A DNA stretch of 64,000 nucleotides. It comes from Escherichia phage BYEP02. Below, one piece after another: positions 1-64,000 of this stretch (the first letter of the stretch is position 1; the number at the start of each line of letters is the position of its first letter). Location of the stretch: the sequence record OR757454.1. The stretch is one strand, 5' to 3'. The position numbers and the translations under genes are program-made. The notes beneath the pieces were generated by a model. That model saw nothing but the letters and a program-made list of their open reading frames with translations. It had not been told where the DNA came from and did not search any database.

Positions 1-2
1 AG

Positions 3-341
3 CCAGGTTGTCAAATTGGATGGGCTCATGATACTTTGCTTGAAGCAGTAGATGCTGCTCAAAAATTAGGATATAAATATGTAGAGATTGTTCAACTACC
101 ATCAGGAACAGTTATTACTCTTGAAGAGTTCAATAACATTAAACCAAACTTTTTACTTTTTGCAGGTGATAATTATTATCCTCGTGGTGGATATGCTGAT
201 TTAATCGCGAAAGCCGCTACTGAAGATGAACTTCGTGATATTATCAAAGAAAATGAAAACAAACCGATGTATGGTTCTAATCGCTTTGATTGGTGGCAAA
301 TTGTAAATGCCCATACTCATACTATTGTTGATGAAGGTTGA
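3..341 (+). CDS. hypothetical protein, 5' partial (frame open to window edge)
   Basis: Frame open from position 3, stop TGA 339-341; next gene starts 3 nt later. Confidence 0.5.
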   Translation, partial: PGCQIGWAHDTLLEAVDAAQKLGYKYVEIVQLPSGTVITLEEFNNIKPNFLLFAGDNYYPRGGYADLIAKAATEDELRDIIKENENKPMYGSNRFDWWQIVNAHTHTIVDEG

Positions 342-343
342 TA

Positions 344-631
344 ATGATTCTTTATGCTAAAGTATCATCCATTGAAAATGGATATAAATATGATCAAGAA
401 GCAGTTAAAGCCTTGATTGATGATTATGGCATTTTAACATGTTTTGAAGTTGAAAAGGTTTATGTTGACCGTTCATCTTCTCAAGTTAAATTAGTGAAGG
501 AAGACCGTAAATTTAATACAGTAAATTTTGATTTCTTTATTGAAACAGAAAAAGGTCCTCTTGAATATGATATTTTCAAGAATCCTTTGGGTCTTGAATG
601 CATCGTAAATATGTATTATCATAAATGGTAA
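344..631 (+). CDS. hypothetical protein (95 aa)
   Basis: ATG 344 just after upstream stop; ORF to TAA 629-631. Confidence 0.5.
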   Translation: MILYAKVSSIENGYKYDQEAVKALIDDYGILTCFEVEKVYVDRSSSQVKLVKEDRKFNTVNFDFFIETEKGPLEYDIFKNPLGLECIVNMYYHKW

Positions 632-782
632 ATATGCTTTAAGAATTATTTGTTATTATTAACTCATATCGCACTGATTAATACCCTCTATCATCAAGGG
701 TTCTTTAAATATGCTTTAAGAATTATTTGTTATTATTAACTCATACCGCACTGATTAATACCCTCTATCATCAAGGGTTCTT
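629..782. repeat. 77-bp tandem duplication (629-705 / 706-782), 1 mismatch, intergenic
   Basis: Two adjacent near-identical 77-nt units read directly. Confidence 0.9.
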
Positions 783-818
783 GTTTGAGAGCCTTTGTTA
801 ATAATTGGGAATCATATT

Positions 819-1427
819 ATGGATACTAAATTAGCTGAAATTTTTGAAGGAAAACATCCAAATTTTAGTACAGGAAAGCTGAAAGATAAAATAATAAAAG
901 AAAATATTTTTCCATATGAGTGTGCAATTTGTAAAATTTCAAAATGGCAAAATAAGCATATTGTTCTGCAATTAGACCATATTGACGGAAATAACAAAAA
1001 TCATCTTAAATCAAATTTAAGATTATTATGTCCAAATTGCCATTCGCAAACTGATACTTTTGCTGGTAAAAATATTAAAAATAATAAAAAGCGTTATAAT
1101 GTTAGTGATGAAGAAATTTTAAACGCATTATTAAATTCTGCTACTATATCATCTGCAATTACTTCATTAGGTTTAAGTAAAGGCGGAAACTATAAAAGAT
1201 TCATTAAAATTGCTAATGATAATAAATTATATCATTTACTGGTAAATATTAATGAAAACATTTTAACTGATGAAATTTACGAAGAATTAGTTAAAATTGA
1301 TTATTCTAAATTTGGATGGGTTAGTAAAGCTGCTAAAATAATAGGTATAAGCCCACAAAAAGCTAGAAAATGGATAGAACGAAAGTGTCCAGAATTGATA
1401 GAACAATCTTTTTCACGTAATAAATAA
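819..1427 (+). CDS. HNH-family homing-type endonuclease
   Basis: HNH core in translation (LDHIDGNNKNH...LRLLCPNCH); C-terminal helix-rich segment; lies immediately 5' of tRNA cluster. Confidence 0.7.
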   Translation: MDTKLAEIFEGKHPNFSTGKLKDKIIKENIFPYECAICKISKWQNKHIVLQLDHIDGNNKNHLKSNLRLLCPNCHSQTDTFAGKNIKNNKKRYNVSDEEILNALLNSATISSAITSLGLSKGGNYKRFIKIANDNKLYHLLVNINENILTDEIYEELVKIDYSKFGWVSKAAKIIGISPQKARKWIERKCPELIEQSFSRNK

Positions 1428-1433
1428 TATAGA

Positions 1434-1520
1434 GCGAGAATGGTCAAATTGGTAAAGGCACAGCACTTAAAATGCTGCGGAATGATTTCCTTGTGGGTTC
1501 GAGTCCCACTTCTCGCACCA
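1434..1520 (+). tRNA. tRNA-Leu (anticodon TAA), long variable arm, CCA encoded
   Basis: Acceptor gcgagaa/ttctcgc, anticodon loop ctTAAaa, T-arm gggttcgagtccc. Confidence 0.85.
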
Positions 1521-1525
1521 AATTT

Positions 1526-1752
<227 letters not shown>

Positions 1753-1762
1753 TATGGAGACT

Positions 1763-1852
1763 GGAGGCGTGGCAGAGTGGTTTAATGCACCGGTCTTGAA
1801 AACCGGCAGTCGCTCCGGCGACTCATAGGTTCAAATCCTATCGCCTCCGCCA
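1763..1852 (+). tRNA. tRNA-Ser (anticodon TGA), class II long variable arm
   Basis: Acceptor ggaggcg/cgcctcc, anticodon loop ctTGAaa. Confidence 0.85.
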
Positions 1853-1962
1853 GTTTTGCTGATTTAGCTCAGTAGGTAGAGCACAGTCGCTCCGGCGACT
1901 CATAGGTTCAAATCCTATCGCCTCCGCCAGTTTTTGCTGATTTAGCTCAGTAGGTAGAGCAC
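1808..1962. repeat. 77/78-bp tandem duplication (1808-1884 / 1885-1962) across the Ser-Thr junction, one 1-nt indel
   Basis: 3' part of tRNA-Ser plus spacer plus 5' part of tRNA-Thr repeated. Confidence 0.9.
1858..1929 (+). pseudogene. chimeric tRNA-like element: tRNA-Thr 5' half fused to tRNA-Ser 3' half
   Basis: Thr acceptor/D-arm (gctgatttagctcag...) followed by Ser variable arm/T-arm/acceptor at the duplication junction. Confidence 0.7.
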
Positions 1963-2011
1963 CTCACTTGTAATGAGGACGTCGGCGGTTCGATTCCGTC
2001 AATCAGCACCA
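1936..2011 (+). tRNA. tRNA-Thr (anticodon TGT)
   Basis: Acceptor gctgatt/aatcagc, anticodon loop ctTGTaa, CCA encoded. Confidence 0.85.
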
Positions 2012-2012
2012 A

Positions 2013-2087
2013 GGCCCTGTAGCTGGAAGGTTCAAGCAAGCGACTCATAATCGCCAGATGGTGGTTCAATTCCACCCAGGGCCACCA
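2013..2087 (+). tRNA. tRNA-Ile/Met-type (anticodon CAT)
   Basis: Acceptor ggccctg/cagggcc, anticodon loop ctCATaa; T4 tRNA-Ile uses a CAU anticodon. Confidence 0.8.
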
Positions 2088-2096
2088 AATTAATTT

Positions 2097-2183
2097 GGGG
2101 AGTTATCCCGTAGAGGTAGCGGTGTGGACTGTAAATTCATTGTCATTGCGACTCGGGTGGTTCGACTCCACCACTCCCCACCA
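2097..2183 (+). tRNA. tRNA-Tyr (anticodon GTA), class II
   Basis: Acceptor ggggagt/actcccc, loop ctGTAaa, long variable arm, T-arm ggtggttcgactccacc. Confidence 0.7.
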
Positions 2184-2187
2184 ATTT

Positions 2188-2262
2188 GGATGTGTAGCTC
2201 AATGGCAGAGCGATCGCCTGTTAAGCGATTGGTTATAGGTTCGAATCCTATCACGTCCGCCA
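2188..2262 (+). tRNA. tRNA-Asn (anticodon GTT)
   Basis: Acceptor ggatgtg/cacgtcc, anticodon loop ctGTTaa, T-arm ataggttcgaatcctat. Confidence 0.75.
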
Positions 2263-2376
2263 AATTTGTGACAACTGTCACATTAATATCTACTTGACGC
2301 GATTATAGGGGTTGAACTGATCACTCTTCTCTTAATTTCGTGTGAAGACATCTTGATTGTTGGAGTAGGTATTAAT

Positions 2377-2452
2377 GTGGCCGTAGTTCAGTTGGTAGAA
2401 CTCGAGATTGTGATTCTCGTAGTCATGGGTTCGACTCCCATCGGTCACCCCA
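2377..2452 (+). tRNA. tRNA-His (anticodon GTG)
   Basis: Acceptor gtggccg/cggtcac, anticodon loop ttGTGat. Confidence 0.75.
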
Positions 2453-2456
2453 ATTA

Positions 2457-2532
2457 CGGGGCATAGCTCAGAAGGAAGAGCAAGGACCTTCTAAGTCCTA
2501 GGTCGTAGGTTCGATCCCTACTGCCTCGACCA
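2457..2532 (+). tRNA. tRNA-Arg (anticodon TCT)
   Basis: Acceptor cggggca/tgcctcg, anticodon loop ctTCTaa. Confidence 0.8.
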
Positions 2533-2550
2533 ATTATAAGTGAGGAAAAT

Positions 2551-2901
2551 ATGAAAGGTAATGTTTATTTAGTAGTTCATGATTTAACATTTTACTTCAA
2601 TGAATATGAAAAACATATCTCATTTCGTGAAATTAATTTACTTTATCAACATGCGGATTATATTTATATTCAAAACGAATTTGGTCATTGGCAATTTCTC
2701 AAAAATCGTTCATTTGGCTTAGATGGTTACGAATACTTTGAACGTAAAGACCTTTTAGATAAAATTCCGTTATCTACGCAATATCAAAATCACAAATCTT
2801 TATATAAATGCCGTCCAATTCGAAATGTTGAATCCGCGTATGAAGCAATTGATTTATGGCGTGAACGCCGTAAACAGATTGATGCTTTAAAAGAATATTA
2901 A
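2551..2901 (+). CDS. hypothetical protein (116 aa)
   Basis: ATG with GAGGA RBS directly after tRNA-Arg. Confidence 0.5.
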   Translation: MKGNVYLVVHDLTFYFNEYEKHISFREINLLYQHADYIYIQNEFGHWQFLKNRSFGLDGYEYFERKDLLDKIPLSTQYQNHKSLYKCRPIRNVESAYEAIDLWRERRKQIDALKEY

Positions 2902-2904
2902 GAA

Positions 2905-3160
2905 ACCGGGTCGCTACCGGTAAGTCGTCGGACTGATGTTCCCTGAGTAAGGAATTGCGTTAATAATCTTTGCGTTTATTGATGCCCTCTTACATCACAG
3001 CAGAAACGGCGCACCGAATTATCGATTCGAGGAAATATCTTTGCCGTAAGCCGAGTAGCGTTTTTGACGGAACGTTCGGATATGGTCGAGATATGGCCTT
3101 TTAAAAATATTGAGTAGCGTCAACTGCTTAATAACCGGGTTCGAATCCCGGCGTTTCGTA
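2905..3160 (+). ncRNA. possible small stable RNA(s) distal to tRNA cluster
   Basis: Non-coding GC-rich stretch with tRNA T-arm-like element (ccgggttcgaatcccgg); position matches where T4 has small stable RNAs. Confidence 0.3.
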
Positions 3161-3210
3161 CAAACACTTGCCTTAGCAGGTGGAACCCCGACAAGGTTGC
3201 CGCAAGGCTT

Positions 3211-3239
3211 AGCCCCGACCGAAAGGTTGGGGCTTTTTG
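3211..3239 (+). terminator. intrinsic terminator, 10-bp stem, GAAA loop, T-tract
   Basis: agccccgacc-gaaa-ggttggggct followed by ttttt. Confidence 0.7.
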
Positions 3240-3291
3240 GTATAACACTTGCCTTAGCAGGTGGAACCCCGACAAGGTTGCCGCAAGGCTT

Positions 3292-3320
3292 AGCCCCAGC
3301 CGAAAGGTTGGGGCTTTTTA
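3292..3320 (+). terminator. intrinsic terminator (second repeat unit)
   Basis: agccccagcc-gaaa-ggttggggct followed by tttt. Confidence 0.7.
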
Positions 3321-3321
3321 G

Positions 3322-3329
3322 TATAAATA
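3322..3329 (+). promoter_or_regulatory. T4-type late promoter TATAAATA
   Basis: Exact TATAAATA ~37 nt upstream of ATG 3366. Confidence 0.55.
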
Positions 3330-3365
3330 AGTATATTAAATCTACAAATTAAAACAGGAAATAAG

Positions 3366-3839
3366 ATGAAATCATATGCTCAATTTTTAAATGAAGCGGT
3401 GTTAAATGAAGCATCTAGCACTGAAATTCAAGCTGTTGCAAAAGCTGCCATTGCCGCGGGTAAATATTCCTATAAAGATGCTTCCGATGAATCACGATTC
3501 CAATTTGCTCGTGATATGAAAGCCGAAGGATTTACAGGGAATGCAGTTAGTATGGCTTGGAAAAGTTTAGTTGCTACTGGAGCTGCTTTTGCAAAGGCTT
3601 CAGGTAAACCTGCTCCTAAGGCTGACCCTAAAGCAGCACAAGAAAAAAATATTGCTAAAGGAATTATCTCTAGGTATGAAGCAATTCTTAAAGAACTTTT
3701 GATAATTAAGACCGAAGGCCAGAAACTTGCGCGTGCTTATAGTTTCAAAGATAATCCACATGCTCATGACCTAGAGTATGTTGAAGACCTCCAAAAAATC
3801 ATCAAAGACCGCATTTGGTCTGCTAAACAAATCAAATAA
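3366..3839 (+). CDS. internal head protein (IP-like) with N-terminal capsid targeting sequence
   Basis: N-terminus MKSYAQFLNEAVLNEASSTE resembles T4 IP targeting sequences; flanked by repeated terminators. Confidence 0.65.
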   Translation: MKSYAQFLNEAVLNEASSTEIQAVAKAAIAAGKYSYKDASDESRFQFARDMKAEGFTGNAVSMAWKSLVATGAAFAKASGKPAPKADPKAAQEKNIAKGIISRYEAILKELLIIKTEGQKLARAYSFKDNPHAHDLEYVEDLQKIIKDRIWSAKQIK

Positions 3840-3846
3840 CATTCTT

Positions 3847-3875
3847 AGCCCCGACCAAAAGGTTGGGGCTTTTTG
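3847..3875 (+). terminator. intrinsic terminator, third copy of the agcccc...ggggct hairpin
   Basis: agccccgacc-aaaa-ggttggggct followed by tttt. Confidence 0.7.
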
Positions 3876-4007
3876 GTATCTAGGCCTTTCCGGGCCTCTC
3901 TAGGCATCATTTAGTTTATACCCTTTATAATATATTATCCTACCTTTTAATTGCCCCTCCTGACCCTAGAATTCCCTAAAACTTTTTAAAAATTTTTTCA
4001 CAAAACT

Positions 4008-4037
4008 GTTTACATCCCTGTTCTTCCATGGTACTAT
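4008..4037 (+). promoter_or_regulatory. T4 early-type promoter (GTTTAC, 18 nt, TACTAT)
   Basis: Upstream A/T tract, -35 gtttac, -10 tactat; same architecture recurs across the window. Confidence 0.6.
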
Positions 4038-4080
4038 ACAACTATCAACTACTGATACAGAAAATAACTTGGAGAATGAA

Positions 4081-4421
4081 ATGGATAATTACGGCGAACT
4101 GTTCAACTTCTTTATGAAATGCGTTTCAGAAGATTTCGGTCGTACAGTGAATGATATTAAAGTCATCGGTCCTGACCATCCAACTTCTTTATGAAATGTG
4201 TTTCAGAAGATTTTGGTCGTACAGTGAATGATATTAAAGTTATCGGTCCTGATCATCCGATGTTTGAAACTTACGCAGTAATGGGTAATGAAGATGGTCA
4301 GTGGTATACTGTAAAGGTTGTGATTAACATGTTCACTGCTGAAGGTTATGTTAAACTGTCTTCTAAAGTTTACCATGATAACGATGAAATCGCAGAAGAA
4401 TATTTCAATAATATGAAATAA
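4081..4421 (+). CDS. hypothetical small protein, frameshifted by a 77-bp duplication
   Basis: ATG 4081; copy 1 gives premature stop; intact sub-ORF 4191-4421. Confidence 0.5.
4104..4257. repeat. 77-bp tandem duplication (4104-4180 / 4181-4257), 4 C/T mismatches
   Basis: Read directly; offset 77. Confidence 0.9.
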
Positions 4422-4451
4422 GTTTACACAGGCTCATGATTGAGATATTAT
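4422..4451 (+). promoter_or_regulatory. T4 early-type promoter (GTTTAC, 18 nt, TATTAT)
   Basis: Motif spacing as at other early promoters. Confidence 0.55.
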
Positions 4452-4477
4452 GAGCCTATAACTTTGAGGAGAACATT

Positions 4478-4813
4478 ATGAAACGTAACTTTAGTAAAGC
4501 TTTTTGTAATAGAAATTATTATCCTGAAGAGCTTTTTGAATCTAAGGACTTTAAAGAGTTTAACGAACGTTCTCAAAACATGCCTGTACAATGGGTGTTA
4601 GATTATGCCAAACGTATCTTTGAAGGTGTACGTTGGTTCAGTCCTGATGATGAAGCCCCATATTTTCAAAGGGCATGGTCTATAGTCAATCAAGCTTATA
4701 TTGATGCTTTAGAAAATATTAATATTATGGATGATGATGATGCTTTGTTAATCATCGATGAGTCTATTAATAGTAGTATCGATAAATTTATTGATGAATT
4801 GGACGAAGAATAA
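4478..4813 (+). CDS. hypothetical acidic protein (111 aa)
   Basis: ORF with RBS; acidic C-terminus. Confidence 0.5.
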   Translation: MKRNFSKAFCNRNYYPEELFESKDFKEFNERSQNMPVQWVLDYAKRIFEGVRWFSPDDEAPYFQRAWSIVNQAYIDALENINIMDDDDALLIIDESINSSIDKFIDELDEE

Positions 4814-4843
4814 GTTTACAAACTCTTGGGAGTAGAGTATAAT
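4814..4843 (+). promoter_or_regulatory. T4 early-type promoter (GTTTAC, 18 nt, TATAAT)
   Basis: Consensus -35/-10. Confidence 0.55.
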
Positions 4844-4888
4844 ACTCCCACGGATTATAAAAACCCTTAATTAACTAAAGGAAATGCT

Positions 4889-5482
4889 ATGAACATGCTG
4901 AAGAAAATTGTTGAGTTTATTCGCACTAAACTTGGTTCTGCTATGGCTAAAAATTTATCTGTTGAAGAACAGTATACTGCTGCGGCAGCAAAACTACTTG
5001 ATAAGATTAAAGATCTAAAAACTGCTTCTGTTAAATCTATTAATGAAGAAAAACGTATTCGTGAACTTATTGTCGAAAAGAATCGACAGGCCGAATCAAA
5101 AGAGCGTGAAATTCGCAAGCTTCTTTCTGAAGGTCAAGATGTAACAATGCATGCTAAACTCGGCTTGCTATATCGTCGAACAGCTGAACAGTTGACTACT
5201 AAAGCTGATGGTTATGCTGAAATGCGAATTGAAATCGCCAAGAAAGTAGTTGAATTGGATGATGCTCGCCAAGAACTTGCAGTTAAATTGGAATATATCC
5301 GTGAAACTCGTGCAGCAAATGCCCTTGGAATTAGTACTGCTGATGATGTAGTTGAAATTGCAGCGCTAACTAAAGTTGATATTGAAGATACTCTCGCCCG
5401 AGTTGAAACCTTTAATGGTAATATTTCTGGGGTTGAAACTACCTCTGCCGATGTTCAGGAATATATTAATTCTCTGAAATAA
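4889..5482 (+). CDS. coiled-coil protein (197 aa), loosely PspA/IM30-like
   Basis: Heptad-rich, charged helical sequence; assignment by composition only. Confidence 0.5.
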
Positions 5483-5487
5483 TGATA

Positions 5488-5510
5488 AGGGGCTTCGGCC
5501 CCTATTACTT
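5488..5510 (+). terminator. intrinsic terminator, UUCG tetraloop hairpin
   Basis: aggggcttcggcccct. Confidence 0.65.
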
Positions 5511-5523
5511 GGAGTAAGTAGGA

Positions 5524-6132
5524 ATGAAAATGCAAAGTGATTTCAATTCAATGTTTGAAGAGTTCCAAAGACAGGTTGATGTTCCAGATCAATTATTAAA
5601 TGCTCTTAAACGTATGGCAGAAGGACGTAATTATTATTGGGGTTCTTCATATGAAACTGATGAAAGTCTTTCTAGAGGATTTTCTAGAGGTAAAAAGTCT
5701 TTAATACGTCCTGGAATACTTATTAACAGTATTGAATCAATTCATTTATTAACATGCGATTTTGACGTTGAATTTACTGATTTTGTTTCTCCTGAATGGA
5801 CGGTCTGTTATTTAAACGACGATTATGATTATCTTGGCGTTTATAGTTTAAGTGATGCACGGTTTAAACGTAATTTACAAAAGTCAAATTTATTTTATAT
5901 TGATACTACTGTAAAATTTCAGGGCAAGAAATATTTCTTTACTCTTATAGTTGATTCTGAAACGAAGCATGAAAATAAACGTATTCTTAGTAAAAAGAAT
6001 ATCTTGAATATTGTTGATGATCTTTTTGATAAATTCGTAGAAAATCTCAATTTTGAAAGCGATTTATTATTAGAAAAATTTGTTAAGGAATGTAGAGAAT
6101 ATGTCAAAGCCATCAATGTATCTTCCAAGTAA
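5524..6132 (+). CDS. hypothetical protein (202 aa)
   Basis: ORF with upstream GGAG. Confidence 0.5.
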   Translation: MKMQSDFNSMFEEFQRQVDVPDQLLNALKRMAEGRNYYWGSSYETDESLSRGFSRGKKSLIRPGILINSIESIHLLTCDFDVEFTDFVSPEWTVCYLNDDYDYLGVYSLSDARFKRNLQKSNLFYIDTTVKFQGKKYFFTLIVDSETKHENKRILSKKNILNIVDDLFDKFVENLNFESDLLLEKFVKECREYVKAINVSSK

Positions 6133-6463
6133 ACCGTTGAAGTATGAATTAAAGCGCCAGCTAATTTCTACTGATGTATTAATAGGTCCTGTAATAGCTG
6201 TATCATTTGTAATTCTACTGGGGGTTGGAATAGTTATAGATGTTATGACTGATATTGAATCTAATATAATATTTGCGTCAACATTAATTCTTCCAATGAT
6301 AGTTCCATTTTTATTAGTACCTGTAAATTGGGTAGGATACTGGTATCAAGGAAGACATTATCGTAAACGTGTACGTGAATGGAAAGCTCAGTGTAAAAAG
6401 ATTAAAAAGGAACACCAGCTTAAACTTGCTGCGTATGAATTTGATGAAATTATGAAATTATGA
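6101..6463 (+). CDS. small membrane protein (2 predicted TM segments)
   Basis: ATG 6101; hydrophobic core, basic C-terminus. Confidence 0.5.
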   Translation: MSKPSMYLPSKPLKYELKRQLISTDVLIGPVIAVSFVILLGVGIVIDVMTDIESNIIFASTLILPMIVPFLLVPVNWVGYWYQGRHYRKRVREWKAQCKKIKKEHQLKLAAYEFDEIMKL

Positions 6464-6482
6464 AATTTGTTAAGGAATCACG

Positions 6483-6922
6483 ATGCAAAAGCCAAAACTA
6501 AATAAAGTCAAATATTCGCTTCCTGAGTCATTTTTAATTTTTGCTGTGGCGTTGGCTGTAGCTCTTGCTGGTAGTCTTATTGGATTAATGATTGACTGTA
6601 TTATTTTAAACATCGATGGCACAGTAATTATAACAGATGTTTGGAGTGAACTTCGTTTTACTATAGCGATTTCATTATTTTCATTCTTTGGTACCATGTT
6701 ATATTTTCATTATGATAATTTTAAAATAAATTGGCAAAGAAAAAAGGATTACAAAATACAATTAAAAGAATATAATAATATTTTCATTATGATAATTTTA
6801 AAATAAATTGGCAAAGAAAAAAGGATTACAAAATACAATTAAAAGAATATAATAACTACATGTCTTATATTGAAAATGAATCAATGGAAGAGTTTGTGAG
6901 TGATTGTAGGAAAATTAAATGA
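6483..6922 (+). CDS. membrane protein, frameshifted by a 77-bp duplication
   Basis: Frame from ATG 6483 restored after removing 77 nt (121 codons). Confidence 0.5.
6704..6857. repeat. 77-bp tandem duplication (6704-6780 / 6781-6857), 1 mismatch
   Basis: Read directly. Confidence 0.9.
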
Positions 6923-7403
6923 TTTTAAAAACTCGCTGGTATGATTTAGATGATGGGGATGATGGCATTTCAGTTGATAGAGTTGACTGGAATGGTTGTT
7001 CCGAAGATATGAAAAATTTGTTGATTAGGGAGTTTAGAATGGGATATCAACCAGTTAAGCCATCTACTATAACAGATGATAAGTTCGTATGTATTCATAA
7101 TGGTCGCGCTAAGTTAACGAACGCTAATTGGTTCACAGATAAAATTATGATTCTGTGGTACATTATTAGTTTTCCTGTGACATCATTTGTATTTTGCTTC
7201 TTTGGAGAAAGTCCAGTAGGCAGAACGGAAGATTGGATTCTTTTAATTATACTTGTTAATATTTTTACAGCAGCAATATTATCTGGGATATGGTACACGT
7301 TCATTGAAATGCCATGGCGGCTACGCAGACAACAAAAGATTTTTGATGAAAAGAAATACACTCAAAATTTAAATAACTTTATCACTGAATGCAGGAAATT
7401 AAA

Positions 7404-7407
<4 letters not shown>
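6919..7407 (+). CDS. membrane protein (162 aa)
   Basis: ATG overlapping upstream stop; hydrophobic segments. Confidence 0.5.
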
Positions 7408-8802
<1,395 letters not shown>

Positions 8803-8803
8803 T

Positions 8804-8833
8804 GTTTACTTCCTCCAAGGACTTTGATACTAT
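8804..8833 (+). promoter_or_regulatory. T4 early-type promoter (GTTTAC, 18 nt, TACTAT)
   Basis: Consensus motifs upstream of denV. Confidence 0.55.
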
Positions 8834-8860
8834 ACATTCATCAACTACTTGGAGGAAATT

Positions 8861-9277
8861 ATGACTCGTATCAATTTAACACTTGTTTCTGAACTGACCG
8901 ACCAACATCTTATGGCTGAGTATCGTGAATTGCCGCGTGTTTTTGGTATAGTTCGTAAACATGTGGCAAATGGTAAGCGGGTTAAAGATTTTAAAATATC
9001 TTCCGAGTTTATTTTAGGCTCTGGTCATGTTAAGTTCTTTTACGATAAGTTAGAATTTTTGCGAAAGCGTCAATCAGACATTATAACGGAATGCTTAAAA
9101 CGTGGGTTTAGTATAAAAGATACTGAAGTTCCTGACATCAGCGATATTCCAGCAGAATGGAAAAATGATTATAATCCATGCAAATCAGCTATTAAATTGA
9201 GTCAACAACGACTCGATGAAAAAATTTTAATGAAGCCACACTGGTACAAGTATTACGGCAAAAATATTTACATTTAA
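8861..9277 (+). CDS. denV: endonuclease V (pyrimidine-dimer DNA glycosylase)
   Basis: Translation [29 protein letters not shown]... matches T4 endonuclease V. Confidence 0.95.
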
Positions 9278-9286
9278 AGGAAACAT

Positions 9287-9760
9287 ATGAAAACATATCA
9301 AGAATTTATCACTGAAGCAGCTATTAATTCTCAAATTATTGCTGAATCTTTTACTGATCTTTTGAAATTTAAAAAAGGTCAAAAAATTACTGCTGTATTG
9401 GATGATGGTACAGAAGTTGAGATGGATGTACAGGGATATAATTATGCAGTAGATGGAAAACTGTATAATAAATCCCATGCTAAATTTGATTCATTTGACG
9501 ACTTTGTTAATACAGTTGAAGATGAAAAAACTCGTAGATCAATTTCAACTGGTGATGCTAAGGTTCTTATGGCACACGGTCATGAACGTATTCGCGCTAA
9601 ACAGAATAAAATGGGTGAAGATAATTTCGCATTAGTTGGTTATCAATCTGGTAAACAAACTTATGGCTATCAGCGTACTGCTACCATGTATAATAAAAAT
9701 GGTAAAATCGCTTTCGTGAATAGTAAAGGTTCTATTCAGTACGTCAAATCATTCAAATAA
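9287..9760 (+). CDS. internal head protein (IP-like) with capsid targeting sequence
   Basis: N-terminus MKTYQEFITEAAINSQIIAE is the T4 IP-type targeting sequence. Confidence 0.65.
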   Translation: MKTYQEFITEAAINSQIIAESFTDLLKFKKGQKITAVLDDGTEVEMDVQGYNYAVDGKLYNKSHAKFDSFDDFVNTVEDEKTRRSISTGDAKVLMAHGHERIRAKQNKMGEDNFALVGYQSGKQTYGYQRTATMYNKNGKIAFVNSKGSIQYVKSFK

Positions 9761-9865
9761 GCAAATAAGAAATATGGGAACAAGCTGGACCTCATGATTC
9801 TGTGAGGGATTCCCGCCAACCTGTAATAAGGTCGAGCCCAAGTGCGGTAATGGGTAAATACAGAA

Positions 9866-10530
9866 ATGGACAATTCATGCGCCATGGAATGGCCCAAATT
9901 TAGAGAGAATAAAATGAGAACATTTTTAACTGGACCTTATCTATCCCTGATGAATGCTTTTACACACCATTCTGATGCTAGAGTAGAAGAAATTTGTAAA
10001 AACGATTATATCCCACCATTTGAAGACTTACTCAAACAGTATTGCACACTTCGACTAGATGGTGGACGTCAATCCGGTAAATCAACTGCCCGCCATTTGA
10101 AGAATTACTTAAACAGTACTGCACACTTCGACTAGATGGTGGACGTCAATCTGGTAAATCAATTGCTGTGACTAACTTTGCTGCTAATTGGTTGTATGAT
10201 GGCGGAACAGTTATTGTTCTTTCTAATACTTCAGCTTACGCTAAAATTTCTGCAAATAACATTAAAAAGGAATTTTCGCGTTATTCTAATGATGATATAC
10301 GTTTTCGTTTATTTACTGATTCTGTGCGCAGTTTTATTGGTAATAAAGGAAGCAAGTTCAGAGGTTTATCGCTTTCGCGAATTTTGTATATAATCGATGA
10401 GCCTGTTAAATCTCCTGATATGGATAAAATTTACGATATTCATATTGAAACTGTGCACCACTGTTGCAATAGTAAATGCTGCATTGGTGGTATTACTCGT
10501 CCACAGTTTTTCATAATCGGAATGCAATGA
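9866..10530 (+). CDS. P-loop protein (GGRQSGKS), frameshifted by a 77-bp duplication; true start may be ATG 9914
   Basis: Walker-A-like GGRQSGKS duplicated with the repeat; frame restored on removing 77 nt. Confidence 0.45.
10018..10171. repeat. 77-bp tandem duplication (10018-10094 / 10095-10171), 5 mismatches
   Basis: Read directly. Confidence 0.9.
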
Positions 10531-10856
10531 TGACAGACACGCAACTTTTCGAATATCTTTATTTTTCGCCAAAAACTATTAAAAATAAATTGGTGAATCA
10601 TTTTGAAATTTTGGCAAATAACAACGTCTTGAGCGAATTTTATCCTAAGCAATACAAATTACAAAAAGGCGTATTCAAAGGATGCAGAGTTTTGTGCACT
10701 GCTCCTAATGCAAGATTAATGAATAAAATTCCATATTTTACCATGGAATTTATTGATGGGCCTTTTAAAGGACTAATTACCCAAAGTTTAATGGCATATG
10801 ATTCTGAGCCATTTTTAATTAAAGAGCAATCTTGGATAAATTTATTTTCTAATTGA
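10527..10856 (+). CDS. hypothetical protein (109 aa)
   Basis: ATGATG start overlapping upstream stop. Confidence 0.5.
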
Positions 10857-10864
10857 GAGGTTAT

Positions 10865-11227
10865 ATGAAAGCATATCAAATTCTTGAAGGCACGCATAAA
10901 GGTACTATTTATTTTGAAGACGGTATTCAAGCACGAATTATTGTCTCTAAAACCTTTAAAGAGGACTCTTTTGTAGACCCAGAAATTTTCTACGGTTTGC
11001 ATGCCCGTGAAATTGAAATTGAAACACAACCTACAGTTAAAATTGAAGGTGGTCAACACTTGAACGTTAATGTTCTGCGTCGTGAAACTCTGGAAGATGC
11101 AGTTAAGCATCCGGAAAAATATCCGCAGCTGACCATCCGTGTATCCGGTTATGCAGTTCGCTTTAACTCTCTGACTCCGGAACAGCAGCGCGACGTTATC
11201 GCTCGTACCTTTACTGAGAGTTTGTAA
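10865..11227 (+). CDS. autonomous glycyl-radical cofactor (GrcA/YfiD-like)
   Basis: C-terminal half ...[57 protein letters not shown] carries the RVSGYAV glycine-radical motif. Confidence 0.8.
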
Positions 11228-11525
11228 TGGCAAAGATAATTATTGAAGGTTCTGAAGATGTGCTAAATGCTTTCGCCGAATGGTTTAGTAATTCAGGCGA
11301 ACAGCAATTTAATGAAGCGTGGAAGGTTCTAAAGATGTGCTAAATGCTTTCGCCGAATGGTTTAGTAATTCAGGCGAACAGCAATTTAACGAAGCATGGA
11401 ACATGGGTGATATTAATGGAATTTATCCTACTACAGAAATTTCTGTTCAAGGATATGGCATTCATGAACCTATTCGTTTAGTTGAATACGATTTATGTAC
11501 TGGTGAGGAAGTCAAATATGATTGA
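11227..11525 (+). CDS. hypothetical small protein, frameshifted by a 77-bp duplication
   Basis: ATG 11227 overlapping upstream stop; 74 codons after removing 77 nt. Confidence 0.45.
11245..11398. repeat. 77-bp tandem duplication (11245-11321 / 11322-11398), 3 mismatches
   Basis: Read directly. Confidence 0.9.
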
Positions 11526-11784
11526 AGATATTAAAGGTTATAAGCCACATACCGACGAAAAAATCGGTAAAGTAAATGCTATTAAAGACGCTGAAGTTCG
11601 TTTAGGACTTATCTTTGATGCTTTATACGATGAATTTTGGGAAGCACTAGATAATTGTGAAGACTGTGAATTCGCGAAGAATTATGCTGAAAGCCTCGAT
11701 CAGTTAACCATTGCTAAAACGAAACTCAAAGAAGCCAGTATGTGGGCTTGTCGTGCTGTGTTCCAACCAGAGGAAAAATATTAA
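11518..11784 (+). CDS. hypothetical protein (88 aa)
   Basis: ATG with GAGGAAG RBS. Confidence 0.45.
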
Positions 11785-12062
11785 TGGCTCAATTAAGCGC
11801 AGGGTTTGGTTATGAGTATTATACTGCCCCTCGTCGTGTATCTGTTGCTCCTAAGAAAATTCAAAGTCTTGATGACTTCCAGGAAGTAGTCCGTAAAGCT
11901 TTCCAGGACTATGCACGTTATCTTAAAGAAGATTCACAGGACTGTCTCGAAGAAGATGAAATTGCTTACTATGAGCAACGTCTTGAACAGCTCAAAAACC
12001 TACATGAGGTTCGTGCAGAAGTTTCAAAGTCTATGAATAAATTGATTAGATTTAAAGAATAA
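11785..12062 (+). CDS. hypothetical protein (92 aa)
   Basis: ATG directly after upstream stop. Confidence 0.45.
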
Positions 12063-12064
12063 CT

Positions 12065-12094
12065 GTTTACTTTTCCTCTTGACTGTGGTATAAT
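12065..12094 (+). promoter_or_regulatory. T4 early-type promoter (GTTTAC, 18 nt, TATAAT)
   Basis: Upstream of regB. Confidence 0.55.
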
Positions 12095-12121
12095 TTTTCT
12101 ATCAGTTAAGAGGAGAATAAC

Positions 12122-12583
12122 ATGACTATCAATACAGAAGTTTTTATCCGTCGAAATAAGCTCCGTCGTCACTTTGAGTCGGAGTTTCGTCAAATTAACA
12201 ATGAGATTCGTGAGGCATCAAAAGCAGCAGGGGTCTCATCGTTTCATCTAAAATATTCTCAACATCTTCTTGATCGTGCAATTCAACGGGAGATTGATGA
12301 GACATACGTTTTTGAATTATTCCATAAAATAAAAGACCATGTTTTAGAAGTTAATGAATTCCTGAGTATGCCTCCGCGTCCTGACATTGACGAGGATTTT
12401 ATTGATGGGGTTGAATATCGTCCTGGACGTTTAGAAATCACAGATGGAAATCTTTGGCTTGGATTTACAGTTTGTAAACCTAACGCGAAGTTCAAAGACC
12501 CGTCACTTCAGTGTAGGATGGCAATTATCAACAGTCGTCGTTTACCGGGAAAGGCTTCTAAAGCAGTAATTAAAACTCAATGA
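12122..12583 (+). CDS. regB: RegB sequence-specific endoribonuclease
   Basis: Translation MTINTEVFIRRNKLRRHFESEFRQ... matches T4 RegB as recalled; 153 aa. Confidence 0.85.
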   Translation: MTINTEVFIRRNKLRRHFESEFRQINNEIREASKAAGVSSFHLKYSQHLLDRAIQREIDETYVFELFHKIKDHVLEVNEFLSMPPRPDIDEDFIDGVEYRPGRLEITDGNLWLGFTVCKPNAKFKDPSLQCRMAIINSRRLPGKASKAVIKTQ

Positions 12584-12590
12584 GGTAAGC

Positions 12591-13136
12591 ATGAGAAAAG
12601 CACTACTCGCTGGTCTATTGGCCATTTCAATGATGGCACATAGCTCCGAGCATACTTTCAGTAATGTCCAACTCGATAACATGCGTTACGCGTATCAATT
12701 CGGGGAACAATTTTCTAAGGATGGAAAATATAAAACACACAAAAATATCCACAAGAGCGGATTGGGTCATATAATGGCTGCTATTTTATGGCAAGAAAGC
12801 TCTGCCGGAGTTAATTTAAAATCTAAACCAAAGCATCATGCCTATGGAATGTTCCAAAATTATTTGCCGACTATGCGAGCAAGAGTTAAGGAACTTGGTT
12901 ATAATATGACCGATGCTGAAATAAAAAGAATGTTGAATAAACGGTCCAATTCAGCTTCATGGGCGTACATTGAACTTTCTTATTGGTTAAATATACATAA
13001 GGGCGATATAAGAAAGGCAATATCCTCTTATAATTCGGGATGGAATGTTAAAGCAGGTTCTAAATATGCTTCTGAAGTCCTAGAAAAGGCTAATTACCTT
13101 AAAAATAATAAACTTTTGGAAATAGTAAATGACTAA
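12591..13136 (+). CDS. secreted protein, possibly lytic-transglycosylase-like
   Basis: Signal peptide MRKALLAGLLAISMMAHS; WQESS motif resembling a transglycosylase catalytic Glu-Ser. Confidence 0.5.
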   Translation: MRKALLAGLLAISMMAHSSEHTFSNVQLDNMRYAYQFGEQFSKDGKYKTHKNIHKSGLGHIMAAILWQESSAGVNLKSKPKHHAYGMFQNYLPTMRARVKELGYNMTDAEIKRMLNKRSNSASWAYIELSYWLNIHKGDIRKAISSYNSGWNVKAGSKYASEVLEKANYLKNNKLLEIVND

Positions 13137-13470
13137 AATTTTGGTTTTATGTATAGGATTAATTTCATTTTCTGCGTTAGCAAATACATCATACACTGAA
13201 ATTAGAGAGTATGTAAACCGTACTGCCGCGGATTATTGTGGGAAAAATAAAGCATGCCAAGCTGAATTTGCGCAGAAATTAATATATGCATATAAAGACG
13301 GAGAAAGAGATAAATCAAGTAGATACAAAAATGATACTTTATTAAAACGATATGCTAAAAAGTGGAATACCTTAGAATGTTCAGTTGCGGAGGAGAAAGA
13401 TAAAGCCGCTTGTCATTCAATGGTTGACCGTTTGGTAGATTCTTATAATCGAGGATTGAGTACTAGATGA
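13129..13470 (+). CDS. secreted/periplasmic protein (113 aa)
   Basis: Signal peptide MTKILVLCIGLISFSALA; four Cys. Confidence 0.5.
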   Translation: MTKILVLCIGLISFSALANTSYTEIREYVNRTAADYCGKNKACQAEFAQKLIYAYKDGERDKSSRYKNDTLLKRYAKKWNTLECSVAEEKDKAACHSMVDRLVDSYNRGLSTR

Positions 13471-13581
13471 TTGTAAAATATATCAAGGGCGATATTGTCG
13501 CCCTCCGTTTGGTAGATTCTTATAATCGAGGATTGAGTACTAGATGATTGTAAAATATATCAAGGGCGATATTGTCGCCCT
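13428..13581. repeat. 77-bp tandem duplication (13428-13504 / 13505-13581), identical; spans a gene junction, both genes intact
   Basis: Read directly. Confidence 0.9.
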
Positions 13582-14011
13582 TTTCGCTGAAGGTAAAAAT
13601 ATTGCGCATGGATGTAATTGTTTTCACACGATGAAAGCTGGAGTCGCAGGTCAATTAACTAAAGCTTTCCCTAAAATTTTGGAAGCTGATAAATTACAGA
13701 CAGAATGGGGCGATGTAACTAAACTCGGTTCTTACTCAGTCTATGAAAAATACTTTAGGACTCATAAAGCTTACTGCTTCAATCTTTATACTCAATTTCA
13801 ACCGGGGCCAAATTTTGAGTATTCCGCTTTAATGAATTGTATGTTAGAATTAAATGAGTTTGGTGAAAATAAACTGATTAAACCTACAATCTATATGCCT
13901 AGGATTGGTGCAGGCATAGGTAAAGGGAACTGGGATATTATTGAGGGGATTTTAGATACATATTCCTCTAAATTAGAAATTGTGATTGTTGATTGGGAAC
14001 CGTTATTATGA
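13544..14011 (+). CDS. macro-domain-like protein (ADP-ribose binding/processing fold)
   Basis: N-terminal KGDIVAL...AHGCNC...MKAGVAGQL follows the macro-domain pattern; C-terminal PRIGAGIGKGNW. Confidence 0.5.
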   Translation: MIVKYIKGDIVALFAEGKNIAHGCNCFHTMKAGVAGQLTKAFPKILEADKLQTEWGDVTKLGSYSVYEKYFRTHKAYCFNLYTQFQPGPNFEYSALMNCMLELNEFGENKLIKPTIYMPRIGAGIGKGNWDIIEGILDTYSSKLEIVIVDWEPLL

Positions 14012-14220
14012 ATATACATTATCCACATCCGTATGACCCAAAGAATAAGGCAGTAATTATTCGTCAATGGGAACGCATTTGCCGTACTAAATGTCCAATT
14101 AATAGTCCACATGATGTAGATAAAGACTACATTGGAACATTCGTTGAATATACCTTTATTGATAAGAAAGGTCGTAAACAACATGTAGAAGAATATTGCT
14201 TAAAGGTTACATGGTTATGA
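14008..14220 (+). CDS. hypothetical protein (70 aa)
   Basis: ATGA overlap with upstream stop. Confidence 0.45.
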   Translation: MNIHYPHPYDPKNKAVIIRQWERICRTKCPINSPHDVDKDYIGTFVEYTFIDKKGRKQHVEEYCLKVTWL

Positions 14221-14423
14221 GCCAAACTAGTATTCTTAAAAATGCCCACTGCGAAAAGTGTAAGTGGCCGGTTGTTTTTGCTTTATGCAACGATGAAATG
14301 ACTTGTGATTTCGATTATTGGTGCTATTGTTCTAATAAAGGATGCATCAATCATAAAGGTGAAGGATTTTATTCAGGATTTTATCCTTATCCTGATTTCG
14401 TTAAAGAAGGTAAACCAAAATGA
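14217..14423 (+). CDS. Cys-rich small protein (CxxC ... CxC ... C)
   Basis: CEKCKW...CNDEMTCDFDYWCYCSNKGC. Confidence 0.45.
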   Translation: MSQTSILKNAHCEKCKWPVVFALCNDEMTCDFDYWCYCSNKGCINHKGEGFYSGFYPYPDFVKEGKPK

Positions 14424-14596
14424 ATGATGATTTAAAATATCAATTATTACGTGAACTTGATGTTTTGATTAAACTTTCTGCGCAAAAAGGATTTATAATT
14501 GGATCAGGTCAAAAAGACCCCAACGGTCATTCAATCGTAGCAGTTATGAATCAGAAACGAGTCATTTTAAAACTTTTGGGGATTGACATACTGTGA
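14420..14596 (+). CDS. hypothetical protein (58 aa)
   Basis: ATGA overlap; not in supplied ORF track (below its length cutoff). Confidence 0.4.
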   Translation: MNDDLKYQLLRELDVLIKLSAQKGFIIGSGQKDPNGHSIVAVMNQKRVILKLLGIDIL

Positions 14597-14778
14597 GCCT
14601 AAGCAAAGAACAAAAAGATAAATTGTTTGAGCTTATCCATGAACTTCTAGATGAGCATACAGAAGCAAACACCTTTTATGATGAATACGGCCCGCTATCT
14701 CCTGAACAGCAGGAAGAATTTGCTGATCGGTTTGATAAGAAAGAAAATGAATTAATAGCTTATGTGAATACGCTTTAA
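14593..14778 (+). CDS. hypothetical acidic protein (61 aa), GTG start
   Basis: GTGA overlap with upstream stop. Confidence 0.45.
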   Translation: MSLSKEQKDKLFELIHELLDEHTEANTFYDEYGPLSPEQQEEFADRFDKKENELIAYVNTL

Positions 14779-14787
14779 GAAGGTGAT

Positions 14788-15369
14788 ATGGCGAGTTTAA
14801 TTTTTACTTATGCAGCAATGAATGCTGGAAAATCTGCTTCTCTTTTGACTGCTGCGCATAATTATAAAGAACGCGGAATGAGTGTATTAGTTCTTAAGCC
14901 TGCTATTGATACTCGCGATTCTGTCTGTGAAGTCGTTTCTCGCATTGGAATTAAGCAGGAAGCGAATATTATTACGGATGATATGGATATTTTTGAGTTC
15001 TATAAATGGGCTGAAGCACAAAAAGATATTCATTGCGTATTTGTAGATGAAGCTCAGTTTTTAAAAACTGAACAGGTGCATCAATTAAGCCGAATTGTTG
15101 ATACATATAATGTTCCTGTTATGGCTTATGGGCTAAGGACTGATTTCGCTGGAAAATTATTTGAAGGTTCTAAAGAACTTTTGGCGATTGCAGATAAACT
15201 TATTGAACTAAAAGCAGTTTGTCATTGTGGTAAAAAAGCTATTATGACAGCTCGATTAATGGAAGATGGAACACCAGTTAAAGAAGGTAATCAAATCTGT
15301 ATTGGTGATGAAATTTATGTTTCTTTGTGTAGAAAACATTGGAATGAATTAACTAAAAAGCTCGGTTAG
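14788..15369 (+). CDS. tk: thymidine kinase
   Basis: Translation MASLIFTYAAMNAGKSASLL... with P-loop; matches T4 Tk. Confidence 0.95.
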   Translation: MASLIFTYAAMNAGKSASLLTAAHNYKERGMSVLVLKPAIDTRDSVCEVVSRIGIKQEANIITDDMDIFEFYKWAEAQKDIHCVFVDEAQFLKTEQVHQLSRIVDTYNVPVMAYGLRTDFAGKLFEGSKELLAIADKLIELKAVCHCGKKAIMTARLMEDGTPVKEGNQICIGDEIYVSLCRKHWNELTKKLG

Positions 15370-15378
15370 TGCAAAAGT

Positions 15379-15386
15379 TATAAATA
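15379..15386 (+). promoter_or_regulatory. T4 late promoter TATAAATA
   Basis: Exact TATAAATA ~26 nt upstream of ATG 15412. Confidence 0.5.
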
Positions 15387-15411
15387 GGTTTATCTAACTA
15401 AAGGGGTATAT

Positions 15412-15624
15412 ATGCTACAATTAACTGAAAAGCAACTTCGCAATCTTACTGTTCTTCAATTAGATGAAATTCGTAGGGAAGTTGGAAATATCATTTCAGC
15501 TTTGCGTCGAGAAGTATCACTCAACCAATCTCCGGCAGACTATACTAGATTGCGAAATTTTGAAAAATACCTTGATAGAGTTAAGGCCGTGCATCGGCAT
15601 AAAGTAAATACAGGACAAAAATGA
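15412..15624 (+). CDS. hypothetical protein (70 aa)
   Basis: ORF with GGGG RBS. Confidence 0.5.
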
Positions 15625-15636
15625 TAGGAGGCCTTT

Positions 15637-15930
15637 ATGGCCTTAAAAGCAACGGCACTATTTGCCATGCTAGGATTGTCATTTGTTTTATCTCCATCGA
15701 TTGAAGCGAATGTCGATCCTCATTTTGATAAATTTATGGAATCTGGTATTAGGCACGTTTATATGCTTTTTGAAAATAAAAGCGTAGAATCGTCTGAACA
15801 ATTCTATAGTTTTATGAGAACGACCTATAAAAATGACCCGTGCTCTTCTGATTTTGAATGCATAGAACGAGGCGCGGAGATGGCACAATCATACGCTAGA
15901 ATTATGAACATTAAATTGGAGACTGAATGA
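15637..15930 (+). CDS. rI: RI lysis-inhibition regulator (antiholin)
   Basis: Translation MALKATALFAMLGLSFVLSPSIEANVDPHFDKF... matches T4 RI; signal-anchor N-terminus. Confidence 0.9.
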   Translation: MALKATALFAMLGLSFVLSPSIEANVDPHFDKFMESGIRHVYMLFENKSVESSEQFYSFMRTTYKNDPCSSDFECIERGAEMAQSYARIMNIKLETE

Positions 15931-16390
15931 AATTCAGCGACTTTTCACAAAGTGGAAAACCTTCAAAGGCAGATGAATACTTAGGTTTATTAATGGCTGC
16001 ACAAGCTTATTTTCATTCTGCTCACAAAGTGGAAAACCTTCAAAGGCAGATGAATACTTAGGTTTATTAATGGCTGCACAAGCTTATTTTCATTCTGCAC
16101 ATTTTGAAACTAAAAGTTATGCTAGACACAAAGCATACGATTTTATTTTCTCCGAGTTGCCAGATTTGATTGATAAATTTGGTGAGCAATATTTGGGGTA
16201 TTCTGGTAGAAAATACACACCTTCAATTCCAGATGCTAGTAAACTTCCTACCGACACAATTAAAATGATTGATCGCATACTAGACCAATCTAACAGCATT
16301 TATAAAGAAATGCCTCCAGCCATCCAAAGCACGATAGATGATATTACTGGAATGTTTTACCAGAGTAAGTATCTTCTTTCCCTCGAATAA
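15927..16390 (+). CDS. hypothetical protein, frameshifted by a 77-bp duplication
   Basis: ATGA overlap with rI stop; 129 codons after removing 77 nt. Confidence 0.5.
15946..16099. repeat. 77-bp tandem duplication (15946-16022 / 16023-16099), 0-1 mismatch
   Basis: Read directly. Confidence 0.9.
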
Positions 16391-16395
16391 CGTTA

Positions 16396-16417
16396 GTCTC
16401 CTTCGGGAGACTTTTTT
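16396..16417 (+). terminator. intrinsic terminator, UUCG tetraloop hairpin
   Basis: gtctccttcgggagac followed by tttttt. Confidence 0.7.
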
Positions 16418-16427
16418 CATTTTACCG

Positions 16428-16457
16428 GTTTACTTTCCATTTGAGCTGTGATACTAT
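16428..16457 (+). promoter_or_regulatory. T4 early-type promoter (GTTTAC, 18 nt, TACTAT)
   Basis: Consensus motifs. Confidence 0.55.
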
Positions 16458-16485
16458 ACAACCATCGGATAAAGAGGAGAACATC

Positions 16486-16674
16486 ATGAAAATTGAAGCA
16501 CTCAATCAAGAAGGAAATATCTACGTCATCATTAATGGTGATTTTTTCGTCGACATGGATGAAGTTACTAGTGAAGAACTTGTAGAACTTCTTAAGAAAC
16601 GTTATAATATGTGTGATGAAGTTGCAACTCACATGGCGTGTGCAATATTCTCTCTTTCATATGTGGTGGAATAA
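16486..16674 (+). CDS. hypothetical small protein
   Basis: ATG with GAGGAG RBS. Confidence 0.45.
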
Positions 16675-16877
16675 TGATTAGTATCGAACAAGCTGATAAA
16701 ATTAAGGAATTGGTAGCTTTAATTCGTAAAGCAGACGAGGAGCGCATTAACTTTGCTTGGTATTCATCGGGTATTTCGAATAAAGGCATTAAAGACTTTG
16801 AAACTAAAGTGGATAATGCTTTAGAAGCGTTAGATATGTTTCTTGATGAAATTATCGATCATAATACGAGAGTTTAA
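16674..16877 (+). CDS. small protein, member of a 4-gene local paralogue set
   Basis: N-terminus [23 protein letters not shown] resembles those of the ORFs at 16880, 17064 and 17402. Confidence 0.45.
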   Translation: MISIEQADKIKELVALIRKADEERINFAWYSSGISNKGIKDFETKVDNALEALDMFLDEIIDHNTRV

Positions 16878-16879
16878 GT

Positions 16880-17074
16880 ATGCTAACACGCGAACAGTTT
16901 GAAAAAATCATTAAATTAGCACGTGATATTGAAATAGATTCATATCAATTAGCAGTTGAGCATTGTGAAGGATATTCATACGACGGTATAGAAGCAGCTA
17001 AAAAGGATTTGGATAAATCTAAAGCTAAGTTAGTTCAATATCTTGAAATGATTAGGTGGAATAATGAAAACTGA
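16880..17074 (+). CDS. small protein, paralogue set member
   Basis: MLTREQFEKIIKLARDIEIDSYQLA. Confidence 0.45.
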   Translation: MLTREQFEKIIKLARDIEIDSYQLAVEHCEGYSYDGIEAAKKDLDKSKAKLVQYLEMIRWNNEN

Positions 17075-17237
17075 AAAGCAGATGTTTTTAATGAAACTAA
17101 TTGAAGAATATGCTAATGCAGTTTCTGACTATGAGTATTCTGCTCGGGAAAGAGGTACAGCTTTCGCAAAAGAAGAAATGAAAATCATGGTTGATGCTCA
17201 CACAAAGCTTCAGAATTTTATTGAAAACGTCATTTAA
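17064..17237 (+). CDS. small protein, paralogue set member
   Basis: MKTEKQMFLMKLIEEYANAVSDYEYS; not in supplied ORF track. Confidence 0.4.
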   Translation: MKTEKQMFLMKLIEEYANAVSDYEYSARERGTAFAKEEMKIMVDAHTKLQNFIENVI

Positions 17238-17239
17238 TG

Positions 17240-17269
17240 GTTTACAAGTTGGCAAGGTTATGGTATAGT
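17240..17269 (+). promoter_or_regulatory. T4 early-type promoter (GTTTAC, 18 nt, TATAGT)
   Basis: Consensus motifs. Confidence 0.5.
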
Positions 17270-17401
17270 AATCTTGTCAACTGCCAAGGAGAAGAGAATG
17301 AAAGTTTTGTTTGTTGTGTATGTGATGATTCAATATAATTACCCAATGTTTACTTATAATCTGGTGAACAACATTATTGATATTATTCAAAGGAGTATGT
17401 A

Positions 17402-17587
17402 ATGACAAGTGAGCAGGCTTTTAAATTAAGAGAATTAATTGAGACGTATAGTAAAGCTGTTCATACATCAACAATTATTGATGAATCAGCTTTCTCCGGA
17501 CATGCTAACAAGATTAAATACAAAACTCTTATGGAAGAAGCTAAAGTAAATCTTGATTCTTATATTGAAACTTTAATTGGTGAATAA
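17402..17587 (+). CDS. small protein, paralogue set member
   Basis: MTSEQAFKLRELIETYSKAVHTS. Confidence 0.45.
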   Translation: MTSEQAFKLRELIETYSKAVHTSTIIDESAFSGHANKIKYKTLMEEAKVNLDSYIETLIGE

Positions 17588-17588
17588 T

Positions 17589-17855
17589 ATGAGTTTTCCT
17601 AAATTAGAAGTAGGTGACTTAGTTTTAACAAAATTATGGAATGGTGTTCAATCAGTAGAAATCTGCCAATATCGTGGAGCAACAGGTAATTTGATGTACA
17701 CGATTTATAATCCAGAAATTTTGTTAGAGTGTCATTTGGAACGCTTTATAAAAGACACCGATAGTATGCCTTATAGTGTATCAATTGTACGTAAATCTGA
17801 TACAAAGGAATACTCTAAAATTTTAGAACAAATCAGCGCAAATAAAAAGGATTAA
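17589..17855 (+). CDS. hypothetical protein (88 aa)
   Basis: ATG after upstream stop. Confidence 0.45.
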   Translation: MSFPKLEVGDLVLTKLWNGVQSVEICQYRGATGNLMYTIYNPEILLECHLERFIKDTDSMPYSVSIVRKSDTKEYSKILEQISANKKD

Positions 17856-17856
17856 T

Positions 17857-18467
17857 ATGAAACGATTAGTATTAGAAGTTAGTTCATTTTTTGGTGAATT
17901 GGCTATAGAAAAAGTAAATAATATGTATCGTTTGACGCAAGAAGACGATATGCTATATTTTACGCCTAGCGAAATTATTCATTTAACCCAAATTGAAAAA
18001 CCTTACACTGATAAAATTGTAAGCATTAATGATGAGCATAAAATTCATTTCTATTCTTTATGCCCAGGATTTAACATTGAAAGCGAGTCAATATGCTTAT
18101 CAGTTATCCATTGGGATAGTTTTATAGCTAAGATTAAATATTTTTATTATTCTAATGAAAGAAAACATAGTTTAAAATGGCTCAAAAATTGCAATGCTAT
18201 TATTACTAACGCTTGCAATCAGAATGATGAAACTGTTTTAAACATAGTTTAAAATGGCTCAAAAATTGCAATGCTATTATTACTAACGCTTGCAATCAGA
18301 ATGATGAAACTGTTTTAAATGTATCAAAATGTTATGAAGATGGAGATGTCTTAACTATTCGTCAAATTGATGATTTTCGAGCGCATATTGTCACATTTAC
18401 CAAAGACGAAGCTATTGCGTTAAAGACTTATCTTGATTCTGTCATTCCAACTATGATTTCAAAGTGA
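17857..18467 (+). CDS. hypothetical protein, frameshifted by a 77-bp duplication
   Basis: 178 codons after removing 77 nt. Confidence 0.5.
18164..18317. repeat. 77-bp tandem duplication (18164-18240 / 18241-18317), identical
   Basis: Read directly. Confidence 0.9.
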
Positions 18468-18473
18468 GGAAAT

Positions 18474-18995
18474 ATGTTTATTTCAAGTGGAAGCGGTTTA
18501 ATTCGTGTTGAATTTAAAAATGACATCTTTCTTAGTCAAGGAGATGATATTATTAAAATGAGTTATGACGAAATCAAGAAAATTTGTCATGCTCTTGAAA
18601 GTCATGGAAAGGAAAATGCTACTATCGATATAGGTGATTTATGGGTGACACTTTATGAAGTATCCGAAGGATTTAACATTGAAGATGAAAACAACATTTT
18701 AGCTATTGATAAAAGAAGTGATTTGTTTGATGTATTAAAAGTTTATGAACAGTCAAATGGTGGAAGAAAAGCTGTATTGATTTATCAAAAACCACATTCG
18801 TGTGGAACTGCTTCAATCATTTCAAATATTGAAGATGAAACTGATACTTATATGTGTGTTTTAAAAGCCGGTGGTGACCGTCATCCGGATTTTATTTCTA
18901 TTCGTCAAAACAATGGAGAAATTTCATTATCAAAATCAGAAGCTGAAGCTATGATTAAGTATTTAACAACCGTTACGCCTTCAATGAAAGGATGA
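18474..18995 (+). CDS. hypothetical protein (173 aa)
   Basis: ATG with GAGGAAA RBS. Confidence 0.5.
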   Translation: MFISSGSGLIRVEFKNDIFLSQGDDIIKMSYDEIKKICHALESHGKENATIDIGDLWVTLYEVSEGFNIEDENNILAIDKRSDLFDVLKVYEQSNGGRKAVLIYQKPHSCGTASIISNIEDETDTYMCVLKAGGDRHPDFISIRQNNGEISLSKSEAEAMIKYLTTVTPSMKG

Positions 18996-19465
18996 TTATA
19001 ATTATGATTATTAATGAAAACTCTTGGCACTATAAATTATTCAAATTGTTTAACGATGAATGGCAACGACCTAAGACACTGTGCGCGTATTTTTGGTCTA
19101 TTGTTATTCCTACATTTTTCGTTTCTTTTTTCGGATGTACTATACTCGTAGGTCTAACTATTATCTGCGCAGAAATCATGCAGAAATGGCTTATTTTTGG
19201 TAGTTTATGGACTCTTATTCCATCAGCATTTATACTTGCCATTTTGCTTGTTTTACTTATTATCGGTTCATTTGTTATTCCTGCACAACTGCGTGAAAAA
19301 TATAAAGATTATAAATGGAAAAAGGATTATGCTTTACACGTAGAAAATATTGATAGGGCGTATAAAGGTTTACCTCCTATTCAACCTAAGAAATCGATTA
19401 TCGTCGAATTTTTAAAAGCTCGTAAAGCTAAAGTATGTCCTGTTATTGAATATAAGGCTGAATGA
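18992..19465 (+). CDS. membrane protein (157 aa)
   Basis: Multiple hydrophobic segments. Confidence 0.5.
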   Translation: MIIIMIINENSWHYKLFKLFNDEWQRPKTLCAYFWSIVIPTFFVSFFGCTILVGLTIICAEIMQKWLIFGSLWTLIPSAFILAILLVLLIIGSFVIPAQLREKYKDYKWKKDYALHVENIDRAYKGLPPIQPKKSIIVEFLKARKAKVCPVIEYKAE

Positions 19466-20552
19466 TGAAAACAGTAATGAAAAGCTATTTTGGTAGTCAT
19501 CTTTATGGAACTTCTACTCCAGAATCTGATGTAGATTTTAAAGAAATCTTTGTTCCTCCTGCTCGTGATATTCTTATTGGAAATGTTAAAGAGCATATGA
19601 GCAAAAACACTAACAACACATCATCTAAAAACACTAAAGATGATATTGACCATGAACTATACAGTCTTAAGTATTTCTTTAAATTAGCAGCAGATGGTGA
19701 AACTGTAGCATTGGATATGCTCCACACTCCACCTGAACTAGTCTTAAATATTTCTTTAAATTAGCAGCAGATGGTGAAACCGTAGCATTGGATATGCTTC
19801 ACACTCCACCTGAACTAGTGGTTAAATCTGATTTGCCTGATGTGTGGAAGTTTATTCAAGACAACCGTTCTCGTTTTTATACGACTAACATGAAATCCTA
19901 TTTAGGATATGTCCGTAAGCAAGCTTCTAAATATGGCGTCAAGGGTTCTCGTTTGGCTGCATTACGTGATGTATTGAAAGTAGTTAATCAAATCCCTGAG
20001 CAATGGATTGATTACCAAGAAGATGGTTCTATTAAGCAGCGTCGTACTAAAGTTGAAGATATTAAGCATCGTCTTCCAGAAAACGAATTCTGTGAATGGG
20101 TGTTCCATAATCATGAGAAAACAGGCCCACAAACGTTCTACACTGTGTTGGGTCGTAAATATCAGACAACGCTTTCTCTTATTGAGCTTAAGCAGTCACT
20201 GAACAAATTAGATGCTGAATACGGTGAACGCGCTCGTAAGGCCGAAGCCAATGAAGGCATTGACTGGAAAGCTCTGAGCCATGCCTGCCGTGGTGGACTC
20301 CAACTATTGGAAATTTACAAAACTGGTGACTTGGTTTATCCACTCCAAGATGCTCCATTTATTCTCGACGTGAAGTTGGGTAAACACCCATTTAAAACAG
20401 TTCAAGAGTTTTTGGAAGATGTGGTCGATCAAGTAGAAGCAGCATCTACTGAAGCTTCTAAGAACGGTATGCAGCAAAAAGTAGACATGGGTTTCTGGGA
20501 TGACTTCCTTGAGAAGGTTTATCTTGAAAACCACCGAAGCTATTATAAATGA
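19462..20552 (+). CDS. nucleotidyltransferase-fold protein, frameshifted by a 77-bp duplication
   Basis: N-terminal FGSHLYGTSTPESDVDF fits the GS...D.D minimal nucleotidyltransferase signature; 338 codons after removing 77 nt. Confidence 0.55.
19664..19817. repeat. 77-bp tandem duplication (19664-19740 / 19741-19817), 3 mismatches
   Basis: Read directly. Confidence 0.9.
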
Positions 20553-20554
20553 TA

Positions 20555-20579
20555 GGGAGCCCGAAGGCTCCCTTTTTTT
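20555..20579 (+). terminator. intrinsic terminator hairpin with T-tract
   Basis: gggagcccgaaggctccc followed by ttttttt. Confidence 0.7.
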
Positions 20580-20603
20580 ATTTCAAAAATTTTTCACAAA
20601 ACT

Positions 20604-20633
20604 GTTTACAAGCATAAAGCTTTATGGTACTAT
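20604..20633 (+). promoter_or_regulatory. T4 early-type promoter (GTTTAC, 18 nt, TACTAT)
   Basis: Consensus motifs with upstream A/T tract. Confidence 0.6.
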
Positions 20634-20669
20634 ACAACTATCAAAACAAACACTTAAACGGAAAACAAA

Positions 20670-20818
20670 ATGAAAATTACACCAATTGAAGTAAAAAAGT
20701 TGATTGATACAGAAGAAATTTCAGAGTGTTTTGAAAGTTTCTTAGAAGACGCAACTGAAGATAACGCGGTTTATCTCGCCCAGAAAATTATCGAAACTTA
20801 TTTGGAGAAGAATCAATG
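20670..20818 (+). CDS. hypothetical small acidic protein (49 aa)
   Basis: ATG downstream of early promoter; not in supplied ORF track. Confidence 0.35.
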
Positions 20819-21079
20819 ACAGTTTACGTAGATGTTTTAATGAATCATGGATGGAAACTTCGCGGTCATCCAACTAAAAATTGTCATATGTTCACTGATG
20901 GAGATATTGAAGAGCTTCACGAAATGGCAGAAGCAATAGGAATGAAACGTTCTTGGTTTCAAGATAAACGCATTAAACATTATGACTTACGTGCAAGTCG
21001 TCGTCAAAAAGCTATAGAACTTGGCGCCGTAGAAGTATCGAGGCGAGAAGCAGTAAAAATTTGGCGAAAATTAAAATAA
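20816..21079 (+). CDS. hypothetical protein (87 aa)
   Basis: ATGA overlap with upstream stop. Confidence 0.5.
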   Translation: MTVYVDVLMNHGWKLRGHPTKNCHMFTDGDIEELHEMAEAIGMKRSWFQDKRIKHYDLRASRRQKAIELGAVEVSRREAVKIWRKLK

Positions 21080-21082
21080 ATT

Positions 21083-21112
21083 GTTTACATGGTCTGTAGT
21101 TGTTGATACTAT
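21083..21112 (+). promoter_or_regulatory. T4 early-type promoter (GTTTAC, 18 nt, TACTAT)
   Basis: Consensus motifs. Confidence 0.55.
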
Positions 21113-21150
21113 AGACCTATCAAAACAAATGAGTAAATTGGAGATACAAA

Positions 21151-21351
21151 ATGACTACTTTGAATAAACGTTTCGGTAAAGCTAAATCTGGTTGTGCAGC
21201 TGAACGTCGTTATGTTTTCGCTCAGTTAGAAGATGTAGAGTATCAGATTAATCAAGTTCACATTACTGGTATCGAGCCTATGTGTGGCCTTGAAGCTCTT
21301 CGTGAAGTTCGTGACGGGTATCGTCGTGACATCGAAGAAATGTCAAAATAA
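21151..21351 (+). CDS. hypothetical protein (66 aa)
   Basis: ORF with GGAGA RBS. Confidence 0.5.
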   Translation: MTTLNKRFGKAKSGCAAERRYVFAQLEDVEYQINQVHITGIEPMCGLEALREVRDGYRRDIEEMSK

Positions 21352-21381
21352 GTATACAAACTGATAGGACTATGTTATAGT
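21352..21381 (+). promoter_or_regulatory. early-type promoter variant (GTATAC -35, TATAGT -10)
   Basis: Same spacing as other early promoters. Confidence 0.45.
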
Positions 21382-21408
21382 AGTCCTATCAAATCATTGG
21401 AGAATAAA

Positions 21409-22454
21409 ATGAAAACTGTAACTATCAATAAGGGTATCTACTTCGGTAAAGAAATCTCTGGAACTTTTGAGCTCTTAGGCGAATGGTTCCCAGATAATGC
21501 TCCGGTAGATGCACAAGGAGATGGTAAAGTTTTTGTTGAAATTGACGGTAAACGTCGCGGTGTTTGGGTTTACAAATCAGACATTTCATATGATGGTGTA
21601 AAAGTTGAAGAAGTTAAAGAATCGTATGAAGATATGAAAACCCGCATTAATAAAAGATTTAATGTTATGGGAATGATGACGAATGGTATTATTAATGGAA
21701 ACATTCGTTCATTAATTATCTCTGGTGCGGCGGGTATTGGTAAAACGTATTCTTTAGATAAAGCTTTGAATAAAGCAAATGATAATGGATACATTGAATA
21801 TAAAAGCATTAACGGTAAAATCTCTGGTATTGGTCTTTATGAGCAGCTTTGGAATAATCGTGAAGAGAATTCTGTCCTTTTGATTGATGATGTGGATGTT
21901 TTCTCTGATATGGACATTCTTAATCTTCTAAAAGCCGCTCTGGACACTGGAGAGACCCGTAAAGTCTGCTGGAGCACTGCATCTTCTTACTTAGAAGAAA
22001 AAGGCATTGAGCGTGAGTTTGAATTTAAAGGAACGATTGTTTTTATCACAAACGTTGACATTGACCGCGAATTAGACCGTGGTACTAAACTTGCTCCACA
22101 CTTACAAGCATTAGTGTCCCGCTCAGTTTATTTGGATTTGGGTGTTCATACTAATGAAGAAATTATGGTCAGGGTTGAAGATGTTATTCTTTCAACTGAC
22201 ATGATGCAAAAGCGCGGTCTTTCTACACTAATGAAGAAATTATGGTCAGGGTTGAAGATGTTATTCTTTCAACCGACATGATGCAAAAGCGCGGTCTTTC
22301 TGATGAAGAAACTTATAAAGCATTATCATGGATGAAAGTCAATGTTAACCGTTTACGCAATGTTTCACTGCGTACTGCACTTTATCTTGCTGACTTTATT
22401 ATGACCGACAAAAACGGCTGGCAAGAAATCGCTGAGGTTACTCTTCTGAAATAA
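21409..22454 (+). CDS. P-loop ATPase (AAA-like), frameshifted by a 77-bp duplication
   Basis: Walker A GAAGIGKTY, Walker B LLIDDVD; 323 codons after removing 77 nt. Confidence 0.6.
22148..22301. repeat. 77-bp tandem duplication (about 22148-22224 / 22225-22301), 1-3 mismatches
   Basis: Offset 77 between repeated ATG-containing segments. Confidence 0.85.
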
Positions 22455-22555
22455 TTCATAAGAGGACTTCTATGACAAAAAGGCAGTTCAGAAATAGATT
22501 ATATGGACTGCCATCAAAAAGATGATTAGAATTAAACTGGTAAATGGAGGTAGTG

Positions 22556-22858
22556 ATGTTATACTCAAAGGCTCGTGAAATTTACGAAACTAAAATTAAA
22601 GACGCGGTTCATCAGTTCGCAACGACAATGCGTTGGACAAATGACTGGGAATACTCCAAGAATCATAAGAAGCCCTTGGTGACAAGAAAGGCTCATGTGT
22701 TAGTGTTAATAGACCGTGAGCAGATTAAAGCCCGAGAAGCCCTCCAGAATCATAAAAAGGCTGCCTTTGAATGGTTTATGGATAACACTGCTCCTGAGAC
22801 TAAGAAAGCAGTGAGTGCGTGGTTCAGTGGAAAAAATTGTGAAAGAAGTTTCTTTTAG
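22556..22858 (+). CDS. hypothetical protein (100 aa)
   Basis: ATG after GGAGG RBS. Confidence 0.45.
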   Translation: MLYSKAREIYETKIKDAVHQFATTMRWTNDWEYSKNHKKPLVTRKAHVLVLIDREQIKAREALQNHKKAAFEWFMDNTAPETKKAVSAWFSGKNCERSFF

Positions 22859-22860
22859 TT

Positions 22861-22890
22861 GTTTACAAGACCGTTCCTCTGTGGTACTAT
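22861..22890 (+). promoter_or_regulatory. T4 early-type promoter (GTTTAC, 18 nt, TACTAT)
   Basis: Consensus motifs. Confidence 0.55.
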
Positions 22891-22918
22891 ACAACTATCA
22901 ACTACGGAGGAACACAAA

Positions 22919-23233
22919 ATGAACGCTAAAGATATTTTCAACTTGGTAAATTACAACGATGGTAAATTTAAATCTGAAGCACAAAGCAAGTTCTTTAATG
23001 ACATCTCAATCGGAGGTGAAATCACTGTTGATGGAGGACAAATTTACAAATCCCGTTGGAATTGGATCGTTATTATTGATGAGATCGGTATTGTAGAAAT
23101 TTACAAAAATACGAATAAAAATCGTACATTGCACTGGTCTCGTGATACTAACGAACAGTACAAAAAGGATAAAGCATCTAAATTATCTCGTGTAACTCAA
23201 GAAGATATTGAGTTCATCAAGAAGATATTTTAA
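22919..23233 (+). CDS. hypothetical protein (104 aa)
   Basis: ATG with GGAGG RBS downstream of promoter. Confidence 0.5.
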   Translation: MNAKDIFNLVNYNDGKFKSEAQSKFFNDISIGGEITVDGGQIYKSRWNWIVIIDEIGIVEIYKNTNKNRTLHWSRDTNEQYKKDKASKLSRVTQEDIEFIKKIF

Positions 23234-23445
23234 TGTATGATAACTTAATTGCTGAAGAGCAAGCTGTTATTGATAAATTTGACGAGATTAAAGCTTCTCG
23301 TGAAATTCCTGATTTTATGAAAGAATCAGTAAATGAACGATACACTCTCATTTCAGAGCGTATTGAAACTTACAAAAAGCAAAGAGCTGAACGCCAAAAT
23401 ACTCTTCGGAAGTTTGAAGAACGGTTAAAGACGGTACTCGCATAA
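23233..23445 (+). CDS. hypothetical protein (70 aa)
   Basis: ATG overlapping upstream stop. Confidence 0.45.
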   Translation: MYDNLIAEEQAVIDKFDEIKASREIPDFMKESVNERYTLISERIETYKKQRAERQNTLRKFEERLKTVLA

Positions 23446-23497
23446 CCGCTTTATACCAAGGATGGTATAATGGTTCTAAGCCCTTTTAATTGAGATT

Positions 23498-23884
23498 ATG
23501 AAACAGTTGATAATTAAAAGATTGAATTTATTGATATGTTGTTTATGTGTAGTAGTTGCATACGGTTATTATGCTATTAATGATTATATGCATTATAAAG
23601 ATTATGATGTTACTGTAGTTAATACCATTACAGGAACACAAGGAAAAGGGTCTAGTTTATCGTTTATTGCCGTATATGAACTCAAAGACGGTTATAGATT
23701 TAGTGAATATATTTCCCCAGAGATGTATTCTTCAATAGAAAAAGGTGATAATATTACTGTAAGTTTACGTCCTTTCGACGTAAAACAGACACTGTTTGAT
23801 AATATTGTTTGGTTCTTTGGAATGGTATTAGTTCAATCTGTGTGGTGCTTATATAGTCTGTTCAATCATATTCTGTATATTTAG
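23498..23884 (+). CDS. membrane protein (128 aa)
   Basis: Hydrophobic N- and C-terminal segments. Confidence 0.5.
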   Translation: MKQLIIKRLNLLICCLCVVVAYGYYAINDYMHYKDYDVTVVNTITGTQGKGSSLSFIAVYELKDGYRFSEYISPEMYSSIEKGDNITVSLRPFDVKQTLFDNIVWFFGMVLVQSVWCLYSLFNHILYI

Positions 23885-23912
23885 TAAAATTGAAATTGAG
23901 TGAGGAAAATAT

Positions 23913-24884
23913 ATGTCAGCAGTAATTAATAATGTCAATGCAGTAATTAAATCTTTAGTTAATAAAAAAATGATGAATGAATGGACTGTATTTCGTCGTG
24001 GAGAGCCAGATAAATTTTTTCATAGATTTAACCCAACTTTGGATTTGAATGTTATCGACAAAGATGTTCATGCTGAAATTTTAGATAAGTTTAAAGTTGA
24101 TATTGGATTTGGATTAGAAAAACATCTACAGCGAACAAATGGGTCTGGAATGAGTTTATCTAATCGCATTATGAAAGCCCTTAATAAAATTGGAGCATTG
24201 TCTCGTATTAAGCGAACAAACGGGTCTGGAATGGGTTTATCTAATCGCATTATGAAAGCCCTTAATAAAATTGGAGCATTGTCTCGTATTAATGCAAGTG
24301 AAATTCTTCGCAATTATAATAAAGGCTATGATCTTTACGGTCGACTAATGCCGAAATTATCATTTGACCAAATGATCGCAGATTTGTGGGAAAATCAACG
24401 ACGATTATTAGCATTAGGCGCTCGATTAGCTAAAGGTCTAGATAAACAAATGATTTTTAAGACCAATAATACAGAAGACCTTAAATGCTTTAAATTTAGT
24501 ATTCGCGGCGATGATTATTACGTCAGAGCTCGCTCTACAGATTATGTTAATATGGGGCATCATCTCTGTTTAGCTTTTGAAGTTTTAAAAGAAGCCGGAA
24601 CATTAGAATATGTGTCTGGTGCTAAATGCCCGATTGGTTCAAGTTGTATTTTAATTTATCGCCCGGATGAATCCAGTTTAACTAAATTGCCTACAAAACC
24701 TGTACCAGTTCGCAGTAATGAAAAACATTCTGAGCAAATTGATTATTTTAATAAGCAAATTGAAGAGCTGAATATTTCTATTCAACAGTATGACGATGAA
24801 ATTTTCAGACTATCTGGATTGAGTAGTAAAGCTAAATCTGAGCGTGAAAAATTAATTAAAATTGTTGATTTACTTAAATCTTAA
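23913..24884 (+). CDS. hypothetical protein A of a 4-gene tandem set; contains an in-frame 27-aa tandem repeat; C-terminal coiled coil
   Basis: ORF intact through 81-bp repeat; C-terminus heptad-like. Confidence 0.55.
   Translation: MSAVINNVNAVIKSLVNKKMMNEWTVFRRGEPDKFFHRFNPTLDLNVIDKDVHAEILDKFKVDIGFGLEKHLQRTNGSGMSLSNRIMKALNKIGALSRIKRTNGSGMGLSNRIMKALNKIGALSRINASEILRNYNKGYDLYGRLMPKLSFDQMIADLWENQRRLLALGARLAKGLDKQMIFKTNNTEDLKCFKFSIRGDDYYVRARSTDYVNMGHHLCLAFEVLKEAGTLEYVSGAKCPIGSSCILIYRPDESSLTKLPTKPVPVRSNEKHSEQIDYFNKQIEELNISIQQYDDEIFRLSGLSSKAKSEREKLIKIVDLLKS
24131..24292. repeat. 81-bp in-frame tandem repeat (24131-24211 / 24212-24292), 3 mismatches
   Basis: Encodes RTNGSGMSLSNRIMKALNKIGALSRIK / RTNGSGMGLSNRIMKALNKIGALSRIN. 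Confidence 0.9.
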
Positions 24885-24892
24885 GGAACACC

Positions 24893-25918
24893 ATGAAAAC
24901 TCGTTCTCAAATTGAAGATATGGTTCGTAATGCCAGCTATACTCGTGATGTTATGACATTTTTGTGCCAAAATAATTTAGACCCTGATAAAGTTAATCGT
25001 GATATTCACTTTAAGTATATGAATAGCAGTGAATGGTTACGTCATTTTAGTAAAGCTGGGTATATTACACAAATGACTGCTCGTGAGCAGCTCACCGATT
25101 TCTGTAAAACTATTGATTATAAAAATCCTCTATTTGTTCAAGGCGTTGGTCAAAGTAAGGTTGATTTATCATCTGGATTTTTCAATCCAAATCATTATCG
25201 TCTTGAATGGAGATTTATTGCTCTATTCCGTAAACAATTAAAGCAAATTTTGTCTACTGCTAGTCGATTAAAAGGTTCTGATATTAACTTAAAGAACCTG
25301 AAATTTGATGGTTATACTCTTCAGATGGAAGTAAGACCGTTAAAAGAAAATAATAGAACTGCACGAATTAGCTTTAAACCTAATACAAAAAATTCTCTTT
25401 CAATTTGTGAATGCCTTAAATCACAGTTGACAGAAGCATTTAAGTATATGGATGTTGTTGCTGCTGTTCAATCTAAGATTTTACCTCGTTTTGAACGATT
25501 TAAGTTAGATACAACATCATATGAACTTGATATGATCGTTTCATTTAAATATGAATTTTTGAGAAAGGACGAAGTCCCGCAAGAGAAAAAGCAGGAAGTA
25601 CAAGATAACTTAAATTTAAATTTATCCAATTACTTATCAAACGATCCTAAATTTTGGATGTATAGTTCAGGTAATAAAGATGCATGGAAATTCAATAAAG
25701 TGAATTTTCTTCCTGTTGAAAATCCGAGTCTTAAACCTGTTGAAAAATGGCACGCGGATGCGATTGAGAAGTCTCTTAAGGCAGTAGATGATGAACTCGT
25801 TAAAGCAACTAATGAAGTGCTAGAAGCTGAAAAGGTGTTAAAACAAGCTCAGTCAAGGGTTCAAAATCTGACAAAGCAACGTTCTAAACTGAACAATGCA
25901 CTAAATGCACTGAACTAG
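24893..25918 (+). CDS. hypothetical protein B of tandem set (341 aa); C-terminal coiled coil
   Basis: Similar size and architecture to neighbours. Confidence 0.55.
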   Translation: MKTRSQIEDMVRNASYTRDVMTFLCQNNLDPDKVNRDIHFKYMNSSEWLRHFSKAGYITQMTAREQLTDFCKTIDYKNPLFVQGVGQSKVDLSSGFFNPNHYRLEWRFIALFRKQLKQILSTASRLKGSDINLKNLKFDGYTLQMEVRPLKENNRTARISFKPNTKNSLSICECLKSQLTEAFKYMDVVAAVQSKILPRFERFKLDTTSYELDMIVSFKYEFLRKDEVPQEKKQEVQDNLNLNLSNYLSNDPKFWMYSSGNKDAWKFNKVNFLPVENPSLKPVEKWHADAIEKSLKAVDDELVKATNEVLEAEKVLKQAQSRVQNLTKQRSKLNNALNALN

Positions 25919-25975
25919 TTTACTTTGCCACAAGGATGTGGTATAATGTTCTTACTTTCTACTGAGGAGATTAAT

Positions 25976-26977
25976 ATGACTCGTAACGAATATATCAAAT
26001 CATTCAATAGCGTTATTGATGATAAAGCTATACCGATGTTTGGTCAAAATATCGTTCTTTCTATTATCAATCAATGGCTCAATAGTGTTGATGCAAGTAT
26101 TGTTTCTTCTACTAAATTTATTCATGAAATTCGTAAAATTTCTAGTCGTGTAGATAAAGATGTTATCAAGAAAACCTTTAAAGAGTCTCGTCTTCTTTCA
26201 TATTTGGTTAATCGGGATATTCTTGGTAATTTTGGGAAAGAAATTAAACGAACTAAAGATGTAGTAGGATATAATTGGTTCGGTGATGTTAATTCTTATC
26301 ATCTTAATAATAAAGAAGACCCTGAGAATATTTTTACTCGTCGTTGGATTAGTAATTTCAGACTTTTCAAAGGACAGATTCTAAAATCAGCTTCTAAATT
26401 ATGTTATGGCGATTATCGTCAAATTCATCCTTTGGCTTCTGATATGATTATCGTAAAAGAATATGAACTTGATAAAAATAAAGTATCTATTTTTGTGAAT
26501 TATGGATTTTTTACACCAGAAACTAACCAAAAGAATATTAATAAATTTTTCTCAATTGCTAGCACTATAACTCGTCAATTAGAGACCGCATTACTTTGTA
26601 TGGAAACAGTAGAAAATATTCATACTTATCCTTTTAAGAATATATGCGGTTGGGAAGGATATAAAATTGTAATTAGTCTTCGTGAAGTGAAATGTGCTTA
26701 TTCACCTACTGATAAAGAAATTTACCAACAAAAATGTGATGAAATTGTGAATACTCCTAAAGAAGAAACTACCCTTGAGGAACTAATGGAATGTCTTGAC
26801 GATTCACCTGAACCGGTAGAAATTCGTCCAGAAGTTATTGCACTAGAAAAAGCTTATAAAGAAGTTCTAGAAATTTCTAATAAAGCGCAGAAAGAATATG
26901 AGAAGGCTAAAAGGATTTGGGAAGAATCTGTTAATCGCCTTGATCGTTTGGAACAAGCTTTACAGTTAATTAAGTAA
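25976..26977 (+). CDS. hypothetical protein C of tandem set (333 aa); C-terminal coiled coil
   Basis: ATG with GAGGAG RBS. Confidence 0.55.
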   Translation: MTRNEYIKSFNSVIDDKAIPMFGQNIVLSIINQWLNSVDASIVSSTKFIHEIRKISSRVDKDVIKKTFKESRLLSYLVNRDILGNFGKEIKRTKDVVGYNWFGDVNSYHLNNKEDPENIFTRRWISNFRLFKGQILKSASKLCYGDYRQIHPLASDMIIVKEYELDKNKVSIFVNYGFFTPETNQKNINKFFSIASTITRQLETALLCMETVENIHTYPFKNICGWEGYKIVISLREVKCAYSPTDKEIYQQKCDEIVNTPKEETTLEELMECLDDSPEPVEIRPEVIALEKAYKEVLEISNKAQKEYEKAKRIWEESVNRLDRLEQALQLIK

Positions 26978-27083
26978 TTTAAAGCCAAGGATGGCTCGGA
27001 GTATAAGTTAATCGTCTTGATCGTCTGGAACAAGCTTTACAGTTAATTAAGTAATTTAAAGCCAAGGATGGCTCGGAGTATAA
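26930..27083. repeat. 77-bp tandem duplication (26930-27006 / 27007-27083), 2 mismatches; gene 3' end and intergenic
   Basis: Read directly. Confidence 0.9.
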
Positions 27084-27106
27084 ATCATTAACCAAGTGAG
27101 AAGAAC

Positions 27107-28036
27107 ATGAAAACTCGTAAACATTATATTGATTATTTTGACAGTCTTATTACTAAACACCGTAATTATCAGATCGGACACAGAGCAGTAATCAATAATA
27201 TTCTTCGTGATTTCCTTCAATATGTTGGCCAGGAAAATCATATCTGTAAAGATACTCAAAACGCTTATTCTCATTCGTTGGGCAATTTGCTTCAATGGTT
27301 TAAACGTTCTCGTATGTTATCTTCTACTGTAGCTCGCGATAACATTAAAAACTTTATGAAGCCGAGCTTTATTAAATCTGAGACATCTATAACTGATTTG
27401 GTTGAATTTACTATTGTTAACGATGTTAAAAAGACCCATTTGGCTGATTGGTTATCTACCATTCCTGAAACTAAATTTGCTGATAAATTTGCTTGTCAAT
27501 TCAATGACCAAGTGAATATGCTTTTTAAGCATGCTCGCAAACTATTTACCGCGGGCGATGACCGTACAAATACAGTTCATGTTAAGGATTGGGTTATTGC
27601 TGATGAAGTAACACACAAGCCAGGTGGTTCATCAGTATTAATTAATATCCAGGTTCCTTATTATTACTCACGTAATCTCGGCACCATGAACTCTAGAGAA
27701 ATTAATAAGCACAACAAAACTATTCGTTCGTTATCTTATAAACTCCGCATGATGTTAAAAATCATGGACGTAGTAGAAATGTATGACGAAACCGAAGATA
27801 ATGGTTCAATGTTATACAGTTCACGCATTTTAATTAAACTGAAGAACCCTAATACATATAAGACAGTTGTAAAAGAGCCTAAAGTAGAAAAGATTGATAA
27901 CTTGAGCGAAGAACGTGAATACCTCAAATCTCGACTAGTTGAAGTTGAAGCTCAGATTGCCGAACACACTAAATTGTTAAAAGCTCTTAATGCAAAAGCA
28001 AATGGTTTACGTAATGCTATTGAGGTATTGAAATGA
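27107..28036 (+). CDS. hypothetical protein D of tandem set (309 aa); C-terminal coiled coil
   Basis: Begins MKTR like protein B. Confidence 0.55.
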   Translation: MKTRKHYIDYFDSLITKHRNYQIGHRAVINNILRDFLQYVGQENHICKDTQNAYSHSLGNLLQWFKRSRMLSSTVARDNIKNFMKPSFIKSETSITDLVEFTIVNDVKKTHLADWLSTIPETKFADKFACQFNDQVNMLFKHARKLFTAGDDRTNTVHVKDWVIADEVTHKPGGSSVLINIQVPYYYSRNLGTMNSREINKHNKTIRSLSYKLRMMLKIMDVVEMYDETEDNGSMLYSSRILIKLKNPNTYKTVVKEPKVEKIDNLSEEREYLKSRLVEVEAQIAEHTKLLKALNAKANGLRNAIEVLK

Positions 28037-28422
28037 AAAAGCGTCTATTAGAAGATATTGCAGCTTCAAGTAATTCCAGTCTAATTAAAATTATTATGGC
28101 TGGTGAAGAAGACGATCTGGAAATGCGCGGAAAGATTCATGGTTGTGATGATTTAGATTTTAAACCTCCAGCCTGGGATGCTATTATGGTTATGGTTAAA
28201 CGTCGCGAAAGGGCTTCTAAAAACGTTCCTAATTGTCCTGAATGCGGTACTGAACAAGTTCAATTGATTAACTGGCGTAAACCGGAACTTGAATATAAAT
28301 GCCGTCATTGCAAACATAAATTTAGTAAGCATGCTCCGGAAATGGTTAAATTACCTGACTCTACTGAGTTCTTTAAAGAACTTGCGAGTGTTCAACCAAT
28401 GCCTAATAATATTTTGGATTAA
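28033..28422 (+). CDS. zinc-ribbon protein (129 aa)
   Basis: CPECG...CRHCKH. Confidence 0.5.
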
Positions 28423-28424
28423 AA

Positions 28425-28667
28425 ATGACCAAGCGTAAAGAATATATGGAGACTGCTGAAAAGGCAGTCCGTGAATTAGCAATAGCTTATTATAATGAAC
28501 ACGGTAAATTTCCTGATAGATACAGCGTGCTTAAATCTGCTTTAACTCGTTCATATAAAAATATGCTATCAGAAGTAAGTGATATTATATACAAACATAA
28601 AGAACAAACGGGCCAAAGTCTTGATTACGACGAGACTTTTAAACAAGTACTAGGAATTAAGGAATAA
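28425..28667 (+). CDS. hypothetical protein (80 aa)
   Basis: ATG right after upstream stop. Confidence 0.5.
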
Positions 28668-28668
28668 T

Positions 28669-28932
28669 ATGTTTAAAGTATATGGTTATGATAGCAACAT
28701 CCACAAATGTGTGTATTGCGATAATGCAAAACGTCTTTTGACAGTGAAGAAACAACCGTTTGAATTTATCAACATTATGCCGGAAAAAGGTGTTTTTGAT
28801 GATGAGAAAATCGCTGAGCTTCTGACTAAACTAGGTCGTGATACTCAAATCGGCTTGACAATGCCCCAGGTATTTGCTCCTGATGGAAGTTATATTGGTG
28901 GATTTGACAAATTGCGGGAATACTTTAAATGA
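28669..28932 (+). CDS. nrdC: thioredoxin/glutaredoxin-like NrdC
   Basis: Translation MFKVYGYDSNIHKCVYCDNAKRLL... with CVYC active site matches T4 NrdC. Confidence 0.9.
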   Translation: MFKVYGYDSNIHKCVYCDNAKRLLTVKKQPFEFINIMPEKGVFDDEKIAELLTKLGRDTQIGLTMPQVFAPDGSYIGGFDKLREYFK

Positions 28933-29144
28933 TTCTCGAAGGAACTGATTATATCCATGACTACCGCGGAAGCGCGGTATATGTAGGTGATGAGGTTGCA
29001 GTTTATTACGGGTATGGAACTTTGATGACAGCCAAAGTTATTCAAATTAAAAATAACCGTGCTAAACTCGAAGTTTATTATTCTAACGGTGAAAAGTCTA
29101 TTTCTAAATGGAAATATGGCGATTGTATGGTCAAACTGGGGTAA
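28929..29144 (+). CDS. hypothetical protein (71 aa)
   Basis: ATGA overlap with nrdC stop. Confidence 0.45.
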   Translation: MILEGTDYIHDYRGSAVYVGDEVAVYYGYGTLMTAKVIQIKNNRAKLEVYYSNGEKSISKWKYGDCMVKLG

Positions 29145-29146
29145 AT

Positions 29147-29317
29147 ATGATTTACGATATTAGTGTATCAAGAACTCCGTCAATGGTTACTATTCCAGCC
29201 GAAGAACTAGATCGTCTTCAGAAAATTGAAGAACTTCTTTGGGAAATTGAATCTGATTTGCCATCAGGACTAGAATCCTGGATTGATTATGAAGAACTTA
29301 ATAAGCTTCGGGGTTAA
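29147..29317 (+). CDS. hypothetical acidic protein (56 aa)
   Basis: ATG 3 nt after upstream stop. Confidence 0.4.
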   Translation: MIYDISVSRTPSMVTIPAEELDRLQKIEELLWEIESDLPSGLESWIDYEELNKLRG

Positions 29318-29395
29318 AGGAAATTGAATCTGATTTGCCATCAGGACTAGAATCCTGGATTGATTATGAAGAACTTAATAAGCTTCGGGGTTAAA
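29242..29395. repeat. 77-bp tandem duplication (29242-29318 / 29319-29395), identical
   Basis: Read directly. Confidence 0.9.
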
Positions 29396-29516
29396 CCTTG
29401 GTGGGCGGTTAGATGGGAAACTGTAGAGCCAGAGCCGGAAGAACCGGTTTACACTGATGAAGAAACAGTATATAATGAACCAACGATAAATGACTTAATT
29501 GATATGGAGATGGGAC

Positions 29517-30002
29517 ATGATTACAGTAGATAAGTGGTTTAGAATTAATCGTGCTGATACAGGGCTGTGTAATTACTGGCCGGAACTTAGTGCAGGTACT
29601 GTCTTTAAAGTTCGTGAACTTGCAAAAGAATGTGAAGATGATATAGAGCCTGATACTGGAATTATTGAAATTGAACTTTCCGACGGAAAGATTATTAACA
29701 TCTATGATAAGCCAATTACGTATTGGTGCTTGTGGAATACTGAATCAGTAGAAAATGGCGAAATTGAAGAAGTTGTAGAGCGAACTAATCAAGTTGTTCA
29801 GAAGCCTAAAGCCGATTTTCAAGGTGAACGTATTTCATACGCATTAGCTAAATTAGCTGCACAAGAAAATAACGATGGTTATGAAGGAAATTTGATGCAA
29901 GCTGCGGCAGAATATATTGAATGGCTTGAAACTCAAATTTCTTTTTCTGACCAAAAGATTCGGCAATATAAGCGATTGAATCAAATGTTTTACAATACTT
30001 GA
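29517..30002 (+). CDS. pin: Pin-like protein (protease inhibitor), by position between nrdC and 49
   Basis: 161 aa ORF in the T4 pin position; identity not confirmed by motif. Confidence 0.55.
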   Translation: MITVDKWFRINRADTGLCNYWPELSAGTVFKVRELAKECEDDIEPDTGIIEIELSDGKIINIYDKPITYWCLWNTESVENGEIEEVVERTNQVVQKPKADFQGERISYALAKLAAQENNDGYEGNLMQAAAEYIEWLETQISFSDQKIRQYKRLNQMFYNT

Positions 30003-30086
30003 AAATAATGCTGCGGCAGAATATATTGAATGGCTTGAAACTCAAATTTCTTTTTCTGACCGAGCGTTTTAATACTTGAAAATAAT
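29901..30086. repeat. imperfect direct repeat: 109-bp unit (29901-30009) then 77-bp variant unit (30010-30086) sharing a 52-bp identical core
   Basis: Second unit looks like the first with a ~32-bp internal deletion. Confidence 0.8.
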
Positions 30087-30121
30087 AAATACCCTTATCT
30101 ATTTAAGGTAAGGGTTTTATT

Positions 30122-30672
30122 ATGTTATTGACTGGCAAATTATACAAAGAAGAAAAACAGAAATTTTATGATGCACAAAACGGTAAATGCTTAATTTGCC
30201 AACGAGAACTAAATCCTGATGTTCAAGCTAATCACCTTGACCATGACCATGAATTAAATGGACCGAAAGCTGGAAAGGTGCGTGGATTGCTCTGTAATCT
30301 TTGCAATGCTGCGGAAGGTCAAATGAAGCATAAATTTAATCGTTCTGGCTTAAAGGGACAAGGTGTTGATTATCTTGAATGGTTAGAAAATTTACTTACT
30401 TATTTAAAATCCGATTACACCCAAAATAATATTCACCCTAACTTTGTTGGAGATAAATCAAAGGAATTTTCTCGTTTAGGAAAAGAGGAAATGATGGCTG
30501 AGATGCTTCAAAGAGGATTTGAATATAATGAATCTGACACGAATTTTCTCGTTTAGGAAAAGAGGAAATGATGGCCGAGATGCTTCAAAGAGGATTTGAA
30601 TATAATGAATCTGACACAAAAACACAGTTAATAGCTTCATTCAAGAAGCAGCTTAGAAAGAGTTTAAAATGA
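30122..30672 (+). CDS. 49: endonuclease VII (Holliday-junction resolvase), frameshifted by a 77-bp duplication
   Basis: Translation MLLTGKLYKEEKQKFYDAQNGKCLICQREL... matches T4 gp49; 157 aa after removing 77 nt. Confidence 0.9.
30464..30617. repeat. 77-bp tandem duplication (30464-30540 / 30541-30617), 1 mismatch, inside gene 49
   Basis: Read directly. Confidence 0.9.
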
Positions 30673-32563
30673 CAATTGAAAAAGAAATTGAAGGATTGAT
30701 TCATAAAACTAATAAAGACCTTTTGAACGAGAATGCTAATAAAGATTCTCGTGTTTTTCCAACTCAACGGGACCTTATGGCTGGTATTGTGTCTAAACAC
30801 ATTGCCAAAAATATGGTCCCGTCTTTTATTATGAAAGCGCATGAAAGCGGAATTATTCATTTCCATGATATTGATTATTCCCCTGCTCTTCCATTTACTA
30901 ATTGCTGTTTAGTAGATTTAAAAGGAATGCTTGAGAACGGATTTAAGCTTGGTAATGCACAGATTGAAACTCCTAAATCAATTGGCGTTGCTACTGCAAT
31001 TATGGCACAAATTACTGCACAGGTTGCTTCCCATCAATATGGCGGAACGACTTTTGCGAATGTAGATAAAGTACTTTCTCCTTATGTTAAACGCACATAT
31101 GCAAAACATATTGAGGATGCAGAAAAATGGCAAATCGCTGATGCGTTGAATTATGCTCAATCTAAAACAGAAAAAGACGTATACGATGCATTCCAAGCTT
31201 ATGAATATGAAGTAAATACTCTCTTTAGTTCAAACGGGCAAACACCTTTTGTAACAATTACATTTGGTACGGGAACTGACTGGACTGAACGAATGATTCA
31301 GAAAGCAATTCTGAAAAATCGTATTAAAGGTCTTGGTCGTGATGGGATAACTCCTATTTTCCCTAAGCTTGTTATGTTTGTTGAAGAAGGTGTTAATCTT
31401 TACAAAGACGATCCGAACTATGATATTAAGCAGCTTGCTCTAGAGTGTGCAAGCAAAAGGATGTATCCTGATATTATTTCAGCTAAGAACAATAAAGCTA
31501 TCACTGGTTCATCTATTCCTGTTTCTCCAATGGGATGCCGTAGTTTCTTGAGCGTATGGAAAGATTCGACTGGCAATGAAATTCTTGATGGACGTAATAA
31601 TCTTGGTGTTGTAACACTGAATCTTCCTCGCATCGCGTTAGATTCTTATATTGGAACACAGTTCAATGAACAGAAATTTGTTGAATTATTCAATGAACGA
31701 ATGGATTTGTGTTTTGAAGCTTTGATGTGTAGAATTAGTTCCTTAAAAGGAGTTAAAGCTACTGTTGCTCCTATTCTTTACCAAGAAGGTGCATTCGGGG
31801 TTCGTCTTAAACCTGATGACGATATAATTGAGTTATTTAAAAACGGTAGAAGTTCAGTCAAGAAGGTGCATTCGGGGTTCGTCTTAAACCTGATGACGAC
31901 ATAATTGAGTTATTTAAAAACGGTAGAAGTTCAGTGTCCTTAGGATACATTGGTATTCACGAATTGAATATTCTTGTCGGTCGTGATATTGGACAAGAAA
32001 TTTTAACTAAGATGAATGCTCATCTTAAACAGTGGACCGAAAGAACCGGTTTTGCTTTTAGCTTGTATTCTACTCCTGCTGAAAACCTTTGCTATCGCTT
32101 CTGTAAACTTGATACTGAAAAATATGGAAGCGTAAAAGATGTTACTGATAAAGGTTGGTACACTAATAGTTTCCATGTTTCAGTAGAAGAAAATATCACT
32201 CCGTTTGAAAAGATTTCTCGTGAAGCACCATATCATTTCATTGCGACAGGTGGTCACATTTCTTATGTTGAACTTCCTGATATGAAAAATAACCTAAAAG
32301 GTCTTGAGGCTGTATGGGATTATGCTGCACAACATTTAGATTATTTTGGTGTTAACATGCCAGTAGATAAATGTTTTACGTGTGGAAGCACTCATGAAAT
32401 GACTCCTACTGAAAACGGATTTGTTTGTTCTATTTGTGGAGAAACTGATCCTAAAAAGATGAACACAATAAGAAGAACATGCGGCTATCTTGGAAACCCG
32501 AACGAACGCGGATTTAATCTCGGCAAAAATAAAGAAATCATGCATAGGGTTAAACACCAATGA
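30669..32563 (+). CDS. nrdD: anaerobic ribonucleotide reductase NrdD, frameshifted by a 77-bp duplication; no intron
   Basis: 605 aa after removing 77 nt; both halves read as T4 NrdD. Confidence 0.9.
31782..31935. repeat. 77-bp tandem duplication (31782-31858 / 31859-31935), 1 mismatch, inside nrdD
   Basis: Read directly. Confidence 0.9.
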
Positions 32564-33030
32564 ATTATGATAGATTTTATCCTTGCGATTTTATTAATGG
32601 TCCTGGCTGCAGGACCGTTCTTTTCGTTACAGGTTGTTTGCATAAATGTGAAGGGTGTTATAATAAATCAACATGGAATGCTAGAAATGGTATTCCATTC
32701 ACTGGTGAAACACTAGAGCAATTAATTGAATGTTTGAATAATGATTATATAGAAGGATTGACTATAACTGGAGGTGACCCTCTCTATCCTGATAACCGAG
32801 ATGTTATTCATTGCATTGTTCAAACAGTAAAAAATCTTTATCCCAATAAAAGCATTTGGTTGTGGACAGGATATAAGTTTGAAGATATTAAACAACTAGA
32901 AATGCTTAAATATGTTGATGTTATTATTGATGGGAAGTATGAGAAAAATCTTCCGACCAAAAAGCTGTGGCGAGGTTCAGATAATCAGCGACTTTGGTCA
33001 AATACCGATGGGGTGTGGAAACATGATTAA
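32560..33030 (+). CDS. nrdG: anaerobic RNR activating enzyme NrdG (radical SAM)
   Basis: Cys cluster CLHKCEGC; ATGA overlap with nrdD stop; 156 aa. Confidence 0.9.
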   Translation: MNYDRFYPCDFINGPGCRTVLFVTGCLHKCEGCYNKSTWNARNGIPFTGETLEQLIECLNNDYIEGLTITGGDPLYPDNRDVIHCIVQTVKNLYPNKSIWLWTGYKFEDIKQLEMLKYVDVIIDGKYEKNLPTKKLWRGSDNQRLWSNTDGVWKHD

Positions 33031-33144
33031 ACTGAATTATATTATTGATACTATAAATGATATGATTTTTCATTTTGGTCCAGAATTTTATTCGCAGTAT
33101 AGTTTAGTACTTATCAATGCTTGGTTAATCAATTAAGGGTAAAT

Positions 33145-33434
33145 ATGTATAAATTTCGTAAAGGTTTAGCTGATTTTCTTACAACTGTAACGTTCTTTTT
33201 GTTTATGGCAGTTGGAGCTATTTTCCTTATTCCTTTTATTGCTATATTTTTCGTGATTAGCTTAATTTCTCCAGAAAAAGGCTTATCTTCTAGGCTATTT
33301 TCCTTATTCCTTTTATTGCTATATTTTTCGTGATTAGTTTGATTTCTCCAGAAAAGGGCTTATCTTCTAGTGAGTTCAATGAGCGTCTGGATAAAATTAC
33401 TAACAAGCTGAATGCTGCTCTTAGTAAGGAATAG
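33145..33434 (+). CDS. small membrane protein, frameshifted by a 77-bp duplication
   Basis: 71 codons after removing 77 nt. Confidence 0.45.
33218..33371. repeat. 77-bp tandem duplication (33218-33294 / 33295-33371), 3 mismatches
   Basis: Read directly. Confidence 0.9.
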
Positions 33435-33436
33435 TT

Positions 33437-33745
33437 GTGAAACAAAATAAGATTGAAGTCTATGGAATTCCAGATGAAGTTGGTCGTTGTCCTGGATGTC
33501 AATCAGTTACAAAACTTCTAAAGGAGCTCAATGCTCCTTTTACTTTCTATAAAGTTCTTACAAATAATGGTAAGATTGAGTATGATCGTCCACTGATTGT
33601 ATCTCTTGCTAAACGCGCTGGATTCACATCTCTTAACATTCGTTATCCAGTCATTTTCATCAATGATTCCAGACAAAAGAACATTAAACACTTCAAAGAA
33701 ACTCTCATTTCACTTGGATATGATAGAGATATCATAGAAGACTAA
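33437..33745 (+). CDS. nrdH: glutaredoxin-like NrdH
   Basis: CPGC active site; GTG start; 102 aa. Confidence 0.8.
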   Translation: MKQNKIEVYGIPDEVGRCPGCQSVTKLLKELNAPFTFYKVLTNNGKIEYDRPLIVSLAKRAGFTSLNIRYPVIFINDSRQKNIKHFKETLISLGYDRDIIED

Positions 33746-33843
33746 GACGGGCCCTCTGGGCCTTTCTTTCTCGCATTCTGTATATTACCATTCTAAGCTA
33801 TCGTTCCTTTCTTATCATTCCCTAAAATAATTTTCACAAAGTT

Positions 33844-33873
33844 GTTTACAACGAGCTCAAACTGTGGTATTAT
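33844..33873 (+). promoter_or_regulatory. T4 early-type promoter (GTTTAC, 18 nt, TATTAT)
   Basis: Consensus motifs. Confidence 0.55.
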
Positions 33874-33903
33874 TAACATATGAATTGCCTTTGAGGAATT
33901 GAT

Positions 33904-34086
33904 ATGGTTATGGTTGATAAAGAAATTAAAAAGGGACAGTATTATCTCATTAATGGTAATGCTGTTCGTGTTACTCATGTAAATAGTTTTGAAGTTTGCT
34001 ATATTATACTCAAGTTACATAAACGCATGATTTGTGATCGTGCTGTATTTAGTTCAGTTGCTAAGGAAATTAAACTCCATGGGTAA
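33904..34086 (+). CDS. hypothetical protein (60 aa)
   Basis: ATG after GAGGAA RBS. Confidence 0.4.
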   Translation: MVMVDKEIKKGQYYLINGNAVRVTHVNSFEVCYIILKLHKRMICDRAVFSSVAKEIKLHG

Positions 34087-34372
34087 AACGTATCGTCGTA
34101 AAGACTTAAAAGTGCGTGATTATGACTATTTCGGAAAGCGTAAAGCTCCTGATGGGGTAAGTCATAAAGATATGGTTGAAAACATTTTTCGCTCAGATAA
34201 ATGGCGTAGAATGAAAGGCATTGATTCAGAAGTTAAAGATGAGCTAAATCGTCAATTACGCGGTGAAGTAAGAAAGTTGAAAAAATCAGTTTACATTGAC
34301 GATGATTTTGATTACAATACTTCTCAACGAGTTGCTAAGCGTAAATCAAACGAGTGCTATCGTTACAGCTGA
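34079..34372 (+). CDS. hypothetical basic protein (97 aa)
   Basis: ATG overlapping upstream 3' end. Confidence 0.45.
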   Translation: MGKTYRRKDLKVRDYDYFGKRKAPDGVSHKDMVENIFRSDKWRRMKGIDSEVKDELNRQLRGEVRKLKKSVYIDDDFDYNTSQRVAKRKSNECYRYS

Positions 34373-34379
34373 GGAAAAT

Positions 34380-34511
34380 ATGAATATCAAACGCATGCTT
34401 TTTAAACAAGGATTATACACTTTAAATATTGCTCCAAAAGGCGATACGACCAAGTGGTCAGTAAATGACTGGATTAAATTTATTGATGAAAACGGTAACT
34501 GGAAAATTTAA
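34380..34511 (+). CDS. hypothetical small protein (43 aa)
   Basis: ATG with GAGGAAAA RBS. Confidence 0.35.
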   Translation: MNIKRMLFKQGLYTLNIAPKGDTTKWSVNDWIKFIDENGNWKI

Positions 34512-34712
34512 ATGAATCCTGAATCTAAATTATCACAACGAATTGCCGAAGCTCGTCGTCAGTTCTTTGAAAATATGATAGCCCAAGGTATTGATGACGA
34601 AGTTTTTCTGAACTGGTTTTGGAATCACAAATATTCAAGTTGCTCAGGAGCAATATTAATATCAGCCGCAATGATGTACGAAGGCTGGAAGGGTGCCAAA
34701 AAGTTTAGCTAA
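34512..34712 (+). CDS. hypothetical protein (66 aa)
   Basis: ATG directly after upstream stop. Confidence 0.45.
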   Translation: MNPESKLSQRIAEARRQFFENMIAQGIDDEVFLNWFWNHKYSSCSGAILISAAMMYEGWKGAKKFS

Positions 34713-34729
34713 GGGCTTCGGCCCTTTTT
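34712..34729 (+). terminator. intrinsic terminator, UUCG tetraloop
   Basis: agggcttcggccct followed by ttttt. Confidence 0.65.
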
Positions 34730-34764
34730 GGATAATAAAATTTTAACGTAATTGAGGATAATGT

Positions 34765-35091
34765 ATGACTATTCAAATTAAAAACGTCATTAATTCTTAC
34801 GCATATGATAAAGTAGTTTCTTTGCTAGAAAAAGGCGATATTGTAACTCCTCAAATTTTGGATAAATGGGAAAAAGAGCTTCATCAAATGATGAAACAGA
34901 ATGATCAGAAGATTGGACGCAATACTGTCCGTGAATTGTTGGTTCAATATATCTTGTCAGAATTTGATGTTAAAGTTTTTGGTGTAGAATCTAAAGCTTA
35001 TCAAAAGCATGAAATTTCCGATAAAACTATTCGTCGCATGAAAAATCAACGCAAGAAAAAATTTGCAGACCGGAAAATTGCTAAGGTATAA
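34765..35091 (+). CDS. hypothetical protein (108 aa)
   Basis: ATG with GAGGA RBS. Confidence 0.5.
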   Translation: MTIQIKNVINSYAYDKVVSLLEKGDIVTPQILDKWEKELHQMMKQNDQKIGRNTVRELLVQYILSEFDVKVFGVESKAYQKHEISDKTIRRMKNQRKKKFADRKIAKV

Positions 35092-35093
35092 TT

Positions 35094-35309
35094 ATGAACG
35101 AAGCTCTTATTAACGATTTGCGTCTTGCTGGATATGAAGTAAATACAAATGGCATTGGTTTAACTCAAATTGAAGGAAATGGATTCATCCTTGAGTATGA
35201 ATTTAGCCAATGGTGGTTATACGCTAATTACGGCGAATTGATTGAATACGTTGACCAATTTGATTCACTAGATGCAGCTCTTGAAGCGGCTAAGTTGATG
35301 AATGCATGA
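35094..35309 (+). CDS. hypothetical acidic protein (71 aa)
   Basis: ATG 3 nt after upstream stop. Confidence 0.45.
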   Translation: MNEALINDLRLAGYEVNTNGIGLTQIEGNGFILEYEFSQWWLYANYGELIEYVDQFDSLDAALEAAKLMNA

Positions 35310-35575
35310 AATTAATTAATATTTCTATTGCTATTGAAAATTTTGGTATTTTCTATGTTGACCAATACATGAAAATTTCATTTTTCCCAAATAAGATTGG
35401 TGTTGGATATTGGGAAAGCCATGTTTCTGAATTAAATGAAAGTAAATATTCTAACACCCATAAAAAGTTTTTAGACTTTTTATATCGTGCTGATATTAAT
35501 GATCATTACATAGATATTCATGAATTTAAAAAGATGATGGAGAAAGTATTCCAAGCATACTGTTTACTTAGATAA
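35306..35575 (+). CDS. hypothetical protein (89 aa)
   Basis: ATGA overlap. Confidence 0.45.
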   Translation: MKLINISIAIENFGIFYVDQYMKISFFPNKIGVGYWESHVSELNESKYSNTHKKFLDFLYRADINDHYIDIHEFKKMMEKVFQAYCLLR

Positions 35576-35653
35576 CTGATATCCTCTATGCTTTAAGATA
35601 GATCTTCAAATATTATGATATAATAGATCTATGAATTGAGCTAAGAGGTGAAA

Positions 35654-36211
35654 ATGTCAGAAACTAAGCCTAAATATAATTACGTAAACAATAAAGAGCT
35701 TTTACAAGCTATTATTGATTGGAAAACAGAATTAGCAAATAATAAAGACCCAAATAAAGTAGTTCGTCAGAATGATACTATCGGATTAGCCATTATGCTT
35801 ATTGCAGAAGGCTTATCTAAACGTTTCAACTTTTCAGGATACACCCAATCCTGGAAACAAGAAATGATTGCAGATGGTATAGAAGCTTCTATTAAGGGGC
35901 TTCATAATTTTGACGAAACGAAATATAAAAACCCACATGCATATATAACTCAAGCTTGTTTTAATGCATTCGTCCAACGTATTAAAAAAGAACGTAAGGA
36001 AGTTGCAAAGAAATATAGTTACTTCGTTCACAATGTCTATGACAGTCGTGACGACGATATGGTTGCGTTAGTAGATGAAACTTTTATTCAAGACATCTAC
36101 GATAAAATGACGCATTACGAAGAATCAACCTATAGAACACCGGGGGCTGAAAAGAAAAGTGTTGTAGACGATTCTCCTAGTTTGGATTTTTTATATGAGG
36201 CTAACGATTAA
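35654..36211 (+). CDS. 55: late-transcription sigma factor gp55
   Basis: Translation [24 protein letters not shown]... matches T4 gp55; 185 aa. Confidence 0.9.
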
Positions 36212-36413
36212 CCTCTCCGGATTCTTGGAAGAAATACCTGAAGTTGAAGCTATTCCCTATTTACTTAAAATGTATCTCAGGGAAGTTTTAGCTCTTGACA
36301 TTGATATTGATCCAGAAAATCCGTATGATACCGCTTTTAAATCTAATGGTGTAGAATTAAACTATCGGTATCATTTAACAGATGATGATTTTTATTTTAT
36401 ATTAGAGAAATAA
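36195..36413 (+). CDS. hypothetical protein (72 aa)
   Basis: Overlaps gp55 3' end. Confidence 0.45.
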
Positions 36414-36414
36414 T

Positions 36415-36732
36415 ATGACTGATAAACCCGAAATTAATGATGAAGTGGAAAAGCTTATTTCTTCTATTGAAGAAAAGAACCGTCTTGAAGCAGAAAGAAA
36501 AGCAAATAAGTTATTGTCTAAAAATAAACGCGAACTGAACCGTCTTTATAAGCACGCTCAGATTGCAGCTGAAAATAATAATTTTGCTCAATACGAATAT
36601 GCTATCAAGAAAAGTCGGGATATTCTAAAACAGCCATATAACGATGAACTCATTAGTATTCTTTGGAAGACTACTAGATCGCAGATTGAGGATATGATTG
36701 ATGCTTACACACGTAAAATTCAAGCGTCTTAA
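36415..36732 (+). CDS. hypothetical coiled-coil protein (105 aa)
   Basis: ATG 2 nt after upstream stop. Confidence 0.5.
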   Translation: MTDKPEINDEVEKLISSIEEKNRLEAERKANKLLSKNKRELNRLYKHAQIAAENNNFAQYEYAIKKSRDILKQPYNDELISILWKTTRSQIEDMIDAYTRKIQAS

Positions 36733-36904
36733 AATTAATGCAGGATTTACTGAATCTTTGAATGGTCATCTTTGTGTGAAAATTTCTGAAAAAGAATACC
36801 ATGATAGTTCAATTAAAGAAGTTAATCCTCCTATTGTAAGAGCAGACCCTAATATGAAAGTGTGGGTTGATTCTTATCAAGTCAAAAAATGGTGGCAACT
36901 GTGA
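36701..36904 (+). CDS. hypothetical protein (67 aa)
   Basis: ATG overlapping upstream 3' end. Confidence 0.45.
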   Translation: MLTHVKFKRLKINAGFTESLNGHLCVKISEKEYHDSSIKEVNPPIVRADPNMKVWVDSYQVKKWWQL

Positions 36905-37049
36905 AAGATGAACACCCAGACTTCTGAAATAGATTATAATAAAATTCGTTCCTCTAAAGTAGAAATGATGAGCAACTGTGAAAGATGAACGCCCAGACTT
37001 GTGAAATAGATTATAATAAAATTCGTTCCTCTAAAGAGGAAATGATGAG
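36896..37049. repeat. 77-bp tandem duplication (36896-36972 / 36973-37049), 4 mismatches
   Basis: Read directly. Confidence 0.9.
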
Positions 37050-37157
37050 ACGCTTTAAAGAGTCTCATGATAAAGCTAAAGCAGAAGGAACTATAACATA
37101 TAAGCGCATAAAATTTAAAAGTTCTAATGAGCCTCTGTATGGCGTATTATGCGGATA

Positions 37158-37175
37158 GGAGCTTCGGCTCCTATA
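37158..37175 (+). terminator. UUCG tetraloop hairpin, weak T-tract
   Basis: ggagcttcggctcc. Confidence 0.45.
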
Positions 37176-37224
37176 TTGCTTTATAAATTTTTGATAAAAT
37201 AAACCAAAACAAAGAGGATATTAA

Positions 37225-38427
37225 ATGAAAGTATGTATTTTTATGGCTCGAGGTCTTGAAGGTTGTGGTGTAACTAAATTTTCTCTTGAGCAACGTGATT
37301 GGTTTATTAAGAATGGTCATGAAGTAACTTTGGTTTATGCTAAAGATAAATCATTTACTCGTACAAGTTCTCATGACCACAAATCATTTTCAATTCCAGT
37401 TATTTTAGCTAAAGAATACGATAAAGCACTTAAGCTGGTAAATGATTGTGATATTCTAATTATTAATTCTGTTCCTGCTACTTCCGTTCAAGAAGCCACG
37501 ATTAATAACTATAAAAAACTTTTAGATAATATTAAACCTTCTATTCGTGTTGTAGTTTATCAGCATGATCATTCTGTTCTTTCTTTGCGTCGAAATTTGG
37601 GATTAGAAGAAACTGTTCGTCGAGCTGATGTTATTTTTAGCCATTCTGATAATGGTGACTTTAATAAAGTTTTGATGAAAGAATGGTATCCGGAAACTGT
37701 TTCTCTGTTTGATGATATTGAAGAAGCACCGACCGTATATAACTTTCAGCCTCCTATGGATATTGCGAAAGTTCGATCAACCTACTGGAAAGATGTTTCT
37801 GAAATTAACATGAATATCAATCGTTGGATTGGTCGTACGACTACATGGAAAGGTTTTTACCAGATGTTTGATTTTCACGAAAAATTCTTAAAACCTGCTG
37901 GTAAATCCACTGTAATGGAAGGTCTTGAACGTTCCCCTGCTTTTATTGCAATTAAGGAAAAAGGTATTCCGTATGAATATTACGGTAATCGTGAGATCGA
38001 TAAAATGAATCTCACGCCGAATCAACCGGCACAAATCCTAGATTGTTATATTAATAGTGAAATGCTTGAACGAATGAGTAAATCTGGCTTTGGATATCAG
38101 TTGAGTAAACTTAACCAGAAATACTTACAACGCTCACTAGAATATACTCATCTTGAATTAGGTGCTTGCGGTACAATTCCTGTTTTCTGGAAATCTACTG
38201 GCGAAAATTTAAAATTCCGTGTTGATAATACTCCTTTGACCTCGCATGATAGCGGTATCATTTGGTTTGATGAAAATGACATGGAATCAACATTCGAGCG
38301 TATTAAAGAACTGTCATCTGACCGAGCTCTTTATGACCGTGAGCGAGAAAAAGCATATGAATTTTTGTATCAGCATCAAGATTCAAGCTTCTGCTTTAAA
38401 GAACAGTTTGACATTATTACAAAATAA
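37225..38427 (+). CDS. a-gt: DNA alpha-glucosyltransferase
   Basis: 400 aa; translation MKVCIFMARGLEGCGVTKFSLEQRDWF... matches T4 alpha-gt. Confidence 0.9.
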   Translation: MKVCIFMARGLEGCGVTKFSLEQRDWFIKNGHEVTLVYAKDKSFTRTSSHDHKSFSIPVILAKEYDKALKLVNDCDILIINSVPATSVQEATINNYKKLLDNIKPSIRVVVYQHDHSVLSLRRNLGLEETVRRADVIFSHSDNGDFNKVLMKEWYPETVSLFDDIEEAPTVYNFQPPMDIAKVRSTYWKDVSEINMNINRWIGRTTTWKGFYQMFDFHEKFLKPAGKSTVMEGLERSPAFIAIKEKGIPYEYYGNREIDKMNLTPNQPAQILDCYINSEMLERMSKSGFGYQLSKLNQKYLQRSLEYTHLELGACGTIPVFWKSTGENLKFRVDNTPLTSHDSGIIWFDENDMESTFERIKELSSDRALYDREREKAYEFLYQHQDSSFCFKEQFDIITK

Positions 38428-38445
38428 AGGGCTTCGGCCCTTTAG
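38428..38445 (+). terminator. intrinsic terminator, UUCG tetraloop
   Basis: agggcttcggccct followed by tt. Confidence 0.6.
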
Positions 38446-38466
38446 CTTTATACGGAGTTTGATATA

Positions 38467-38607
38467 ATGATATTTCTTGGATATGTGATACTTTTTCTTG
38501 CATTTTATCTATTCACTAGAGCATGTTGGATTGGGTTCTTTAGCACTCCAGATGGATTTATTTCAATAATTTTATTTTGCATTTCAATGACGGTTCTTGA
38601 TATATGA
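38467..38607 (+). CDS. possible small membrane protein (46 aa)
   Basis: Hydrophobic ORF overlapping gene 47 start; not in supplied ORF track. Confidence 0.3.
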   Translation: MIFLGYVILFLAFYLFTRACWIGFFSTPDGFISIILFCISMTVLDI

Positions 38608-39623
38608 AAATTTTAAATTTAGGTGATTGGCATTTAGGCGTTAAAGCTGATGATGAGTGGATTCGCGGTATTCAAATTGATGGAATTAAGCAAGCGATAG
38701 AATATTCTAAGAAAAACGGAATTACTGTATGGATTCAATATGGTGATATTTTTGATGTGCGAAAAGCGATCACGCATAAAACTATGGAGTTTGCTCGCGA
38801 AATAGTTCAAATGCTTGATGACGTTGGAATCACATTACATACTATTGTAGGAAATCACGATCTCCACTATAAAAATGTAATGCATCCAAATGCTTCTACT
38901 GAGCTTTTGGCTAAATACCCTAATGTTAAAGTATATGATAAGCCTACTACAGTAGATTTTGACGGATGTTTGATTGATTTAATTCCTTGGATGTGTGAAG
39001 AAAATACCGGTGAAATTCTTGAACATATTAAAACTTCATCTGCTTCTTTTTGTGTCGGTCACTGGGAACTGAATGGATTTTATTTTTATAAAGGAATGAA
39101 ATCTCACGGTCTTGAACCTGATTTCCTTAAGACTTACAAAGAAGTGTGGTCTGGTCACTTCCATACTATCTCTGAGGCTGCTAACGTTAGATATATTGGG
39201 ACACCATGGACACTAACTGCAGGTGACGAGAATGACCCTCGCGGGTTCTGGATGTTTGATACAGAAACAGAACGAATGGAATTTATTCCAAACAACACTA
39301 CCTGGCATCGTCGAATTCAATATCCATTTAAGGGAAAAATTGACTATAAAGATTTTACAAATCTATCAGTACGTGTTATAGTAACTGAGGTAGACAAAAA
39401 TCTGACGAAGTTCGAATCTGAACTAGAAAAAGTTGTGCATTCATTACGAGTTGTGTCAAAGATTGATAACTCTGTCGAGTCAGATGATAGTGAAGAAGTT
39501 GAAGTTCAATCTCTTCAGACGTTGATGGAAGAATACATTAATGCAATTCCAGACATCACTGATTCTGACCGCGAAGCACTTATTCAATATGCAAATCAGT
39601 TATATGTAGAGGCAACACAATGA
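38604..39623 (+). CDS. 47: recombination nuclease gp47 (Mre11-like)
   Basis: 339 aa; phosphoesterase motifs LGDWH and GNHD. Confidence 0.9.
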   Translation: MKILNLGDWHLGVKADDEWIRGIQIDGIKQAIEYSKKNGITVWIQYGDIFDVRKAITHKTMEFAREIVQMLDDVGITLHTIVGNHDLHYKNVMHPNASTELLAKYPNVKVYDKPTTVDFDGCLIDLIPWMCEENTGEILEHIKTSSASFCVGHWELNGFYFYKGMKSHGLEPDFLKTYKEVWSGHFHTISEAANVRYIGTPWTLTAGDENDPRGFWMFDTETERMEFIPNNTTWHRRIQYPFKGKIDYKDFTNLSVRVIVTEVDKNLTKFESELEKVVHSLRVVSKIDNSVESDDSEEVEVQSLQTLMEEYINAIPDITDSDREALIQYANQLYVEATQ

Positions 39624-39883
39624 CTTTTGATGAATTTAAAAATGTTATGATGAGTCAGCATTTTGAATGCGAAGTAAAAGATGATATTGGGCATAAAGAA
39701 ATTATTGAATACTGGTTTGAACCACTAGAGGTTGAAGATAATTGTATTAAAAAGGTCACAGTCTGCACTGACTGGGCTGTATCTTTTAACTTCAACATTT
39801 TAGATAATGACACACCTAAATCATTACAAGATATGGCTGTATCTTGTATTAAGGATGCATACTGTGAAGTTTTCGACATTTGA
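39620..39883 (+). CDS. hypothetical protein (87 aa)
   Basis: ATGA overlap with gene 47 stop. Confidence 0.5.
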   Translation: MTFDEFKNVMMSQHFECEVKDDIGHKEIIEYWFEPLEVEDNCIKKVTVCTDWAVSFNFNILDNDTPKSLQDMAVSCIKDAYCEVFDI

Positions 39884-40070
39884 CATTAACGATGAATTCA
39901 TAGCAAATATTGAATACACCGAAGAAGATTCTAGATATGTTGGAATAATTTATATCACATCAAAAGCAGCACAAGGTGTTGTTTGCATGGCTGAATTTGA
40001 TGAATACTTTTTAGATTATGATGATATGATAGAATGGTCTAAAAGATACATTAAAAGGAATCTTTTGTGA
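39855..40070 (+). CDS. hypothetical protein (71 aa); start uncertain (ATG 39855 or GTG 39864)
   Basis: ORF ending at gene 46 start. Confidence 0.4.
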   Translation: MHTVKFSTFDINDEFIANIEYTEEDSRYVGIIYITSKAAQGVVCMAEFDEYFLDYDDMIEWSKRYIKRNLL

Positions 40071-41826
40071 AGAATTTTAAACTTAACCGAGTTAGGTATC
40101 AAAATATAATGTCAGTAGGTGGAAATCCTATTGACATTCAACTAGATAAGGTTCAAAAAACTCTTATTACTGGACGAAATGGCGGTGGTAAGTCTACTAT
40201 GCTAGAATTGACATTCAATTAGATAAGGTTCAAAAAACTCTTATTACTGGACGAAATGGCGGTGGTAAGTCTACTATGTTAGAAGCCATCACATTCGGGC
40301 TTTTTGGCAAGCCATTCCGTGATGTAAAGAAAGGCCAATTAATAAACAGTACAAATAAGAAAGAACTTTTAGTTGAACTGTGGATGGAATATGACGAGAA
40401 AAAGTACTATATCAAAAGAGGACAAAAACCAAACGTTTTCGAAATCACCGTTAACGGTACACGTCTTAATGAATCTGCCAGCAGTAAAGATTTCCAAGCA
40501 GAATTTGAACAGCTTATCGGAATGTCATATGCCAGTTTCAAGCAGATTGTTGTCCTTGGTACAGCAGGGTATACCCCTTTCATGGGTTTGTCGACCCCTG
40601 CGCGAAGAAAGCTTGTGGAAGACCTGCTCGAGGTAGGAACATTAGCTGAAATGGATAAGCTTAATAAAGCACTAATACGTGAATTAAATTCACAAAACCA
40701 AGTGCTTGATGTTAAAAAAGATAGTATTATCCAGCAAATTAAAATATATAATGATAACGTTGAACGCCAGAAAAAATTAACTGGTGATAACCTTACTCGT
40801 CTACAGAATATGTATGATGATTTAGCAAAAGAAGCTAGAACGCTAAAATCGGAAATAGAAGAAGCTAATGAAAGATTAGTTAATATTGTTTTGGATGAAG
40901 ACCCGACTGATGCATTTAATAAAATCGGTCAAGAAGCATTTTTAATTAAATCAAAAATTGACTCGTATAATAAAGTCATTAATATGTATCACGAAGGTGG
41001 ATTATGTCCAACCTGTTTGTCACAATTAAGTTCTGGTGATAAAGTTGTTTCTAAAATTAAAGATAAAGTTTCTGAATGTACGCATTCATTTGAACAGCTT
41101 TCAACACATCGTGATAATTTAAAAGTTCTTGTTGACGAATACCGAGATAATATTAAAACCCAGCAGACGTTGGCAAATGATATTCGCAATAAAAAGCAAT
41201 CTCTAATCACGACTGTAGATAAAGCTAAAAAAGTTAAAGCAGCTATAGAAAAAGCATCATCTGAGTTTATTGACCATGCTGATGAAATAGCACTGCTTCA
41301 AGAAGAACTTGATAAAATTGTTAAGACAAAAACTAATTTAGTAATGGAAAAATACCACAGAGGAATTTTGACTGATATGCTCAAAGATTCTGGTATTAAA
41401 GGTGCTATTATTAAAAAGTACATTCCATTATTTAATAAGCAGATTAACCATTATCTTAAAATAATGGAAGCGGATTATGTGTTTACATTAGATGAAGAAT
41501 TTAATGAGACAATTAAATCCCGTGGTCGTGAAGATTTTAGTTATGCTTCATTTAGTGAAGGTGAAAAAGCACGAATTGATATTGCTCTTTTATTTACTTG
41601 GCGTGATATTGCTTCTATTGTATCTGGTGTTAGTATTAGTACATTAATTCTTGATGAAGTGTTTGATGGGTCATTTGATGCCGAAGGTATTAAAGGTGTA
41701 GCTAATATTATAAATTCAATGAAAAATACTAATGTTTTTATAATTTCGCATAAAGACCATGACCCGCAAGAATATGGTCAGCATCTTCAAATGAAGAAAG
41801 TTGGTCGATTTACTGCAATGGTTTAA
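40067..41826 (+). CDS. 46: recombination ATPase gp46 (Rad50/SbcC-like), frameshifted by a 77-bp duplication
   Basis: Walker A GRNGGGKST (duplicated by the repeat); 560 aa after removing 77 nt; GTG start. Confidence 0.9.
40131..40284. repeat. 77-bp tandem duplication (40131-40207 / 40208-40284), 2 mismatches, inside gene 46
   Basis: Read directly. Confidence 0.9.
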
Positions 41827-41881
41827 TTTATAAGAGATTATGCTTTAATTTATTAGAGTATAATCTCTATGGAGGAAAAAC

Positions 41882-42070
41882 ATGGAATATTCAACTGGAC
41901 AGCATCTATTAACTATTCCTGAAATAAAACGATATATTCTGAGAAATAATTTTTCTAATGAAGAGCATATAGTTACTGAATCTATGCTTAAGAATGCATT
42001 TAAATCAGAATATACGAAAATAATGTCCAACAGAAATGAAGCTTGGACTGTTACTGATTATTATGACTAA
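41882..42070 (+). CDS. hypothetical protein (62 aa)
   Basis: ATG with GGAGGA RBS. Confidence 0.45.
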   Translation: MEYSTGQHLLTIPEIKRYILRNNFSNEEHIVTESMLKNAFKSEYTKIMSNRNEAWTVTDYYD

Positions 42071-42079
42071 AGGTGTATT

Positions 42080-42546
42080 ATGACTAAAATTACTGTGAAT
42101 TATACTGTTGATGTAAAAGATATTCAGCCAAAACACGTGCGTTCTGATTCAAATCCACAAAACCAAAATAAAATTCGTCGAGCATGGGTTTTGTCTCTTT
42201 CTGATAACGCAATGGAAGTTATTCAGAACAAAATTAAATCTGCACCTGCTCGTCATGCGTATTATGAAGCTATCGATCGTGAAGTAAGTAATAAATGGAT
42301 TGAACTAATGCGCAAACATACTACAGAATCCCTAAACGCCGGTGCTAAATTTATTATGACTTCATGTGGTGAACGCCTTGAAGATGACGCAAACATACTA
42401 CAGAATCCCTAAACGCCGGTGCTAAATTTATTATGACTTCATGTGGTGAACGTCTTGAAGATGATTATTGCGGTAATGCAGATGAACGTCTAATTGTTGC
42501 TGCTCAAATTGTTGCGGAAACAATTGCGGCTGATTTTAATCGTTAA
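42080..42546 (+). CDS. rpbA: RNA polymerase binding protein RpbA, frameshifted by a 77-bp duplication
   Basis: 129 aa after removing 77 nt; sits between 46 and 45 as in T4. Confidence 0.7.
42313..42466. repeat. 77-bp tandem duplication (42313-42389 / 42390-42466), 1-2 mismatches
   Basis: Read directly. Confidence 0.9.
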
Positions 42547-42699
42547 TTGCTTTATTAAATTAGTTATAAAATTAAATCTCATTTGAATTGAAGGAAATTA
42601 CATGAAACTGTCTAAAGATACAATTGCTTTATTAAATTAGTTATAAAATTAAATCTCATTTGAATTGAAGGAAATTACATGAAACTGTCTAAAGATACA
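42546..42699. repeat. 77-bp tandem duplication (42546-42622 / 42623-42699), identical; duplicates the gene 45 promoter, RBS and first 7 codons
   Basis: Read directly. Confidence 0.9.
42624..42649 (+). promoter_or_regulatory. possible MotA-dependent middle promoter (TTGCTTTA box plus TATAAA)
   Basis: ttgctttattaaattagttataaaat ~30 nt upstream of gene 45 ATG. Confidence 0.4.
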
Positions 42700-43365
42700 C
42701 TGAATATTTTGAAAAATTTCGCTACTATTAACTCTGGCATTATGCTTAAATCCGGTCAATTTATTATGACTCGCGCAGTTAATGGTACAACTTATGCGGA
42801 AGCAAATATTTCTGACGTTATTGATTTTGATGTAGCAATTTACGATTTGAACGGTTTTCTCGGTATTCTGTCTCTAGTTAATGATGATGCAGAAATTTCC
42901 CAGTCAGAAGATGGAAATATTAAAATTGCTGATGCTCGTTCAACAATTTTTTGGCCAGCAGCCGATCCGAGTACAGTAGTTGCTCCTAATAAACCAATTC
43001 CATTCCCGGTAGCATCTGTTGTTACTGAAATTAAAGCTGAAGACCTTCAACAACTGTTGCGTGTATCTCGTGGTCTGCAAATTGATACAATTGCTATCAC
43101 GGTAAAAGAAGGTAAAATCGTAATTAACGGTTTTAATAAAGTAGAAGATTCTGCTTTGACCCGTGTTAAATATTCTTTGACTCTTGGTGATTATGATGGT
43201 GAAAATACATTTAATTTCATTATCAATATGGCAAATATGAAAATGCAACCAGGAAATTATAAACTTCTGCTCTGGGCAAAAGGTAAACAAGGTGCTGCTA
43301 AATTTGAAGGTGAACACGCGAATTATGTAGTAGCTCTTGAAGCTGATTCTACCCACGACTTTTAA
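42679..43365 (+). CDS. 45: sliding clamp gp45
   Basis: 228 aa; translation MKLSKDTLNILKNFATINSGIMLKSGQFIMTRA... matches T4 gp45. Confidence 0.95.
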   Translation: MKLSKDTLNILKNFATINSGIMLKSGQFIMTRAVNGTTYAEANISDVIDFDVAIYDLNGFLGILSLVNDDAEISQSEDGNIKIADARSTIFWPAADPSTVVAPNKPIPFPVASVVTEIKAEDLQQLLRVSRGLQIDTIAITVKEGKIVINGFNKVEDSALTRVKYSLTLGDYDGENTFNFIINMANMKMQPGNYKLLLWAKGKQGAAKFEGEHANYVVALEADSTHDF

Positions 43366-43367
43366 TA

Positions 43368-43386
43368 AAGGGCTTCGGCCCTTTAT
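43368..43386 (+). terminator. UUCG tetraloop hairpin
   Basis: aagggcttcggccctt. Confidence 0.55.
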
Positions 43387-43416
43387 AATTTACACTAAAA
43401 CTTGAATGAGGAAATT

Positions 43417-44453
43417 ATGATTACTGTAAATGAAAAAGAACACATTCTTGAACAGAAATATCGTCCATCTACTATCGATGAATGTATTCTTCCCGCCTTT
43501 GATAAAGAAACCTTTAAATCTATTACAAGTAAAGGTAAGATTCCACATATTATTCTTCATTCTCCTTCTCCAGGAACAGGTAAAACAACCGTAGCAAAAG
43601 CATTGTGTCATGACGTAAATGCTGATATGATGTTTGTGAATGGGTCAGATTGTAAAATTGATTTCGTTCGTGGTCCTTTGACTAATTTTGCTAGTGCAGC
43701 TTCATTTGATGGTCGTCAAAAAGTAATTGTTATTGATGAATTTGACCGTTCAGGGTTAGCAGAGTCTCAAGTGCAGCTTCATTTGATGGTCGTCAAAAAG
43801 TAATCGTTATTGATGAATTTGACCGTTCAGGGCTAGCAGAGTCTCAGCGACATCTTCGTTCATTTATGGAAGCTTATAGTTCAAACTGTAGTATTATTAT
43901 TACTGCTAACAATATTGATGGTATTATTAAACCGCTTCAGTCACGCTGCCGAGTTATTACATTCGGTCAACCGACCGATGAAGATAAAATTGAAATGATG
44001 AAGCAGATGATTCGTCGATTGACTGAAATCTGCAAGCGTGAAGGAATTGCTATAGCTGATATGAAAGTTGTAGCAGCTTTGGTTAAAAAGAATTTTCCTG
44101 ATTTTCGTAAAACTATTGGCGAGCTTGATAGTTATTCATCTAAAGGTGTTTTGGATGCTGGTATTTTATCACTGGTTACTAACGATCGTGGTGCTATTGA
44201 TGATGTTCTTGAATCTCTCAAAAATAAAGATGTTAAACAGCTCAGAGCTTTAGCACCAAAATATGCAGCTGATTATTCGTGGTTCGTAGGTAAACTTGCC
44301 GAAGAAATTTATTCACGTGTAACTCCGCAAAGTATTATTCGTATGTATGAAATTGTTGGTGAAAATAACCAGTATCATGGTATTGCAGCTAATACTGAGT
44401 TACATTTAGCATATCTTTTCATTCAATTGGCATGCGAAATGCAGTGGAAGTGA
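43417..44453 (+). CDS. 44: clamp-loader large subunit gp44, frameshifted by a 77-bp duplication
   Basis: Walker [11 protein letters not shown]; 319 aa after removing 77 nt. Confidence 0.9.
43694..43847. repeat. 77-bp tandem duplication (43694-43770 / 43771-43847), 3 mismatches, inside gene 44
   Basis: Read directly. Confidence 0.9.
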
Positions 44454-44454
44454 T

Positions 44455-45018
44455 ATGAGCTTATTTGAAGATGATATTCAATTAAACGAGCATCAAGTTG
44501 CTTGGTATTCAAAAGATTGGACAGCTGTCCAATCTGCTGCTGATTCTTTTAAAGAAAAAGCTGAAAATGAATTTTTTGAAATAATTGGAGCTATTAATAA
44601 TAAAACTAAATGCTCTATTGCTCAAAAAGATTATTCAAAATACATGGTTGAGAATGCATTATCACAATTTCCAGAGTGCATGCCAGCTGTATATGCTATG
44701 AATTTAATTGGATCAGGTTTAAGTGATGAAGCTCATTTTAATTATCTGATGGCTGCTGTTCCTCGGGGTAAAAGATATGGTAAATGGGCAAAACTGGTTG
44801 AAGATTCCACCGAAGTATTGATTATTAAGTTACTTGCTAAACGGTATCAAGTTAATACAAATGATGCAATTAACTATAAATCAATTCTTACTAAAAATGG
44901 AAAACTTCCTTTAGTATTAAAAGAACTAAAAGGTTTAGTCACGGATGATTTTTTGAAAGAAGTGACTAAGAACGTAAAAGAACAGAAACAACTCAAAAAA
45001 CTAGCATTGGAATGGTAA
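44455..45018 (+). CDS. 62: clamp-loader small subunit gp62
   Basis: 187 aa immediately after gene 44. Confidence 0.9.
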
Positions 45019-45019
45019 A

Positions 45020-45388
45020 ATGATTGAAATTACTCTTAAAAAACCTGAAGATTTTCTGAAAGTAAAAGAAACTTTGACTCGTATGGGAATTGCTAATAAT
45101 AAAGATAAAGTTCTGTATCAGTCCTGCCACATTCTTCAGAAAAAAGGACTATACTATATCGTTCATTTTAAAGAAATGCTTCGTATGGATGGCCGTCAGG
45201 TTGAAATGACAGAAGAAGATGAAGTTCGTCGTGATTCGATTGCATGGCTGTTAGAAGATTGGGGACTGATTGAAATCGTTCCTGGTCAAAGAACTTTTAT
45301 GAAAGATTTAACTAATAACTTCCGAGTTATTTCTTTTAAACAAAAACACGAATGGAAACTCGTTCCTAAATATACGATTGGTAATTAA
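45020..45388 (+). CDS. regA: translational repressor RegA
   Basis: 122 aa; translation MIEITLKKPEDFLKVKETLTRMGIANN... matches T4 RegA. Confidence 0.9.
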   Translation: MIEITLKKPEDFLKVKETLTRMGIANNKDKVLYQSCHILQKKGLYYIVHFKEMLRMDGRQVEMTEEDEVRRDSIAWLLEDWGLIEIVPGQRTFMKDLTNNFRVISFKQKHEWKLVPKYTIGN

Positions 45389-45391
45389 GCA

Positions 45392-45410
45392 AGGGGCTTC
45401 GGCCCCTTAT
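45392..45410 (+). terminator. UUCG tetraloop hairpin
   Basis: aggggcttcggcccct. Confidence 0.55.
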
Positions 45411-45466
45411 TTGGAGTATAATATATCAAGAGCCTAATAACTCGGGCTATAAACTAAGGAATATCT

Positions 45467-48240
45467 ATGAAAGAATTTTATATCTCTATTGAAACAGTCG
45501 GAAATAATATTGTTGAACGTTATATTGATGAAAATGGAAAGGAACGTACTCGTGAAGTAGAATATCTTCCGACTATGTTTAGGCATTGTAAGGAAGAGTC
45601 AAAATACAAAGACATTTATGGTAAAAATTGCGCTCCTCAAAAATTTCCATCAATGAAAGATGCACGAGACTGGATGAAGCGAATGGAAGACATCGGTCTC
45701 GAAGCTCTTGGTATGAACGATTTTAAACTCGCTTATATCAGTGATACATATGGTTCAGAAATTGTTTATGACCGAAAATTTGTTCGTGTAGCTAACTGTG
45801 ACATTGAGGTTACTGGCGATAAATTTCCTGACCCAATGAAAGCAGAATATGAAATTGATGCTATCACTCATTATGATTCAATTGATGATCGTTTTTACGT
45901 CTTTGATTTGTTGAATTCAATGTACGGTTCAGTATCAAAATGGGATGCAAAGTTAGCTGCTAAGCTTGACTGTGAAGGTGGCGATGAAGTTCCTCAAGAA
46001 ATTCTTCAGTATCAAAATGGGATGCAAAGTTAGCTGCTAAGCTTGACTGTGAAGGTGGTGATGAAGTTCCTCAAGAAATTCTTGACCGAGTAATTTATAT
46101 GCCATTCGATAATGAGCGTGATATGCTCATGGAATATATCAATCTTTGGGAACAGAAACGACCTGCTATTTTTACTGGTTGGAATATTGAGGGATTTGAC
46201 GTTCCGTATATCATGAATCGCGTTAAAATGGTTCTCGGTGAACGTAGTATGAAACGCTTCTCTCCAATCGGTCGGGTAAAATCTAAACTAATTCAAAATA
46301 TGTACGGTAGCAAAGAAATTTATTCTATTGATGGCGTATCTATTCTTGATTATTTAGATTTGTACAAGAAATTTGCTTTTACTAATTTGCCGTCATTCTC
46401 TTTGGAATCAGTTGCTCAACATGAAACCAAAAAAGGTAAATTACCATACGACGGTCCTATTAATAAACTCCGTGAGACTAATCATCAACGATACATTAGT
46501 TATAACATCATTGACGTAGAATCAGTTCAAGCAATTGATAAAATTCGCGGGTTTATCGATCTAGTTTTAAGTATGTCTTATTATGCTAAAATGCCTTTTT
46601 CTGGTGTAATGAGTCCTATTAAAACTTGGGATGCTATTATTTTTAACTCATTGAAAGGTGAACACAAGGTTATTCCTCAGCAAGGTTCGCATGTTAAACA
46701 GAGTTTTCCGGGTGCATTTGTATTTGAACCTAAACCAATTGCTCGTCGATATATTATGAGTTTTGACTTGACGTCTCTGTATCCGAGCATTATTCGTCAG
46801 GTTAACATTAGTCCTGAGACTATTCGTGGTCAGTTTAAAGTTCATCCAATTCATGAATATATCGCAGGAACAGCTCCTAAACCGAGTGATGAATATTCTT
46901 GTTCTCCGAATGGATGGATGTACGATAAGCATCAAGAAGGTATCATTCCAAAGGAAATCGCTAAAGTATTTTTCCAGCGTAAAGATTGGAAAAAGAAAAT
47001 GTTCGCTGAAGAAATGAATGCCGAAGCTATTAAAAAGATTATTATGAAAGGCGCAGGGTCTTGTTCAACTAAACCTGAAGTTGAACGATATGTTAAGTTC
47101 AGTGATGATTTCTTAAATGAACTATCGAATTATACTGAATCTGTTCTCAATAGTTTGATTGAAGAATGTGAAAAAGCGGCTACACTTGCTAACACAAATC
47201 AGCTGAACCGTAAAATTCTTATTAACAGCCTTTACGGTGCTCTTGGTAATATTCATTTCCGTTACTATGATTTGCGAAATGCTACTGCTATCACAATTTT
47301 CGGTCAAGTCGGTATTCAGTGGATTGCTCGTAAAATTAATGAATATCTAAATAAAGTATGTGGAACTGATGGTGAAGATTTCATTGCCGCGGGTGATACT
47401 GATTCGGTATATGTTTGTGTAGATAAAGTAATTGAAAAAGTAGGTCTTGACCGCTTTAAAGAACAAAATGATTTAGTTGAATTCATGAATCAGTTTGGTA
47501 AGAAAAAGATGGAACCTATGATTGATGTTGCATATCGTGAGTTATGTGATTATATGAATAATCGCGAGCATCTGATGCATATGGACCGTGAAGCTATTTC
47601 TTGCCCTCCACTTGGTTCAAAGGGCGTTGGTGGATTTTGGAAAGCGAAAAAGCGTTATGCTCTGAACGTTTATGATATGGAAGATAAACGATTTGCTGAA
47701 CCGCATCTAAAAATCATGGGTATGGAAACTCAACAGAGTTCAACACCAAAAGCAGTGCAAGAAGCTCTCGAAGAAAGTATTCGTCGTATTCTTCAGGAAG
47801 GTGAAGAGTCTGTCCAAGAATACTACAAGAACTTCGAGAAAGAATATCGTCAACTTGACTATAAAGTTATTGCTGAAGTAAAAACTGCGAACGATATAGC
47901 AAAATATGATGATAAAGGTTGGCCAGGATTTAAATGTCCGTTCCATATTCGCGGTGTGCTAACTTATCGTCGAGCTGTTAGTGGTCTGGGTGTAGCTCCA
48001 ATTTTGGATGGAAATAAAGTAATGGTTCTTCCATTGCGTGAAGGAAATCCATTTGGTGACAAGTGCATTGCTTGGCCGTCGGGCACAGAACTTCCAAAAG
48101 AAATTCGTTCTGATGTACTATCTTGGATTGACTACTCAACTTTGTTCCAAAAATCGTTTGTTAAACCGCTTGCGGGCATGTGTGAATCGGCTGGTATGGA
48201 CTATGAAGAAAAAGCTTCGTTAGACTTCCTGTTTGGCTGA
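45467..48240 (+). CDS. 43: DNA polymerase gp43 (family B), frameshifted by a 77-bp duplication
   Basis: 898 aa after removing 77 nt; exo and polymerase motifs present (e.g. YGDTDS-like GDTDS). Confidence 0.95.
45930..46083. repeat. 77-bp tandem duplication (45930-46006 / 46007-46083), 1 mismatch, inside gene 43
   Basis: Read directly. Confidence 0.9.
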
Positions 48241-48252
48241 TAGAATAAATCT

Positions 48253-48274
48253 AGGGACCTCCGGGTCCCTTTTT
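48253..48274 (+). terminator. intrinsic terminator hairpin with T-tract
   Basis: agggacctccgggtccct followed by tttt. Confidence 0.65.
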
Positions 48275-48357
48275 CATACAAGTAATATAAATCTATACTT
48301 AGGAAAAATAGATGATTCTAGGTCCTGTAAATTCATTAAAAATTTTTTCACAAAACT

Positions 48358-48387
48358 GTTTACAAGACTGTTCCTCTGTGGTACTAT
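48358..48387 (+). promoter_or_regulatory. T4 early-type promoter (GTTTAC, 18 nt, TACTAT)
   Basis: Consensus motifs with A/T upstream element. Confidence 0.6.
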
Positions 48388-48421
48388 ACAATTATCAACT
48401 AATACGGATTTGGAGAATAAA

Positions 48422-48658
48422 ATGAAAATTGTTATGGGATGCTTAGCAGTTTGTTTAGTTGCATTAGCAGCAGTTCCATTTGTTAGTGTTGAAAATGATA
48501 CTCAACCTGTGATTGAATCTAGCACCGTTATTCACACTAATGGTAAAATATCAGTTAAAATTGATGATAATCTTCATGTGAATACTAATGGAACGCTGGG
48601 TGTTCAATTAGGTAATATCTGTGTAAGCACTACTGGAGTAATTACTACTTGTATTTGA
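48422..48658 (+). CDS. small secreted protein (78 aa)
   Basis: Signal-peptide-like MKIVMGCLAVCLVALAAVPFVSV. Confidence 0.5.
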   Translation: MKIVMGCLAVCLVALAAVPFVSVENDTQPVIESSTVIHTNGKISVKIDDNLHVNTNGTLGVQLGNICVSTTGVITTCI

Positions 48659-48668
48659 GGAAATTATT

Positions 48669-49049
48669 ATGAAAATCGCTATTTTGGTTATTGCATTAGG
48701 TCTTACTGGTTGTGTAGCTCAAGGACCGGTAGTAAATCAGTCTGATGCAGGAAAAATTGTAAACTGTTCAAGCAAATTTTATAATCCTAATGTCAAGTGT
48801 TATAAAGAAGCTCCAAAGCAAACAGTCGAACAAATGCAGGCGAATTTTGACGAAGCTATTCGTCCAGATGAATCTGCTCAAGCATATCGTAATTCTGATG
48901 TAATTACACGCGAAGAAAAAATTGAAAACTACTGCGCCGAAATTTGGGCTAATTGGGCTAATAATTACCAATGGCGTACTGGTAAAAATGCTCCGATGGA
49001 GTATGTAGTGAATTCTTATAATTCATGCGTAAAAAATTTGACTAAGTGA
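48669..49049 (+). CDS. lipoprotein (126 aa)
   Basis: Lipobox LGLTGC after signal peptide. Confidence 0.55.
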   Translation: MKIAILVIALGLTGCVAQGPVVNQSDAGKIVNCSSKFYNPNVKCYKEAPKQTVEQMQANFDEAIRPDESAQAYRNSDVITREEKIENYCAEIWANWANNYQWRTGKNAPMEYVVNSYNSCVKNLTK

Positions 49050-49056
49050 GGAAAAC

Positions 49057-49308
49057 ATGGAAACTTTAGTAGCAGGTTCAATTTTTATGGTTTTAGTATC
49101 AGGCGTGTTGGCTATTATTATATACATGCTTCCATGGTTTATCGCCTTGATGCGTGGGTCAAAATCGACAGTAGGAATCTTTTTCACATCTTTACTGTTT
49201 AACTGGTCAATTATTGGTTGGTTTATTACATTTATTTGGTCAATTGTAGGTGAAACTAAAAAGTCTGCGCAGCCAAATCAGGTAATTATCATCAGAGAGA
49301 AGGAATGA
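49057..49308 (+). CDS. imm: Imm superinfection-immunity membrane protein
   Basis: 83 aa, two TM helices; between 43 and 42 as in T4. Confidence 0.8.
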   Translation: METLVAGSIFMVLVSGVLAIIIYMLPWFIALMRGSKSTVGIFFTSLLFNWSIIGWFITFIWSIVGETKKSAQPNQVIIIREKE

Positions 49309-49454
49309 AAAGCAAAATTATAGCAGTGTTGCTTTTAATCTTGATGGTTATAATAAGTATATACTATAGTGTAACGGTTCCTCTTATGATTCCAACTATT
49401 ATTTTAGGTTGGAGTTTATTACTGTTACAAATTAAATATGAATGCATCAATTGA
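49305..49454 (+). CDS. possible small membrane protein (49 aa)
   Basis: ATGA overlap with imm stop; hydrophobic; not in supplied ORF track. Confidence 0.35.
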   Translation: MKSKIIAVLLLILMVIISIYYSVTVPLMIPTIILGWSLLLLQIKYECIN

Positions 49455-49461
49455 GGTTTAA

Positions 49462-50279
49462 ATGATTAACGATTATATGACAGTTGAAGAAATCCGTCTT
49501 GATTTGGGTCTTGCATTAAAGGAAAAAGATTTCGTAATTGATAAAACCGGGGTTAAAACTATTGAAATTATTGGTGCATCATTTGTAGCAGATGAACCTT
49601 TTATTTTTGGCGCTCTTAATGATGAATACATTCAGCGTGAACTTGAATGGTATAAATCTAAGAGCTTGTTCGTTAAAGATATTCCAGGTGAAACACCGAA
49701 GATTTGGCAGCAGGTAGCATCTTCTAAAGGCGAAATTAACTCGAATTATGGTTGGGCTATCTGGTCAGAAGATAACTATGCTCAGTATGATATGTGTTTA
49801 GCTGAACTTGGTCAAAATCCTGATTCTCGACGTGGTATCATGATTTATACTCGTCCATCCATGCAATTTGACTACAATAAAGATGGTATGTCAGATTTCA
49901 TGTGCACGAATACAGTACAGTACCTGATTCGTGATAAGAAAGTCAATGCAGTGGTTAACATGAGAAGCAATGATTGCTGGGCAGGCTATCGTAATGATTA
50001 TGCATGGCAAAAATACGTATTAGATAAATTAGTATCTGATTTGAATGCAGGCGACCCATCGCGGCAATATAAAGCAGGTTCTATTATATGGAACGTTGGA
50101 AGTCTTTAGTATCTGATTTGAATGCAGGCGATTCAACTCGTCAGTATAAAGCAGGTTCTATTATATGGAATGTTGGAAGTCTTCATGTATATTCTCGTCA
50201 TTTTTACTTGGTTGATCATTGGTGGAATACTGGCGAAACTCATATTGTGAAAAAAGATTATAACGGTGAGTGGAAATGA
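49462..50279 (+). CDS. 42: dCMP hydroxymethylase gp42, frameshifted by a 77-bp duplication
   Basis: 246 aa after removing 77 nt; thymidylate-synthase-like fold sequence. Confidence 0.9.
50031..50184. repeat. 77-bp tandem duplication (50031-50107 / 50108-50184), about 7 clustered differences (GDPSRQY vs GDSTRQY)
   Basis: Read directly. Confidence 0.9.
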
Positions 50280-51118
50280 TTCAATTCGTAATTCCAAGCT
50301 ATCAACGCGTAGGGGCAGTTTCTGCCCTTGATATGTTTCCGACTGATTATGAACCACATATTGTAGTGCGTGAACACGAAGAAAAAGCTTATTATGATGC
50401 TTATGGGTCTAGAGCTAAAATTGTAACTATTCCTGATGATGTTAATGGAATTGCCGGTACTCGTAAAGCAATTACTGATATGTATGCAGGTCAACGAATC
50501 TGGATGATTGATGATGATACTACTATTCGTATGAGTTCAATACGAAAGAGAGACGATAAACGGCGCGTAGATAAAATTAATCAATTAACTCGTGAACAGT
50601 TCTATGAATTAATTCAATACGTTGAGGATGCTATGGATTGCGGGTATTATCACGGTCATGCTCGTCTACCAATTTTTAAAATTACTTCATCTTGGGGTAA
50701 TTATCGTGAAAACTCATATGGATTCACGAATACATGGTATGACCTCGGAAAACTTACGACAGAACAAATTGGGTATGGAAAAATTGATTTATGTGAAGAT
50801 ATGTACGCATTTCTCAATTTAATTAATCAAGGTTATCCGCATTTGGCCTTGTTCAAATATCTAGTTGTATCTGGAAAATCACACGCTCCCGGCGGGTGCA
50901 GTTCAATTCGTAGTAATTCTAAACATAATAGAGCGCTTGAACAAATCAATAGAGAGTTTCCAGAGCAAGCTCGTTGGAAAACTTCTAATATTGAAAAACG
51001 AAAATCGTTGGGTGAAGAAGACGAGCCATTAAAGGTTCTTCGCATGTGTGTTTCTCGTAAAGAAAAATCAGAAGCATTTCATAAGTTTAATGCTATTCAT
51101 CCAATAGCAGTTGATTAA
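50276..51118 (+). CDS. putative glycosyltransferase in the beta-gt position but unlike T4 beta-gt (possibly T2/T6-type beta-glucosyl-HMC alpha-glucosyltransferase)
   Basis: 280 aa ORF between 42 and uvsX; family assignment by position and size only. Confidence 0.5.
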   Translation: MIQFVIPSYQRVGAVSALDMFPTDYEPHIVVREHEEKAYYDAYGSRAKIVTIPDDVNGIAGTRKAITDMYAGQRIWMIDDDTTIRMSSIRKRDDKRRVDKINQLTREQFYELIQYVEDAMDCGYYHGHARLPIFKITSSWGNYRENSYGFTNTWYDLGKLTTEQIGYGKIDLCEDMYAFLNLINQGYPHLALFKYLVVSGKSHAPGGCSSIRSNSKHNRALEQINREFPEQARWKTSNIEKRKSLGEEDEPLKVLRMCVSRKEKSEAFHKFNAIHPIAVD

Positions 51119-51195
51119 TGCCTAAATTTATTGTGTTATAATTACTCTATCTTTAACCAGTGAGGAAAATATAATGATGCCTATGGAAAAAATGA

Positions 51196-52377
51196 ATGTC
51201 TATTGCAGATTTAAAATCCCGTTTGATTAAAGCTTCCACTTCTAAAATGACTGCTGAACTGACTACATCTAAATTCTTTAATGAAAAGGATGTAATTCGT
51301 ACAAAAATTCCAATGCTTAATATTGCTATTTCTGGTGCGATTGATGGTGGTATGCAGTCTGGTTTAACTATTTTCGCAGGGCCTTCTAAACACTTTAAAT
51401 CAAATATGTCTTTGACTATGGTTGCGGCGTATTTGAACAAATATCCTGACGCGGTTTGTCTATTCTATGATAGCGAATTTGGTATTACTCCAGCTTATTT
51501 GCGATCCATGGGAGTTGACCCGGAACGAGTAATTCATACGCCGATTCAGTCAGTTGAACAACTGAAAATTGATATGGTGAACCAGCTTGAAGCTATTGAG
51601 CGTGGTGAAAAGGTTATTGTATTCATCGACTCAATCGGTAATATGGCTTCTAAGAAAGAAACGGAAGATGCCTTGAATGAAAAATCTGTGGCAGATATGA
51701 CTCGTGCTAAATCACTGAAGTCATTATTCCGTATTGTTACTCCTTATTTTAGCATTAAAAATATTCCGTGCGTTGCGGTTAACCATACAATTGAAACAAT
51801 TGAAATGTTTAGTAAAACCGTGATGACAGGTGGTACAGGCGTAATGTATTCGGCTGATACTGTATTCATTATCGGTAAGCGTCAGATTAAAGATGGTTCT
51901 GATCTTCAGGGGTATCAATTTGTTCTAAATGTAGAAAAATCTCGTACCGTTAAAGAAAAAAGTAAATTCTTTATTGATGTTAAATTTGACGGTGGTATCG
52001 ATCCTTATTCTGGATTGTTAGATATGGCTCTAGAATTAGGATTCGTGGTAAAACCTAAAAATGGCTGGTATGCTCGTGAATTTCTTGATGAAGAAACCGG
52101 CGAGATGATTCGCGAAGAAAAATCTTGGCGTGCAAAAGATACCAACTGCACTACATTCTGGGGTCCTTTATTTAAGCATCAACCATTCCGAGATGCTATT
52201 AAACGCGCTTATCAGTTAGGTGCTATTGATAGTAATGAAATTGTTGAAGCTGAAGTTGATGAATTGATTAACTCAAAGGTTGAAAAATTTAAATCTCCAG
52301 AAAGTAAAAGTAAATCAGCAGCTGATTTAGAAACTGACCTAGATCAGTTAAGTGATATGGAAGAATTTAATGAATAA
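51196..52377 (+). CDS. uvsX: UvsX recombinase (RecA-like)
   Basis: Walker A GPSKHFKS; translation matches T4 UvsX along its length. Confidence 0.95.
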   Translation: MSIADLKSRLIKASTSKMTAELTTSKFFNEKDVIRTKIPMLNIAISGAIDGGMQSGLTIFAGPSKHFKSNMSLTMVAAYLNKYPDAVCLFYDSEFGITPAYLRSMGVDPERVIHTPIQSVEQLKIDMVNQLEAIERGEKVIVFIDSIGNMASKKETEDALNEKSVADMTRAKSLKSLFRIVTPYFSIKNIPCVAVNHTIETIEMFSKTVMTGGTGVMYSADTVFIIGKRQIKDGSDLQGYQFVLNVEKSRTVKEKSKFFIDVKFDGGIDPYSGLLDMALELGFVVKPKNGWYAREFLDEETGEMIREEKSWRAKDTNCTTFWGPLFKHQPFRDAIKRAYQLGAIDSNEIVEAEVDELINSKVEKFKSPESKSKSAADLETDLDQLSDMEEFNE

Positions 52378-52714
52378 AGATGATTTAGATTTAGATCTAG
52401 AAATTATCGACGAATCCCCCTCTTCGGAGGGGGAAGAAGAAAGAAAAGAACGTCTTTTTAATGAATCTCTTAAGATAATTAAATCTGCCATGGAAAATGT
52501 TATCCAGGAGATTGTCATTAAACTAGAAGATGGTTCTACACACATTGTGTATGTGACAAAATTAGATTGGGTTGATGGAAAAGTCGTAATGGACTTTGCT
52601 GTTCTTGACCAAGAAAGAAAAGCTGAGTTAGCTCCTCATGTAGAAAAATGTATTACAATGCAACTACAAGATGCATTTAACAAAAGGTCAAAGAAAAAAT
52701 TTAAATTCTTTTAA
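52370..52714 (+). CDS. 40: gp40 head-vertex assembly chaperone
   Basis: 114 aa acidic protein between uvsX and 41. Confidence 0.75.
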   Translation: MNKDDLDLDLEIIDESPSSEGEEERKERLFNESLKIIKSAMENVIQEIVIKLEDGSTHIVYVTKLDWVDGKVVMDFAVLDQERKAELAPHVEKCITMQLQDAFNKRSKKKFKFF

Positions 52715-52723
52715 GGAGTAAGT

Positions 52724-54228
52724 GTGGTAGAAATTATTCTTTCTCATCTCATATTTGATCAAGCTTATTTTTCAAAAGTTTGGCCATATATGGATTCAGA
52801 ATATTTTGAAAGTGGTCCAGCTAAAAATACATTCAAATTAATTAAATCTCATGTTAATGAGTACCATAGCGTTCCATCCATTAATGCGTTAAATGTTGCA
52901 TTAGAAAATAGTTCATTTACTGAAACAGAATATTCTGGTGTAAAAACACTTATTTCAAAACTAACCGATTCTCCGGAAGACCACAGCTGGTTAGTAAAAG
53001 AAACAGAAAAATATGTTCAGCAAAGGGCGATGTTTAATGCTACGTCTAAAATAATTGAAATTCAAACCAATGCTGAGCTTCCTCCAGAAAAACGAAATAA
53101 GAAAATGCCAGATGTAGGTGCTATTCCTGACATCATGCGCCAAGCATTGTCAATTTCATTTGATAGCTACGTCGGTCATGATTGGATGGATGACTACGAA
53201 GCACGTTGGCTATCTTATATGAATAAAGCTCGTAAGGTTCCATTTAAACTCAAAATTCTAAATAAAATTACTAAAGGCGGAGCTGAAACTGGAACACTGA
53301 ACGTTTTAATGGCTGGTGTTAACGTTGGTAAGTCATTAGGATTGTGTTCATTGGCAGCAGATTATTTGCAGCTCGGACACAATGTTCTTTACATTTCCAT
53401 GGAAATGGCAGAAGAAGTCTGTGCTAAGCGTATTGACGCTAATATGCTCGATGTTTCTCTTGATGACATTGATGATGGGCATATTTCTTACGCTGAATAT
53501 AAAGGAAAAATGGAAAAATGGCGTGAGAAATCTACTCTTGGACGTTTAATCGTTAAACAGTATCCTACTGGTGGAGCAGACGCTAATACATTTCGATCGC
53601 TTTTAAACGAATTAAAGCTCAAGAAGAATTTTGTTCCAACAATCATTATTGTTGACTATCTAGGTATTTGTAAATCTTGTCGCATCAGAGTTTATTCAGA
53701 AAATAGTTACACAACTGTTAAAGCTATCGCAGAGGAATTGCGTGCTCTGGCTGTTGAAACCGAAACTGTTCTTTGGACCGCAGCACAAGTTGGTAAGCAA
53801 GCTTGGGATTCTTCTGATGTTAACATGAGCGATATTGCAGAATCTGCCGGTCTTCCGCAGCACAGGTTGGTAAACAAGCTTGGGATTCTTCTGATGTTAA
53901 CATGAGCGATATTGCAGAATCTGCCGGTCTTCCAGCAACAGCCGATTTTATGCTTGCGGTCATTGAAACCGAGGAGTTAGCAGCTGCTGAACAACAACTC
54001 ATTAAGCAAATCAAATCACGATATGGTGATAAGAATAAATGGAATAAGTTTTTGATGGGTGTTCAAAAAGGAAATCAAAAATGGGTAGAAATTGAGCAAG
54101 ATTCTACTCCAACTGAAGTTAACGAAGTAGCAGGTTCACAGCAGATTCAGGCTGAGCAGAATCGCTATCAAAGAAACGAATCTACTCGAGCCCAGTTAGA
54201 TGCTTTGGCAAATGAATTAAAATTTTAG
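52724..54228 (+). CDS. 41: replicative helicase gp41 (DnaB-like), frameshifted by a 77-bp duplication
   Basis: Walker A GVNVGKS; 475 aa after removing 77 nt; GTG start. Confidence 0.9.
53780..53933. repeat. 77-bp tandem duplication (53780-53856 / 53857-53933), 2 mismatches, inside gene 41
   Basis: Read directly. Confidence 0.9.
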
Positions 54229-54257
54229 TTTACAAGCTGACAGGACTATGGTATAGT
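54228..54257 (+). promoter_or_regulatory. T4 early-type promoter (GTTTAC, 18 nt, TATAGT)
   Basis: Consensus motifs upstream of dmd. Confidence 0.5.
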
Positions 54258-54286
54258 AGTCTTGTTGGTTAAATGAGGAGATTGTT

Positions 54287-54546
54287 ATGGAATTGGTAAA
54301 GGTAGTTTTTATGGGGTGGTTTAAGAATGAAAGCATGTTTACTAAAGAAATCACAATGATGAAAGAGAATTGGTAAAGGTAGTTTTTATGGGGTGGTTTA
54401 AGAATGAAAGCATGTTTACTAAAGAAATCACAATGATGAAAGATGACGTTCAATGGGCTACTACTCAGTATGCTGAAGTTAATAAAGCATTAGTTAAAGC
54501 TTTCATTGATGACAAGAAAGTATGTGAAGTGGATTGCCGAGGATAA
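54287..54546 (+). CDS. dmd: Dmd (antitoxin against host RnlA/LsoA-type RNases), frameshifted by a 77-bp duplication
   Basis: 60 aa after removing 77 nt: MELVKVVFMGWFKNESMFTKEITMMKDDVQW... Confidence 0.85.
54290..54443. repeat. 77-bp tandem duplication (54290-54366 / 54367-54443), identical, inside dmd
   Basis: Read directly. Confidence 0.9.
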
Positions 54547-54547
54547 T

Positions 54548-54805
54548 ATGCATATTGTTTTATTTAAACCTACTCCGTATAACGTCAGGAAAAATACACA
54601 ATTCAAAGCACTTATTGCAGATACGTGGGAATTGGTATTAGATATTCCAGCAGAAGAAAGTCCTCCATTTGGTCGAGTGGAATTTATTAAGTTTGCTGTT
54701 CGCCCTACGAAGCGGCAGATTCGCCAATGCAAAAGATACTTTCGTAAAATCGTCAAGCTAGAGAAACAGTTTGTAACATGTGATTATGCAAAAGTTTTAA
54801 AATAG
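54548..54805 (+). CDS. hypothetical basic protein (85 aa)
   Basis: ATG right after dmd stop. Confidence 0.5.
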   Translation: MHIVLFKPTPYNVRKNTQFKALIADTWELVLDIPAEESPPFGRVEFIKFAVRPTKRQIRQCKRYFRKIVKLEKQFVTCDYAKVLK

Positions 54806-54807
54806 CT

Positions 54808-54837
54808 GTTTACTTTTGTTGGAAATTGAGATACTAT
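54808..54837 (+). promoter_or_regulatory. T4 early-type promoter (GTTTAC, 18 nt, TACTAT)
   Basis: Upstream of sp. Confidence 0.55.
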
Positions 54838-54863
54838 AAACATAAACTACTGAGGAGATTATC

Positions 54864-55157
54864 ATGAAAAAATTTATCTTTGCTACAATTTTTGCTTTAG
54901 CTTCTTGTGCTGCTCAGCCTGCTATGGCAGGTTATGATAAAGATTTGTGCGAATGGTCTATGACTGCTGATCAGACTGAAGTTGAAACCCAAATTGAAGC
55001 AGATATTATGAATATCGTTGAGCGCGATCGTCCTGAAATGAAAGCTGAAGTGCAAAAACAGCTTAAGTCTGGTGGTGTAATGCAGTATAATTATGTTCTG
55101 TATTGCGATAAAAACTTTAATAATAAAAATATCATCGCTGAAGTGGTAGGTGAATAA
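54864..55157 (+). CDS. sp: Spackle (periplasmic lysozyme inhibitor, superinfection exclusion)
   Basis: 97 aa with signal peptide MKKFIFATIFALASCAAQPAMA; matches T4 Sp as recalled. Confidence 0.85.
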   Translation: MKKFIFATIFALASCAAQPAMAGYDKDLCEWSMTADQTEVETQIEADIMNIVERDRPEMKAEVQKQLKSGGVMQYNYVLYCDKNFNNKNIIAEVVGE

Positions 55158-55783
55158 TGCTCTATCAAATGCACAAGTGCAAAGATACATACAAATATAA
55201 AGGTGCCCAGTGTTATATCATTAATCGTGAAAACGCGGGTCCAGGTCATTCGCATCAATCACGGTTTGTATTCGTTAAAAATAATGAAATTATAGCAGTT
55301 GCTAATTACATGCTTGTGACTAATGATGTTAATCCGGTGCCTTTTACATATTATAATCTAATGGATTTGGCGTACGATTATAATTGGTTTAATCATGACA
55401 CTTTGGCTCATATCGAAGGCGTAGGATTTGACATCTCTTATTCTAGTTACTCGTTGTGTCCTATGAGCCGAGCTCATAAAGAGCCTGAATATTTTTCATT
55501 TCGTCGGCGTGTAGACTTTAAACGCAGTACAGAGTATGTCGGTGGAATCTTTGTTAAAGATAATCGAATTACTCGCATTATTTATCCTTTGGGCTTTGGT
55601 CAAAAAGATATTGATGTCGATTTAGACTTCACTGAAAATATCATTAATCATATTGCTTCTGTGTATTTTGATATTGATCATAAAATTGTAATATGTGGAT
55701 ATGAATTGCCATCTGAAAAACAGTCTAAAGTAAATGTTTCTATTGATGACCAAATTTTTAATGCTTTTATGAATAGAGATTAA
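55157..55783 (+). CDS. hypothetical protein (208 aa); C-terminus shared with next gene
   Basis: Ends SIDDQIFNAFMNRD. Confidence 0.55.
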   Translation: MLYQMHKCKDTYKYKGAQCYIINRENAGPGHSHQSRFVFVKNNEIIAVANYMLVTNDVNPVPFTYYNLMDLAYDYNWFNHDTLAHIEGVGFDISYSSYSLCPMSRAHKEPEYFSFRRRVDFKRSTEYVGGIFVKDNRITRIIYPLGFGQKDIDVDLDFTENIINHIASVYFDIDHKIVICGYELPSEKQSKVNVSIDDQIFNAFMNRD

Positions 55784-56147
55784 TATGTATAGTTCTGAAT
55801 TTTCATATTTAAAAATGGAAAAAATTTCATACGATTTCATAGATGAAAAGGTTTATTACAGTTTCCATGAACCACGTTTTAATAGTGAAGTTGGGTTTAT
55901 TGTAGTAAAAGACAATTTCATTTTAAAGATATATTCGGCATTAAAGGATTTTCACTACGAAAATATTAACCTAAAATTTGATAAAGAAAACGTTCGTAAT
56001 TGTGCAGTAACAATTACAGGAAATAAAGGCACATGTGTTATGATATCTGATGAAATTAATGATTTGCTAAATGATGCCGAAAAGGTTGCTATTCCATCTA
56101 TTGATGACCAAATTTTTAATGCTTTTATGAATAGAGGTTAATATGAA
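55739..56147. repeat. dispersed direct repeat, two ~49-bp copies (55739-55789 and 56097-56147) at the 3' ends of adjacent genes
   Basis: tctattgatgaccaaatttttaatgcttttatgaatagag(a/g)ttaatatg. Confidence 0.85.
55785..56141 (+). CDS. hypothetical protein (118 aa); C-terminus shared with previous gene
   Basis: Ends SIDDQIFNAFMNRG. Confidence 0.5.
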   Translation: MYSSEFSYLKMEKISYDFIDEKVYYSFHEPRFNSEVGFIVVKDNFILKIYSALKDFHYENINLKFDKENVRNCAVTITGNKGTCVMISDEINDLLNDAEKVAIPSIDDQIFNAFMNRG

Positions 56148-56307
56148 AACATATAAAGAATTTATTAAAGAAGATATGGTTGCTGGAGATTCAGGTGGTA
56201 ATCCTGAAAATATCTCTACTGGAACAACGTCAGGTGCTGTAGTAAATAAAGGTCCTGAACAGATTCCTAAAAAGAAAAAAGAGGAATCTAAAGAAAAAGA
56301 AGAGTAA
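56143..56307 (+). CDS. small protein (54 aa) with capsid-targeting-like N-terminus MKTYKEFIKE
   Basis: ATG 2 nt after upstream stop; Lys/Glu-rich tail; not in supplied ORF track. Confidence 0.4.
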   Translation: MKTYKEFIKEDMVAGDSGGNPENISTGTTSGAVVNKGPEQIPKKKKEESKEKEE

Positions 56308-56428
56308 AAATGTCATCAATACCTTGGATTGATAATGAGTTTGCATACCGTAAAAAAGAGGAATCTAAAGAAAAAGAAGAGTAAAAATGTCATCAATACC
56401 TTGGATTGATAATGAGTTTGCATACCGT
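56275..56428. repeat. 77-bp tandem duplication (56275-56351 / 56352-56428), identical; duplicates the gene 61 RBS and start
   Basis: Read directly. Confidence 0.9.
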
Positions 56429-57415
56429 GCATTAGCTCATTTACCTAAATTCACACAAGTAAATAATAGTTCAACTTTTAAATTACGGTTTAGATGTCCT
56501 GTTTGCGGAGATTCAAAAACCGACCAAAATAAAGCCCGTGGATGGTATTATGGTGATAATAATGAAGGAAATATTCATTGTTATAACTGTAACTATCATG
56601 CACCAATCGGAATATATTTAAAGGAGTTTGAACCTGATTTATATCGTGAGTATATCTTTGAAATAAGAAAAGAAAAAGGTAAAAGTCGTCCAGTAGAAAA
56701 ACCTAAAGAACTTCCTAAACAACCTGAGAAGAAAATAATTAAATCTCTTCCGTCATGTGTTAGATTAGATAAACTGGCGGAAGACCATCCAATTATAAAA
56801 TATGTAAAAGCTCGTTGTATTCCAAAGGATAAATGGAAATATCTTTGGTTTACAACCGAATGGCCTAAATTGGTTAATAGCATAGCACCGGGAACATATA
56901 AAAAGGAAATTTCTGAGCCTCGTCTTGTTATTCCAATTTATAATGCTAATGGAAAAGCTGAGTCGTTTCAAGGACGTGCATTAAAGAAAGATGCTCCTCA
57001 AAAATATATCACCATCAAAGCTTATCCTGAAGCAACAAAAATCTATGGAGTCGAACGAGTTAAAGATGGTGATGTATATGTTCTAGAAGGACCTATAGAT
57101 TCACTTTTTATTGAAAATGGTATAGCTATTACGGGTGGTCAATTAGACCTAGAAGTTGTTCCATTTAAAGATAGACGAGTGTGGGTTTTAGATAATGAAC
57201 CTCGTCACCCTGACACTATTAAACGAATGACTAAATTAGTTGATGCAGGAGAAAGGGTTATGTTTTGGGATAAATCTCCCTGGAAATCAAAAGATGTTAA
57301 TGATATGATTAGAAAGGAAGGTGCAACCCCTGAACAAATTATGGAATATATGAAAAATAATATTGCCCAGGGGTTGATGGCTAAAATGCGGCTATCTAAA
57401 TATGCCAAGATTTAA
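56387..57415 (+). CDS. 61: DNA primase gp61
   Basis: 342 aa; zinc ribbon CPVCGDS...CYNCNYH; matches T4 gp61. Confidence 0.95.
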   Translation: MSSIPWIDNEFAYRALAHLPKFTQVNNSSTFKLRFRCPVCGDSKTDQNKARGWYYGDNNEGNIHCYNCNYHAPIGIYLKEFEPDLYREYIFEIRKEKGKSRPVEKPKELPKQPEKKIIKSLPSCVRLDKLAEDHPIIKYVKARCIPKDKWKYLWFTTEWPKLVNSIAPGTYKKEISEPRLVIPIYNANGKAESFQGRALKKDAPQKYITIKAYPEATKIYGVERVKDGDVYVLEGPIDSLFIENGIAITGGQLDLEVVPFKDRRVWVLDNEPRHPDTIKRMTKLVDAGERVMFWDKSPWKSKDVNDMIRKEGATPEQIMEYMKNNIAQGLMAKMRLSKYAKI

Positions 57416-57612
57416 ATTAACCCAACTAAAGCAAATGCTAGATCTACGAATGTATCAAGAGTAACTACTGGAATATTAACACCATGCGCAATTGCAATTG
57501 GTGATAAAATAAAGTTCCAGAGTAAAATTCCTACCATAGCAGAAATAGTAAAAGCTATACGTTTTTTATTACCTTTTATGGCATTAACAAGTGCCATTAA
57601 TTTTTGTACCAT
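57412..57612 (-). CDS. small membrane protein (66 aa), the only minus-strand gene in the window
   Basis: Reverse-strand ATG with GGAGGA RBS 5 nt upstream; two hydrophobic segments; convergent with gene 61. Confidence 0.5.
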   Translation of the reverse strand: MVQKLMALVNAIKGNKKRIAFTISAMVGILLWNFILSPIAIAHGVNIPVVTLDTFVDLAFALVGLI

Positions 57613-57656
57613 ATGTCCTCCTTTAAATTAATATTTATCACAAATTTCATAAATTT

Positions 57657-57686
57657 GTTTACTTTCTCAGCTTGTTATGGTATTAT
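57657..57686 (+). promoter_or_regulatory. T4 early-type promoter (GTTTAC, 18 nt, TATTAT)
   Basis: Upstream of the 57712 ORF and dam. Confidence 0.55.
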
Positions 57687-57711
57687 AAAATAAATTGCTG
57701 AGGATGATATA

Positions 57712-59134
<1,423 letters not shown>

Positions 59135-59188
59135 ACATACTCAAATGATATAATTATTTAACTTATTAATGAATTGAAAGGAAAAATA

Positions 59189-59707
59189 ATGGCTCACTTT
59201 AATGAATGTGCTCATTTGATCGAAGGTGTTGATAAAGCAAATCGTGCATATGCTGAGTATATTATGCACAGTATTGACCCATTGCAGGTTATGCTTGACA
59301 TGCAGCGGCATTTACAGATTCGTTTGGCTAATGATAAGCCAGAAACAAATCGTCATCCTGATTCACTTGAAACTGCAGGAGAAGTTCTTGCTTGGTTGCG
59401 AAACCAAGACGATTATATCGCAGATGAAACTCGCGAGCTATATACTTCTCTTGGTGGTATGAGTAATGGTGAAAAAGAAGCTTCTGCTGTATGGAAACCT
59501 TGGAAGAAACGTTATTCTGAAATGCAATCCAAGAAAATTCAAGATTTATCTCCCGAAGATCAGCTTGAAATTAAATTTGAACTGATTGATCAATTTCACT
59601 TTTTCATGAATAAATTTATTGCTCTTGGAATGTCGGCTGAAGAAATCTTTAAACTTTATTATCTGAAAAATGCTGAAAACTTCGCTCGTCAAGACCGAGG
59701 TTATTGA
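59189..59707 (+). CDS. 56: dCTPase/dUTPase gp56 (MazG-like pyrophosphatase)
   Basis: ~172 aa; MAHFNECAHLIEGVDKA... and position between dam and soc as in T4. Confidence 0.8.
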   Translation: MAHFNECAHLIEGVDKANRAYAEYIMHSIDPLQVMLDMQRHLQIRLANDKPETNRHPDSLETAGEVLAWLRNQDDYIADETRELYTSLGGMSNGEKEASAVWKPWKKRYSEMQSKKIQDLSPEDQLEIKFELIDQFHFFMNKFIALGMSAEEIFKLYYLKNAENFARQDRGY

Positions 59708-59901
59708 TGGCTAGTTTAAATAAACGCCAGCTCAAGAAAGCCCATAAGAAACGTATTGACCAGCTATTTAAAGATTATAACAAAGAGCTCGTGTGTGAGC
59801 TCTTAACTAATCAACTTCGTATGGTTGAAATTATAGAAGGTCCTGACGAAATTTTTGTCAGTGAAGAAGCTTTAAAATTAATTATAGAGCATTCAAAATG
59901 A
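59704..59901 (+). CDS. hypothetical basic protein (65 aa)
   Basis: ATGA overlap. Confidence 0.45.
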   Translation: MMASLNKRQLKKAHKKRIDQLFKDYNKELVCELLTNQLRMVEIIEGPDEIFVSEEALKLIIEHSK

Positions 59902-60107
59902 AATTTGATTTTTATGCATGGCAAAAAGCCGGGAGACCGGCTAGTCGAGCATTTGGTTCTGATGGATATAATATTAGAGCCCATTGGAAATTTAATGCTC
60001 CAGAAGATTATTCTCCGGTAATTATTAACGGCGATGTTGTTATATTAACTAAAATTGGGTATTTTAACGTTCCGCGAGAATTTATTATAAATAATCATGT
60101 AATTTAA
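59898..60107 (+). CDS. hypothetical protein (69 aa)
   Basis: ATGA overlap. Confidence 0.45.
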   Translation: MKFDFYAWQKAGRPASRAFGSDGYNIRAHWKFNAPEDYSPVIINGDVVILTKIGYFNVPREFIINNHVI

Positions 60108-60123
60108 ATAAAAGGAGAATTAC

Positions 60124-60369
60124 ATGGCTAGTACTCGCGGTTATGTTAATATCAAAACATTTGAGCAGAAATTAGATGGAAATAAGAAAATTGAAGGAAA
60201 GGAAATTTCTGTAGCTTTCCCTCTTTATTCTGACGTTCACAAAATTTCTGGTGCTCATTATCAGACATTCCCTTCAGAAAAAGCAGCATATTCTACAGTA
60301 TATGAAGAAAATCAACGTACTGAATGGATTGCTGCAAATGAAGATTTGTGGAAAGTAACTGGTGAATAA
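60124..60369 (+). CDS. soc: small outer capsid protein Soc
   Basis: 81 aa; translation MASTRGYVNIKTFEQKLDGNKKIEGKEISVAFPLY... matches T4 Soc. Confidence 0.9.
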   Translation: MASTRGYVNIKTFEQKLDGNKKIEGKEISVAFPLYSDVHKISGAHYQTFPSEKAAYSTVYEENQRTEWIAANEDLWKVTGE

Positions 60370-60375
60370 ATTCAA

Positions 60376-60399
60376 GGACTCCTTCGGGAGTCCTTTTTT
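60376..60399 (+). terminator. intrinsic terminator, UUCG tetraloop with T-tract
   Basis: ggactccttcgggagtcc followed by tttttt. Confidence 0.7.
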
Positions 60400-60409
60400 C
60401 ATTTAAATG

Positions 60410-60439
60410 GTTTACTTTCCAAAATGAGTATGGTATAAT
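60410..60439 (+). promoter_or_regulatory. T4 early-type promoter (GTTTAC, 18 nt, TATAAT)
   Basis: Consensus motifs. Confidence 0.55.
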
Positions 60440-60465
60440 AGAATTATCTTATAGAGGAGAGCACT

Positions 60466-60672
60466 ATGTTAAATCGCTGGATTAAACCAAATGAAGATTT
60501 AGATATTATCATTTCACGACATGTAATGAAGAAATATGAACTACAGCCATGGTCTACAGAAGTTGTTGTGCATTCATTTATGATGTACGCAGATGGTTCT
60601 GTCGAATTTAATGCAGAGATTCGATATGATTATGGCGAAAAGCAAGTCGAATTCAAGAGAGGCTTTTTGTAA
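60466..60672 (+). CDS. hypothetical protein (68 aa)
   Basis: ATG with GAGGAGAG RBS. Confidence 0.45.
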   Translation: MLNRWIKPNEDLDIIISRHVMKKYELQPWSTEVVVHSFMMYADGSVEFNAEIRYDYGEKQVEFKRGFL

Positions 60673-61004
60673 TGTTTATCTTTAATTGGTTTAAAAGTTT
60701 CTTTACGGATTTTTTCTCTACAACTCCCGGAGAAGGTGTAGTTCCTATTTCAAATGACTACCTCTCTTTAACTGTAGTTGAATATGTTTATATGGGAGAT
60801 GGAACAGTAGAAGCAGTTACTATGACTTATGAAGAAGCCCAAGAATATTATAAAAATCCTTGGCGCTGGTCAGTACCTACTACATCATCTAATACACAGT
60901 CTAGTTCTGATTCATATGATACAAATGTCCCTGTTCATGTATGGGCAGGTGATTCATGCGGAAGTTCTTGTGATTCTAGTTGTTCATCTACATCTTGCGA
61001 TTGA
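60672..61004 (+). CDS. hypothetical protein with Cys/Ser-rich C-terminal tail
   Basis: Ends [18 protein letters not shown]. Confidence 0.5.
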
Positions 61005-61013
61005 GGAAAATTA

Positions 61014-61498
61014 TGGAAGCGATTTTGTTTGAAATGTATATTAGCAGTAATAGCATGTCGTTTGCTAAAGATGTTCCAATTACTGTAGCCGTAGTGATTG
61101 ATAAGGGTTATTGTAACCCTATGTATCTCGTAGAAAATTTCGTTTCAATGCCAGTTCCAGAAGATGTTGAAATAAAACTTAAAAAGATCGGAATTATTGA
61201 AACTGTGCCAAATAGTCCGTTTAGAGCAATTGAAGCATTTACTAAATCCGAATACATTAATGTTAGCGCAGAACAATATAATGGTAATCCTTTATCTTTT
61301 TATTCGTACGATTCAGTATATGACTGGAAAATAAATGAAGGAAATAAATTTATAATTGCGAGTGAAGATGCTTTATCATACTTTATTTATTATGTATGGA
61401 ATAATTTAAAACCAAATTTGCTAAAAATTCATGAATTTGACGATGCTCCTACTATTGTTTTAGGTAAAATAAATGAAAGTTCTGAAGAAGATTCTTGA
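61014..61498 (+). CDS. hypothetical protein (161 aa)
   Basis: ATG with GAGGAAAA RBS. Confidence 0.5.
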
Positions 61499-61676
61499 AT
61501 GGCTCAATAGACCAAACTCAATGTATATTGATGATGGCTGGGTTGAACAAGCAAATAAAGAAATGCAGAACGAATCAGAAGAGTGGATGAAATCTATGAT
61601 TAAAGCTGAGCAAGAAAAGAAATTAGAGCGCTCAGCTCTTAAATTAATGAGAGATATTTACGGTGATAAATCATGA
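61473..61676 (+). CDS. hypothetical protein (67 aa)
   Basis: ORF overlapping upstream 3' end. Confidence 0.45.
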
Positions 61677-61837
61677 GCAAAGATATGACGTTAGAAGAGG
61701 CCAAAGCAAAAGCAAATGAAGCAATGGATTTGCTTCTTAAAATTGGTAGTAAAATGATGGAAGAAAATGAGAAATACATTCAGGAAAACAAAATTCCTGA
61801 CGGTCCATTAGTAGGCAAAAGGAAATCACATGATTGA
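61673..61837 (+). CDS. hypothetical protein (54 aa)
   Basis: ATGA overlap; not in supplied ORF track. Confidence 0.4.
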
Positions 61838-62377
61838 AGTAGCAAAATTATATTCAATAGAATTTATGTCTAAAGAAGGTAAATCAGTAAATACACTTGA
61901 TAAAAAGTGCTCATTAATTATTCCTATTATTCAATAGAATTTATGTCCAAAGAAGGTAAATCAGTAAATACACTTGATAAAAATTGCTCGTTAATTATTC
62001 CTTTAGCAGAAAATCCGGATATTTTAATTAAAGATATAAAAGAAAGAAAATATCCAGAAAATGTTATTCTAATTATAAAGCATACTGAAGATATTTTGCA
62101 GAATACTGATTCACCATTTTCTTCTTCTGAAGCTTTAACTATTAAAGGCTATAAAAGAGCTCATGAATATGGTCTTTTTGACCTGTTTGAAGACGATAAA
62201 GTTAAATTAGCGAGTCAACCTTTTAAAAGTAAAACATTCATTATTGAAGATATTAAAGATATAAATGCATTTGTTAGGATGGTCTGGGCTCATTTTGATG
62301 TTGGACTACGCTGGAGAATGTCCGAAGAAGAAAGAAAGATTGCTGAAGCTAATCGTCATTTTGGTTTTTATCGCTAG
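61830..62377 (+). CDS. hypothetical protein, frameshifted by a 77-bp duplication
   Basis: 156 aa after removing 77 nt. Confidence 0.5.
61849..62002. repeat. 77-bp tandem duplication (about 61849-61925 / 61926-62002), 3-4 mismatches
   Basis: Read directly. Confidence 0.85.
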
Positions 62378-62385
62378 GAATTAAT

Positions 62386-62568
62386 ATGGATTTATTTGAG
62401 ATGTTAGAAGATAATCATTCTACGAATATCCAGAATGATTCCAGTGATTATAAGAAAGAGTACCGTATAGTATTACAGAATTATGGAATTGAAGCCCCAG
62501 ATGCTCTTCTAGAAGAACTAGCTTCATACCATCTTGACCCTCCGCCCTGGGCTCCCTGGGCAAAATAA
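62386..62568 (+). CDS. hypothetical acidic protein (60 aa)
   Basis: ATG after upstream stop. Confidence 0.45.
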   Translation: MDLFEMLEDNHSTNIQNDSSDYKKEYRIVLQNYGIEAPDALLEELASYHLDPPPWAPWAK

Positions 62569-62579
62569 TTCAAAAAGTT

Positions 62580-62609
62580 GTTTACTTTCCTTTCTAACGA
62601 TGATATGAT
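62580..62609 (+). promoter_or_regulatory. T4 early-type promoter (GTTTAC, 18 nt, TATGAT)
   Basis: Upstream of modB. Confidence 0.5.
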
Positions 62610-62635
62610 AGCTTCTGAAGTATATGGAGGCTATC

Positions 62636-63259
62636 ATGATTATTAATCTTGCAGATGTTGAACAGTTATCTATAAAAGCTGAAAGCGTTGATTTTCAATA
62701 TGATATGTATAAAAAGGTCTGTGAAAAATTTACTGACTTTGAACAGTCAATTCTTTGGCAATGTATGGAAGCCAAAAAGAATGAAGCTCTTCATCGGCAG
62801 TTGAATAAAATCATTAAAAAGCATTTAACTAAATCGCCTTATCAGTTATATCGTGGTATATCAAAATCGACAAAAGAACTTATTAAAGATTTACAAGTTG
62901 GAGAAGTGTTTTCAACGAACAGGGTAGATTCATTTACTACTAGTTTACTCACAGCATGTTCTTTTTCTTATGCTGAATATTTTACTAAAATAATATTCCG
63001 CTTAAAAACTGATAAAGCTTTTAATTATTCTGACCATATCAGCGATATTATACTTTCTTCTCCTAATACTGAGTTCAAGTACACGTATGAAGATACTGAT
63101 GGGCTAGATTCAGAGCGTACTGATAACTTAATGATGATTGTGCGTGAACAAGAATGGATGATTCCAATTGGAAAGTATAGAATAACTTCTATTTCAAAAG
63201 AAAAATTACACGATTCATTTGGAACATTTAAAGTTTATGATATTGAGGTAGTTGAATGA
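62636..63259 (+). CDS. modB: ADP-ribosyltransferase ModB-like
   Basis: R-S-EXE type motifs: YRG, FTTS, EQEWMIP; ~207 aa; immediately before modA. Confidence 0.75.
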   Translation: MIINLADVEQLSIKAESVDFQYDMYKKVCEKFTDFEQSILWQCMEAKKNEALHRQLNKIIKKHLTKSPYQLYRGISKSTKELIKDLQVGEVFSTNRVDSFTTSLLTACSFSYAEYFTKIIFRLKTDKAFNYSDHISDIILSSPNTEFKYTYEDTDGLDSERTDNLMMIVREQEWMIPIGKYRITSISKEKLHDSFGTFKVYDIEVVE

Positions 63260-63858
63260 AATACTCAGTAATGCAACTAAAAGATTTTAAAATAAAATCA
63301 ATGGATACATCGGTGCGTGCTTCTATTCGTGAAGAATTACTTTCTGAAGGGTTTAATTTATCTGAAATTGAACTTTTAATTCATTGTATTACTAATAAGC
63401 CAGATGACCATACTTGGTTAAATGAAATAATCAAATCTCGTTTGGTTCCAAACGATAAACCTCTTTGGAGAGGTGTTCCAGCTGAGACTAAGCAGGTGTT
63501 AAATCAAGGAATTGATATTATTACATTTGATAAAGTCGTATCAGCTTCATATGATAAAAATATAGCTCTACATTTTGCTTCCGGTTTAGAGTATAACACG
63601 CAAGTTATTTTTGAATTCAAAGCTCCTATGGTATTTAATTTCCAGGAGTATGCTATAAAAGCTCTACGTTGTAAAGAATATAGTCCGAGTTTTAAGTTTC
63701 CGGATAGCCATCGTTATCGTAATATGGAATTAGTTTCAGATGAACAAGAAGTAATGATACCAGCTGGAAGTGTATTTAGAATTGCGGATAGATATGAGTA
63801 TAAAAAGCATTCAACATACACTATCTATACTCTTGACTTTGAAGGATTTAATCTATAA
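63256..63858 (+). CDS. modA: ADP-ribosyltransferase ModA-like
   Basis: WRG, SAS, EQEVMIP motifs; 200 aa. Confidence 0.75.
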   Translation: MKYSVMQLKDFKIKSMDTSVRASIREELLSEGFNLSEIELLIHCITNKPDDHTWLNEIIKSRLVPNDKPLWRGVPAETKQVLNQGIDIITFDKVVSASYDKNIALHFASGLEYNTQVIFEFKAPMVFNFQEYAIKALRCKEYSPSFKFPDSHRYRNMELVSDEQEVMIPAGSVFRIADRYEYKKHSTYTIYTLDFEGFNL

Positions 63859-63914
63859 TGGAAGGACTTAGATTCATTATACCATGAAAGTTTTAAAGCA
63901 TTTTTCATAAAGTT

Positions 63915-63946
63915 GTTTACAATCTGAAGTAAAAATGTTATAGTAT
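63915..63946 (+). promoter_or_regulatory. T4 early-type promoter (GTTTAC, TATAGT-like -10)
   Basis: Consensus -35; -10 position approximate. Confidence 0.45.
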
Positions 63947-63973
63947 AAGTAGTTAACCGTCCGTGAGAAAAAT

Positions 63974-64000
63974 ATGAAACTGTCTAAAAATCAAATTCGT
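63974..64000 (+). CDS. start of a gene running off the window (MKLSKNQIR...)
   Basis: ATG with GAGAAAAAT RBS downstream of early promoter. Confidence 0.3.

What the first reader, a model, noticed from the sequence alone, without database searches (positions are those of the whole stretch)
819..1427. HNH endonuclease gene directly upstream of the tRNA cluster
The ORF has a clear HNH core (DHIDGNNKNH ... LCPNCH) and a helical C-terminal half, typical of free-standing phage homing endonucleases. It sits where T4 has tRNA-Gln, which is absent here. A mobile endonuclease replacing or flanking a tRNA gene would explain the different tRNA set.
Basis: partly seen in the sequence, partly recalled or inferred. 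Interest (0 to 1): 0.5.

Follow-up and report, generated by a model that had tools for sequence, protein, structure and literature searches.

The report
HNH endonuclease gene replacing phage tRNA-Gln
A selfish-DNA-type nuclease gene, already annotated in about 60 T4-like phage genomes but never studied, sits exactly where phage T4 keeps its glutamine tRNA gene; it is a real but fairly ordinary case of homing endonucleases reshaping phage tRNA clusters.

Summary
Window 819-1427 (+) is an intact 202-aa ORF with a classical zinc-bound HNH core and a helical C-terminal half made of two helix-turn-helix-like modules. The window is a Tequatrovirus, 99% identical to phage slur03.

Alignment with T4, T6 and slur07 shows that 616 bp (815-1430) replace nucleotides 10-71 of tRNA-Gln. 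Nine bases of the tRNA's 5' end (806-814) and two of its 3' end (1431-1432) remain. tRNA-Leu starts 6 nt after the stop codon.

The same gene is in 63 phage records, with the same left junction in the four aligned. About 430 records keep tRNA-Gln. Its closest full-length relative outside T4-like phages is T5 HegA, which also lies in a tRNA cluster. Of 80 metagenomic viral relatives, 75 lie beside or inside tRNA arrays.

It is most likely a free-standing homing endonuclease that spreads by cutting the tRNA-Gln allele. That activity is inferred, not shown.

The gene explains only the missing tRNA-Gln. The other differences from T4 (Met/Tyr/Asn/His, no segB) match the published T2-type arrangement, His aside.

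The window also carries about 33 artefactual tandem duplications (31 of 77 bp, 2 of 81 bp), two of which create fake tRNA fragments next to the finding.

Verdict: new member of a known kind, modest interest.

The parts
338..631 (+). trna.2 homologue, the conserved gene that forms the left flank of the locus.
   Evidence: ORF. It corresponds to T4 trna.2. Homology with T4, T6 and slur03 is uninterrupted in alignment A2.
632..659 (+). MotA-type (T4 middle) promoter-like site: TGCTTTA at 635-641, a 12-nt spacer, then TATTAT at 654-659. An artefactual second copy lies at 709-736.
   Evidence: Read directly from the sequence against the established MotA-box consensus. The same 27 nt are annotated 'promoter' in phage Lutter. 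The site is conserved in T4 and T6 upstream of tRNA-Gln. Function here is inferred.
629..782 (.). Artefactual 77-bp tandem duplication just upstream of the gene. It is not biological.
   Evidence: TRF finds period 77, 2.0 copies. It is absent from slur03, Lutter, CM8, T4 and T6. It is one of about 33 such duplications spaced along the window.
806..814 (+). Remnant of the 5' acceptor end of tRNA-Gln: TGGGAATCA here, TGGGAATTA in T4. Its GGGA may now serve as the Shine-Dalgarno-like element 10 nt before the ATG.
   Evidence: Alignments. Homology to T4, T6 and slur07 ends after these 9 nt. The ribosome-binding role is inferred.
815..1430 (+). Inserted cassette of 616 bp that replaces nucleotides 10-71 of tRNA-Gln.
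   Evidence: Left and right junctions were defined against T4 and slur07. The left junction was also checked against T6 and is identical in window, slur03, Lutter and CM8.
819..1427 (+). HNH endonuclease ORF, 202 aa.
   Evidence: dN/dS is 0.17 against a 68%-identical relative.
906..1058 (+). HNH (beta-beta-alpha-metal) nuclease core, residues about 30-80. It contains C35, C38, H54, N66, C71, C74 and H75.
1098..1406 (+). Helical C-terminal half. It has two helix-turn-helix-like modules (residues about 94-134 and 150-196), presumed to bind DNA.
1431..1432 (+). Possible 2-nt remnant (AG) of the 3' end of tRNA-Gln.
   Evidence: T4 reads ...CCCAG-C-GCGAG, the window reads ...ATAG-A-GCGAG. Two bases could match by chance.
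1434..1520 (+). tRNA-Leu(UAA), the right flank. It starts 6 nt after the HNH stop codon.
   Evidence: ARAGORN and Rfam. The first 25 bases shown are identical to T4 tRNA-Leu.

Best explanation
This is a free-standing HNH homing endonuclease gene of the T5 HegA type. In an ancestral Tequatrovirus it replaced the tRNA-Gln gene at the head of the tRNA cluster.

Shown:
- The protein has an intact zinc-bound HNH catalytic core followed by two helix-turn-helix-like modules.
- It is under purifying selection.
- Its gene plus 3-4 flanking bases on each side replaces 62 nt of tRNA-Gln, leaving only the tRNA's first 9 nt (and possibly its last 2).
- The allele is present in about one in eight sequenced relatives, with the same left junction in all four aligned.

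Inferred:
- The gene is transcribed from the conserved middle-type promoter that otherwise drives the tRNA precursor. It would therefore be the first element of that transcript, translated from a weak ribosome-binding site supplied by the tRNA-Gln remnant.
- RNase P processing of tRNA-Leu, 6 nt after the stop codon, would trim the message. Similar processing has been proposed to lower expression of T4 SegB and the T5 F-Tfl enzymes (PMC2330249).
- In a mixed infection with a phage carrying the tRNA-Gln allele, the enzyme nicks or cuts that allele in or next to tRNA-Gln or the Gln/Leu junction. That site is destroyed in its own genome.
- Recombinational repair then copies the HNH allele in and erases tRNA-Gln.
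For: HNH identity:
- Full-length match to phrog_14736, E 2.5e-123.
- C35, C38, H54, N66, C71, C74 and H75 invariant in 57 relatives.

Exact replacement of tRNA-Gln:
-.
- The remnant lying inside the tRNA gives the direction of the event: tRNA-Gln was there first.

Sporadic distribution:
- 63 records carry the gene at 97-100% nt identity, one copy each.
- 496 records cover at least 80% of the T4-type junction query; the HNH-carrying genomes that appear among the listed rows score 79-81% because they lack the tRNA-Gln part, so about 430 are estimated to keep tRNA-Gln.
- The HNH allele occurs in different flanking contexts. CM8 has an extra upstream ORF and a GIY-YIG gene in the tRNA-Pro slot, yet has the same left junction.

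Functional constraint:
- dN/dS 0.17 against a 68%-identical relative.
- 5 of the 6 differences from slur03 are synonymous.

Family context:
- 35% identity over 170 aa to T5 HegA (E 8e-23), which lies in the T5 tRNA region.
- More divergent T4-like contigs carry 58-68%-identical homologues at the syntenic place. One lies 14 nt after tRNA-Gln.
- 75 of 80 IMG/VR relatives lie within 3 kb of tRNA or tmRNA genes, mostly inside tRNA arrays.

Precedent:
- SegB homing in the same T4 cluster (PMC2330249).
- T5 F-Tfl enzymes (Akulenko 2004, cited in PMC2330249).

Promoter.
Against: - No cleavage site, nicking activity or preferential inheritance has been shown for this protein or for any close relative that I could find in the held literature.
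- The Pfam HNH score is below the gathering threshold.
- There is no significant sequence match in the PDB and no significant full-length Foldseek match.
- The target is unknown. In contig L007 a 68% relative coexists with tRNA-Gln directly upstream, so tRNA-Gln itself need not be the recognition site.
- Identical junctions are also what simple vertical descent plus ordinary recombination would give.
- I did not build a genome phylogeny to count independent transfers.
Confidence: 0.7

Rival explanations
1. It is a domesticated or mutualistic nuclease. The enzyme is kept because its breaks in the tRNA region benefit the phage. Possible benefits are exclusion of competitors' markers, or promotion of recombination and segmental amplification of tRNA genes to escape tRNA-targeting host defences, as reported for SegB in T6. 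This largely overlaps with the main explanation and differs only in what maintains the gene.
For: - There is purifying selection over deep divergence (dN/dS 0.17).
- The gene keeps a syntenic position at the head of the tRNA cluster in T4-like phages that share only 58-68% identity.
- Relatives are embedded almost universally in tRNA arrays.
- SegB-driven amplification of tRNA-Tyr against Septu has been shown (PMC13096335).
Against: - Only about 1 in 8 Tequatrovirus records carry it, which fits a selfish element better than a beneficial one.
- Its arrival cost the phage a tRNA gene.
- Nothing in the data shows amplification. The tandem duplications in this window are assembly artefacts.
Confidence: 0.15
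2. It is a decaying or catalytically dead relic of a past invasion, persisting only as a passenger or as a DNA-binding protein.
For: - The Pfam HNH score is sub-threshold.
- The ribosome-binding site is weak and borrowed.
- Many phage homing endonuclease genes are defunct; I-TevIII in T4 is one example (PMC2790892).
Against: - All seven catalytic and zinc-binding residues are intact and invariant.
- All 63 records align over the full 609-bp gene at 97-100% identity.
- dN/dS is 0.17.
- The predicted fold is confident.
Confidence: 0.07
3. It is an HNH nuclease with a different job, not aimed at rival phage genomes. Examples would be a terminase-associated packaging HNH, a nuclease acting on host DNA, or a factor acting on tRNA precursors.
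For: HNH domains are functionally diverse (PMC5714182). Weak NCBIfam similarity to the IscB and ZorE HNH domains shows only the generic fold.
Against: - T4-type packaging does not use an HNH partner (general knowledge of T4 biology).
- The gene lies far from the terminase genes.
- It is absent from most close relatives, so it cannot be part of a core process.
- The added HTH-like modules and the insertion polymorphism are typical of homing endonucleases.
Confidence: 0.05

Closest known systems
Phage T5 HegA (T5.075 / ORF070). It is probably the enzyme published as F-TflIV, one of the T5 site-specific endonucleases encoded in the tRNA gene region (Akulenko et al. 2004, cited in PMC2330249 and PMC5714182).
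   Same: - It is the only full-length relative found outside T4-like phages: 35% identity over residues 16-184, E 8e-23.
- The order is the same: an HNH core followed by a C-terminal HTH-type region.
- It lies inside a phage tRNA cluster, directly downstream of a tRNA gene.
- Some GenBank records already label the window's protein 'H-N-H endonuclease F-TflIV'.
   Different: - T5 HegA has about 55 extra N-terminal residues and lacks the first HTH-like module (gaps).
- It lies between tRNAs rather than in place of one.
- The equation HegA = F-TflIV is my inference. It rests on T5 having only this one homologue and on F-TflIV being placed in the PF01844 group (PMC5714182). I could not read the original paper.
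Phage T4 SegB, a GIY-YIG homing endonuclease in the same tRNA cluster (PMC2330249).
   Same: - It is a free-standing endonuclease gene inside the Tequatrovirus tRNA cluster.
- It is present in some relatives and absent in others.
- Its stop codon abuts the next tRNA, so tRNA processing trims the message.
- Its presence goes with a changed tRNA set.
   Different: - It belongs to an unrelated nuclease family (GIY-YIG rather than HNH).
- It occupies a different slot (Ile/Arg rather than Gln).
- SegB's cleavage sites (TpsiC motif of tRNA genes) and its near-100% homing are shown experimentally. Nothing has been tested for this HNH.
T4 MobA-E, I-TevIII and Hef: the known HNH-type endonucleases of T-even phages (PMC2988022; Hef from Sandegren et al. 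2005, known to me only from the reference list of PMC13096335).
   Same: They share the His-Me finger superfamily and the free-standing lifestyle in T4-like genomes.
   Different: There is no detectable sequence relationship. tblastn at E <= 1e-3 hit only 84 Escherichia-phage records, whereas Tequatrovirus records number several hundred. If those genomes carry Mob genes, as T4 does, Mob genes were not matched. The domain make-up also differs: one paper likens the Mob class to HNH_3 plus a C-terminal zinc finger (PMC10448857).
HNH endonuclease genes embedded in tRNA arrays of mycobacteriophages, plasmids and mycobacteria (PMC5966550, which cites Pope et al. 2014; PMC6582537).
   Same: The general phenomenon is the same. 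HNH genes are the most widespread coding genes inside tRNA arrays and have been proposed to generate tRNA repertoire diversity.
   Different: Those reports are descriptive and concern actinobacterial systems. I did not test sequence relatedness to them, although tblastn does hit HNH genes next to tRNAs in Gordonia phages.

Membership tests
HNH / His-Me finger nucleases (Pfam PF01844 type) | A beta-beta-alpha-metal core with a catalytic His, the Asn, and a metal-binding His, often with a Cys4 zinc site. | tested here: met
HNH / His-Me finger nucleases (Pfam PF01844 type) | The score reaches Pfam's gathering threshold for PF01844. | tested here: not met
   The score is 17.3 bits against a cut-off of 21.4. 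23 of 57 aligned relatives hit PF01844 at E <= 1e-3. This is a matter of sensitivity and does not contradict membership.
PHROG 14736 (HNH endonuclease) | A full-length match to the family profile. | tested here: met
   E 2.5e-123, residues 1-202 on profile positions 1-202 of 202.
Free-standing homing endonuclease (functional class) | The gene is present in some closely related genomes and absent in others at the same locus, with conserved flanks. | tested here: met
   63 records carry it and an estimated 430 have the uninterrupted tRNA-Gln allele. The left junction is identical in four carriers with different surroundings.
Free-standing homing endonuclease (functional class) | A nuclease domain is joined to a separate sequence-reading DNA-binding domain. 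| tested here: inconclusive
Free-standing homing endonuclease (functional class) | Site-specific cleavage or nicking of the allele that lacks the gene. | not testable with these tools
   This needs purified protein and DNA of the T4 or T2 tRNA-Gln/Leu region.
Free-standing homing endonuclease (functional class) | Super-Mendelian inheritance in mixed infection, dependent on an intact gene. | not testable with these tools
   This needs phage crosses, as were done for SegB (PMC2330249).
T5 HegA / F-TflIV-like HNH endonucleases of tRNA regions | Homology beyond the HNH core, including the C-terminal HTH region. | tested here: met
   BLASTP gives 35% identity over residues 16-184, E 8e-23. The alignment includes the C-terminal segment 'SK(F/Y)(G/S)W(V/I)..A(A/S)K..G(I/L)S'.
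T5 HegA / F-TflIV-like HNH endonucleases of tRNA regions | The gene is encoded within a phage tRNA gene cluster. | tested here: met
   In the window it ends 6 nt upstream of tRNA-Leu. T5 hegA lies directly after tRNA-Ile2.
T4 Mob family (MobA-E) | Detectable sequence similarity to Mob proteins. | tested here: not met
   tblastn at E <= 1e-3 matched only 84 Escherichia-phage records, against several hundred Tequatrovirus records in the collection. This test is indirect and assumes those genomes carry Mob genes as T4 does; I made no direct pairwise comparison. There is no HNH_3 hit for this protein.
Seg family (GIY-YIG) | A GIY-YIG motif or domain. | tested here: not met
   No GIY-YIG hit in Pfam, PHROGs or NCBIfam.

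The most novel reading that the evidence does not exclude
The window's gene belongs to a widespread clade of HNH endonucleases that specialise on phage tRNA arrays. The clade would read a feature of tRNA genes themselves, preferentially the 5' boundary of long-arm (class II) tRNA genes such as tRNA-Leu(UAA) and tRNA-Tyr. That would let it hop between unrelated phages and drive gain, loss and possibly amplification of phage tRNA genes, and so influence escape from tRNA-targeting host defences.

Evidence so far:
- 75 of 80 IMG/VR relatives lie within 3 kb of tRNA or tmRNA genes, mostly inside tRNA arrays.
- In 23 of the first 60 loci a tRNA starts within 22 nt (one overlaps) of the end of the HNH match.
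- 15 of 21 non-redundant cases are Leu, Tyr or Ser, against a background of about 21% (binomial 1e-6; shared ancestry not controlled).
- The window's own gene abuts tRNA-Leu(UAA).
Probability: 0.3. Interest if true: 0.55.

Novelty: new member of a known kind. Interest (0 to 1): 0.3.

Why it matters
The gene gives a base-level example of how a selfish nuclease gene can delete a phage tRNA gene. It adds a second, unrelated endonuclease family (HNH, beside the GIY-YIG SegB) to the forces that remodel the classic T-even tRNA cluster.

A third case was seen in passing: a GIY-YIG gene sits in the tRNA-Pro slot of CM8 and slur07. The cluster therefore looks like a hotspot where endonuclease genes swap in for individual tRNAs. 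This matters for explaining why tRNA sets differ between near-identical phages.

After the recent finding that SegB-driven amplification of tRNA genes defeats a tRNA-cleaving defence (PMC13096335), it also matters for how phages tune tRNA supply against host immunity.

The enzyme could be a new site-specific nicking or cutting enzyme. The general principle is already established, however, and the gene is already annotated in public genomes.

Tried and rejected
- **PDB sequence search:** only chance-level hits (E >= 0.34).
- **Generic sigma-70 promoter and terminator scan:** no more hits than in shuffled sequence.
- **T4 late promoter TATAAATA:** none near the gene.
- **RNA fold of the 5' leader:** the GGG of the ribosome-binding site pairs with CCC at 761-763, but z is only -2.3. 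I do not build on it.
- **Tandem repeat upstream (629-782) and partial tRNAs at about 1612-1686 and 1853-1935:** I considered whether these were recombination scars left by the endonuclease. Rejected: they belong to a window-wide series of 77-bp duplications that is absent from every related genome.
- **Direction of the event:** I considered that T4 might have gained tRNA-Gln in place of the HNH gene. Rejected: the homology breakpoint lies 9 nt inside the tRNA.
- **Literature searches:** no paper found on this particular gene. I could not confirm from held papers that T5 HegA is F-TflIV.
- **Local analysis limits:** most fetched loci were not available to the Python sandbox. The distances to tRNAs were therefore read by hand.

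Full report
**1. What the window is**

The first 3.4 kb match Tequatrovirus genomes. The best hits are Escherichia phages slur03, slur08 and slur14 at 99.2-99.3% over the whole stretch. In slur03 the gene order is dNMP kinase, 57A, 57B, ipI, trna.4, trna.3, trna.2, 'HNH endonuclease', ten tRNAs, then the e.8/e.7 side. The window starts inside trna.3.

**2.

The ORF at 819-1427 (+) encodes 202 aa, from ATG 819 to TAA 1425-1427.
- It matches phrog_14736 'HNH endonuclease' end to end (E 2.5e-123).
- Pfam HNH is only sub-threshold (17.3 against 21.4 bits).
- In an alignment with 56 database relatives, C35, C38, W43, H54, G57, N66, L67, C71, P72, N73, C74, H75 and T78 are invariant. These include the H-N-H triad and a Cys4 zinc site.
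- 23 of the 57 sequences hit PF01844.
- An AlphaFold2 model built on that alignment is confident per domain (mean pLDDT 88, pTM 0.47).
- Sequence search of the PDB and full-length Foldseek gave nothing significant.

Residues 81-195 are all helical. They form two conserved modules, about 94-134 and 150-196. HTH-family matches in this protein are weak, but a few relatives have significant ones.

**3. It sits in the tRNA-Gln slot, with base-level precision**

ARAGORN finds Leu, Gly, Pro, Ser, Thr, Met(CAU), Tyr, Asn, His and Arg in the window, and no Gln.

In T4 the order is trna.2, a 97-nt spacer, tRNA-Gln, one base, then tRNA-Leu. The junctions are as follows.
- **Left junction.** T4, T6 and slur07 read ...TTGTTAATAATTGGGAATTAGCCAAG..., where the tRNA begins at TGGGAAT. 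The window, slur03, Lutter and CM8 read ...TTGTTAATAATTGGGAAT(C/T)A-TATTATGGAT.... The first 9 nt of tRNA-Gln therefore survive at window 806-814. The ATG follows 4 nt later.
- **Right junction.** T4 reads ...TTCCCAG-C-GCGAGAATGG. The window reads ...AATATAG-A-GCGAGAATGG.

So 616 bp (815-1430) replace nt 10-71 of tRNA-Gln. The 609-bp ORF accounts for all but 7 of those bases. Because the homology breakpoint lies inside the tRNA, tRNA-Gln was the earlier state and the HNH allele is derived.

slur03 has ten tRNAs at this locus and none is Gln. CM8 has six and none is Gln.

**4. Distribution**

- The ORF's DNA is found in 63 phage records, all T4-like coliphage, Shigella, Salmonella or Yersinia phages. 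Identity is 97-100% and there is one copy per record.
- 496 records cover at least 80% of the T4-type junction query. The HNH carriers that appear among the listed rows score 79-81% because they lack the Gln part. That leaves roughly 430 records with tRNA-Gln.
- Carriers differ in their surroundings. CM8 has an extra 516-bp ORF between trna.2 and the promoter region. It also has a 609-bp GIY-YIG-type gene (TIGR01453, E 2e-12, below the family cut-off) between tRNA-Gly and tRNA-Ser, in the place of tRNA-Pro, and it lacks Tyr, Asn and His. Its left junction is nevertheless the same.

One insertion event followed by spread through recombination fits these facts. A homing mechanism would produce this pattern, but so could ordinary recombination.

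**5. The protein is maintained by selection**

Against slur03 there are 6 nucleotide differences, 5 of them synonymous. Against a 68%-identical metagenomic relative (P0002), dN/dS is 0.17 with dS near saturation.

**6. Relatives elsewhere**

- The large protein database holds 5,504 relatives at E <= 1e-5, most sharing only the HNH part.
- Three closer ones (P0002 at 68%, P0003 and P0004 at 58%) lie in T4-like contigs at the syntenic place, after the gp2, gp3, gp1, 57A and 57B homologues and small trna-region ORFs (a trna.2 homologue only in L007), at the head of the tRNA genes.
- In L007 the gene starts 14 nt after an intact tRNA-Gln and has its own strong Shine-Dalgarno sequence. Adjacency to tRNA-Gln is therefore older than its replacement.
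- Among isolate genomes, the only full-length relatives outside these are T5-like phages. T5 HegA (T5.075) shows 35% identity over 170 aa, E 8e-23, and lies in the T5 tRNA region directly after tRNA-Ile2.
[quoted passage not shown] F-TflIV is classified with PF01844-type HNH proteins (PMC5714182). Two GenBank records already call the window's protein 'F-TflIV'. I infer that HegA is F-TflIV but could not verify it.
- Edwardsiella phage PEi20 has an unannotated, intact 156-aa ORF with the HNH core at its C-terminal end, between tRNA-Leu and tRNA-Met.

**7. A clade tied to tRNA arrays**

I fetched the 80 best relatives in IMG/VR, using clade-specific motifs.
- 75 have tRNA or tmRNA genes within 3 kb. 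Most sit inside dense, co-oriented arrays of up to 24 tRNAs.
- In 23 of the first 60 loci a tRNA starts within 22 nt (one overlaps) of the end of the HNH match.
- After collapsing near-identical loci, 15 of 21 of these tRNAs are Leu (mostly UAA), Tyr or Ser. Those three types make up about 21% of tRNAs in a sample of the same arrays (binomial 1e-6).
- This test does not control for shared ancestry, and I read the distances by hand.
- The window's gene also abuts tRNA-Leu(UAA).
- The tRNA-Leu genes downstream share only ordinary tRNA conservation, so no target can be read from them.

That HNH genes are the commonest coding genes in tRNA arrays, and may diversify tRNA sets, has been noted before (PMC5966550, citing Pope 2014; PMC6582537).

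**8. Expression (inferred)**

- Directly after the trna.2 stop codon lies TGCTTTA (635-641), a 12-nt spacer and TATTAT (654-659). This matches the T4 MotA-dependent middle promoter consensus. The element is conserved in T4 and T6 upstream of tRNA-Gln and is annotated as a promoter in phage Lutter.
- No late promoter motif lies near the gene. The generic sigma-70 scan is uninformative.
- The HNH ORF would therefore be the first element of the tRNA precursor transcript.
- RNase P processing of tRNA-Leu would cut the message 6 nt after the stop codon. Comparable processing has been proposed to lower expression of SegB and the T5 enzymes (PMC2330249).
- The only Shine-Dalgarno-like element is the GGGA of the tRNA-Gln remnant.

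**9. Mechanism and rivals**

The best explanation is a free-standing HNH homing endonuclease. It would nick or cut the tRNA-Gln allele of a co-infecting relative in or near the replaced segment, and be copied in during repair. The carrier genome is immune because the site is gone.

The nuclease fold, the replacement, the polymorphism and the selective constraint are shown. The activity, the target and the homing are inferred.

Rivals:
- a nuclease kept for a benefit to the phage, such as marker exclusion or SegB-like amplification of tRNA genes (PMC13096335);
- a dead relic, which the intact residues and dN/dS argue against;
- an unrelated HNH role, which the gene's absence from most relatives argues against.

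**10.

It is right about the HNH domain, the helical DNA-binding-type half, the free-standing mobile character and the tRNA-Gln slot.

It overreaches in explaining 'the different tRNA set'. The Met(CAU), Tyr and Asn genes and the absence of segB match the arrangement published for T2L, RB1 and RB3, in which SegB homing converts the cluster to the T4 form (PMC2330249). T6 has another variant. Only the loss of Gln is due to this gene.

**11. A caveat about the window itself**

Tandem Repeats Finder reports about 33 two-copy tandem duplications, 31 of period 77 and two of period 81. They occur every 1-3 kb along all 64 kb. Many lie inside coding regions, where 77 bp would shift the reading frame. 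The four in the first 3.4 kb are absent from slur03, and the first is also absent from Lutter, CM8, T4 and T6.

They are assembly artefacts. The pattern is consistent with k=77 graph segments joined without trimming the overlaps. The slightly imperfect copies, and identity to slur03 that changes from segment to segment, suggest the path was stitched through a mix of related strains.

Near the finding they create three things:
- a false repeat at 629-782;
- a false partial tRNA at about 1612-1686, which Rfam scores as a truncated tRNA;
- a false Thr/Ser chimera at about 1853-1935.

None lies inside the HNH ORF. Both junctions lie within one unduplicated segment (706-1673), and the same gene between trna.2 and tRNA-Leu is present in complete isolate genomes.

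**12. Verdict**

This is a real, intact gene that is annotated in public genomes but uncharacterised. It is a new member of a known kind: homing-type endonucleases in phage tRNA clusters. It shows a neat gene-for-tRNA replacement. Interest is modest (0.3). The clade-wide link to tRNA arrays, and possibly to class II tRNA genes, is the part most worth following up.

Noticed in passing
whole window; e.g. 629-782, 1598-1750, 1807-1962, 3163-3326, 4104-4258, 6701-6855 ... 61851-62002: About 33 two-copy tandem duplications (31 of period 77, two of period 81) occur every 1-3 kb along the window, many inside genes. The four in the first 3.4 kb are absent from slur03, and the first is also absent from four other related genomes. 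They look like assembly artefacts from untrimmed k=77 overlaps, possibly from a path through mixed strains. Any repeat, frameshift or pseudogene finding in this window should be checked against this.
   Followed up: partly
window 1612-1686 and 1853-1935: There is an apparent partial tRNA-Pro-like gene (Rfam tRNA, 49.6 bits, model positions 8-63) and a tRNA-Thr-5'/tRNA-Ser-3' chimera. Both are by-products of the 77-bp duplications, not recombination scars. slur03 has neither.
   Followed up: yes
L004 (Shigella phage CM8) 4017-4625; also L003 (slur07) from 1566: A 609-bp GIY-YIG-type endonuclease gene (TIGR01453, E 2e-12, below the family cut-off; annotated 'SegB-like') sits between tRNA-Gly and tRNA-Ser, in the place of tRNA-Pro. 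This is a second endonuclease-for-tRNA swap in the same cluster. It happens to be the same length as the HNH gene.
   Followed up: partly
L003 (slur07) 678-1193; L004 (CM8) 2575-3090: A 516-bp ORF with no NCBIfam hit is inserted between trna.2 and the promoter/tRNA-Gln region in some Tequatroviruses. It occurs both with and without the HNH gene. This is a third variable element at the locus.
   Followed up: no
L013-L092 (IMG/VR loci), match at about 3001-3250: 75 of 80 relatives of this HNH lie within 3 kb of tRNA or tmRNA genes, usually inside dense co-oriented tRNA arrays. In 23 of the first 60 loci a tRNA starts within 22 nt (one overlaps) of the end of the match. These tRNAs are strongly biased to Leu(UAA), Tyr and Ser (15 of 21 non-redundant, against about 21% background). 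Shared ancestry was not controlled.
   Followed up: partly
L007 3911-4603 (Logan contig ERR11438051_264): In a more distant T4-like phage, the 68%-identical HNH homologue starts 14 nt after an intact tRNA-Gln and has its own strong ribosome-binding site. This may be the arrangement that preceded the loss of tRNA-Gln.
   Followed up: partly
L012 (Edwardsiella phage PEi20, AP014714) 1606-2076: An intact 156-aa ORF with the HNH core at its C-terminal end lies between tRNA-Leu and tRNA-Met and overlaps the start of tRNA-Met. The record does not annotate it.
   Followed up: partly
window 2097-2183: ARAGORN calls tRNA-Tyr(GTA) here. The Rfam tRNA model did not report it at the gathering threshold in the 1-5000 scan, although it reported the other nine.
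   Followed up: no
window 2013-2087: The CAU-anticodon tRNA ('Met') shares its first 12 nt with T4 tRNA-Ile(CAU) and then diverges completely. Whether it reads AUG or AUA (after lysidine modification) cannot be told from the sequence.
   Followed up: no
window 3110-3352: The 80-aa ORF with an internal repeat (LALAGGTPTRLPQGLAP...) is spurious. It runs through the 81-bp artefactual duplication in a non-coding stretch where slur03 annotates no gene.
   Followed up: partly

What the first reader, a model, noticed from the sequence alone, without database searches (positions are those of the whole stretch)
1808..1962. Duplication across the Ser-Thr junction creates a chimeric tRNA
The repeated unit runs from the 3' half of tRNA-Ser through the spacer into the 5' half of tRNA-Thr. 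The junction fuses a Thr acceptor/D-arm to a Ser variable arm/T-arm/acceptor. If real it would yield a processed but mis-paired tRNA-like RNA; more likely it is one of the 77-bp artefacts (here 78 because of a 1-nt T-run difference).
Basis: seen in the sequence. Interest (0 to 1): 0.4.

Follow-up and report, generated by a model that had tools for sequence, protein, structure and literature searches.

The report
Assembly-join artefact in phage tRNA cluster
The repeated Ser-spacer-Thr block is really in the sequence, but it is one of 34 fixed-length (77-base) stitching artefacts scattered through this T4-like phage contig, not a biological duplication or a new chimeric tRNA.

Summary
Window 1807-1883 (77 nt) is repeated at 1884-1961 (78 nt), differing only by a T4/T5 run. 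The block runs from the tRNA-Ser variable arm to the end of the tRNA-Thr D arm.

It is not biology. The window is a Tequatrovirus (T4-like coliphage) region, 99% identical to phage slur03 over window 1-50000. It contains 34 places where the sequence steps back 77 nt (81 nt twice) and continues. No other tandem period between 20 and 400 occurs.

- slur03 has a single Ser-spacer-Thr unit. In about 500 related phage records the chimeric junction never aligns as one contiguous piece.
- Every 77-nt step-back inside an ORF breaks the frame, including DNA polymerase, gp41, gp46, NrdD and gp42. Deleting one copy restores full-length ORFs.
- At most junctions the left copy carries alleles of another natural T4-like lineage. 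The right copy returns to the slur03 sequence.

The pattern fits pieces of a mixed-strain short-read assembly, with 77 being a usual largest SPAdes k, chained without removing the overlaps. The exact software is unknown.

The "chimeric tRNA" has no anticodon arm and no pairable acceptor stem. ARAGORN does not call it, and it scores below the Rfam tRNA threshold. Interest is very low, except as a quality warning for this contig.

The parts
1763..1852 (+). Intact tRNA-Ser(UGA). Its 3' half (1807-1852) lies in copy A.
   Evidence: ARAGORN. Rfam tRNA 62.6 bits. Cloverleaf with long variable arm. Same gene annotated in slur03.
1807..1883 (+). Copy A of the repeated block (77 nt): Ser variable arm, T arm, acceptor 3' strand and CCA, the spacer GTTTT, and Thr nt 1-26. 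This is the tail of the left assembly piece.
   Evidence: The stretch 1763-1883 with the 5-nt spacer is 100% identical to many Tequatrovirus records, each listed with one matching place. slur03 has the 6-nt spacer.
1884..1961 (+). Copy B of the repeated block (78 nt, spacer GTTTTT). This is the head of the right assembly piece and is slur03-identical.
   Evidence: The piece 1884-3243 has no mismatch to slur03 until its position 1356.
1858..1929 (+). Chimeric tRNA-like stretch created by the join: Thr acceptor 5' strand and D arm, then Ser variable arm, T arm, acceptor 3' strand and CCA. It has no anticodon arm.
   Evidence: Not called by ARAGORN. Rfam tRNA 25.3 bits, below the gathering score of 29, covering model positions 8-63 only, at 1865-1918. 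The MFE fold has no acceptor stem and no cloverleaf.
1936..2011 (+). Intact tRNA-Thr(UGU). Its 5' 26 nt lie in copy B.
   Evidence: ARAGORN. Rfam 73.5 bits. Cloverleaf fold.
1598..1751 (+). Neighbouring 77-nt step-back (69/77 identical). It creates a truncated extra tRNA-Pro (1610-1675) upstream of the real tRNA-Pro at 1687-1761.
   Evidence: 49.6 bits, model positions 8-63. The truncated copy carries compensatory changes in the anticodon and T stems. It is 100% identical to the tRNA-Pro allele of phages VEc74 and ESh28.
629..782 (+). 77-nt step-back junction (76/77 identical).
3163..3324 (+). 81-nt step-back junction (78/81 identical), in frame.
4104..4257 (+). 77-nt step-back junction (73/77 identical). 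It breaks an ORF.
6701..6854 (+). 77-nt step-back junction (exact copies). It breaks an ORF.
7595..7748 (+). 77-nt step-back junction (75/77 identical). It breaks an ORF.
8459..8612 (+). 77-nt step-back junction (exact copies). It breaks an ORF.
10012..10165 (+). 77-nt step-back junction (71/77 identical). It breaks an ORF.
11245..11398 (+). 77-nt step-back junction (74/77 identical). It breaks an ORF.
13428..13581 (+). 77-nt step-back junction (exact copies) at a gene boundary.
15945..16098 (+). 77-nt step-back junction (exact copies). It breaks an ORF.
18163..18316 (+). 77-nt step-back junction (exact copies). It breaks an ORF.
19663..19816 (+). 77-nt step-back junction (74/77 identical). 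It breaks a 337-aa ORF.
22148..22301 (+). 77-nt step-back junction (75/77 identical). It breaks a 341-aa ORF.
24130..24291 (+). 81-nt step-back junction (79/81 identical), in frame. The ORF 23913-24884 reads through both copies.
26930..27083 (+). 77-nt step-back junction (75/77 identical).
29242..29395 (+). 77-nt step-back junction (exact copies).
29933..30086 (+). Hidden 77-nt step-back, with the join at 30009|30010. The right piece starts with a different indel haplotype, so the two 77-mers share only their last 16 nt. TRF missed it.
   Evidence: MAFFT shows exactly 77 extra nt compared with slur03.
30464..30617 (+). 77-nt step-back junction (76/77 identical). It breaks the endonuclease VII ORF.
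   Evidence: Gene name from the slur03 annotation.
31782..31935 (+). 77-nt step-back junction (76/77 identical). It breaks NrdD, which is 609 aa after de-duplication.
33217..33370 (+). 77-nt step-back junction (74/77 identical). It breaks an ORF.
36895..37048 (+). 77-nt step-back junction (73/77 identical).
40130..40283 (+). 77-nt step-back junction (75/77 identical). It breaks gp46, which is 564 aa after de-duplication.
42311..42464 (+). 77-nt step-back junction (76/77 identical). It breaks the RNA polymerase binding protein ORF.
42545..42698 (+). 77-nt step-back junction (exact copies).
43693..43846 (+). 77-nt step-back junction (75/77 identical). It breaks the clamp loader gp44 ORF.
45928..46081 (+). 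77-nt step-back junction (76/77 identical). It splits DNA polymerase gp43 into ORFs of 188 and 713 aa, against 901 aa after de-duplication.
50029..50182 (+). 77-nt step-back junction (70/77 identical). It breaks the dCMP hydroxymethylase gp42 ORF.
53778..53931 (+). 77-nt step-back junction (75/77 identical). It breaks the gp41 helicase ORF.
54290..54443 (+). 77-nt step-back junction (exact copies). It breaks a small ORF.
56275..56428 (+). 77-nt step-back junction (exact copies).
58981..59134 (+). 77-nt step-back junction (exact copies).
61851..62004 (+). 77-nt step-back junction (73/77 identical). It breaks an ORF.

Best explanation
The Ser-spacer-Thr repeat is a sequence-construction artefact, not a feature of any phage DNA molecule.

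The window is a chain of at least 35 assembly pieces from a T4-like coliphage sample. Each piece was written out together with a 77-nt leading overlap that repeats the last 77 nt of the piece before it. At 1883|1884 one such join falls between the end of the Thr D arm (left piece) and the start of the Ser variable arm (right piece). This makes a second partial Ser-Thr block and a tRNA-like chimera on paper only.

The following part is inferred, not shown. The pieces are probably contigs or graph edges from a de Bruijn assembly with k = 77, the usual largest SPAdes k. The library probably held a dominant slur03-identical phage plus one or more minor related strains. Each piece starts on the dominant strain, drifts onto a minor-strain branch and ends there. 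The next piece restarts 77 nt back on the dominant strain.

The true locus is the ordinary single Leu-Gly-Pro-Ser-Thr-Met(CAU)-Tyr-Asn-His-Arg tRNA cluster seen in slur03.
For: 1. Recurrence at one fixed length. TRF finds 31 two-copy arrays of period 77 and 2 of period 81. Alignment to slur03 shows 34 step-backs with a net 76-78 or 81 extra nt each, including a hidden one at 30009|30010. No other period from 20 to 400 gives any tandem repeat.

2. Absence in relatives. slur03 has one tRNA-Ser, a 6-nt spacer and one tRNA-Thr. The 1201-nt query maps to 1047 nt of slur03 in 3 pieces. The 81-nt probe across the chimeric junction matches 501 phage records, and in every listed record it splits into 2 pieces. 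The 34-nt junction string is absent from IMG/VR, JGI metagenome contigs and GTDB genomes, and a 211-nt stretch spanning the repeat has no match in complete E. coli genomes.

3. Incompatibility with a viable phage. All 22 of the 77-nt events that lie inside ORFs break the frame. Deleting one copy restores gp43 (901 aa), NrdD (609), gp46 (564), gp41 (478), gp44 (325) and gp42 (246). Only the two 81-nt events, a multiple of 3, stay in frame.

4. Haplotype switching exactly at the joins.
- 10 of 32 ungapped copy pairs are exact. The others differ at 1-8 sites with a transition:transversion ratio of 50:14.
- The right copy is nearly always slur03-identical, while the left copy carries variant alleles.
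- The slur03-identical run has a median of 17 nt before a join and 1028 nt after it. The run is longer after the join at 31 of 33 joins, p = 1.3e-7.
- The left-copy alleles are natural. The T4-spacer version of 1763-1883 is 100% identical to many Tequatroviruses. The truncated tRNA-Pro allele is 100% identical to VEc74 and ESh28.

5. The number 77. Identical 77-bp contig ends are reported in three papers that mention SPAdes (PMC8767329, PMC5671560, bioRxiv 10.1101/2022.04.05.487141). That 77 is the default largest SPAdes k for reads of about 150 nt is from my own knowledge.

6. The chimera is not a tRNA by any detector.
Against: - A strict de Bruijn overlap should be exact. Here 22 of 34 overlaps are inexact, one by a 1-nt indel and one by a roughly 32-nt indel haplotype.
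- Two overlaps are 81 nt, not 77.
- The strong left-to-right direction of the pattern is not a property of a plain graph. It needs an extra step, such as greedy chaining, per-piece polishing or glued bubble vertices, that I could not identify.
- No reads, assembly graph or source record were available. The source contig was not found in any collection.
- For this junction itself there is no reading frame to break. The case rests on its identity of form with the other 33, on its absence from relatives, and on the allele switch (T4 to T5) at the join.
Confidence: 0.95

Rival explanations
1. It is an artefact, but not from k-mer overlaps. Overlapping pieces (contigs or consensus blocks) were tiled left to right by a reference-guided or seed-and-extend procedure. 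That procedure always keeps a fixed 77-nt overlap or anchor and fails to merge it.
For: - The overlaps tolerate mismatches and indels, which exact k-mer adjacency would not.
- There is strong directionality, with a clean head and a divergent tail in 31 of 33 joins. This fits greedy tiling that uses each piece up to its own end and then enters the next piece in its interior.
Against: - Piece lengths are irregular, from 209 to 4101 nt.
- No single coordinate system makes all overlaps 77. The overlap at 1807 is 77 nt in the left piece but 78 nt in slur03. The overlap at 30009 is 77 nt in the right piece but 109 nt in slur03.
- The two 81-nt cases are unexplained here as well.
Confidence: 0.2
2. 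It is a genuine tandem duplication in the phage genome, or in a subpopulation. It would have arisen by slipped or illegitimate recombination between the Ser and Thr genes and would be transcribed within the tRNA precursor as a chimeric tRNA-like RNA.
For: - The sequence as given contains the duplication.
- A 2-nt microhomology (CA) sits at the join.
- The Ser variable-arm hairpin and T arm fold as expected in the chimera.
Against: - It has the same length and form as 33 other events that would inactivate essential genes.
- It does not align as one piece in any of 501 related records and is absent from three contig collections.
- The two copies carry different natural spacer alleles (T4 versus T5) that match different lineages. 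A recent duplication would not produce that difference.
- The chimera has no anticodon arm and an unpairable acceptor.
Confidence: 0.01
3. The window is a synthetic or simulated sequence, for example a constructed mis-assembly or generated text, rather than the output of an assembler run on reads.
For: - The source was not found in any collection searched.
- The step-back rule is unusually regular.
- The divergent tails match no known phage better than 98.5-98.7%.
Against: - The variation looks natural. The transition:transversion ratio is 50:14, there are compensatory stem changes in the extra tRNA-Pro, and mismatch spacing in coding tracts suggests third-codon positions.
- About 39 kb is 100% identical to slur03.
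- A nearest-relative identity of about 98.5% seems unremarkable for a new T4-like isolate (my judgement).
Confidence: 0.04

Closest known systems
k-mer-length overlaps between adjacent contigs or edges of de Bruijn graph assemblies (for example 77-bp identical ends of SPAdes contigs)
   Same: - The fixed length of 77 nt.
- It occurs at piece boundaries regardless of gene content.
- It disappears when one copy is trimmed.
- 77-bp identical contig ends are reported in papers that mention SPAdes.
   Different: - Here the overlaps are internal, because the pieces have already been concatenated.
- 22 of 34 are inexact.
- Two are 81 nt.
- They coincide with strain switches.
The tRNA gene cluster of T4-like (Tequatrovirus) phages, as annotated in slur03 (LN881728.1 99354-100298)
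   Same: After removing one copy, the locus has the same ten tRNAs in the same order: Leu, Gly, Pro, Ser, Thr, Met(CAU), Tyr, Asn, His, Arg. It is 99.3% identical.
   Different: The window carries two extra 77-nt blocks (1598-1674 and 1807-1883) that slur03 lacks. In every listed record the region aligns only as broken pieces.
Pseudo-tRNAs or hybrid tRNA genes formed by real recombination between tRNA genes
   Same: On paper the chimera joins the 5' part of one tRNA to the 3' part of another. It keeps a D arm and a T arm.
   Different: - The join is not at homologous positions (Thr nt 26 to Ser nt 45), so the anticodon arm is lost.
- The acceptor strands are unrelated.
- It does not reach the Rfam tRNA threshold.
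- There is no independent occurrence.

Membership tests
tRNA (Rfam RF00005), applied to the chimera at 1858-1929 | Score at or above the curated gathering threshold, and detection by a tRNA finder | tested here: not met
   Rfam gives 25.3 bits against a gathering score of 29, at 1865-1918. ARAGORN makes no call between Ser (ending at 1852) and Thr (starting at 1936).
tRNA (Rfam RF00005), applied to the chimera at 1858-1929 | A 7-bp acceptor stem formed by the 5' and 3' ends | tested here: not met
   The 5' strand GCUGAUU (Thr) faces the 3' strand CGCCUCC (Ser). The Rfam match covers model positions 8-63 only. The MFE structure has no acceptor stem.
tRNA (Rfam RF00005), applied to the chimera at 1858-1929 | An anticodon stem-loop | tested here: not met
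   The join runs from Thr nt 26 directly to the Ser variable arm. The only hairpins are the D-like arm, the Ser variable arm and the T arm.
tRNA (Rfam RF00005), applied to the chimera at 1858-1929 | D arm and T arm | tested here: met
   The T arm and the variable-arm hairpin are kept in the fold. D-arm sequence is present.
Assembly overlap (k-mer join) artefact | The same fixed repeat length recurs throughout the contig, independent of local function | tested here: met
   There are 34 step-backs of 77 nt (two of 81) across 64 kb, and no other period from 20 to 400.
Assembly overlap (k-mer join) artefact | Absent from closely related independent genomes, which carry one copy | tested here: met
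   slur03 has a single unit. All 34 are missing from slur03. The junction splits into 2 pieces in every listed record among 501 matches.
Assembly overlap (k-mer join) artefact | Removing one copy restores intact genes | tested here: met
   All 22 in-ORF 77-nt events break the frame, and de-duplication restores gp43, NrdD, gp46, gp41, gp44 and gp42.
Assembly overlap (k-mer join) artefact | The overlap copies are exact, as in a strict de Bruijn graph | tested here: inconclusive
   10 of 32 ungapped pairs are exact. The rest differ by 1-8 natural-looking substitutions or by indels. This requires mixed strains plus an additional processing step.
Assembly overlap (k-mer join) artefact | No sequencing reads span the join | not testable with these tools
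   No reads or assembly graph are available. The source record was not found.
Genuine tandem duplication | Found in independent isolates or assemblies, or supported by reads | tested here: not met
   The junction string is absent from IMG/VR, JGI metagenomes and GTDB genomes, and never aligns as one piece in INPHARED phages. A 211-nt stretch spanning the repeat has no match in complete E. coli genomes. Reads could not be tested.

The most novel reading that the evidence does not exclude
This one join, unlike the other 33, could reflect a real 77-78-nt tandem duplication in a minor phage subpopulation. It would be transcribed within the polycistronic tRNA precursor and would give an anticodon-less tRNA-like fragment carrying a Ser-type variable arm and T arm.
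Probability: 0.01. Interest if true: 0.25.

Novelty: not a real feature. Interest (0 to 1): 0.03.

Why it matters
It matters only as quality control. The contig carries 34 spurious insertions of 77 or 81 nt. They create two fake partial tRNAs and frameshift 22 ORFs, including essential replication genes. It also mixes at least two phage haplotypes.

Any gene, tRNA or repeat finding from this window should first be checked against the list of joins. Other first-stage findings in this window that involve 77-bp repeats, split genes or novel short ORFs next to these coordinates are very likely the same artefact.

Tried and rejected
1. Looking for the source record or any independent occurrence.
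- The exact 34-nt junction string gave no hit in IMG/VR viral contigs, JGI metagenome contigs or GTDB genome contigs.
- Megablast of 1780-1990 against complete E. coli genomes gave no hit.
- Exact-protein look-up of two junction-spanning ORFs (23913-24884 and 45467-46033) found nothing on record.

2. Testing whether the divergent tails come from one known phage, for example another slur isolate. The best identities were only 98.5-98.7% and came from different phages. The minor strain or strains therefore remain unidentified.

3. Finding one rule for the step-back. I tried same start, same end, slur03 coordinates and own coordinates. None fits all of the 1807, 30009 and 81-nt cases. The exact software step is left open.

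4. Considered a strict de Bruijn concatenation followed by polishing. It can explain substitutions and the T4/T5 indel, but not the roughly 32-nt indel haplotype at 30009|30010.

5. Considered whether the extra tRNA-Pro or the Ser/Thr chimera could be real pseudo-tRNAs. Rejected because relatives lack them and both end exactly at 77-nt joins.

6. Technical note. Loci L002, L003 and L006 did not reach the Python sandbox. The regions were re-fetched as L005, L007 and L008.

Full report
**What is there.** The window region 1400-2600 holds a tRNA gene cluster. ARAGORN finds Leu(UAA), Gly(UCC), Pro(UGG), Ser(UGA), Thr(UGU), Met(CAU), Tyr(GUA), Asn(GUU), His(GUG) and Arg(UCU) between 1434 and 2532. 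Reading the sequence, the 77 nt at 1807-1883 recur at 1884-1961 as 78 nt. The only difference is GTTTT versus GTTTTT in the spacer after the Ser CCA. TRF reports 1807-1962 with period 77, 2.0 copies, 98% matches and score 305.

The unit begins at the first base after the Ser anticodon stem (the stem's 3' strand ends at 1806). It ends at Thr-equivalent nucleotide 26, after the D arm. The intact tRNA-Ser (1763-1852) uses copy A for its 3' half. The intact tRNA-Thr (1936-2011) uses copy B for its 5' end. Between them lies a 72-nt chimera (1858-1929) made of the Thr acceptor 5' strand and D arm, then the Ser variable arm, T arm, acceptor 3' strand and CCA.

**It is one of many.**
- TRF lists 31 two-copy arrays of period exactly 77 and two of period 81 across the 64 kb.
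- My own scan of every period from 20 to 400 at 85% identity or more found only 77 (30 places) and 81 (2 places). It missed the Ser-Thr one because of its indel.
- Aligning the window to its closest relative shows the structure directly. The window is a chain of pieces, and at every boundary the alignment steps back 76-78 nt (81 twice) in the reference and continues.
- One further boundary, at 30009|30010, was invisible to repeat finders. There the right piece begins with a different indel haplotype. MAFFT shows exactly 77 extra bases relative to slur03.
- In total there are 34 joins, and the pieces are 209-4101 nt long.

**What the locus is.**
- The window is a Tequatrovirus (T4-like coliphage) region. 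It is 98.9-99.0% identical to Escherichia phage slur03 (LN881728.1) over window 1-50000, always in as many pieces as there are joins. For 50001-64000, vB_EcoM_FT ranks first in the database search, while piece-by-piece identity to slur03 ranges from about 97% to 100%.
- slur03 annotates the same ten tRNAs in the same order, with one tRNA-Ser (99606-99695), a 6-nt spacer and one tRNA-Thr (99702-99777).
- The 1201-nt query 1400-2600 maps to 1047 nt of slur03 in 3 pieces. The window has 154 more nt, close to the two extra blocks (77 and 78 nt).
- An 81-nt probe centred on the chimeric junction matches 501 phage records. In every listed record it aligns as two pieces, never contiguously.
- The 34-nt junction string is absent from IMG/VR, JGI metagenome contigs and GTDB genomes. 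A 211-nt stretch spanning the repeat has no match in complete E. coli genomes.

**Why it cannot be biology.**
- 77 is not a multiple of 3. Of the 77-nt events, 22 lie inside ORFs. In none of them does a window ORF read through both copies.
- Deleting one copy of each pair restores DNA polymerase gp43 (901 aa stop-to-stop), NrdD (609), gp46 (564), gp41 helicase (478), gp44 (325), gp42 (246) and others (gene names from the slur03 annotation).
- In the window gp43 is split into ORFs of 188 and 713 aa.
- Only the two 81-nt events stay in frame.
- A phage carrying all these lesions would not be viable.

**What the joins tell us about their origin.**
- The two copies at a join are often not identical. 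10 of 32 ungapped pairs are exact. The others differ at 1-8 sites, with 50 transitions to 14 transversions, which is the signature of natural polymorphism rather than random error.
- The differences are directional. The head of each piece (copy B) is almost always identical to slur03, while the tail of the preceding piece (copy A) carries the variant alleles.
- More generally, each piece begins slur03-identical for hundreds to thousands of bases, about 39 kb in total. It then becomes 2-4% divergent and stays so until its end.
- The slur03-identical run has a median of 17 nt before a join and 1028 nt after it. The run after the join is longer at 31 of 33 joins (binomial p = 1.3e-7).
- The variant alleles are real ones. 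The stretch 1763-1883 with the 5-nt spacer is 100% identical to many Tequatroviruses, such as Pinarejo, vB_EcoM_P8 and RB3-type phages, each listed with one matching place.
- The truncated extra tRNA-Pro made by the neighbouring join (1598-1751) has compensatory changes in its anticodon and T stems. It is 100% identical to the tRNA-Pro allele of VEc74 and ESh28.
- The long divergent tails match no known phage better than 98.5-98.7%.

At the Ser-Thr join itself, the left piece carries the T4-spacer allele of another lineage and the right piece carries the slur03 T5 allele. That explains the "78 instead of 77". It also argues against a recent duplication, which would give two identical copies.

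**Most likely mechanism.** It is shown that the window is a concatenation of pieces, each overlapping the previous one by a fixed 77 nt, and that haplotype switches coincide with the joins.

It is inferred that the pieces come from a de Bruijn graph short-read assembly with k = 77. The library would have held a dominant slur03-identical phage and at least one minor related strain. The pieces would have been chained left to right without trimming the overlap. 77-bp identical contig ends are reported in papers that mention SPAdes (PMC8767329, PMC5671560, bioRxiv 10.1101/2022.04.05.487141). That 77 is the default largest SPAdes k for reads of about 150 nt is from my own knowledge.

The 81-nt cases could be k plus a 4-nt shared edge, but this is speculation. 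The inexact overlaps, the one large-indel overlap and the strong directionality are not explained by a plain graph. They point to an extra step that I could not identify, such as greedy tiling, per-piece polishing or glued bubble vertices. A non-k-mer stitching procedure with a fixed 77-nt anchor remains possible. Either way the feature is an artefact.

**The chimera as an RNA.**
- ARAGORN does not call it.
- Against Rfam tRNA it scores 25.3 bits, below the gathering score of 29, and matches only model positions 8-63, so it has no acceptor stem.
- Its minimum-free-energy fold keeps the Ser variable-arm hairpin and the T arm, but has no acceptor stem, no anticodon arm and no cloverleaf. The real Ser, Thr and Pro sequences fold as cloverleaves.
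- Even if the DNA existed it would not be a tRNA.

**Comparison with known things and verdict.** The underlying locus is an ordinary member of the Tequatrovirus tRNA cluster. The repeat belongs with k-mer-overlap joining artefacts of short-read assemblies, with the unusual twist of inexact overlaps caused by mixed strains.

Nothing here is novel biology. The novelty class is "not a real feature" and interest is 0.03. The residual chance that this single join is a genuine duplication is about 1%. Reads spanning 1883|1884, or a PCR across Ser-Thr, would settle it.

Noticed in passing
window 1598-1751: A neighbouring 77-nt join creates a truncated second tRNA-Pro(UGG) at about 1610-1675. Rfam tRNA gives 49.6 bits over model positions 8-63, with no acceptor 3' strand. 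It differs from the real tRNA-Pro (1687-1761) by compensatory changes in the anticodon and T stems. It equals the VEc74/ESh28 allele 100%, so it is the tail of a piece from another strain.
   Followed up: yes
whole window (34 joins; list in parts): Each piece starts 100% slur03-identical and ends 2-4% divergent. The return to slur03 identity always happens at a join (31 of 33 joins, p = 1.3e-7). This implies a chimeric contig built from at least two co-assembled T4-like strains. The process that makes the pattern directional is not identified.
   Followed up: partly
window 3163-3324 and 24130-24291: Two joins step back 81 nt instead of 77, with 78/81 and 79/81 identity. They are in frame, so ORF 23913-24884 reads through a spurious 27-codon repeat. 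The reason for 81 is unknown.
   Followed up: partly
window 29933-30086 (join 30009|30010): A hidden join. The right piece starts with a haplotype that is about 32 nt shorter than slur03 in this intergenic stretch. The two 77-mers share only their last 16 nt, and repeat finders miss it. Other joins that are this diverged could exist where slur03 is not a good guide.
   Followed up: partly
window ~45382-45388: The window lacks about 215-222 nt that slur03 has at 141321-141535. This covers the small ORF43.1 between regA and gene 43. It looks like an ordinary presence/absence polymorphism of a small ORF.
   Followed up: no
window 2013-2087: The tRNA called Met(CAU) lies directly after tRNA-Thr. 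From memory, T4 has tRNA-Ile in that position, so it may be a CAU-anticodon isoleucine tRNA rather than a methionine tRNA. This was not tested.
   Followed up: no
phage records LN881728.1, LN881733.1, LN881736.1 (slur03, slur08, slur14): The three records have the same length (167467 bp) and give identical scores to the window at different coordinates or orientation. They appear to be the same genome deposited in different rotations. The dominant strain in the window is identical to them over about 39 kb.
   Followed up: no

What the first reader, a model, noticed from the sequence alone, without database searches (positions are those of the whole stretch)
2905..3883. IP-like gene packaged as a cassette between repeated terminator hairpins
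Downstream of the tRNAs is a 250-nt non-coding, structured region with a tRNA T-arm-like element, then an 81-bp tandem repeat (3163-3324). Each repeat unit ends in a 10-bp-stem hairpin plus T-tract; one unit carries a ga-to-ag swap that still pairs. A third copy of the same hairpin follows the IP-like gene at 3847-3875, and a TATAAATA late promoter lies just upstream of it. Flanking conserved repeats are how T-even phages are thought to swap internal-protein genes. The 81-bp period and covariation argue this repeat is natural, unlike the 77-bp ones.
Basis: partly seen in the sequence, partly recalled or inferred. Interest (0 to 1): 0.6.

Follow-up and report, generated by a model that had tools for sequence, protein, structure and literature searches.

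The report
Phage internal-protein cassette, artefactual tandem repeat
In this T4-like phage, a small late gene with the leader peptide of a head "internal protein" sits between two copies of a terminator hairpin and is gained or lost as a unit among related phages. The 81-bp tandem repeat beside it is a stitching artefact of this sequence, not a natural feature.

Summary
The window is a Tequatrovirus (T4-like) genome, closest to phage slur03. The "structured non-coding region" is T4's known stable RNAs rnaD (2897-3015) and rnaC (3022-3160).

The 81-bp tandem repeat is in the window but is very probably not biological.
- It is one of 33 two-copy head-to-tail duplications (31 of 77 bp, 2 of 81 bp). 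All are absent from slur03, and the 77-bp ones break essential genes.
- None of the top-ranked related phage records holds the repeat. Its junction is absent from IMG/VR, GTDB genomes and JGI metagenomes.
- Its two copies are two natural alleles of one single-copy locus found in different strains.
- The GA-to-AG "swap" changes one side of the stem only, so it is not covariation.

The cassette is real and conserved: operon terminator, TATAAATA, a 157-aa gene whose first 10 residues fit the T4 capsid-targeting leader and gp21 cleavage site, then a second hairpin copy.
- Relatives carry no cassette (T4), this gene, a paralogue, or both, with breakpoints inside the hairpin.
- RB32's GenBank record already notes the flanking direct repeat.
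- No record or paper I checked calls the gene an internal protein.
- It lies outside the two recognised Ip loci.

The parts
2897..3015 (+). rnaD (T4 species 2 stable RNA)
   Evidence: Coordinates transferred from the Aplg8 and T4 annotations. About 98% identical to T4 across rnaD plus rnaC.
   Evidence: Annotated as rnaC in T4, Aplg8 and GiZh. Folds at -50.2 kcal/mol, z = -4.55, with the T-arm-like hairpin GGGTTCGAATCCC.
3163..3243 (+). First 81-nt unit: operon 3' trailer plus terminator hairpin (stem-loop 3211-3234). It carries the 'GA ... TTTTTGGTATAA' allele. This is the redundant copy at a stitching junction.
   Evidence: Absent as a second copy from slur03, Aplg8, Solly, T4 and two metagenome contigs. 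The allele occurs as the single copy in ECML-134 and an IMG/VR contig.
3244..3324 (+). Second 81-nt unit: the same trailer plus terminator hairpin 1 (stem-loop 3292-3315, then T5). It carries the 'AG ... TTTTTAGTATAAATAAG' allele, which runs on into the late promoter.
   Evidence: The allele occurs as the single copy in vB_Eco_EL, PinkRuby and an IMG/VR contig. The site is annotated as a terminator in Aplg8 and in further records. Fold -20.6 kcal/mol.
3322..3329 (+). TATAAATA, the T4 late-promoter consensus, 37 nt upstream of the start codon
   Evidence: Conserved in nearly all relatives that carry cassette A. The assignment rests on sequence only.
3366..3839 (+). Gene A: a 157-aa basic, all-helical protein (RB32 ORF133c family, phrog_2280). 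Codons 1-10 (3366-3395) are the capsid-targeting-like leader MKSYAQFLNE, followed by Ala.
3844..3879 (+). Second natural copy of the 36-nt terminator block (stem-loop 3847-3870, then T5). It forms the right-hand direct repeat of the cassette.
   Evidence: Present in slur03, Solly, EL and RB32.
3325..3879 (+). The 555-bp cassette as defined against T4's empty site. Because of the 36-nt repeat, 3289-3843 is an equivalent definition.
   Evidence: T4 has one hairpin followed directly by GGTATCTAAGCC....
4009..4037 (+). Early-type promoter-like site (GTTTACA, 17 nt, TACTAT) for the downstream e.8 gene. It lies outside the cassette and is conserved with T4.
   Evidence: A consensus match only.

Best explanation
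With the redundant 81-nt copy removed, the locus reads: tRNA cluster, a 116-aa ORF, rnaD, rnaC, a 48-nt trailer, an intrinsic terminator hairpin, a late promoter (TATAAATA), gene A, and a second copy of the same hairpin.

Gene A with its promoter and terminator is a self-contained late transcription unit. It is inserted at the terminator of the tRNA/stable-RNA operon.

Inferred mechanism for the protein:
- It is made late.
- Its 10-residue leader carries it into the prohead scaffolding core.
- The gp21 protease cuts after Glu10 (L-N-E, then A). A second L-N-E/A follows at residue 15.
- The basic mature protein of about 16 kDa is packaged and injected with the DNA.
- By analogy with Ip1-3, it probably blocks a host defence.

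Inferred mechanism for the repeats: the two hairpin copies form 36-nt direct repeats that serve as homologous crossover sites. Recombination between them deletes or installs the cassette and leaves one hybrid hairpin, as seen in T4.

The 81-bp tandem repeat is not part of this biology. It is an unmerged overlap where two pieces of sequence from different, closely related strains were joined. The 31 duplications of 77 bp and the other 81-bp one have the same origin.
For: Artefact:
- There are 33 two-copy tandem duplications with periods of only 77 or 81 bp. The homologous 65 kb of slur03 has none.
- Every one is absent from slur03. Six further contigs lack the four duplications I tested.
- The 77-bp ones split genes 43, 41, 42 and 46.
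- All 30 top-ranked rows of the 672 matching phage records hold the 81-nt unit once. The same holds for the other 81-bp duplication.
- The junction is absent from IMG/VR, GTDB genomes and JGI metagenomes.
- Two contigs that encode the identical protein have a single unit.
- Copy 1 and copy 2 are alleles seen singly in other strains. The same is true of the tRNA-Pro duplication.
- Differences between copies in coding duplications fall at codon position 3 in 31 of 43 cases, and 33 are synonymous against 7 non-synonymous.
- Divergence from slur03 rises along each piece and resets at each junction.

Cassette:
- T4 has one hairpin and no gene.
- IME340 has only the paralogous gene B. PinkRuby and ECML-134 have A plus B. 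Breakpoints lie in the hairpin.
- In a spread sample of 36 records with both flanks joined, I inferred from span lengths 7 empty sites, 23 with A, 2 with B and 4 with A plus B.
- Gene A occurs in 511 records and gene B in 165.

IP-likeness:
- The leader fits those of Ip2, Ip3, Ip4, Ip7, Ip9 and IpVI.
- Residues 4 and 7 (targeting) and 8 and 10 (processing) match the requirements reported for the capsid-targeting sequence, and L/I-x-E is the gp21 motif (PMC9026906).
- The mature protein has pI 9.4.
- The leader motif occurs 4 times in six-frame translation of the window, always at an ORF start. My rough, uncomputed estimate is about 0.1 by chance.
Against: - There is no direct evidence that the protein is packaged or injected.
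- Beyond the leader it has no similarity to any named Ip. It falls in a different PHROG of unknown function, and its fold matches nothing.
- The site is not one of the two Ip loci recognised in the literature.
- TATAAATA alone is not statistically unusual.
- The process that produced the duplications is not identified. I cannot explain why two of them are 81 rather than 77 bp, or why both 81-bp ones keep reading frame or lie outside genes.
- At this junction, unlike most, neither copy equals slur03.
- No reads were available.
Confidence: 0.75

Rival explanations
1. The 81-bp tandem repeat is a genuine recent duplication in this phage. It would give two terminators in tandem after rnaC, perhaps created by unequal crossing-over between co-infecting strains.
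For: - The period differs from the 77-bp class.
- It causes no frameshift, because it is non-coding here and in-frame at 24130.
- Both copies fold as good terminators.
Against: - No related sequence I examined, and no collection I scanned, contains it.
- A second 81-bp duplication behaves like the 77-bp artefacts.
- The copies are alleles of two different strains.
- Only 2 nt of microhomology lie at the boundary.
- The background rate of such repeats in slur03 is zero per 65 kb.
Confidence: 0.04
2. Gene A is not a packaged internal protein. On this view the leader-like N-terminus is inherited sequence without a targeting function, and the protein acts in the infected cell late in infection.
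For: - It shows no homology to known Ips beyond 10 residues.
- It lies outside the two Ip loci.
- Every record I looked at calls it hypothetical.
- Position 3 is S rather than T, and positions 5-6 differ from the classical leader.
Against: - All four residues reported as critical for targeting and processing are kept.
- The leader is conserved across the family, including gene B and more distant members.
- Known Ips share only the leader with each other.
- The protein is basic and has a late promoter.
Confidence: 0.2
3. The repeated hairpins are only terminators. On this view their similarity reflects the single event that inserted the cassette, and later gains and losses arose by illegitimate recombination or whole-region replacement rather than by crossing-over in the hairpin.
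For: - Cassette B is bounded on the right by a different stem, and only about 9-10 nt (GGGCTTTTT) are shared.
- The hairpin is not dispersed elsewhere in the window.
Against: - All four combinations (none, A, B, A plus B) exist, and the A breakpoints fall exactly within the 36-nt repeat.
- Hairpin alleles (GA or AG) are sometimes the same in both copies of one genome (PinkRuby) and sometimes different. This fits exchange between the copies.
Confidence: 0.15

Closest known systems
T-even internal proteins (Ip1-3 of T4; Ip4-Ip9 and IpIV-VI of relatives) and their polymorphic loci (Repoila et al. 1994, as described in PMC2839356, PMC12373910 and PMC9026906)
   Same: - An N-terminal leader of about 10 residues with an L/I-x-E cleavage site.
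- A small basic protein.
- The gene varies in presence, order and identity among strains.
- It is flanked by conserved untranslated blocks that can mediate shuffling.
- The RB32 record likewise notes 43-bp direct repeats around Ip7 plus Ip9.
   Different: - It lies at a third site, between rnaC and e.8. The recognised loci are 57B-trna.4 and e-denV.
- The body of the protein is unrelated to any named Ip.
- Packaging has not been shown.
- The flanking element is a GC-rich intrinsic terminator, not the AT-rich early-promoter-based elements described for the Ip loci.
PeSL cassettes of RB49/phi1-type phages (Arbiol et al. 2010, PMC2839356; Comeau et al. 2014, PMC4122927)
   Same: - A gene is bracketed by repeated regulatory motifs that include a terminator stem-loop.
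- The empty site retains a single motif.
- The unit is transcriptionally insulated.
   Different: - There is no sigma-70-like early promoter. The promoter here is a late TATAAATA.
- The motif is confined to this one locus within the 64 kb.
Morons of lambdoid phages (as summarised in PMC2839356)
   Same: A single gene with its own promoter and terminator, inserted between resident transcription units.
   Different: Here the flanking repeats themselves appear to be the recombination sites.
RB32ORF133c annotation in GenBank DQ904452
   Different: The record calls it a hypothetical protein. It mentions neither the leader nor the late promoter.
Unmerged k-mer-length overlaps between adjacent contigs in de Bruijn graph assemblies (my own knowledge; k = 77 is a common SPAdes setting)
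   Same: Exactly two head-to-tail copies of fixed length, scattered along the sequence, that break genes.
   Different: - Many copies differ by natural alleles, which exact k-mer overlaps would not.
- Two of them are 81 bp.
- The sawtooth in divergence from slur03 is not explained.

Membership tests
T-even internal protein (Ip) | N-terminal capsid-targeting leader of about 10 residues (MK[TS][YF]x[EQ]F[IL]xE) | tested here: met
   MKSYAQFLNE compared with MKTYQEFIAE (IpII/III), MKTFKEFINE (Ip7) and MKTYQEFISE (Ip9). Residues 4 and 7 are kept.
T-even internal protein (Ip) | gp21 cleavage motif L/I-x-E at the end of the leader | tested here: met
   L8-N9-E10 followed by Ala, and again L13-N14-E15 followed by Ala. 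This rests on sequence only.
T-even internal protein (Ip) | Protein present in the mature head and injected with the DNA | not testable with these tools
   Needs virion proteomics or injection assays. I found no paper on this ORF.
T-even internal protein (Ip) | Encoded in one of the two polymorphic Ip loci | tested here: not met
   The gene lies between rnaC and e.8. ipI lies upstream of the tRNA cluster, and Ip4 and the other Ip genes lie near e and denV.
T-even internal protein (Ip) | Presence/absence and order polymorphism with conserved flanking untranslated blocks | tested here: met
   The configurations none, A, B, A plus B and A' all occur between the same flanks.
T-even internal protein (Ip) | Late expression | tested here: inconclusive
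   TATAAATA lies 37 nt upstream and is conserved in most relatives. The motif is not enriched in the window and there are no expression data.
PeSL (promoter-early stem-loop) cassette | Strong sigma-70-like early promoter combined with the stem-loop | tested here: not met
   No -35/-10 match lies next to either hairpin. Only TATAAATA is present.
PeSL (promoter-early stem-loop) cassette | Motif repeated at many intergenic sites of hyperplastic regions | tested here: not met
   The hairpin is found only at 3211, 3292 and 3847 in the 64 kb. The rest of the genome was not available.
PeSL (promoter-early stem-loop) cassette | Flanks a variable ORF, and the empty site keeps one motif | tested here: met
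   T4 and IME340 compared with the window and PinkRuby.
Natural tandem repeat of the phage genome | Seen in independent sequences of the same or related phages | tested here: not met
Natural tandem repeat of the phage genome | Structure-preserving covariation between copies | tested here: not met
   No pair changes on both sides. Variation is one-sided (GA, AG, TT) opposite an invariant TT.
T4 stable RNAs rnaC / rnaD | Sequence identity to T4 species 1 and 2 RNAs, and position at the 3' end of the tRNA cluster before a terminator | tested here: met
   About 98% identity to T4. Annotated as such in T4 and Aplg8. There is no Rfam family for them.
Intrinsic (Rho-independent) terminator | GC-rich stem-loop followed by a T tract | tested here: met
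   A 10-bp stem with 7 GC pairs, a GAAA or AAAA loop and T5, at about -20 kcal/mol. Termination itself was not tested.

The most novel reading that the evidence does not exclude
The rnaC-e.8 junction is a third, so far unrecognised internal-protein locus of T-even phages.
- Its cargo (phrog_2280; genes A, A' and B) would be a widespread family of injected proteins carrying the capsid-targeting leader.
- Gene A occurs in 511 phage records and gene B in 165.
- These proteins would be new candidates for inhibitors of host defences, such as GmrSD-type restriction enzymes.
- They would be exchanged through the operon's terminator hairpin.
Probability: 0.5. Interest if true: 0.45.

Novelty: new member of a known kind. 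Interest (0 to 1): 0.3.

Why it matters
T4's Ip1, Ip2 and Ip3 have all recently been shown to be specific inhibitors of different GmrSD restriction enzymes. That study proposes that all genes in "the two Ip loci" play this role (PMC12373910).

A leader-bearing gene family at a third site has been missed by annotation, although gene A alone occurs in 511 phage records. It would extend the list of candidate injected anti-defence proteins. It would also show that Ip shuffling is not confined to two loci, as Arbiol et al. suggested (PMC2839356).

The practical lesson is negative. This window carries 33 stitching duplications, and no repeat-based inference from it can be trusted without comparison to relatives.

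Tried and rejected
- Rfam found nothing at 2897-3330, because no family exists for rnaC or rnaD.
- Pfam has no family for gene A.
- An AlphaFold model (pLDDT 76, all-helical) matched nothing in the PDB, and in BFVD it matched only its own family. The fold therefore gives no functional lead.
- I looked for the window's source through exact-protein look-ups. The contigs returned are different strains (97% identical), so the source was not found.
- I tested whether the copies differ by random mutation. They do not: the differences are natural, mostly synonymous alleles, and the tRNA-Pro copy carries four compensated stem changes and matches other phages 100% over 78 nt.
- I tested whether a 4-bp indel next to the repeat (TAGT in slur03 and Solly) explains 81 = 77 + 4. 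It lies outside the repeated unit, and there is no indel near the other 81-bp duplication, so I rejected this.
- A plain exact k-mer overlap between contigs does not explain the duplications. 20 of the 33 have mismatches between copies, and divergence from slur03 shows a sawtooth.
- Repoila et al. 1994 and Miller et al. 2003 are not held in the library. What I say about them comes from papers that cite them and from my own memory.

Full report
WHAT THE WINDOW IS. The window is a T4-like (Tequatrovirus) genome. The region around the finding matches 770 phage records. The closest relative over 20 kb is Escherichia phage slur03, at 98.8% identity. I fetched the slur03 segment homologous to the whole window as a reference. 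For annotation I also fetched T4, Aplg8, Solly, PinkRuby, IME340, ECML-134, RB32 and PST.

THE STRUCTURED NON-CODING REGION. Positions 2897-3015 and 3022-3160 are rnaD and rnaC, the species 2 and species 1 stable RNAs of T4.
- They are annotated as such in T4 and Aplg8 and are about 98% identical to T4.
- These RNAs are long known, and their function is still unknown (PMC3014915; PMC12685909).
- Rfam has no model for them.

THE 81-BP TANDEM REPEAT IS IN THE WINDOW BUT IS NOT NATURAL. It runs from 3163 to 3326 with period 81 and three differences between the copies.

It is one of 33 duplications of the same kind.
- All 33 have two copies placed head to tail. 31 have period 77 and 2 have period 81; the other 81-bp one is at 24130. 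No other period between 30 and 400 occurs.
- The homologous 65 kb of slur03 contains none.
- A megablast of the window against slur03 breaks at every duplication, and the subject steps back by 77 or 81-83 nt each time. All 33 are therefore absent from slur03.
- Six further independent contigs lack the four duplications I tested.
- The 77-bp duplications cut essential genes. DNA polymerase gene 43 becomes ORFs of 188 and 713 aa, and genes 41, 42 and 46 are also truncated. They cannot belong to a viable phage.

The 81-bp unit at 3163 is single wherever else I looked.
- All 30 top-ranked rows of the 672 matching phage records align in two pieces over about 150 nt. Each therefore holds one unit.
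- The same is true of the other 81-bp duplication.
- The junction sequence is absent from IMG/VR, from one genome per GTDB species and from JGI metagenome contigs.
- Two contigs that encode exactly the same 157-aa protein have a single unit.

WHAT THE TWO COPIES ARE. They are two natural alleles of one single-copy locus.
- Copy 1 (…CCCCGACC…TTTTTGGTATAA) is the allele of ECML-134 and one IMG/VR contig.
- Copy 2 (…CCCCAGCC…TTTTTAGTATAAATAAG) is the allele of vB_Eco_EL, PinkRuby and another IMG/VR contig.

The other duplications show the same thing.
- Copy 1 of the tRNA-Pro duplication carries four compensated stem changes. It matches the tRNA-Pro of other phages 100% over 78 nt.
- In coding duplications, 31 of 43 differences between copies fall at codon position 3, and 33 are synonymous against 7 non-synonymous.
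- Copy 2 nearly always equals slur03, while copy 1 carries the variants.
- Divergence from slur03 climbs from 0.2% to 2.85% along each inter-duplication piece and resets at each junction.

I conclude that the window is stitched from overlapping pieces of closely related strains, and that the overlaps were never merged. I could not identify the process, and I cannot explain why two overlaps are 81 nt. I put the chance that the 81-bp repeat is biological at about 4%.

THE COVARIATION ARGUMENT. In the hairpin, positions 7 and 8 of the 5' arm pair with an invariant TT. GA gives G·U plus A-U. AG gives A-U plus G·U. A third natural allele, TT, does not pair at all. No pair changes on both sides. This is a one-sided polymorphism, not covariation.

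WHAT IS REALLY THERE. With one unit removed, rnaC is followed by these features:
- a 48-nt trailer;
- a 10-bp GC-rich hairpin with T5, at about -20 kcal/mol, annotated as a terminator in several records;
- TATAAATA at 3322-3329;
- a Shine-Dalgarno sequence;
- a 157-aa ORF at 3366-3839;
- a second copy of the 36-nt hairpin block at 3844-3879.

The hairpin occurs nowhere else in the 64 kb.

T4 has a single hairpin. Its left flank is the rnaC trailer, and its right flank (GGTATCTAAGCC…) is what follows the second hairpin here. Relative to T4, the window therefore carries a 555-bp insertion bounded by 36-nt direct repeats.

Four configurations exist between the same flanks:
- empty: T4, Sf24, ELT1, G2540-3 and phage 132;
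- gene A: the window, slur03, Aplg8, Solly, EL and RB32;
- gene B only: IME340 and EP01, where B is a 187-aa paralogue of the same PHROG;
- A plus B: PinkRuby, ECML-134, ZN18 and OE5505.

A divergent A' also occurs in IMG/VR contigs.

IME340 equals PinkRuby minus gene A and one hairpin, with the junction in the hairpin.

In a spread sample of 36 records with both flanks joined, I inferred from span lengths 7 empty sites, 23 with A, 2 with B and 4 with A plus B. Gene A occurs in 511 records and gene B in 165.

The natural flanking repeat is therefore conserved, and it marks the boundaries of gain and loss.

IS THE GENE IP-LIKE? Its first ten residues, MKSYAQFLNE followed by Ala, align with the leaders of several named internal proteins:
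- IpII and IpIII: MKTYQEFIAE|A
- Ip4: MKTYQEFITE|A
- Ip7: MKTFKEFINE|A
- Ip9: MKTYQEFISE|A
- IpVI: MKTFKEFIAE|S

Gene B starts MKTYAEFLTE|A.

A review of the T4 head reports three relevant facts (PMC9026906):
- the first 10 residues of IPIII suffice for encapsidation;
- residues 4 and 7 matter for targeting, and residues 8 and 10 for processing;
- gp21 cuts after L/I-x-E.

All four residues are kept here.

Further points:
- The leader motif occurs four times in six-frame translation of the window, always at an ORF start. My rough, uncomputed estimate is about 0.1 by chance. One of the four is Ip4.
- The mature protein is basic, with pI 9.4.
- An AlphaFold model (pLDDT 76) is all-helical with a disordered leader. 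It has no structural relatives.
- Beyond the leader there is no similarity to named Ips. Known Ips also share only the leader with each other (PMC12373910).

I put the probability that this is a packaged, injected protein at about 0.6-0.7. Packaging, cleavage, late transcription and any anti-defence role are inferred, not shown.

COMPARISON WITH WHAT IS KNOWN. Shuffling of Ip genes through conserved flanking sequences has been known since Repoila et al. 1994, which I know only through citing papers. Arbiol et al. 2010 describe the analogous PeSL cassettes. They state that Ip genes are confined to two small loci, and a 2025 study also speaks of "the two Ip loci".

The site here is a third one, about 2.7 kb from ipI on the other side of the tRNA cluster.

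The RB32 GenBank record already notes that ORF133c is "flanked by 34 bp imperfect direct repeat". It calls the product hypothetical, as does every other record I examined. No paper mentions the ORF. I could not read Comeau et al. 2007, which is said to list more than 30 Ip variants, so prior recognition cannot be excluded.

The cassette is not a PeSL. It lacks an early sigma-70-like promoter, and the motif is not dispersed.

VERDICT. The eye-catching part, the 81-bp repeat with "covariation", is an artefact. The cassette is real but largely anticipated. The modestly new element is a leader-bearing gene family at a third site that annotation has missed.

Noticed in passing
window, 33 sites from 629 to 62002 (e.g. 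6701-6855, 45928-46083, 53778-53933, 24130-24292): There are 31 two-copy tandem duplications of 77 bp and 2 of 81 bp, about one per 1.9 kb. All are absent from slur03. Many split essential genes (43, 41, 42, 46). The copies differ by natural, mostly synonymous alleles.
   Followed up: yes
window, every piece between duplications: Divergence from slur03 follows a sawtooth. It rises from 0.2% in the first tenth of each piece to 2.85% in the last tenth and resets at each duplication. Copy 2 almost always equals slur03. I could not identify the process that made the window.
   Followed up: partly
window 1598-1750 and 1807-1962: Duplications inside the tRNA cluster create partial extra tRNAs (Rfam partial hits at 1617-1675 and 1865-1918). 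The extra tRNA-Pro fragment is a different natural allele with four compensated stem changes.
   Followed up: yes
window 2551-2901 (+): A 116-aa ORF (phrog_3355, unknown function) sits between tRNA-Arg and rnaD. These are adjacent in T4. Its stop codon overlaps the annotated start of rnaD.
   Followed up: no
window 819-1427 (+): A 202-aa ORF with a weak HNH endonuclease match (E = 0.005, below the Pfam cut-off) lies just upstream of tRNA-Leu, where T4 has tRNA-Gln. The window and slur03 lack tRNA-Gln there. It may be a homing endonuclease.
   Followed up: partly
window 9287-9760 (+), 8444 (+), 56143-56307 (+): Three further ORFs have internal-protein-type leaders.
- 9287-9760 is Ip4/IpIV (DUF7412).
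- The ORF at 8444 ([10 protein letters not shown]|S) is 93 aa in slur03 but is truncated here by the 77-bp duplication at 8459.
- A 54-aa ORF just before the primase gene starts MKTYKEFIKE followed by Asp.
   Followed up: partly
window 3384-3413: Gene A contains a 15-nt near-duplication that encodes FLNEA then VLNEA. This gives two consecutive L-N-E/A motifs of the gp21 type. The A' variants lack the extra five residues.
   Followed up: no
L007 (PinkRuby) 1539-2260; L014 (IME340) 400-1125: Cassette B ends in a different hairpin (CCCTATC…GATAGGG). That hairpin shares only GGGCTTTTTGG[TC]ATCTAGGCC with the main one, as if B had been inserted inside the original hairpin's 3' arm. Upstream of B the sequence is TAATAAATA, one mismatch from the late-promoter consensus.
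   Followed up: partly

Follow-up and report, generated by a model that had tools for sequence, protein, structure and literature searches.

The gene vs.6 lies on the plus strand of the window, the 64,000-nucleotide stretch of Escherichia phage BYEP02 (OR757454.1) that we analysed, and its reading frame is intact from the ATG at 10865 to the TAA codon at 11225-11227. The window is close to Tequatrovirus slur03 (98.9% identity over the first 25 kb), and we assign it by sequence to Tequatrovirus. The gene string vs.8-vs.7-vs.6-vs.5-vs.4-vs.3-regB is common to the window, T4 and RB32, and the order vs.8-vs.7-vs.6-vs.5...regB is also found in JS09, phiE142 and Klebsiella phage 15882-6-2. The neighbouring vs.7 matches PHROG 2049. 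The features in and around vs.6 are collected in Table 1. The overlap between the vs.6 stop and the vs.5 start suggests that the two genes may be translationally coupled within this early-region gene string. Scanning for promoters and terminators yielded no more sites than were found in shuffled sequence.

Table 1. Features of the vs.6 locus and related elements, in positions of the window.
Feature	Position	Strand	Description
Tandem duplications (examples)	629-782, 10012-10166, 11245-11401, 31782-31935, 61851-62002		apparent assembly artefacts
vs.8	9866-10530		upstream of vs.6; split by the duplication 10012-10166
vs.7 stop codon TGA	10854-10856	+	overlapped by the GAGAGG of vs.6
Shine-Dalgarno-like GAGAGG	10855-10860	+	4 nt before the ATG; read from the sequence
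vs.6 coding sequence	10865-11227	+	open reading frame; 120 aa; predicted autonomous glycyl-radical cofactor, ortholog of T4 Vs.6/Y06I
Phage-type 5' half of vs.6	10865-11042	+	residues 1-59 and first base of codon 60
Putatively host-derived patch	11043-11217	+	175 nt, equivalent to E. coli grcA nt 200-374; GrcA residues 68-125
RVSGYAV glycyl-radical motif	11138-11158	+	residues 92-98
Radical glycine Gly95	11147-11149	+	GGT codon; equivalent to GrcA Gly102 and PflB Gly734
vs.6 3' end	11218-11227	+	10 nt; phage-specific 3' variants and stop codon
TAATG	11225-11229	+	overlap of vs.6 stop and vs.5 start, where the reading frame ends; likewise in T4, RB32 and JS09
vs.5	11227-11525		directly downstream of vs.6; split into 38 aa and 68 aa by the duplication 11245-11401
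nrdD	30669-32563		appears as a 411-aa and a 209-aa reading frame, each in another frame, owing to the duplication 31782-31935

About 33 tandem duplications, each of two copies, occur every 1-3 kb across all 64 kb of the window; almost all are exactly 77 nt long, two are of 81 nt, and the copies are 90-100% identical. As 77 is a common k-mer size of assemblers, these duplications look like an artefact of joining assembly segments with untrimmed k-mer overlaps (k = 77). Reading frames that cross a duplication are falsely frameshifted, as is the case for vs.8, vs.5 and nrdD; vs.6 is unaffected. Removing one copy of the duplication within nrdD gave a single reading frame for a 605-residue NrdD, and slur03 carries an unbroken nrdD of 1818 nt. 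The original prediction, made from the letters of the window alone, had placed nrdD and nrdG at 30669-33030, and matches to the Pfam families NRDD, Gly_radical, Fer4_12 and Radical_SAM bear this out. Elsewhere in the window, at 1434-2532, ten tRNA genes (Leu, Gly, Pro, Ser, Thr, Met, Tyr, Asn, His and Arg) form a cluster typical of T4-type phages, with two of the artefactual 77-nt duplications inside it.

Vs.6 is identical to the T4 protein (NP_049730) at 118 of 120 residues, the two substitutions being T54P and R73H in T4. The T4 gene is likewise 363 nt long, has matching neighbours and carries the E. coli-type 3' patch as well. The window gene is the ortholog of T4 vs.6/Y06I, and so more than the mere homologue that the original prediction had mentioned. 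Its remark that this is known biology holds: the function is already described, and the gene as such is no new finding. More than 1,500 phage records contain it.

The prediction of a stand-alone GrcA/YfiD-like glycyl-radical domain was confirmed by a match of residues 60-101 to Pfam Gly_radical (PF01228; 67.2 bits, E-value of 2.2e-18, cut-off 22.2), in a protein encoded as a gene of its own, with a separate gene on either side and no catalytic barrel. At residues 61-120 every position agrees with E. coli GrcA residues 68-127 (100% identity), which is the C-terminal likeness that had been read from the sequence at 10865-11227. Over the whole protein, BLASTP aligned 100 aa with GrcA at 74% (E-value of 9e-53), a likeness far above chance. 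The solved structure of YfiD (PDB 6owr) was among the closest (E-value of 4.6e-42). The RVSGYAV motif and the radical glycine at its centre were found where they had been predicted, and both were invariant in a 12-sequence alignment that included GrcA and PflB; the original prediction had hinged on the conservation of this glycine. Of the features expected of the GrcA/YfiD autonomous glycyl radical cofactor (NCBIfam TIGR04365, InterPro IPR011140), Vs.6 has the small size (about 120-130 aa) and the C-terminal RVSGYAV motif with its radical glycine. It has no cysteines.

The best NCBIfam match was GrcA (TIGR04365), with 154.6 bits over residues 20-120 against an equivalog cut-off of 170 bits, a shortfall that arises because the N-terminal half is divergent. 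The 121-position PHROG 1209 profile of the Vs.6/Y06I family was matched with 211.6 bits over residues 1-120, the phage-type N-terminus included. By the curated cut-off, Vs.6 is not a strict equivalog of bacterial GrcA and fits the phage Vs.6 subfamily better. The product of T4 vs.6 is labelled GrcA in RefSeq.

Only two spare-part proteins, Y06I and YfiD, have been validated by experiment (PMC8683613; PMC13450708). According to these two sources, the activating enzyme of pyruvate formate-lyase (PFL) places a glycyl radical on them, and they bring back the activity of PFL that oxygen has cut at Gly734. For T4 Y06I, this radical and the rescue of oxygen-cleaved PFL in vitro were reported by Wagner et al. 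2001 (per PMC8683613). Residues 58-120 of Vs.6 matched PflB residues 697-759 (PFL structure 1h16) at about 79% (50/63; phmmer E-value of 4.8e-26), and BLASTP aligned 106 aa of the two proteins at 57% (E-value of 3e-32). Both share the same RVSGYAV loop. The C-terminal glycyl-radical domain of PflB (693-759) is the piece that Vs.6 would replace; in PflB it lies covalently within a 760-aa barrel enzyme, whereas Vs.6 is separate. Host PFL as the client of Vs.6 is supported by these matches, together with the radical and rescue data from the 98%-identical T4 Y06I. With E. coli GrcA/YfiD, Vs.6 shares a stand-alone size of about 14 kDa, a C-terminus of 60 identical residues, the fold and the PFL client. 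The two differ in expression, Vs.6 from the phage early-region gene string and GrcA from the host grcA promoter, and in their N-terminal halves, which are weakly similar (about 13 of 39 aligned residues), the AT-rich phage half being seven residues shorter.

We consider it highly probable that Vs.6 (Y06I) is a 14-kDa stand-alone PFL glycyl-radical domain that acts as a spare part, encoded by a mosaic gene with a patch of host grcA. The host radical-SAM PFL-activating enzyme, PflA, would install the radical on Gly95, and radicalised Vs.6 would dock on a PFL that lacks its oxygen-cut radical loop around Gly734 and bring activity back; for both steps the in vitro basis is the 98%-identical T4 protein. 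During infection by a T4-type phage, host genes are silenced and host DNA is broken down, so that neither new GrcA nor new PFL would be made, and the phage may supply its own spare part because the infected cell cannot make either. Such a part would keep the fermentative output of acetyl-CoA, ATP and formate going during infection, probably to the phage's advantage in micro-oxic, gut-like conditions. This benefit in vivo is one that we infer, because we found no infection phenotype of a vs.6 mutant in the literature searched.

The N-terminal half of Vs.6 is where it departs from the host protein. Proteins of T4, JS09 and phages of Klebsiella and Citrobacter align with Vs.6 at the phage-type N-terminus, which unrelated phage families (T4-like, T5-like and jumbo) have in common. 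Between phages, dN/dS was 0.03-0.20 in the 5' half and 0.0-0.2 when both halves are considered, showing that both are under purifying selection. The phage half appears to be a distinct, conserved variant. It corresponds to YfiD's own N-terminal half, which is disordered (residues 1-60, followed by a structured domain at 61-127) and is needed for binding of cleaved PFL and for efficient radical installation (PMC8683613). Because that half governs both steps in YfiD and the phage half is divergent, phage Vs.6 may bind cleaved PFL or be regulated differently from YfiD. Reviews still call this half of YfiD enigmatic, and its phage variants could serve as natural experiments on it.

A conserved, phage-specific N-terminus of this kind might also belong to a regulator or decoy, which would titrate the PFL-activase or load the radical onto intact, inactive PFL and so retune host fermentation. 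That the YfiD N-terminus governs binding and activation (PMC8683613) would agree with such a role. However, Vs.6 is identical to host GrcA at the radical glycine and over the entire docking domain, which catalysis needs and a decoy needs less, and Y06I restores the activity of cleaved PFL in vitro, as stated in PMC8683613. We therefore regard a regulator or decoy as improbable.

Still less probable, in our assessment, is that Vs.6 is a spare domain for the phage's own NrdD, activated by phage NrdG and sustaining dNTP synthesis after oxygen damage. The original prediction had named this anaerobic ribonucleotide reductase beside host PFL as a possible client, and only the PFL part is supported. 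The phage does encode both NrdD and NrdG, NrdD too is cut by oxygen at its radical glycine, and a role in nucleotide metabolism was guessed by Nolan et al. 2006 (PMC1524935). The position of a homolog between nrdD and nrdG in jumbo phage K64-1 likewise hints at a link to anaerobic ribonucleotide reductase. Yet the alignment with the C-terminus of NrdD, which had been proposed as a check, gave no significant similarity between Vs.6 and the C-terminal NrdD reading frame of the window (BLASTP E-value of 2.9), and NrdD was rejected as the main client on this ground. NrdD has the motif RRTCGYLG after a CxxC...CxxC cluster, whereas Vs.6 has RVSGYAV and lacks cysteine, and the Vs.6 domain is instead the one shared with host GrcA and PflB. 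Furthermore, vs.6 lies about 20 kb from nrdD in T4-type genomes and among tRNA genes in T5-like phages, and reviews record spare parts for formate-lyases only (PMC13450708). The repeated suggestion that vs.6 works for the phage anaerobic ribonucleotide reductase is thus disfavoured by the sequence evidence.

At the nucleotide level, vs.6 falls into two parts. The 5' half has a GC content of 0.34, a third-position GC of 0.22 and about 49% identity to E. coli grcA, while the patch is identical to E. coli grcA at 173 of 175 nt, with GC and third-position GC rising to 0.48 and 0.42. A maximum chi-square breakpoint was located at aligned nt 151 (chi-square 103.5, reached in 0/2000 permutations), with identity to E. 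coli grcA of 49% to its left and 97.3% to its right. The two mismatches, at 11060 and 11071, are synonymous changes private to the window; the T4 patch has one change, which is non-synonymous, and T4 vs.6 is 98.3% identical to E. coli grcA across its final 180 coding nt. The longest stretches without any mismatch to E. coli grcA measured 134-173 nt in T4, RB32, the window and related contigs. Each difference from E. coli in the patch is private to one phage, and the phage consensus is the E. coli allele. All 5,426 of 5,426 complete E. coli genomes matched the patch at 95-99%, and the next-best grcA from outside Escherichia was that of Citrobacter amalonaticus, at about 90%. The patch encodes most of the structured glycyl-radical domain, and its 5' junction (GrcA codons 67/68) lies near the boundary between the disordered and structured parts of YfiD (1-60 and 61-127; PMC8683613). 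The gene vs.6 joins a phage-specific N-terminal half to a structured, radical-bearing half whose DNA copies host grcA almost exactly.

Other sources of this likeness were considered and rejected. A pflB donor does not fit, as E. coli grcA and pflB share 78% identity in this region and the patch resembles grcA at 97-99% and pflB at about 78%; its DNA is of grcA and not of pflB origin. Convergent codon usage was discarded because phages share synonymous variants specific to a host, each group with its own, and the grcA genes of E. coli and K. pneumoniae differ by 12% here. It is hardly credible that the host-like 3' half was picked up neutrally or by accident, or stems from a chimeric assembly, and has no function for the phage: the faulty assembly of the window and the ability of host fragments to recombine into T4-type genomes at any homology would speak for it, but T4's reference genome and over 600 independent phage genomes show the same mosaic, vs.6 lies between the duplications 10012-10166 and 11245-11401 and on neither, its reading frame is intact with in-frame junctions and dN/dS far under 1 in both halves, and in a megablast search against the 5,426 E. 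coli genomes 39 kb of the window elsewhere had no match at all, the patch being the best match in the first 25 kb.

The host-like tract is a replacement within an older phage gene. CC31-like contigs and T5-like, Aeromonas and jumbo phages have 3' halves that are AT-rich and 65-79% identical to E. coli. Because these lineages keep such 3' halves, the full-length gene is old in phages and the tract arose by replacement and not by fusion. Relative to the window, identity in Mosigvirus JS09 was 0.69 in vs.7, 0.90 in the 5' half of vs.6, 0.98 in the patch, 0.67 in vs.4 and 0.73 in regB. Along the syntenic locus, JS09 and Carettavirus phiE142 taken together shared 67-80% identity with the window in vs.7, vs.4, regB and vs.1 and 90% in the 5' half of vs.6, and their patch was 98-99% identical both to the window and to E. 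coli. E. coli phages of all three genera (Tequatrovirus, Mosigvirus and Carettavirus) thus carry an E. coli patch at 98-99%. Since the patch is so much more similar than the flanking genes (98-99% versus 67-80%), it is younger than these phage genera, or was renewed since.

We queried the phage records with the grcA genes of two hosts. E. coli grcA matched 638 phage records at 95% identity or above (best 99.5%), and among the matches listed only about nt 200-384 of the gene were covered. The grcA gene of K. pneumoniae, taken from a chromosome mislabelled as a plasmid, matched 106 phage records at 95-99%, over nt 202-369/374 only, and the records among the matches listed were Klebsiella phages, such as Jiaodavirus. 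Each phage group was 86-88% identical to the grcA of the other host, the same as the 88% between E. coli and K. pneumoniae grcA themselves. Exact or nearly exact sharing was also seen on the Klebsiella side, with a 133-nt exact run between K. pneumoniae grcA and Klebsiella phage 15882-6-2 and 157/158 nt shared with contig L117. In the Klebsiella Jiaodavirus phages, the patch is 95-98% identical to K. pneumoniae; its 5' junction is that of the E. coli phages and its 3' junction is different. Because the 3' junctions differ, the E. coli-type and Klebsiella-type patches are best read as separate events. The encoded E. coli and Klebsiella domains differ at two residues only.

Not every host had a counterpart. 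There was no Salmonella-type patch in the phage collection (best match 83.8%), and Salmonella grcA was about 83-84% identical to the E. coli-type patches in that collection. For the Citrobacter/Enterobacter phages Maroon and EC-F1 no near-identical grcA donor was found (best 84%), and among the 80 grcA loci of the genome collection no Klebsiella-type donor was found, the best reaching 87.8% to KP179.

Overall, it seems likely that the radical-bearing half of vs.6 has been kept in step with host grcA by repeated homologous gene conversion. Host-version patches would have arisen more than once, by conversion with fragments of host DNA that form in the infected cell. These fragments could convert the domain tract alone because only the conserved-domain region would be similar enough for recombination between phage and host. 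A converted tract would in turn offer extra homology and so make re-conversion easier. The match between patch and host may be selected, through fit to the host PFL and activase, or merely tolerated. The domain that has to fit host PFL and activase consists of the host's own bases, apparently copied anew in E. coli phages and separately in Klebsiella phages, which offers a model, open to test, of how a gene of a lytic phage and a host gene evolve in concert. We found no report of a DNA mosaic or of conversion in vs.6 in the literature searched, which lacked the older Wagner 2001 and Miller 2003. If undescribed, vs.6 could be a clean, datable case of ongoing DNA flow from host to virulent phage in T4-type phages, which degrade host DNA. 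The patch could also mark the recent host genus of a phage and its host history.

The nearest parallel may be the photosystem genes psbA and psbD of cyanophages, in which Zeidner in 2005 and Sullivan in 2006 reportedly described intragenic recombination between host and phage. That system also combines a virulent phage with a host-type metabolic gene that exchanges segments with the host copy and becomes mosaic. It differs in gene, host and phage group; in vs.6 a single patch with sharp boundaries, about 175 nt long and 98-99% identical, follows the genus of the host, be it E. coli or Klebsiella.

Homologs in more distant phages sit in other surroundings. T5-like phages (Demerecviridae), for example VEc33 and about 30 IMG/VR contigs, encode a 122-aa Vs.6 homolog with a phage-type N-terminus (MKAYQNLKSG...) in a tRNA-rich region, and its annotations vary between acetyltransferase, pyruvate formate-lyase and ribonucleotide reductase subunit. 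In the jumbo Klebsiella phage K64-1 (346 kb), a Vs.6/GrcA-like gene lies between nrdD and a gene for a DUF4326 protein, followed by nrdG, in what appears to be an anaerobic gene cluster (3038-6016). The 3' half of this K64-1 gene is AT-rich, with a third-position GC of 0.08, and is not of the host type. In the Klebsiella-phage-like IMG/VR contig L117 (167 kb), vs.6 (401-759) carries a 1-nt frameshift in its 5' half, which could be a sequencing error or mark a pseudogene.

A few phages isolated on other hosts were also compared with the two grcA types. T4-like phages from Yersinia (PYPS2T) and Citrobacter (PhiZZ23) were 97% identical to E. coli grcA, and the Serratia phage PhiZZ30 and the Salmonella phage pSe_SNUABM_01 were 87-88% identical to K. 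pneumoniae grcA, as E. coli phages are. All of these Yersinia, Citrobacter, Serratia and Salmonella isolates appear to carry the E. coli-type patch, which suggests a recent history in E. coli.
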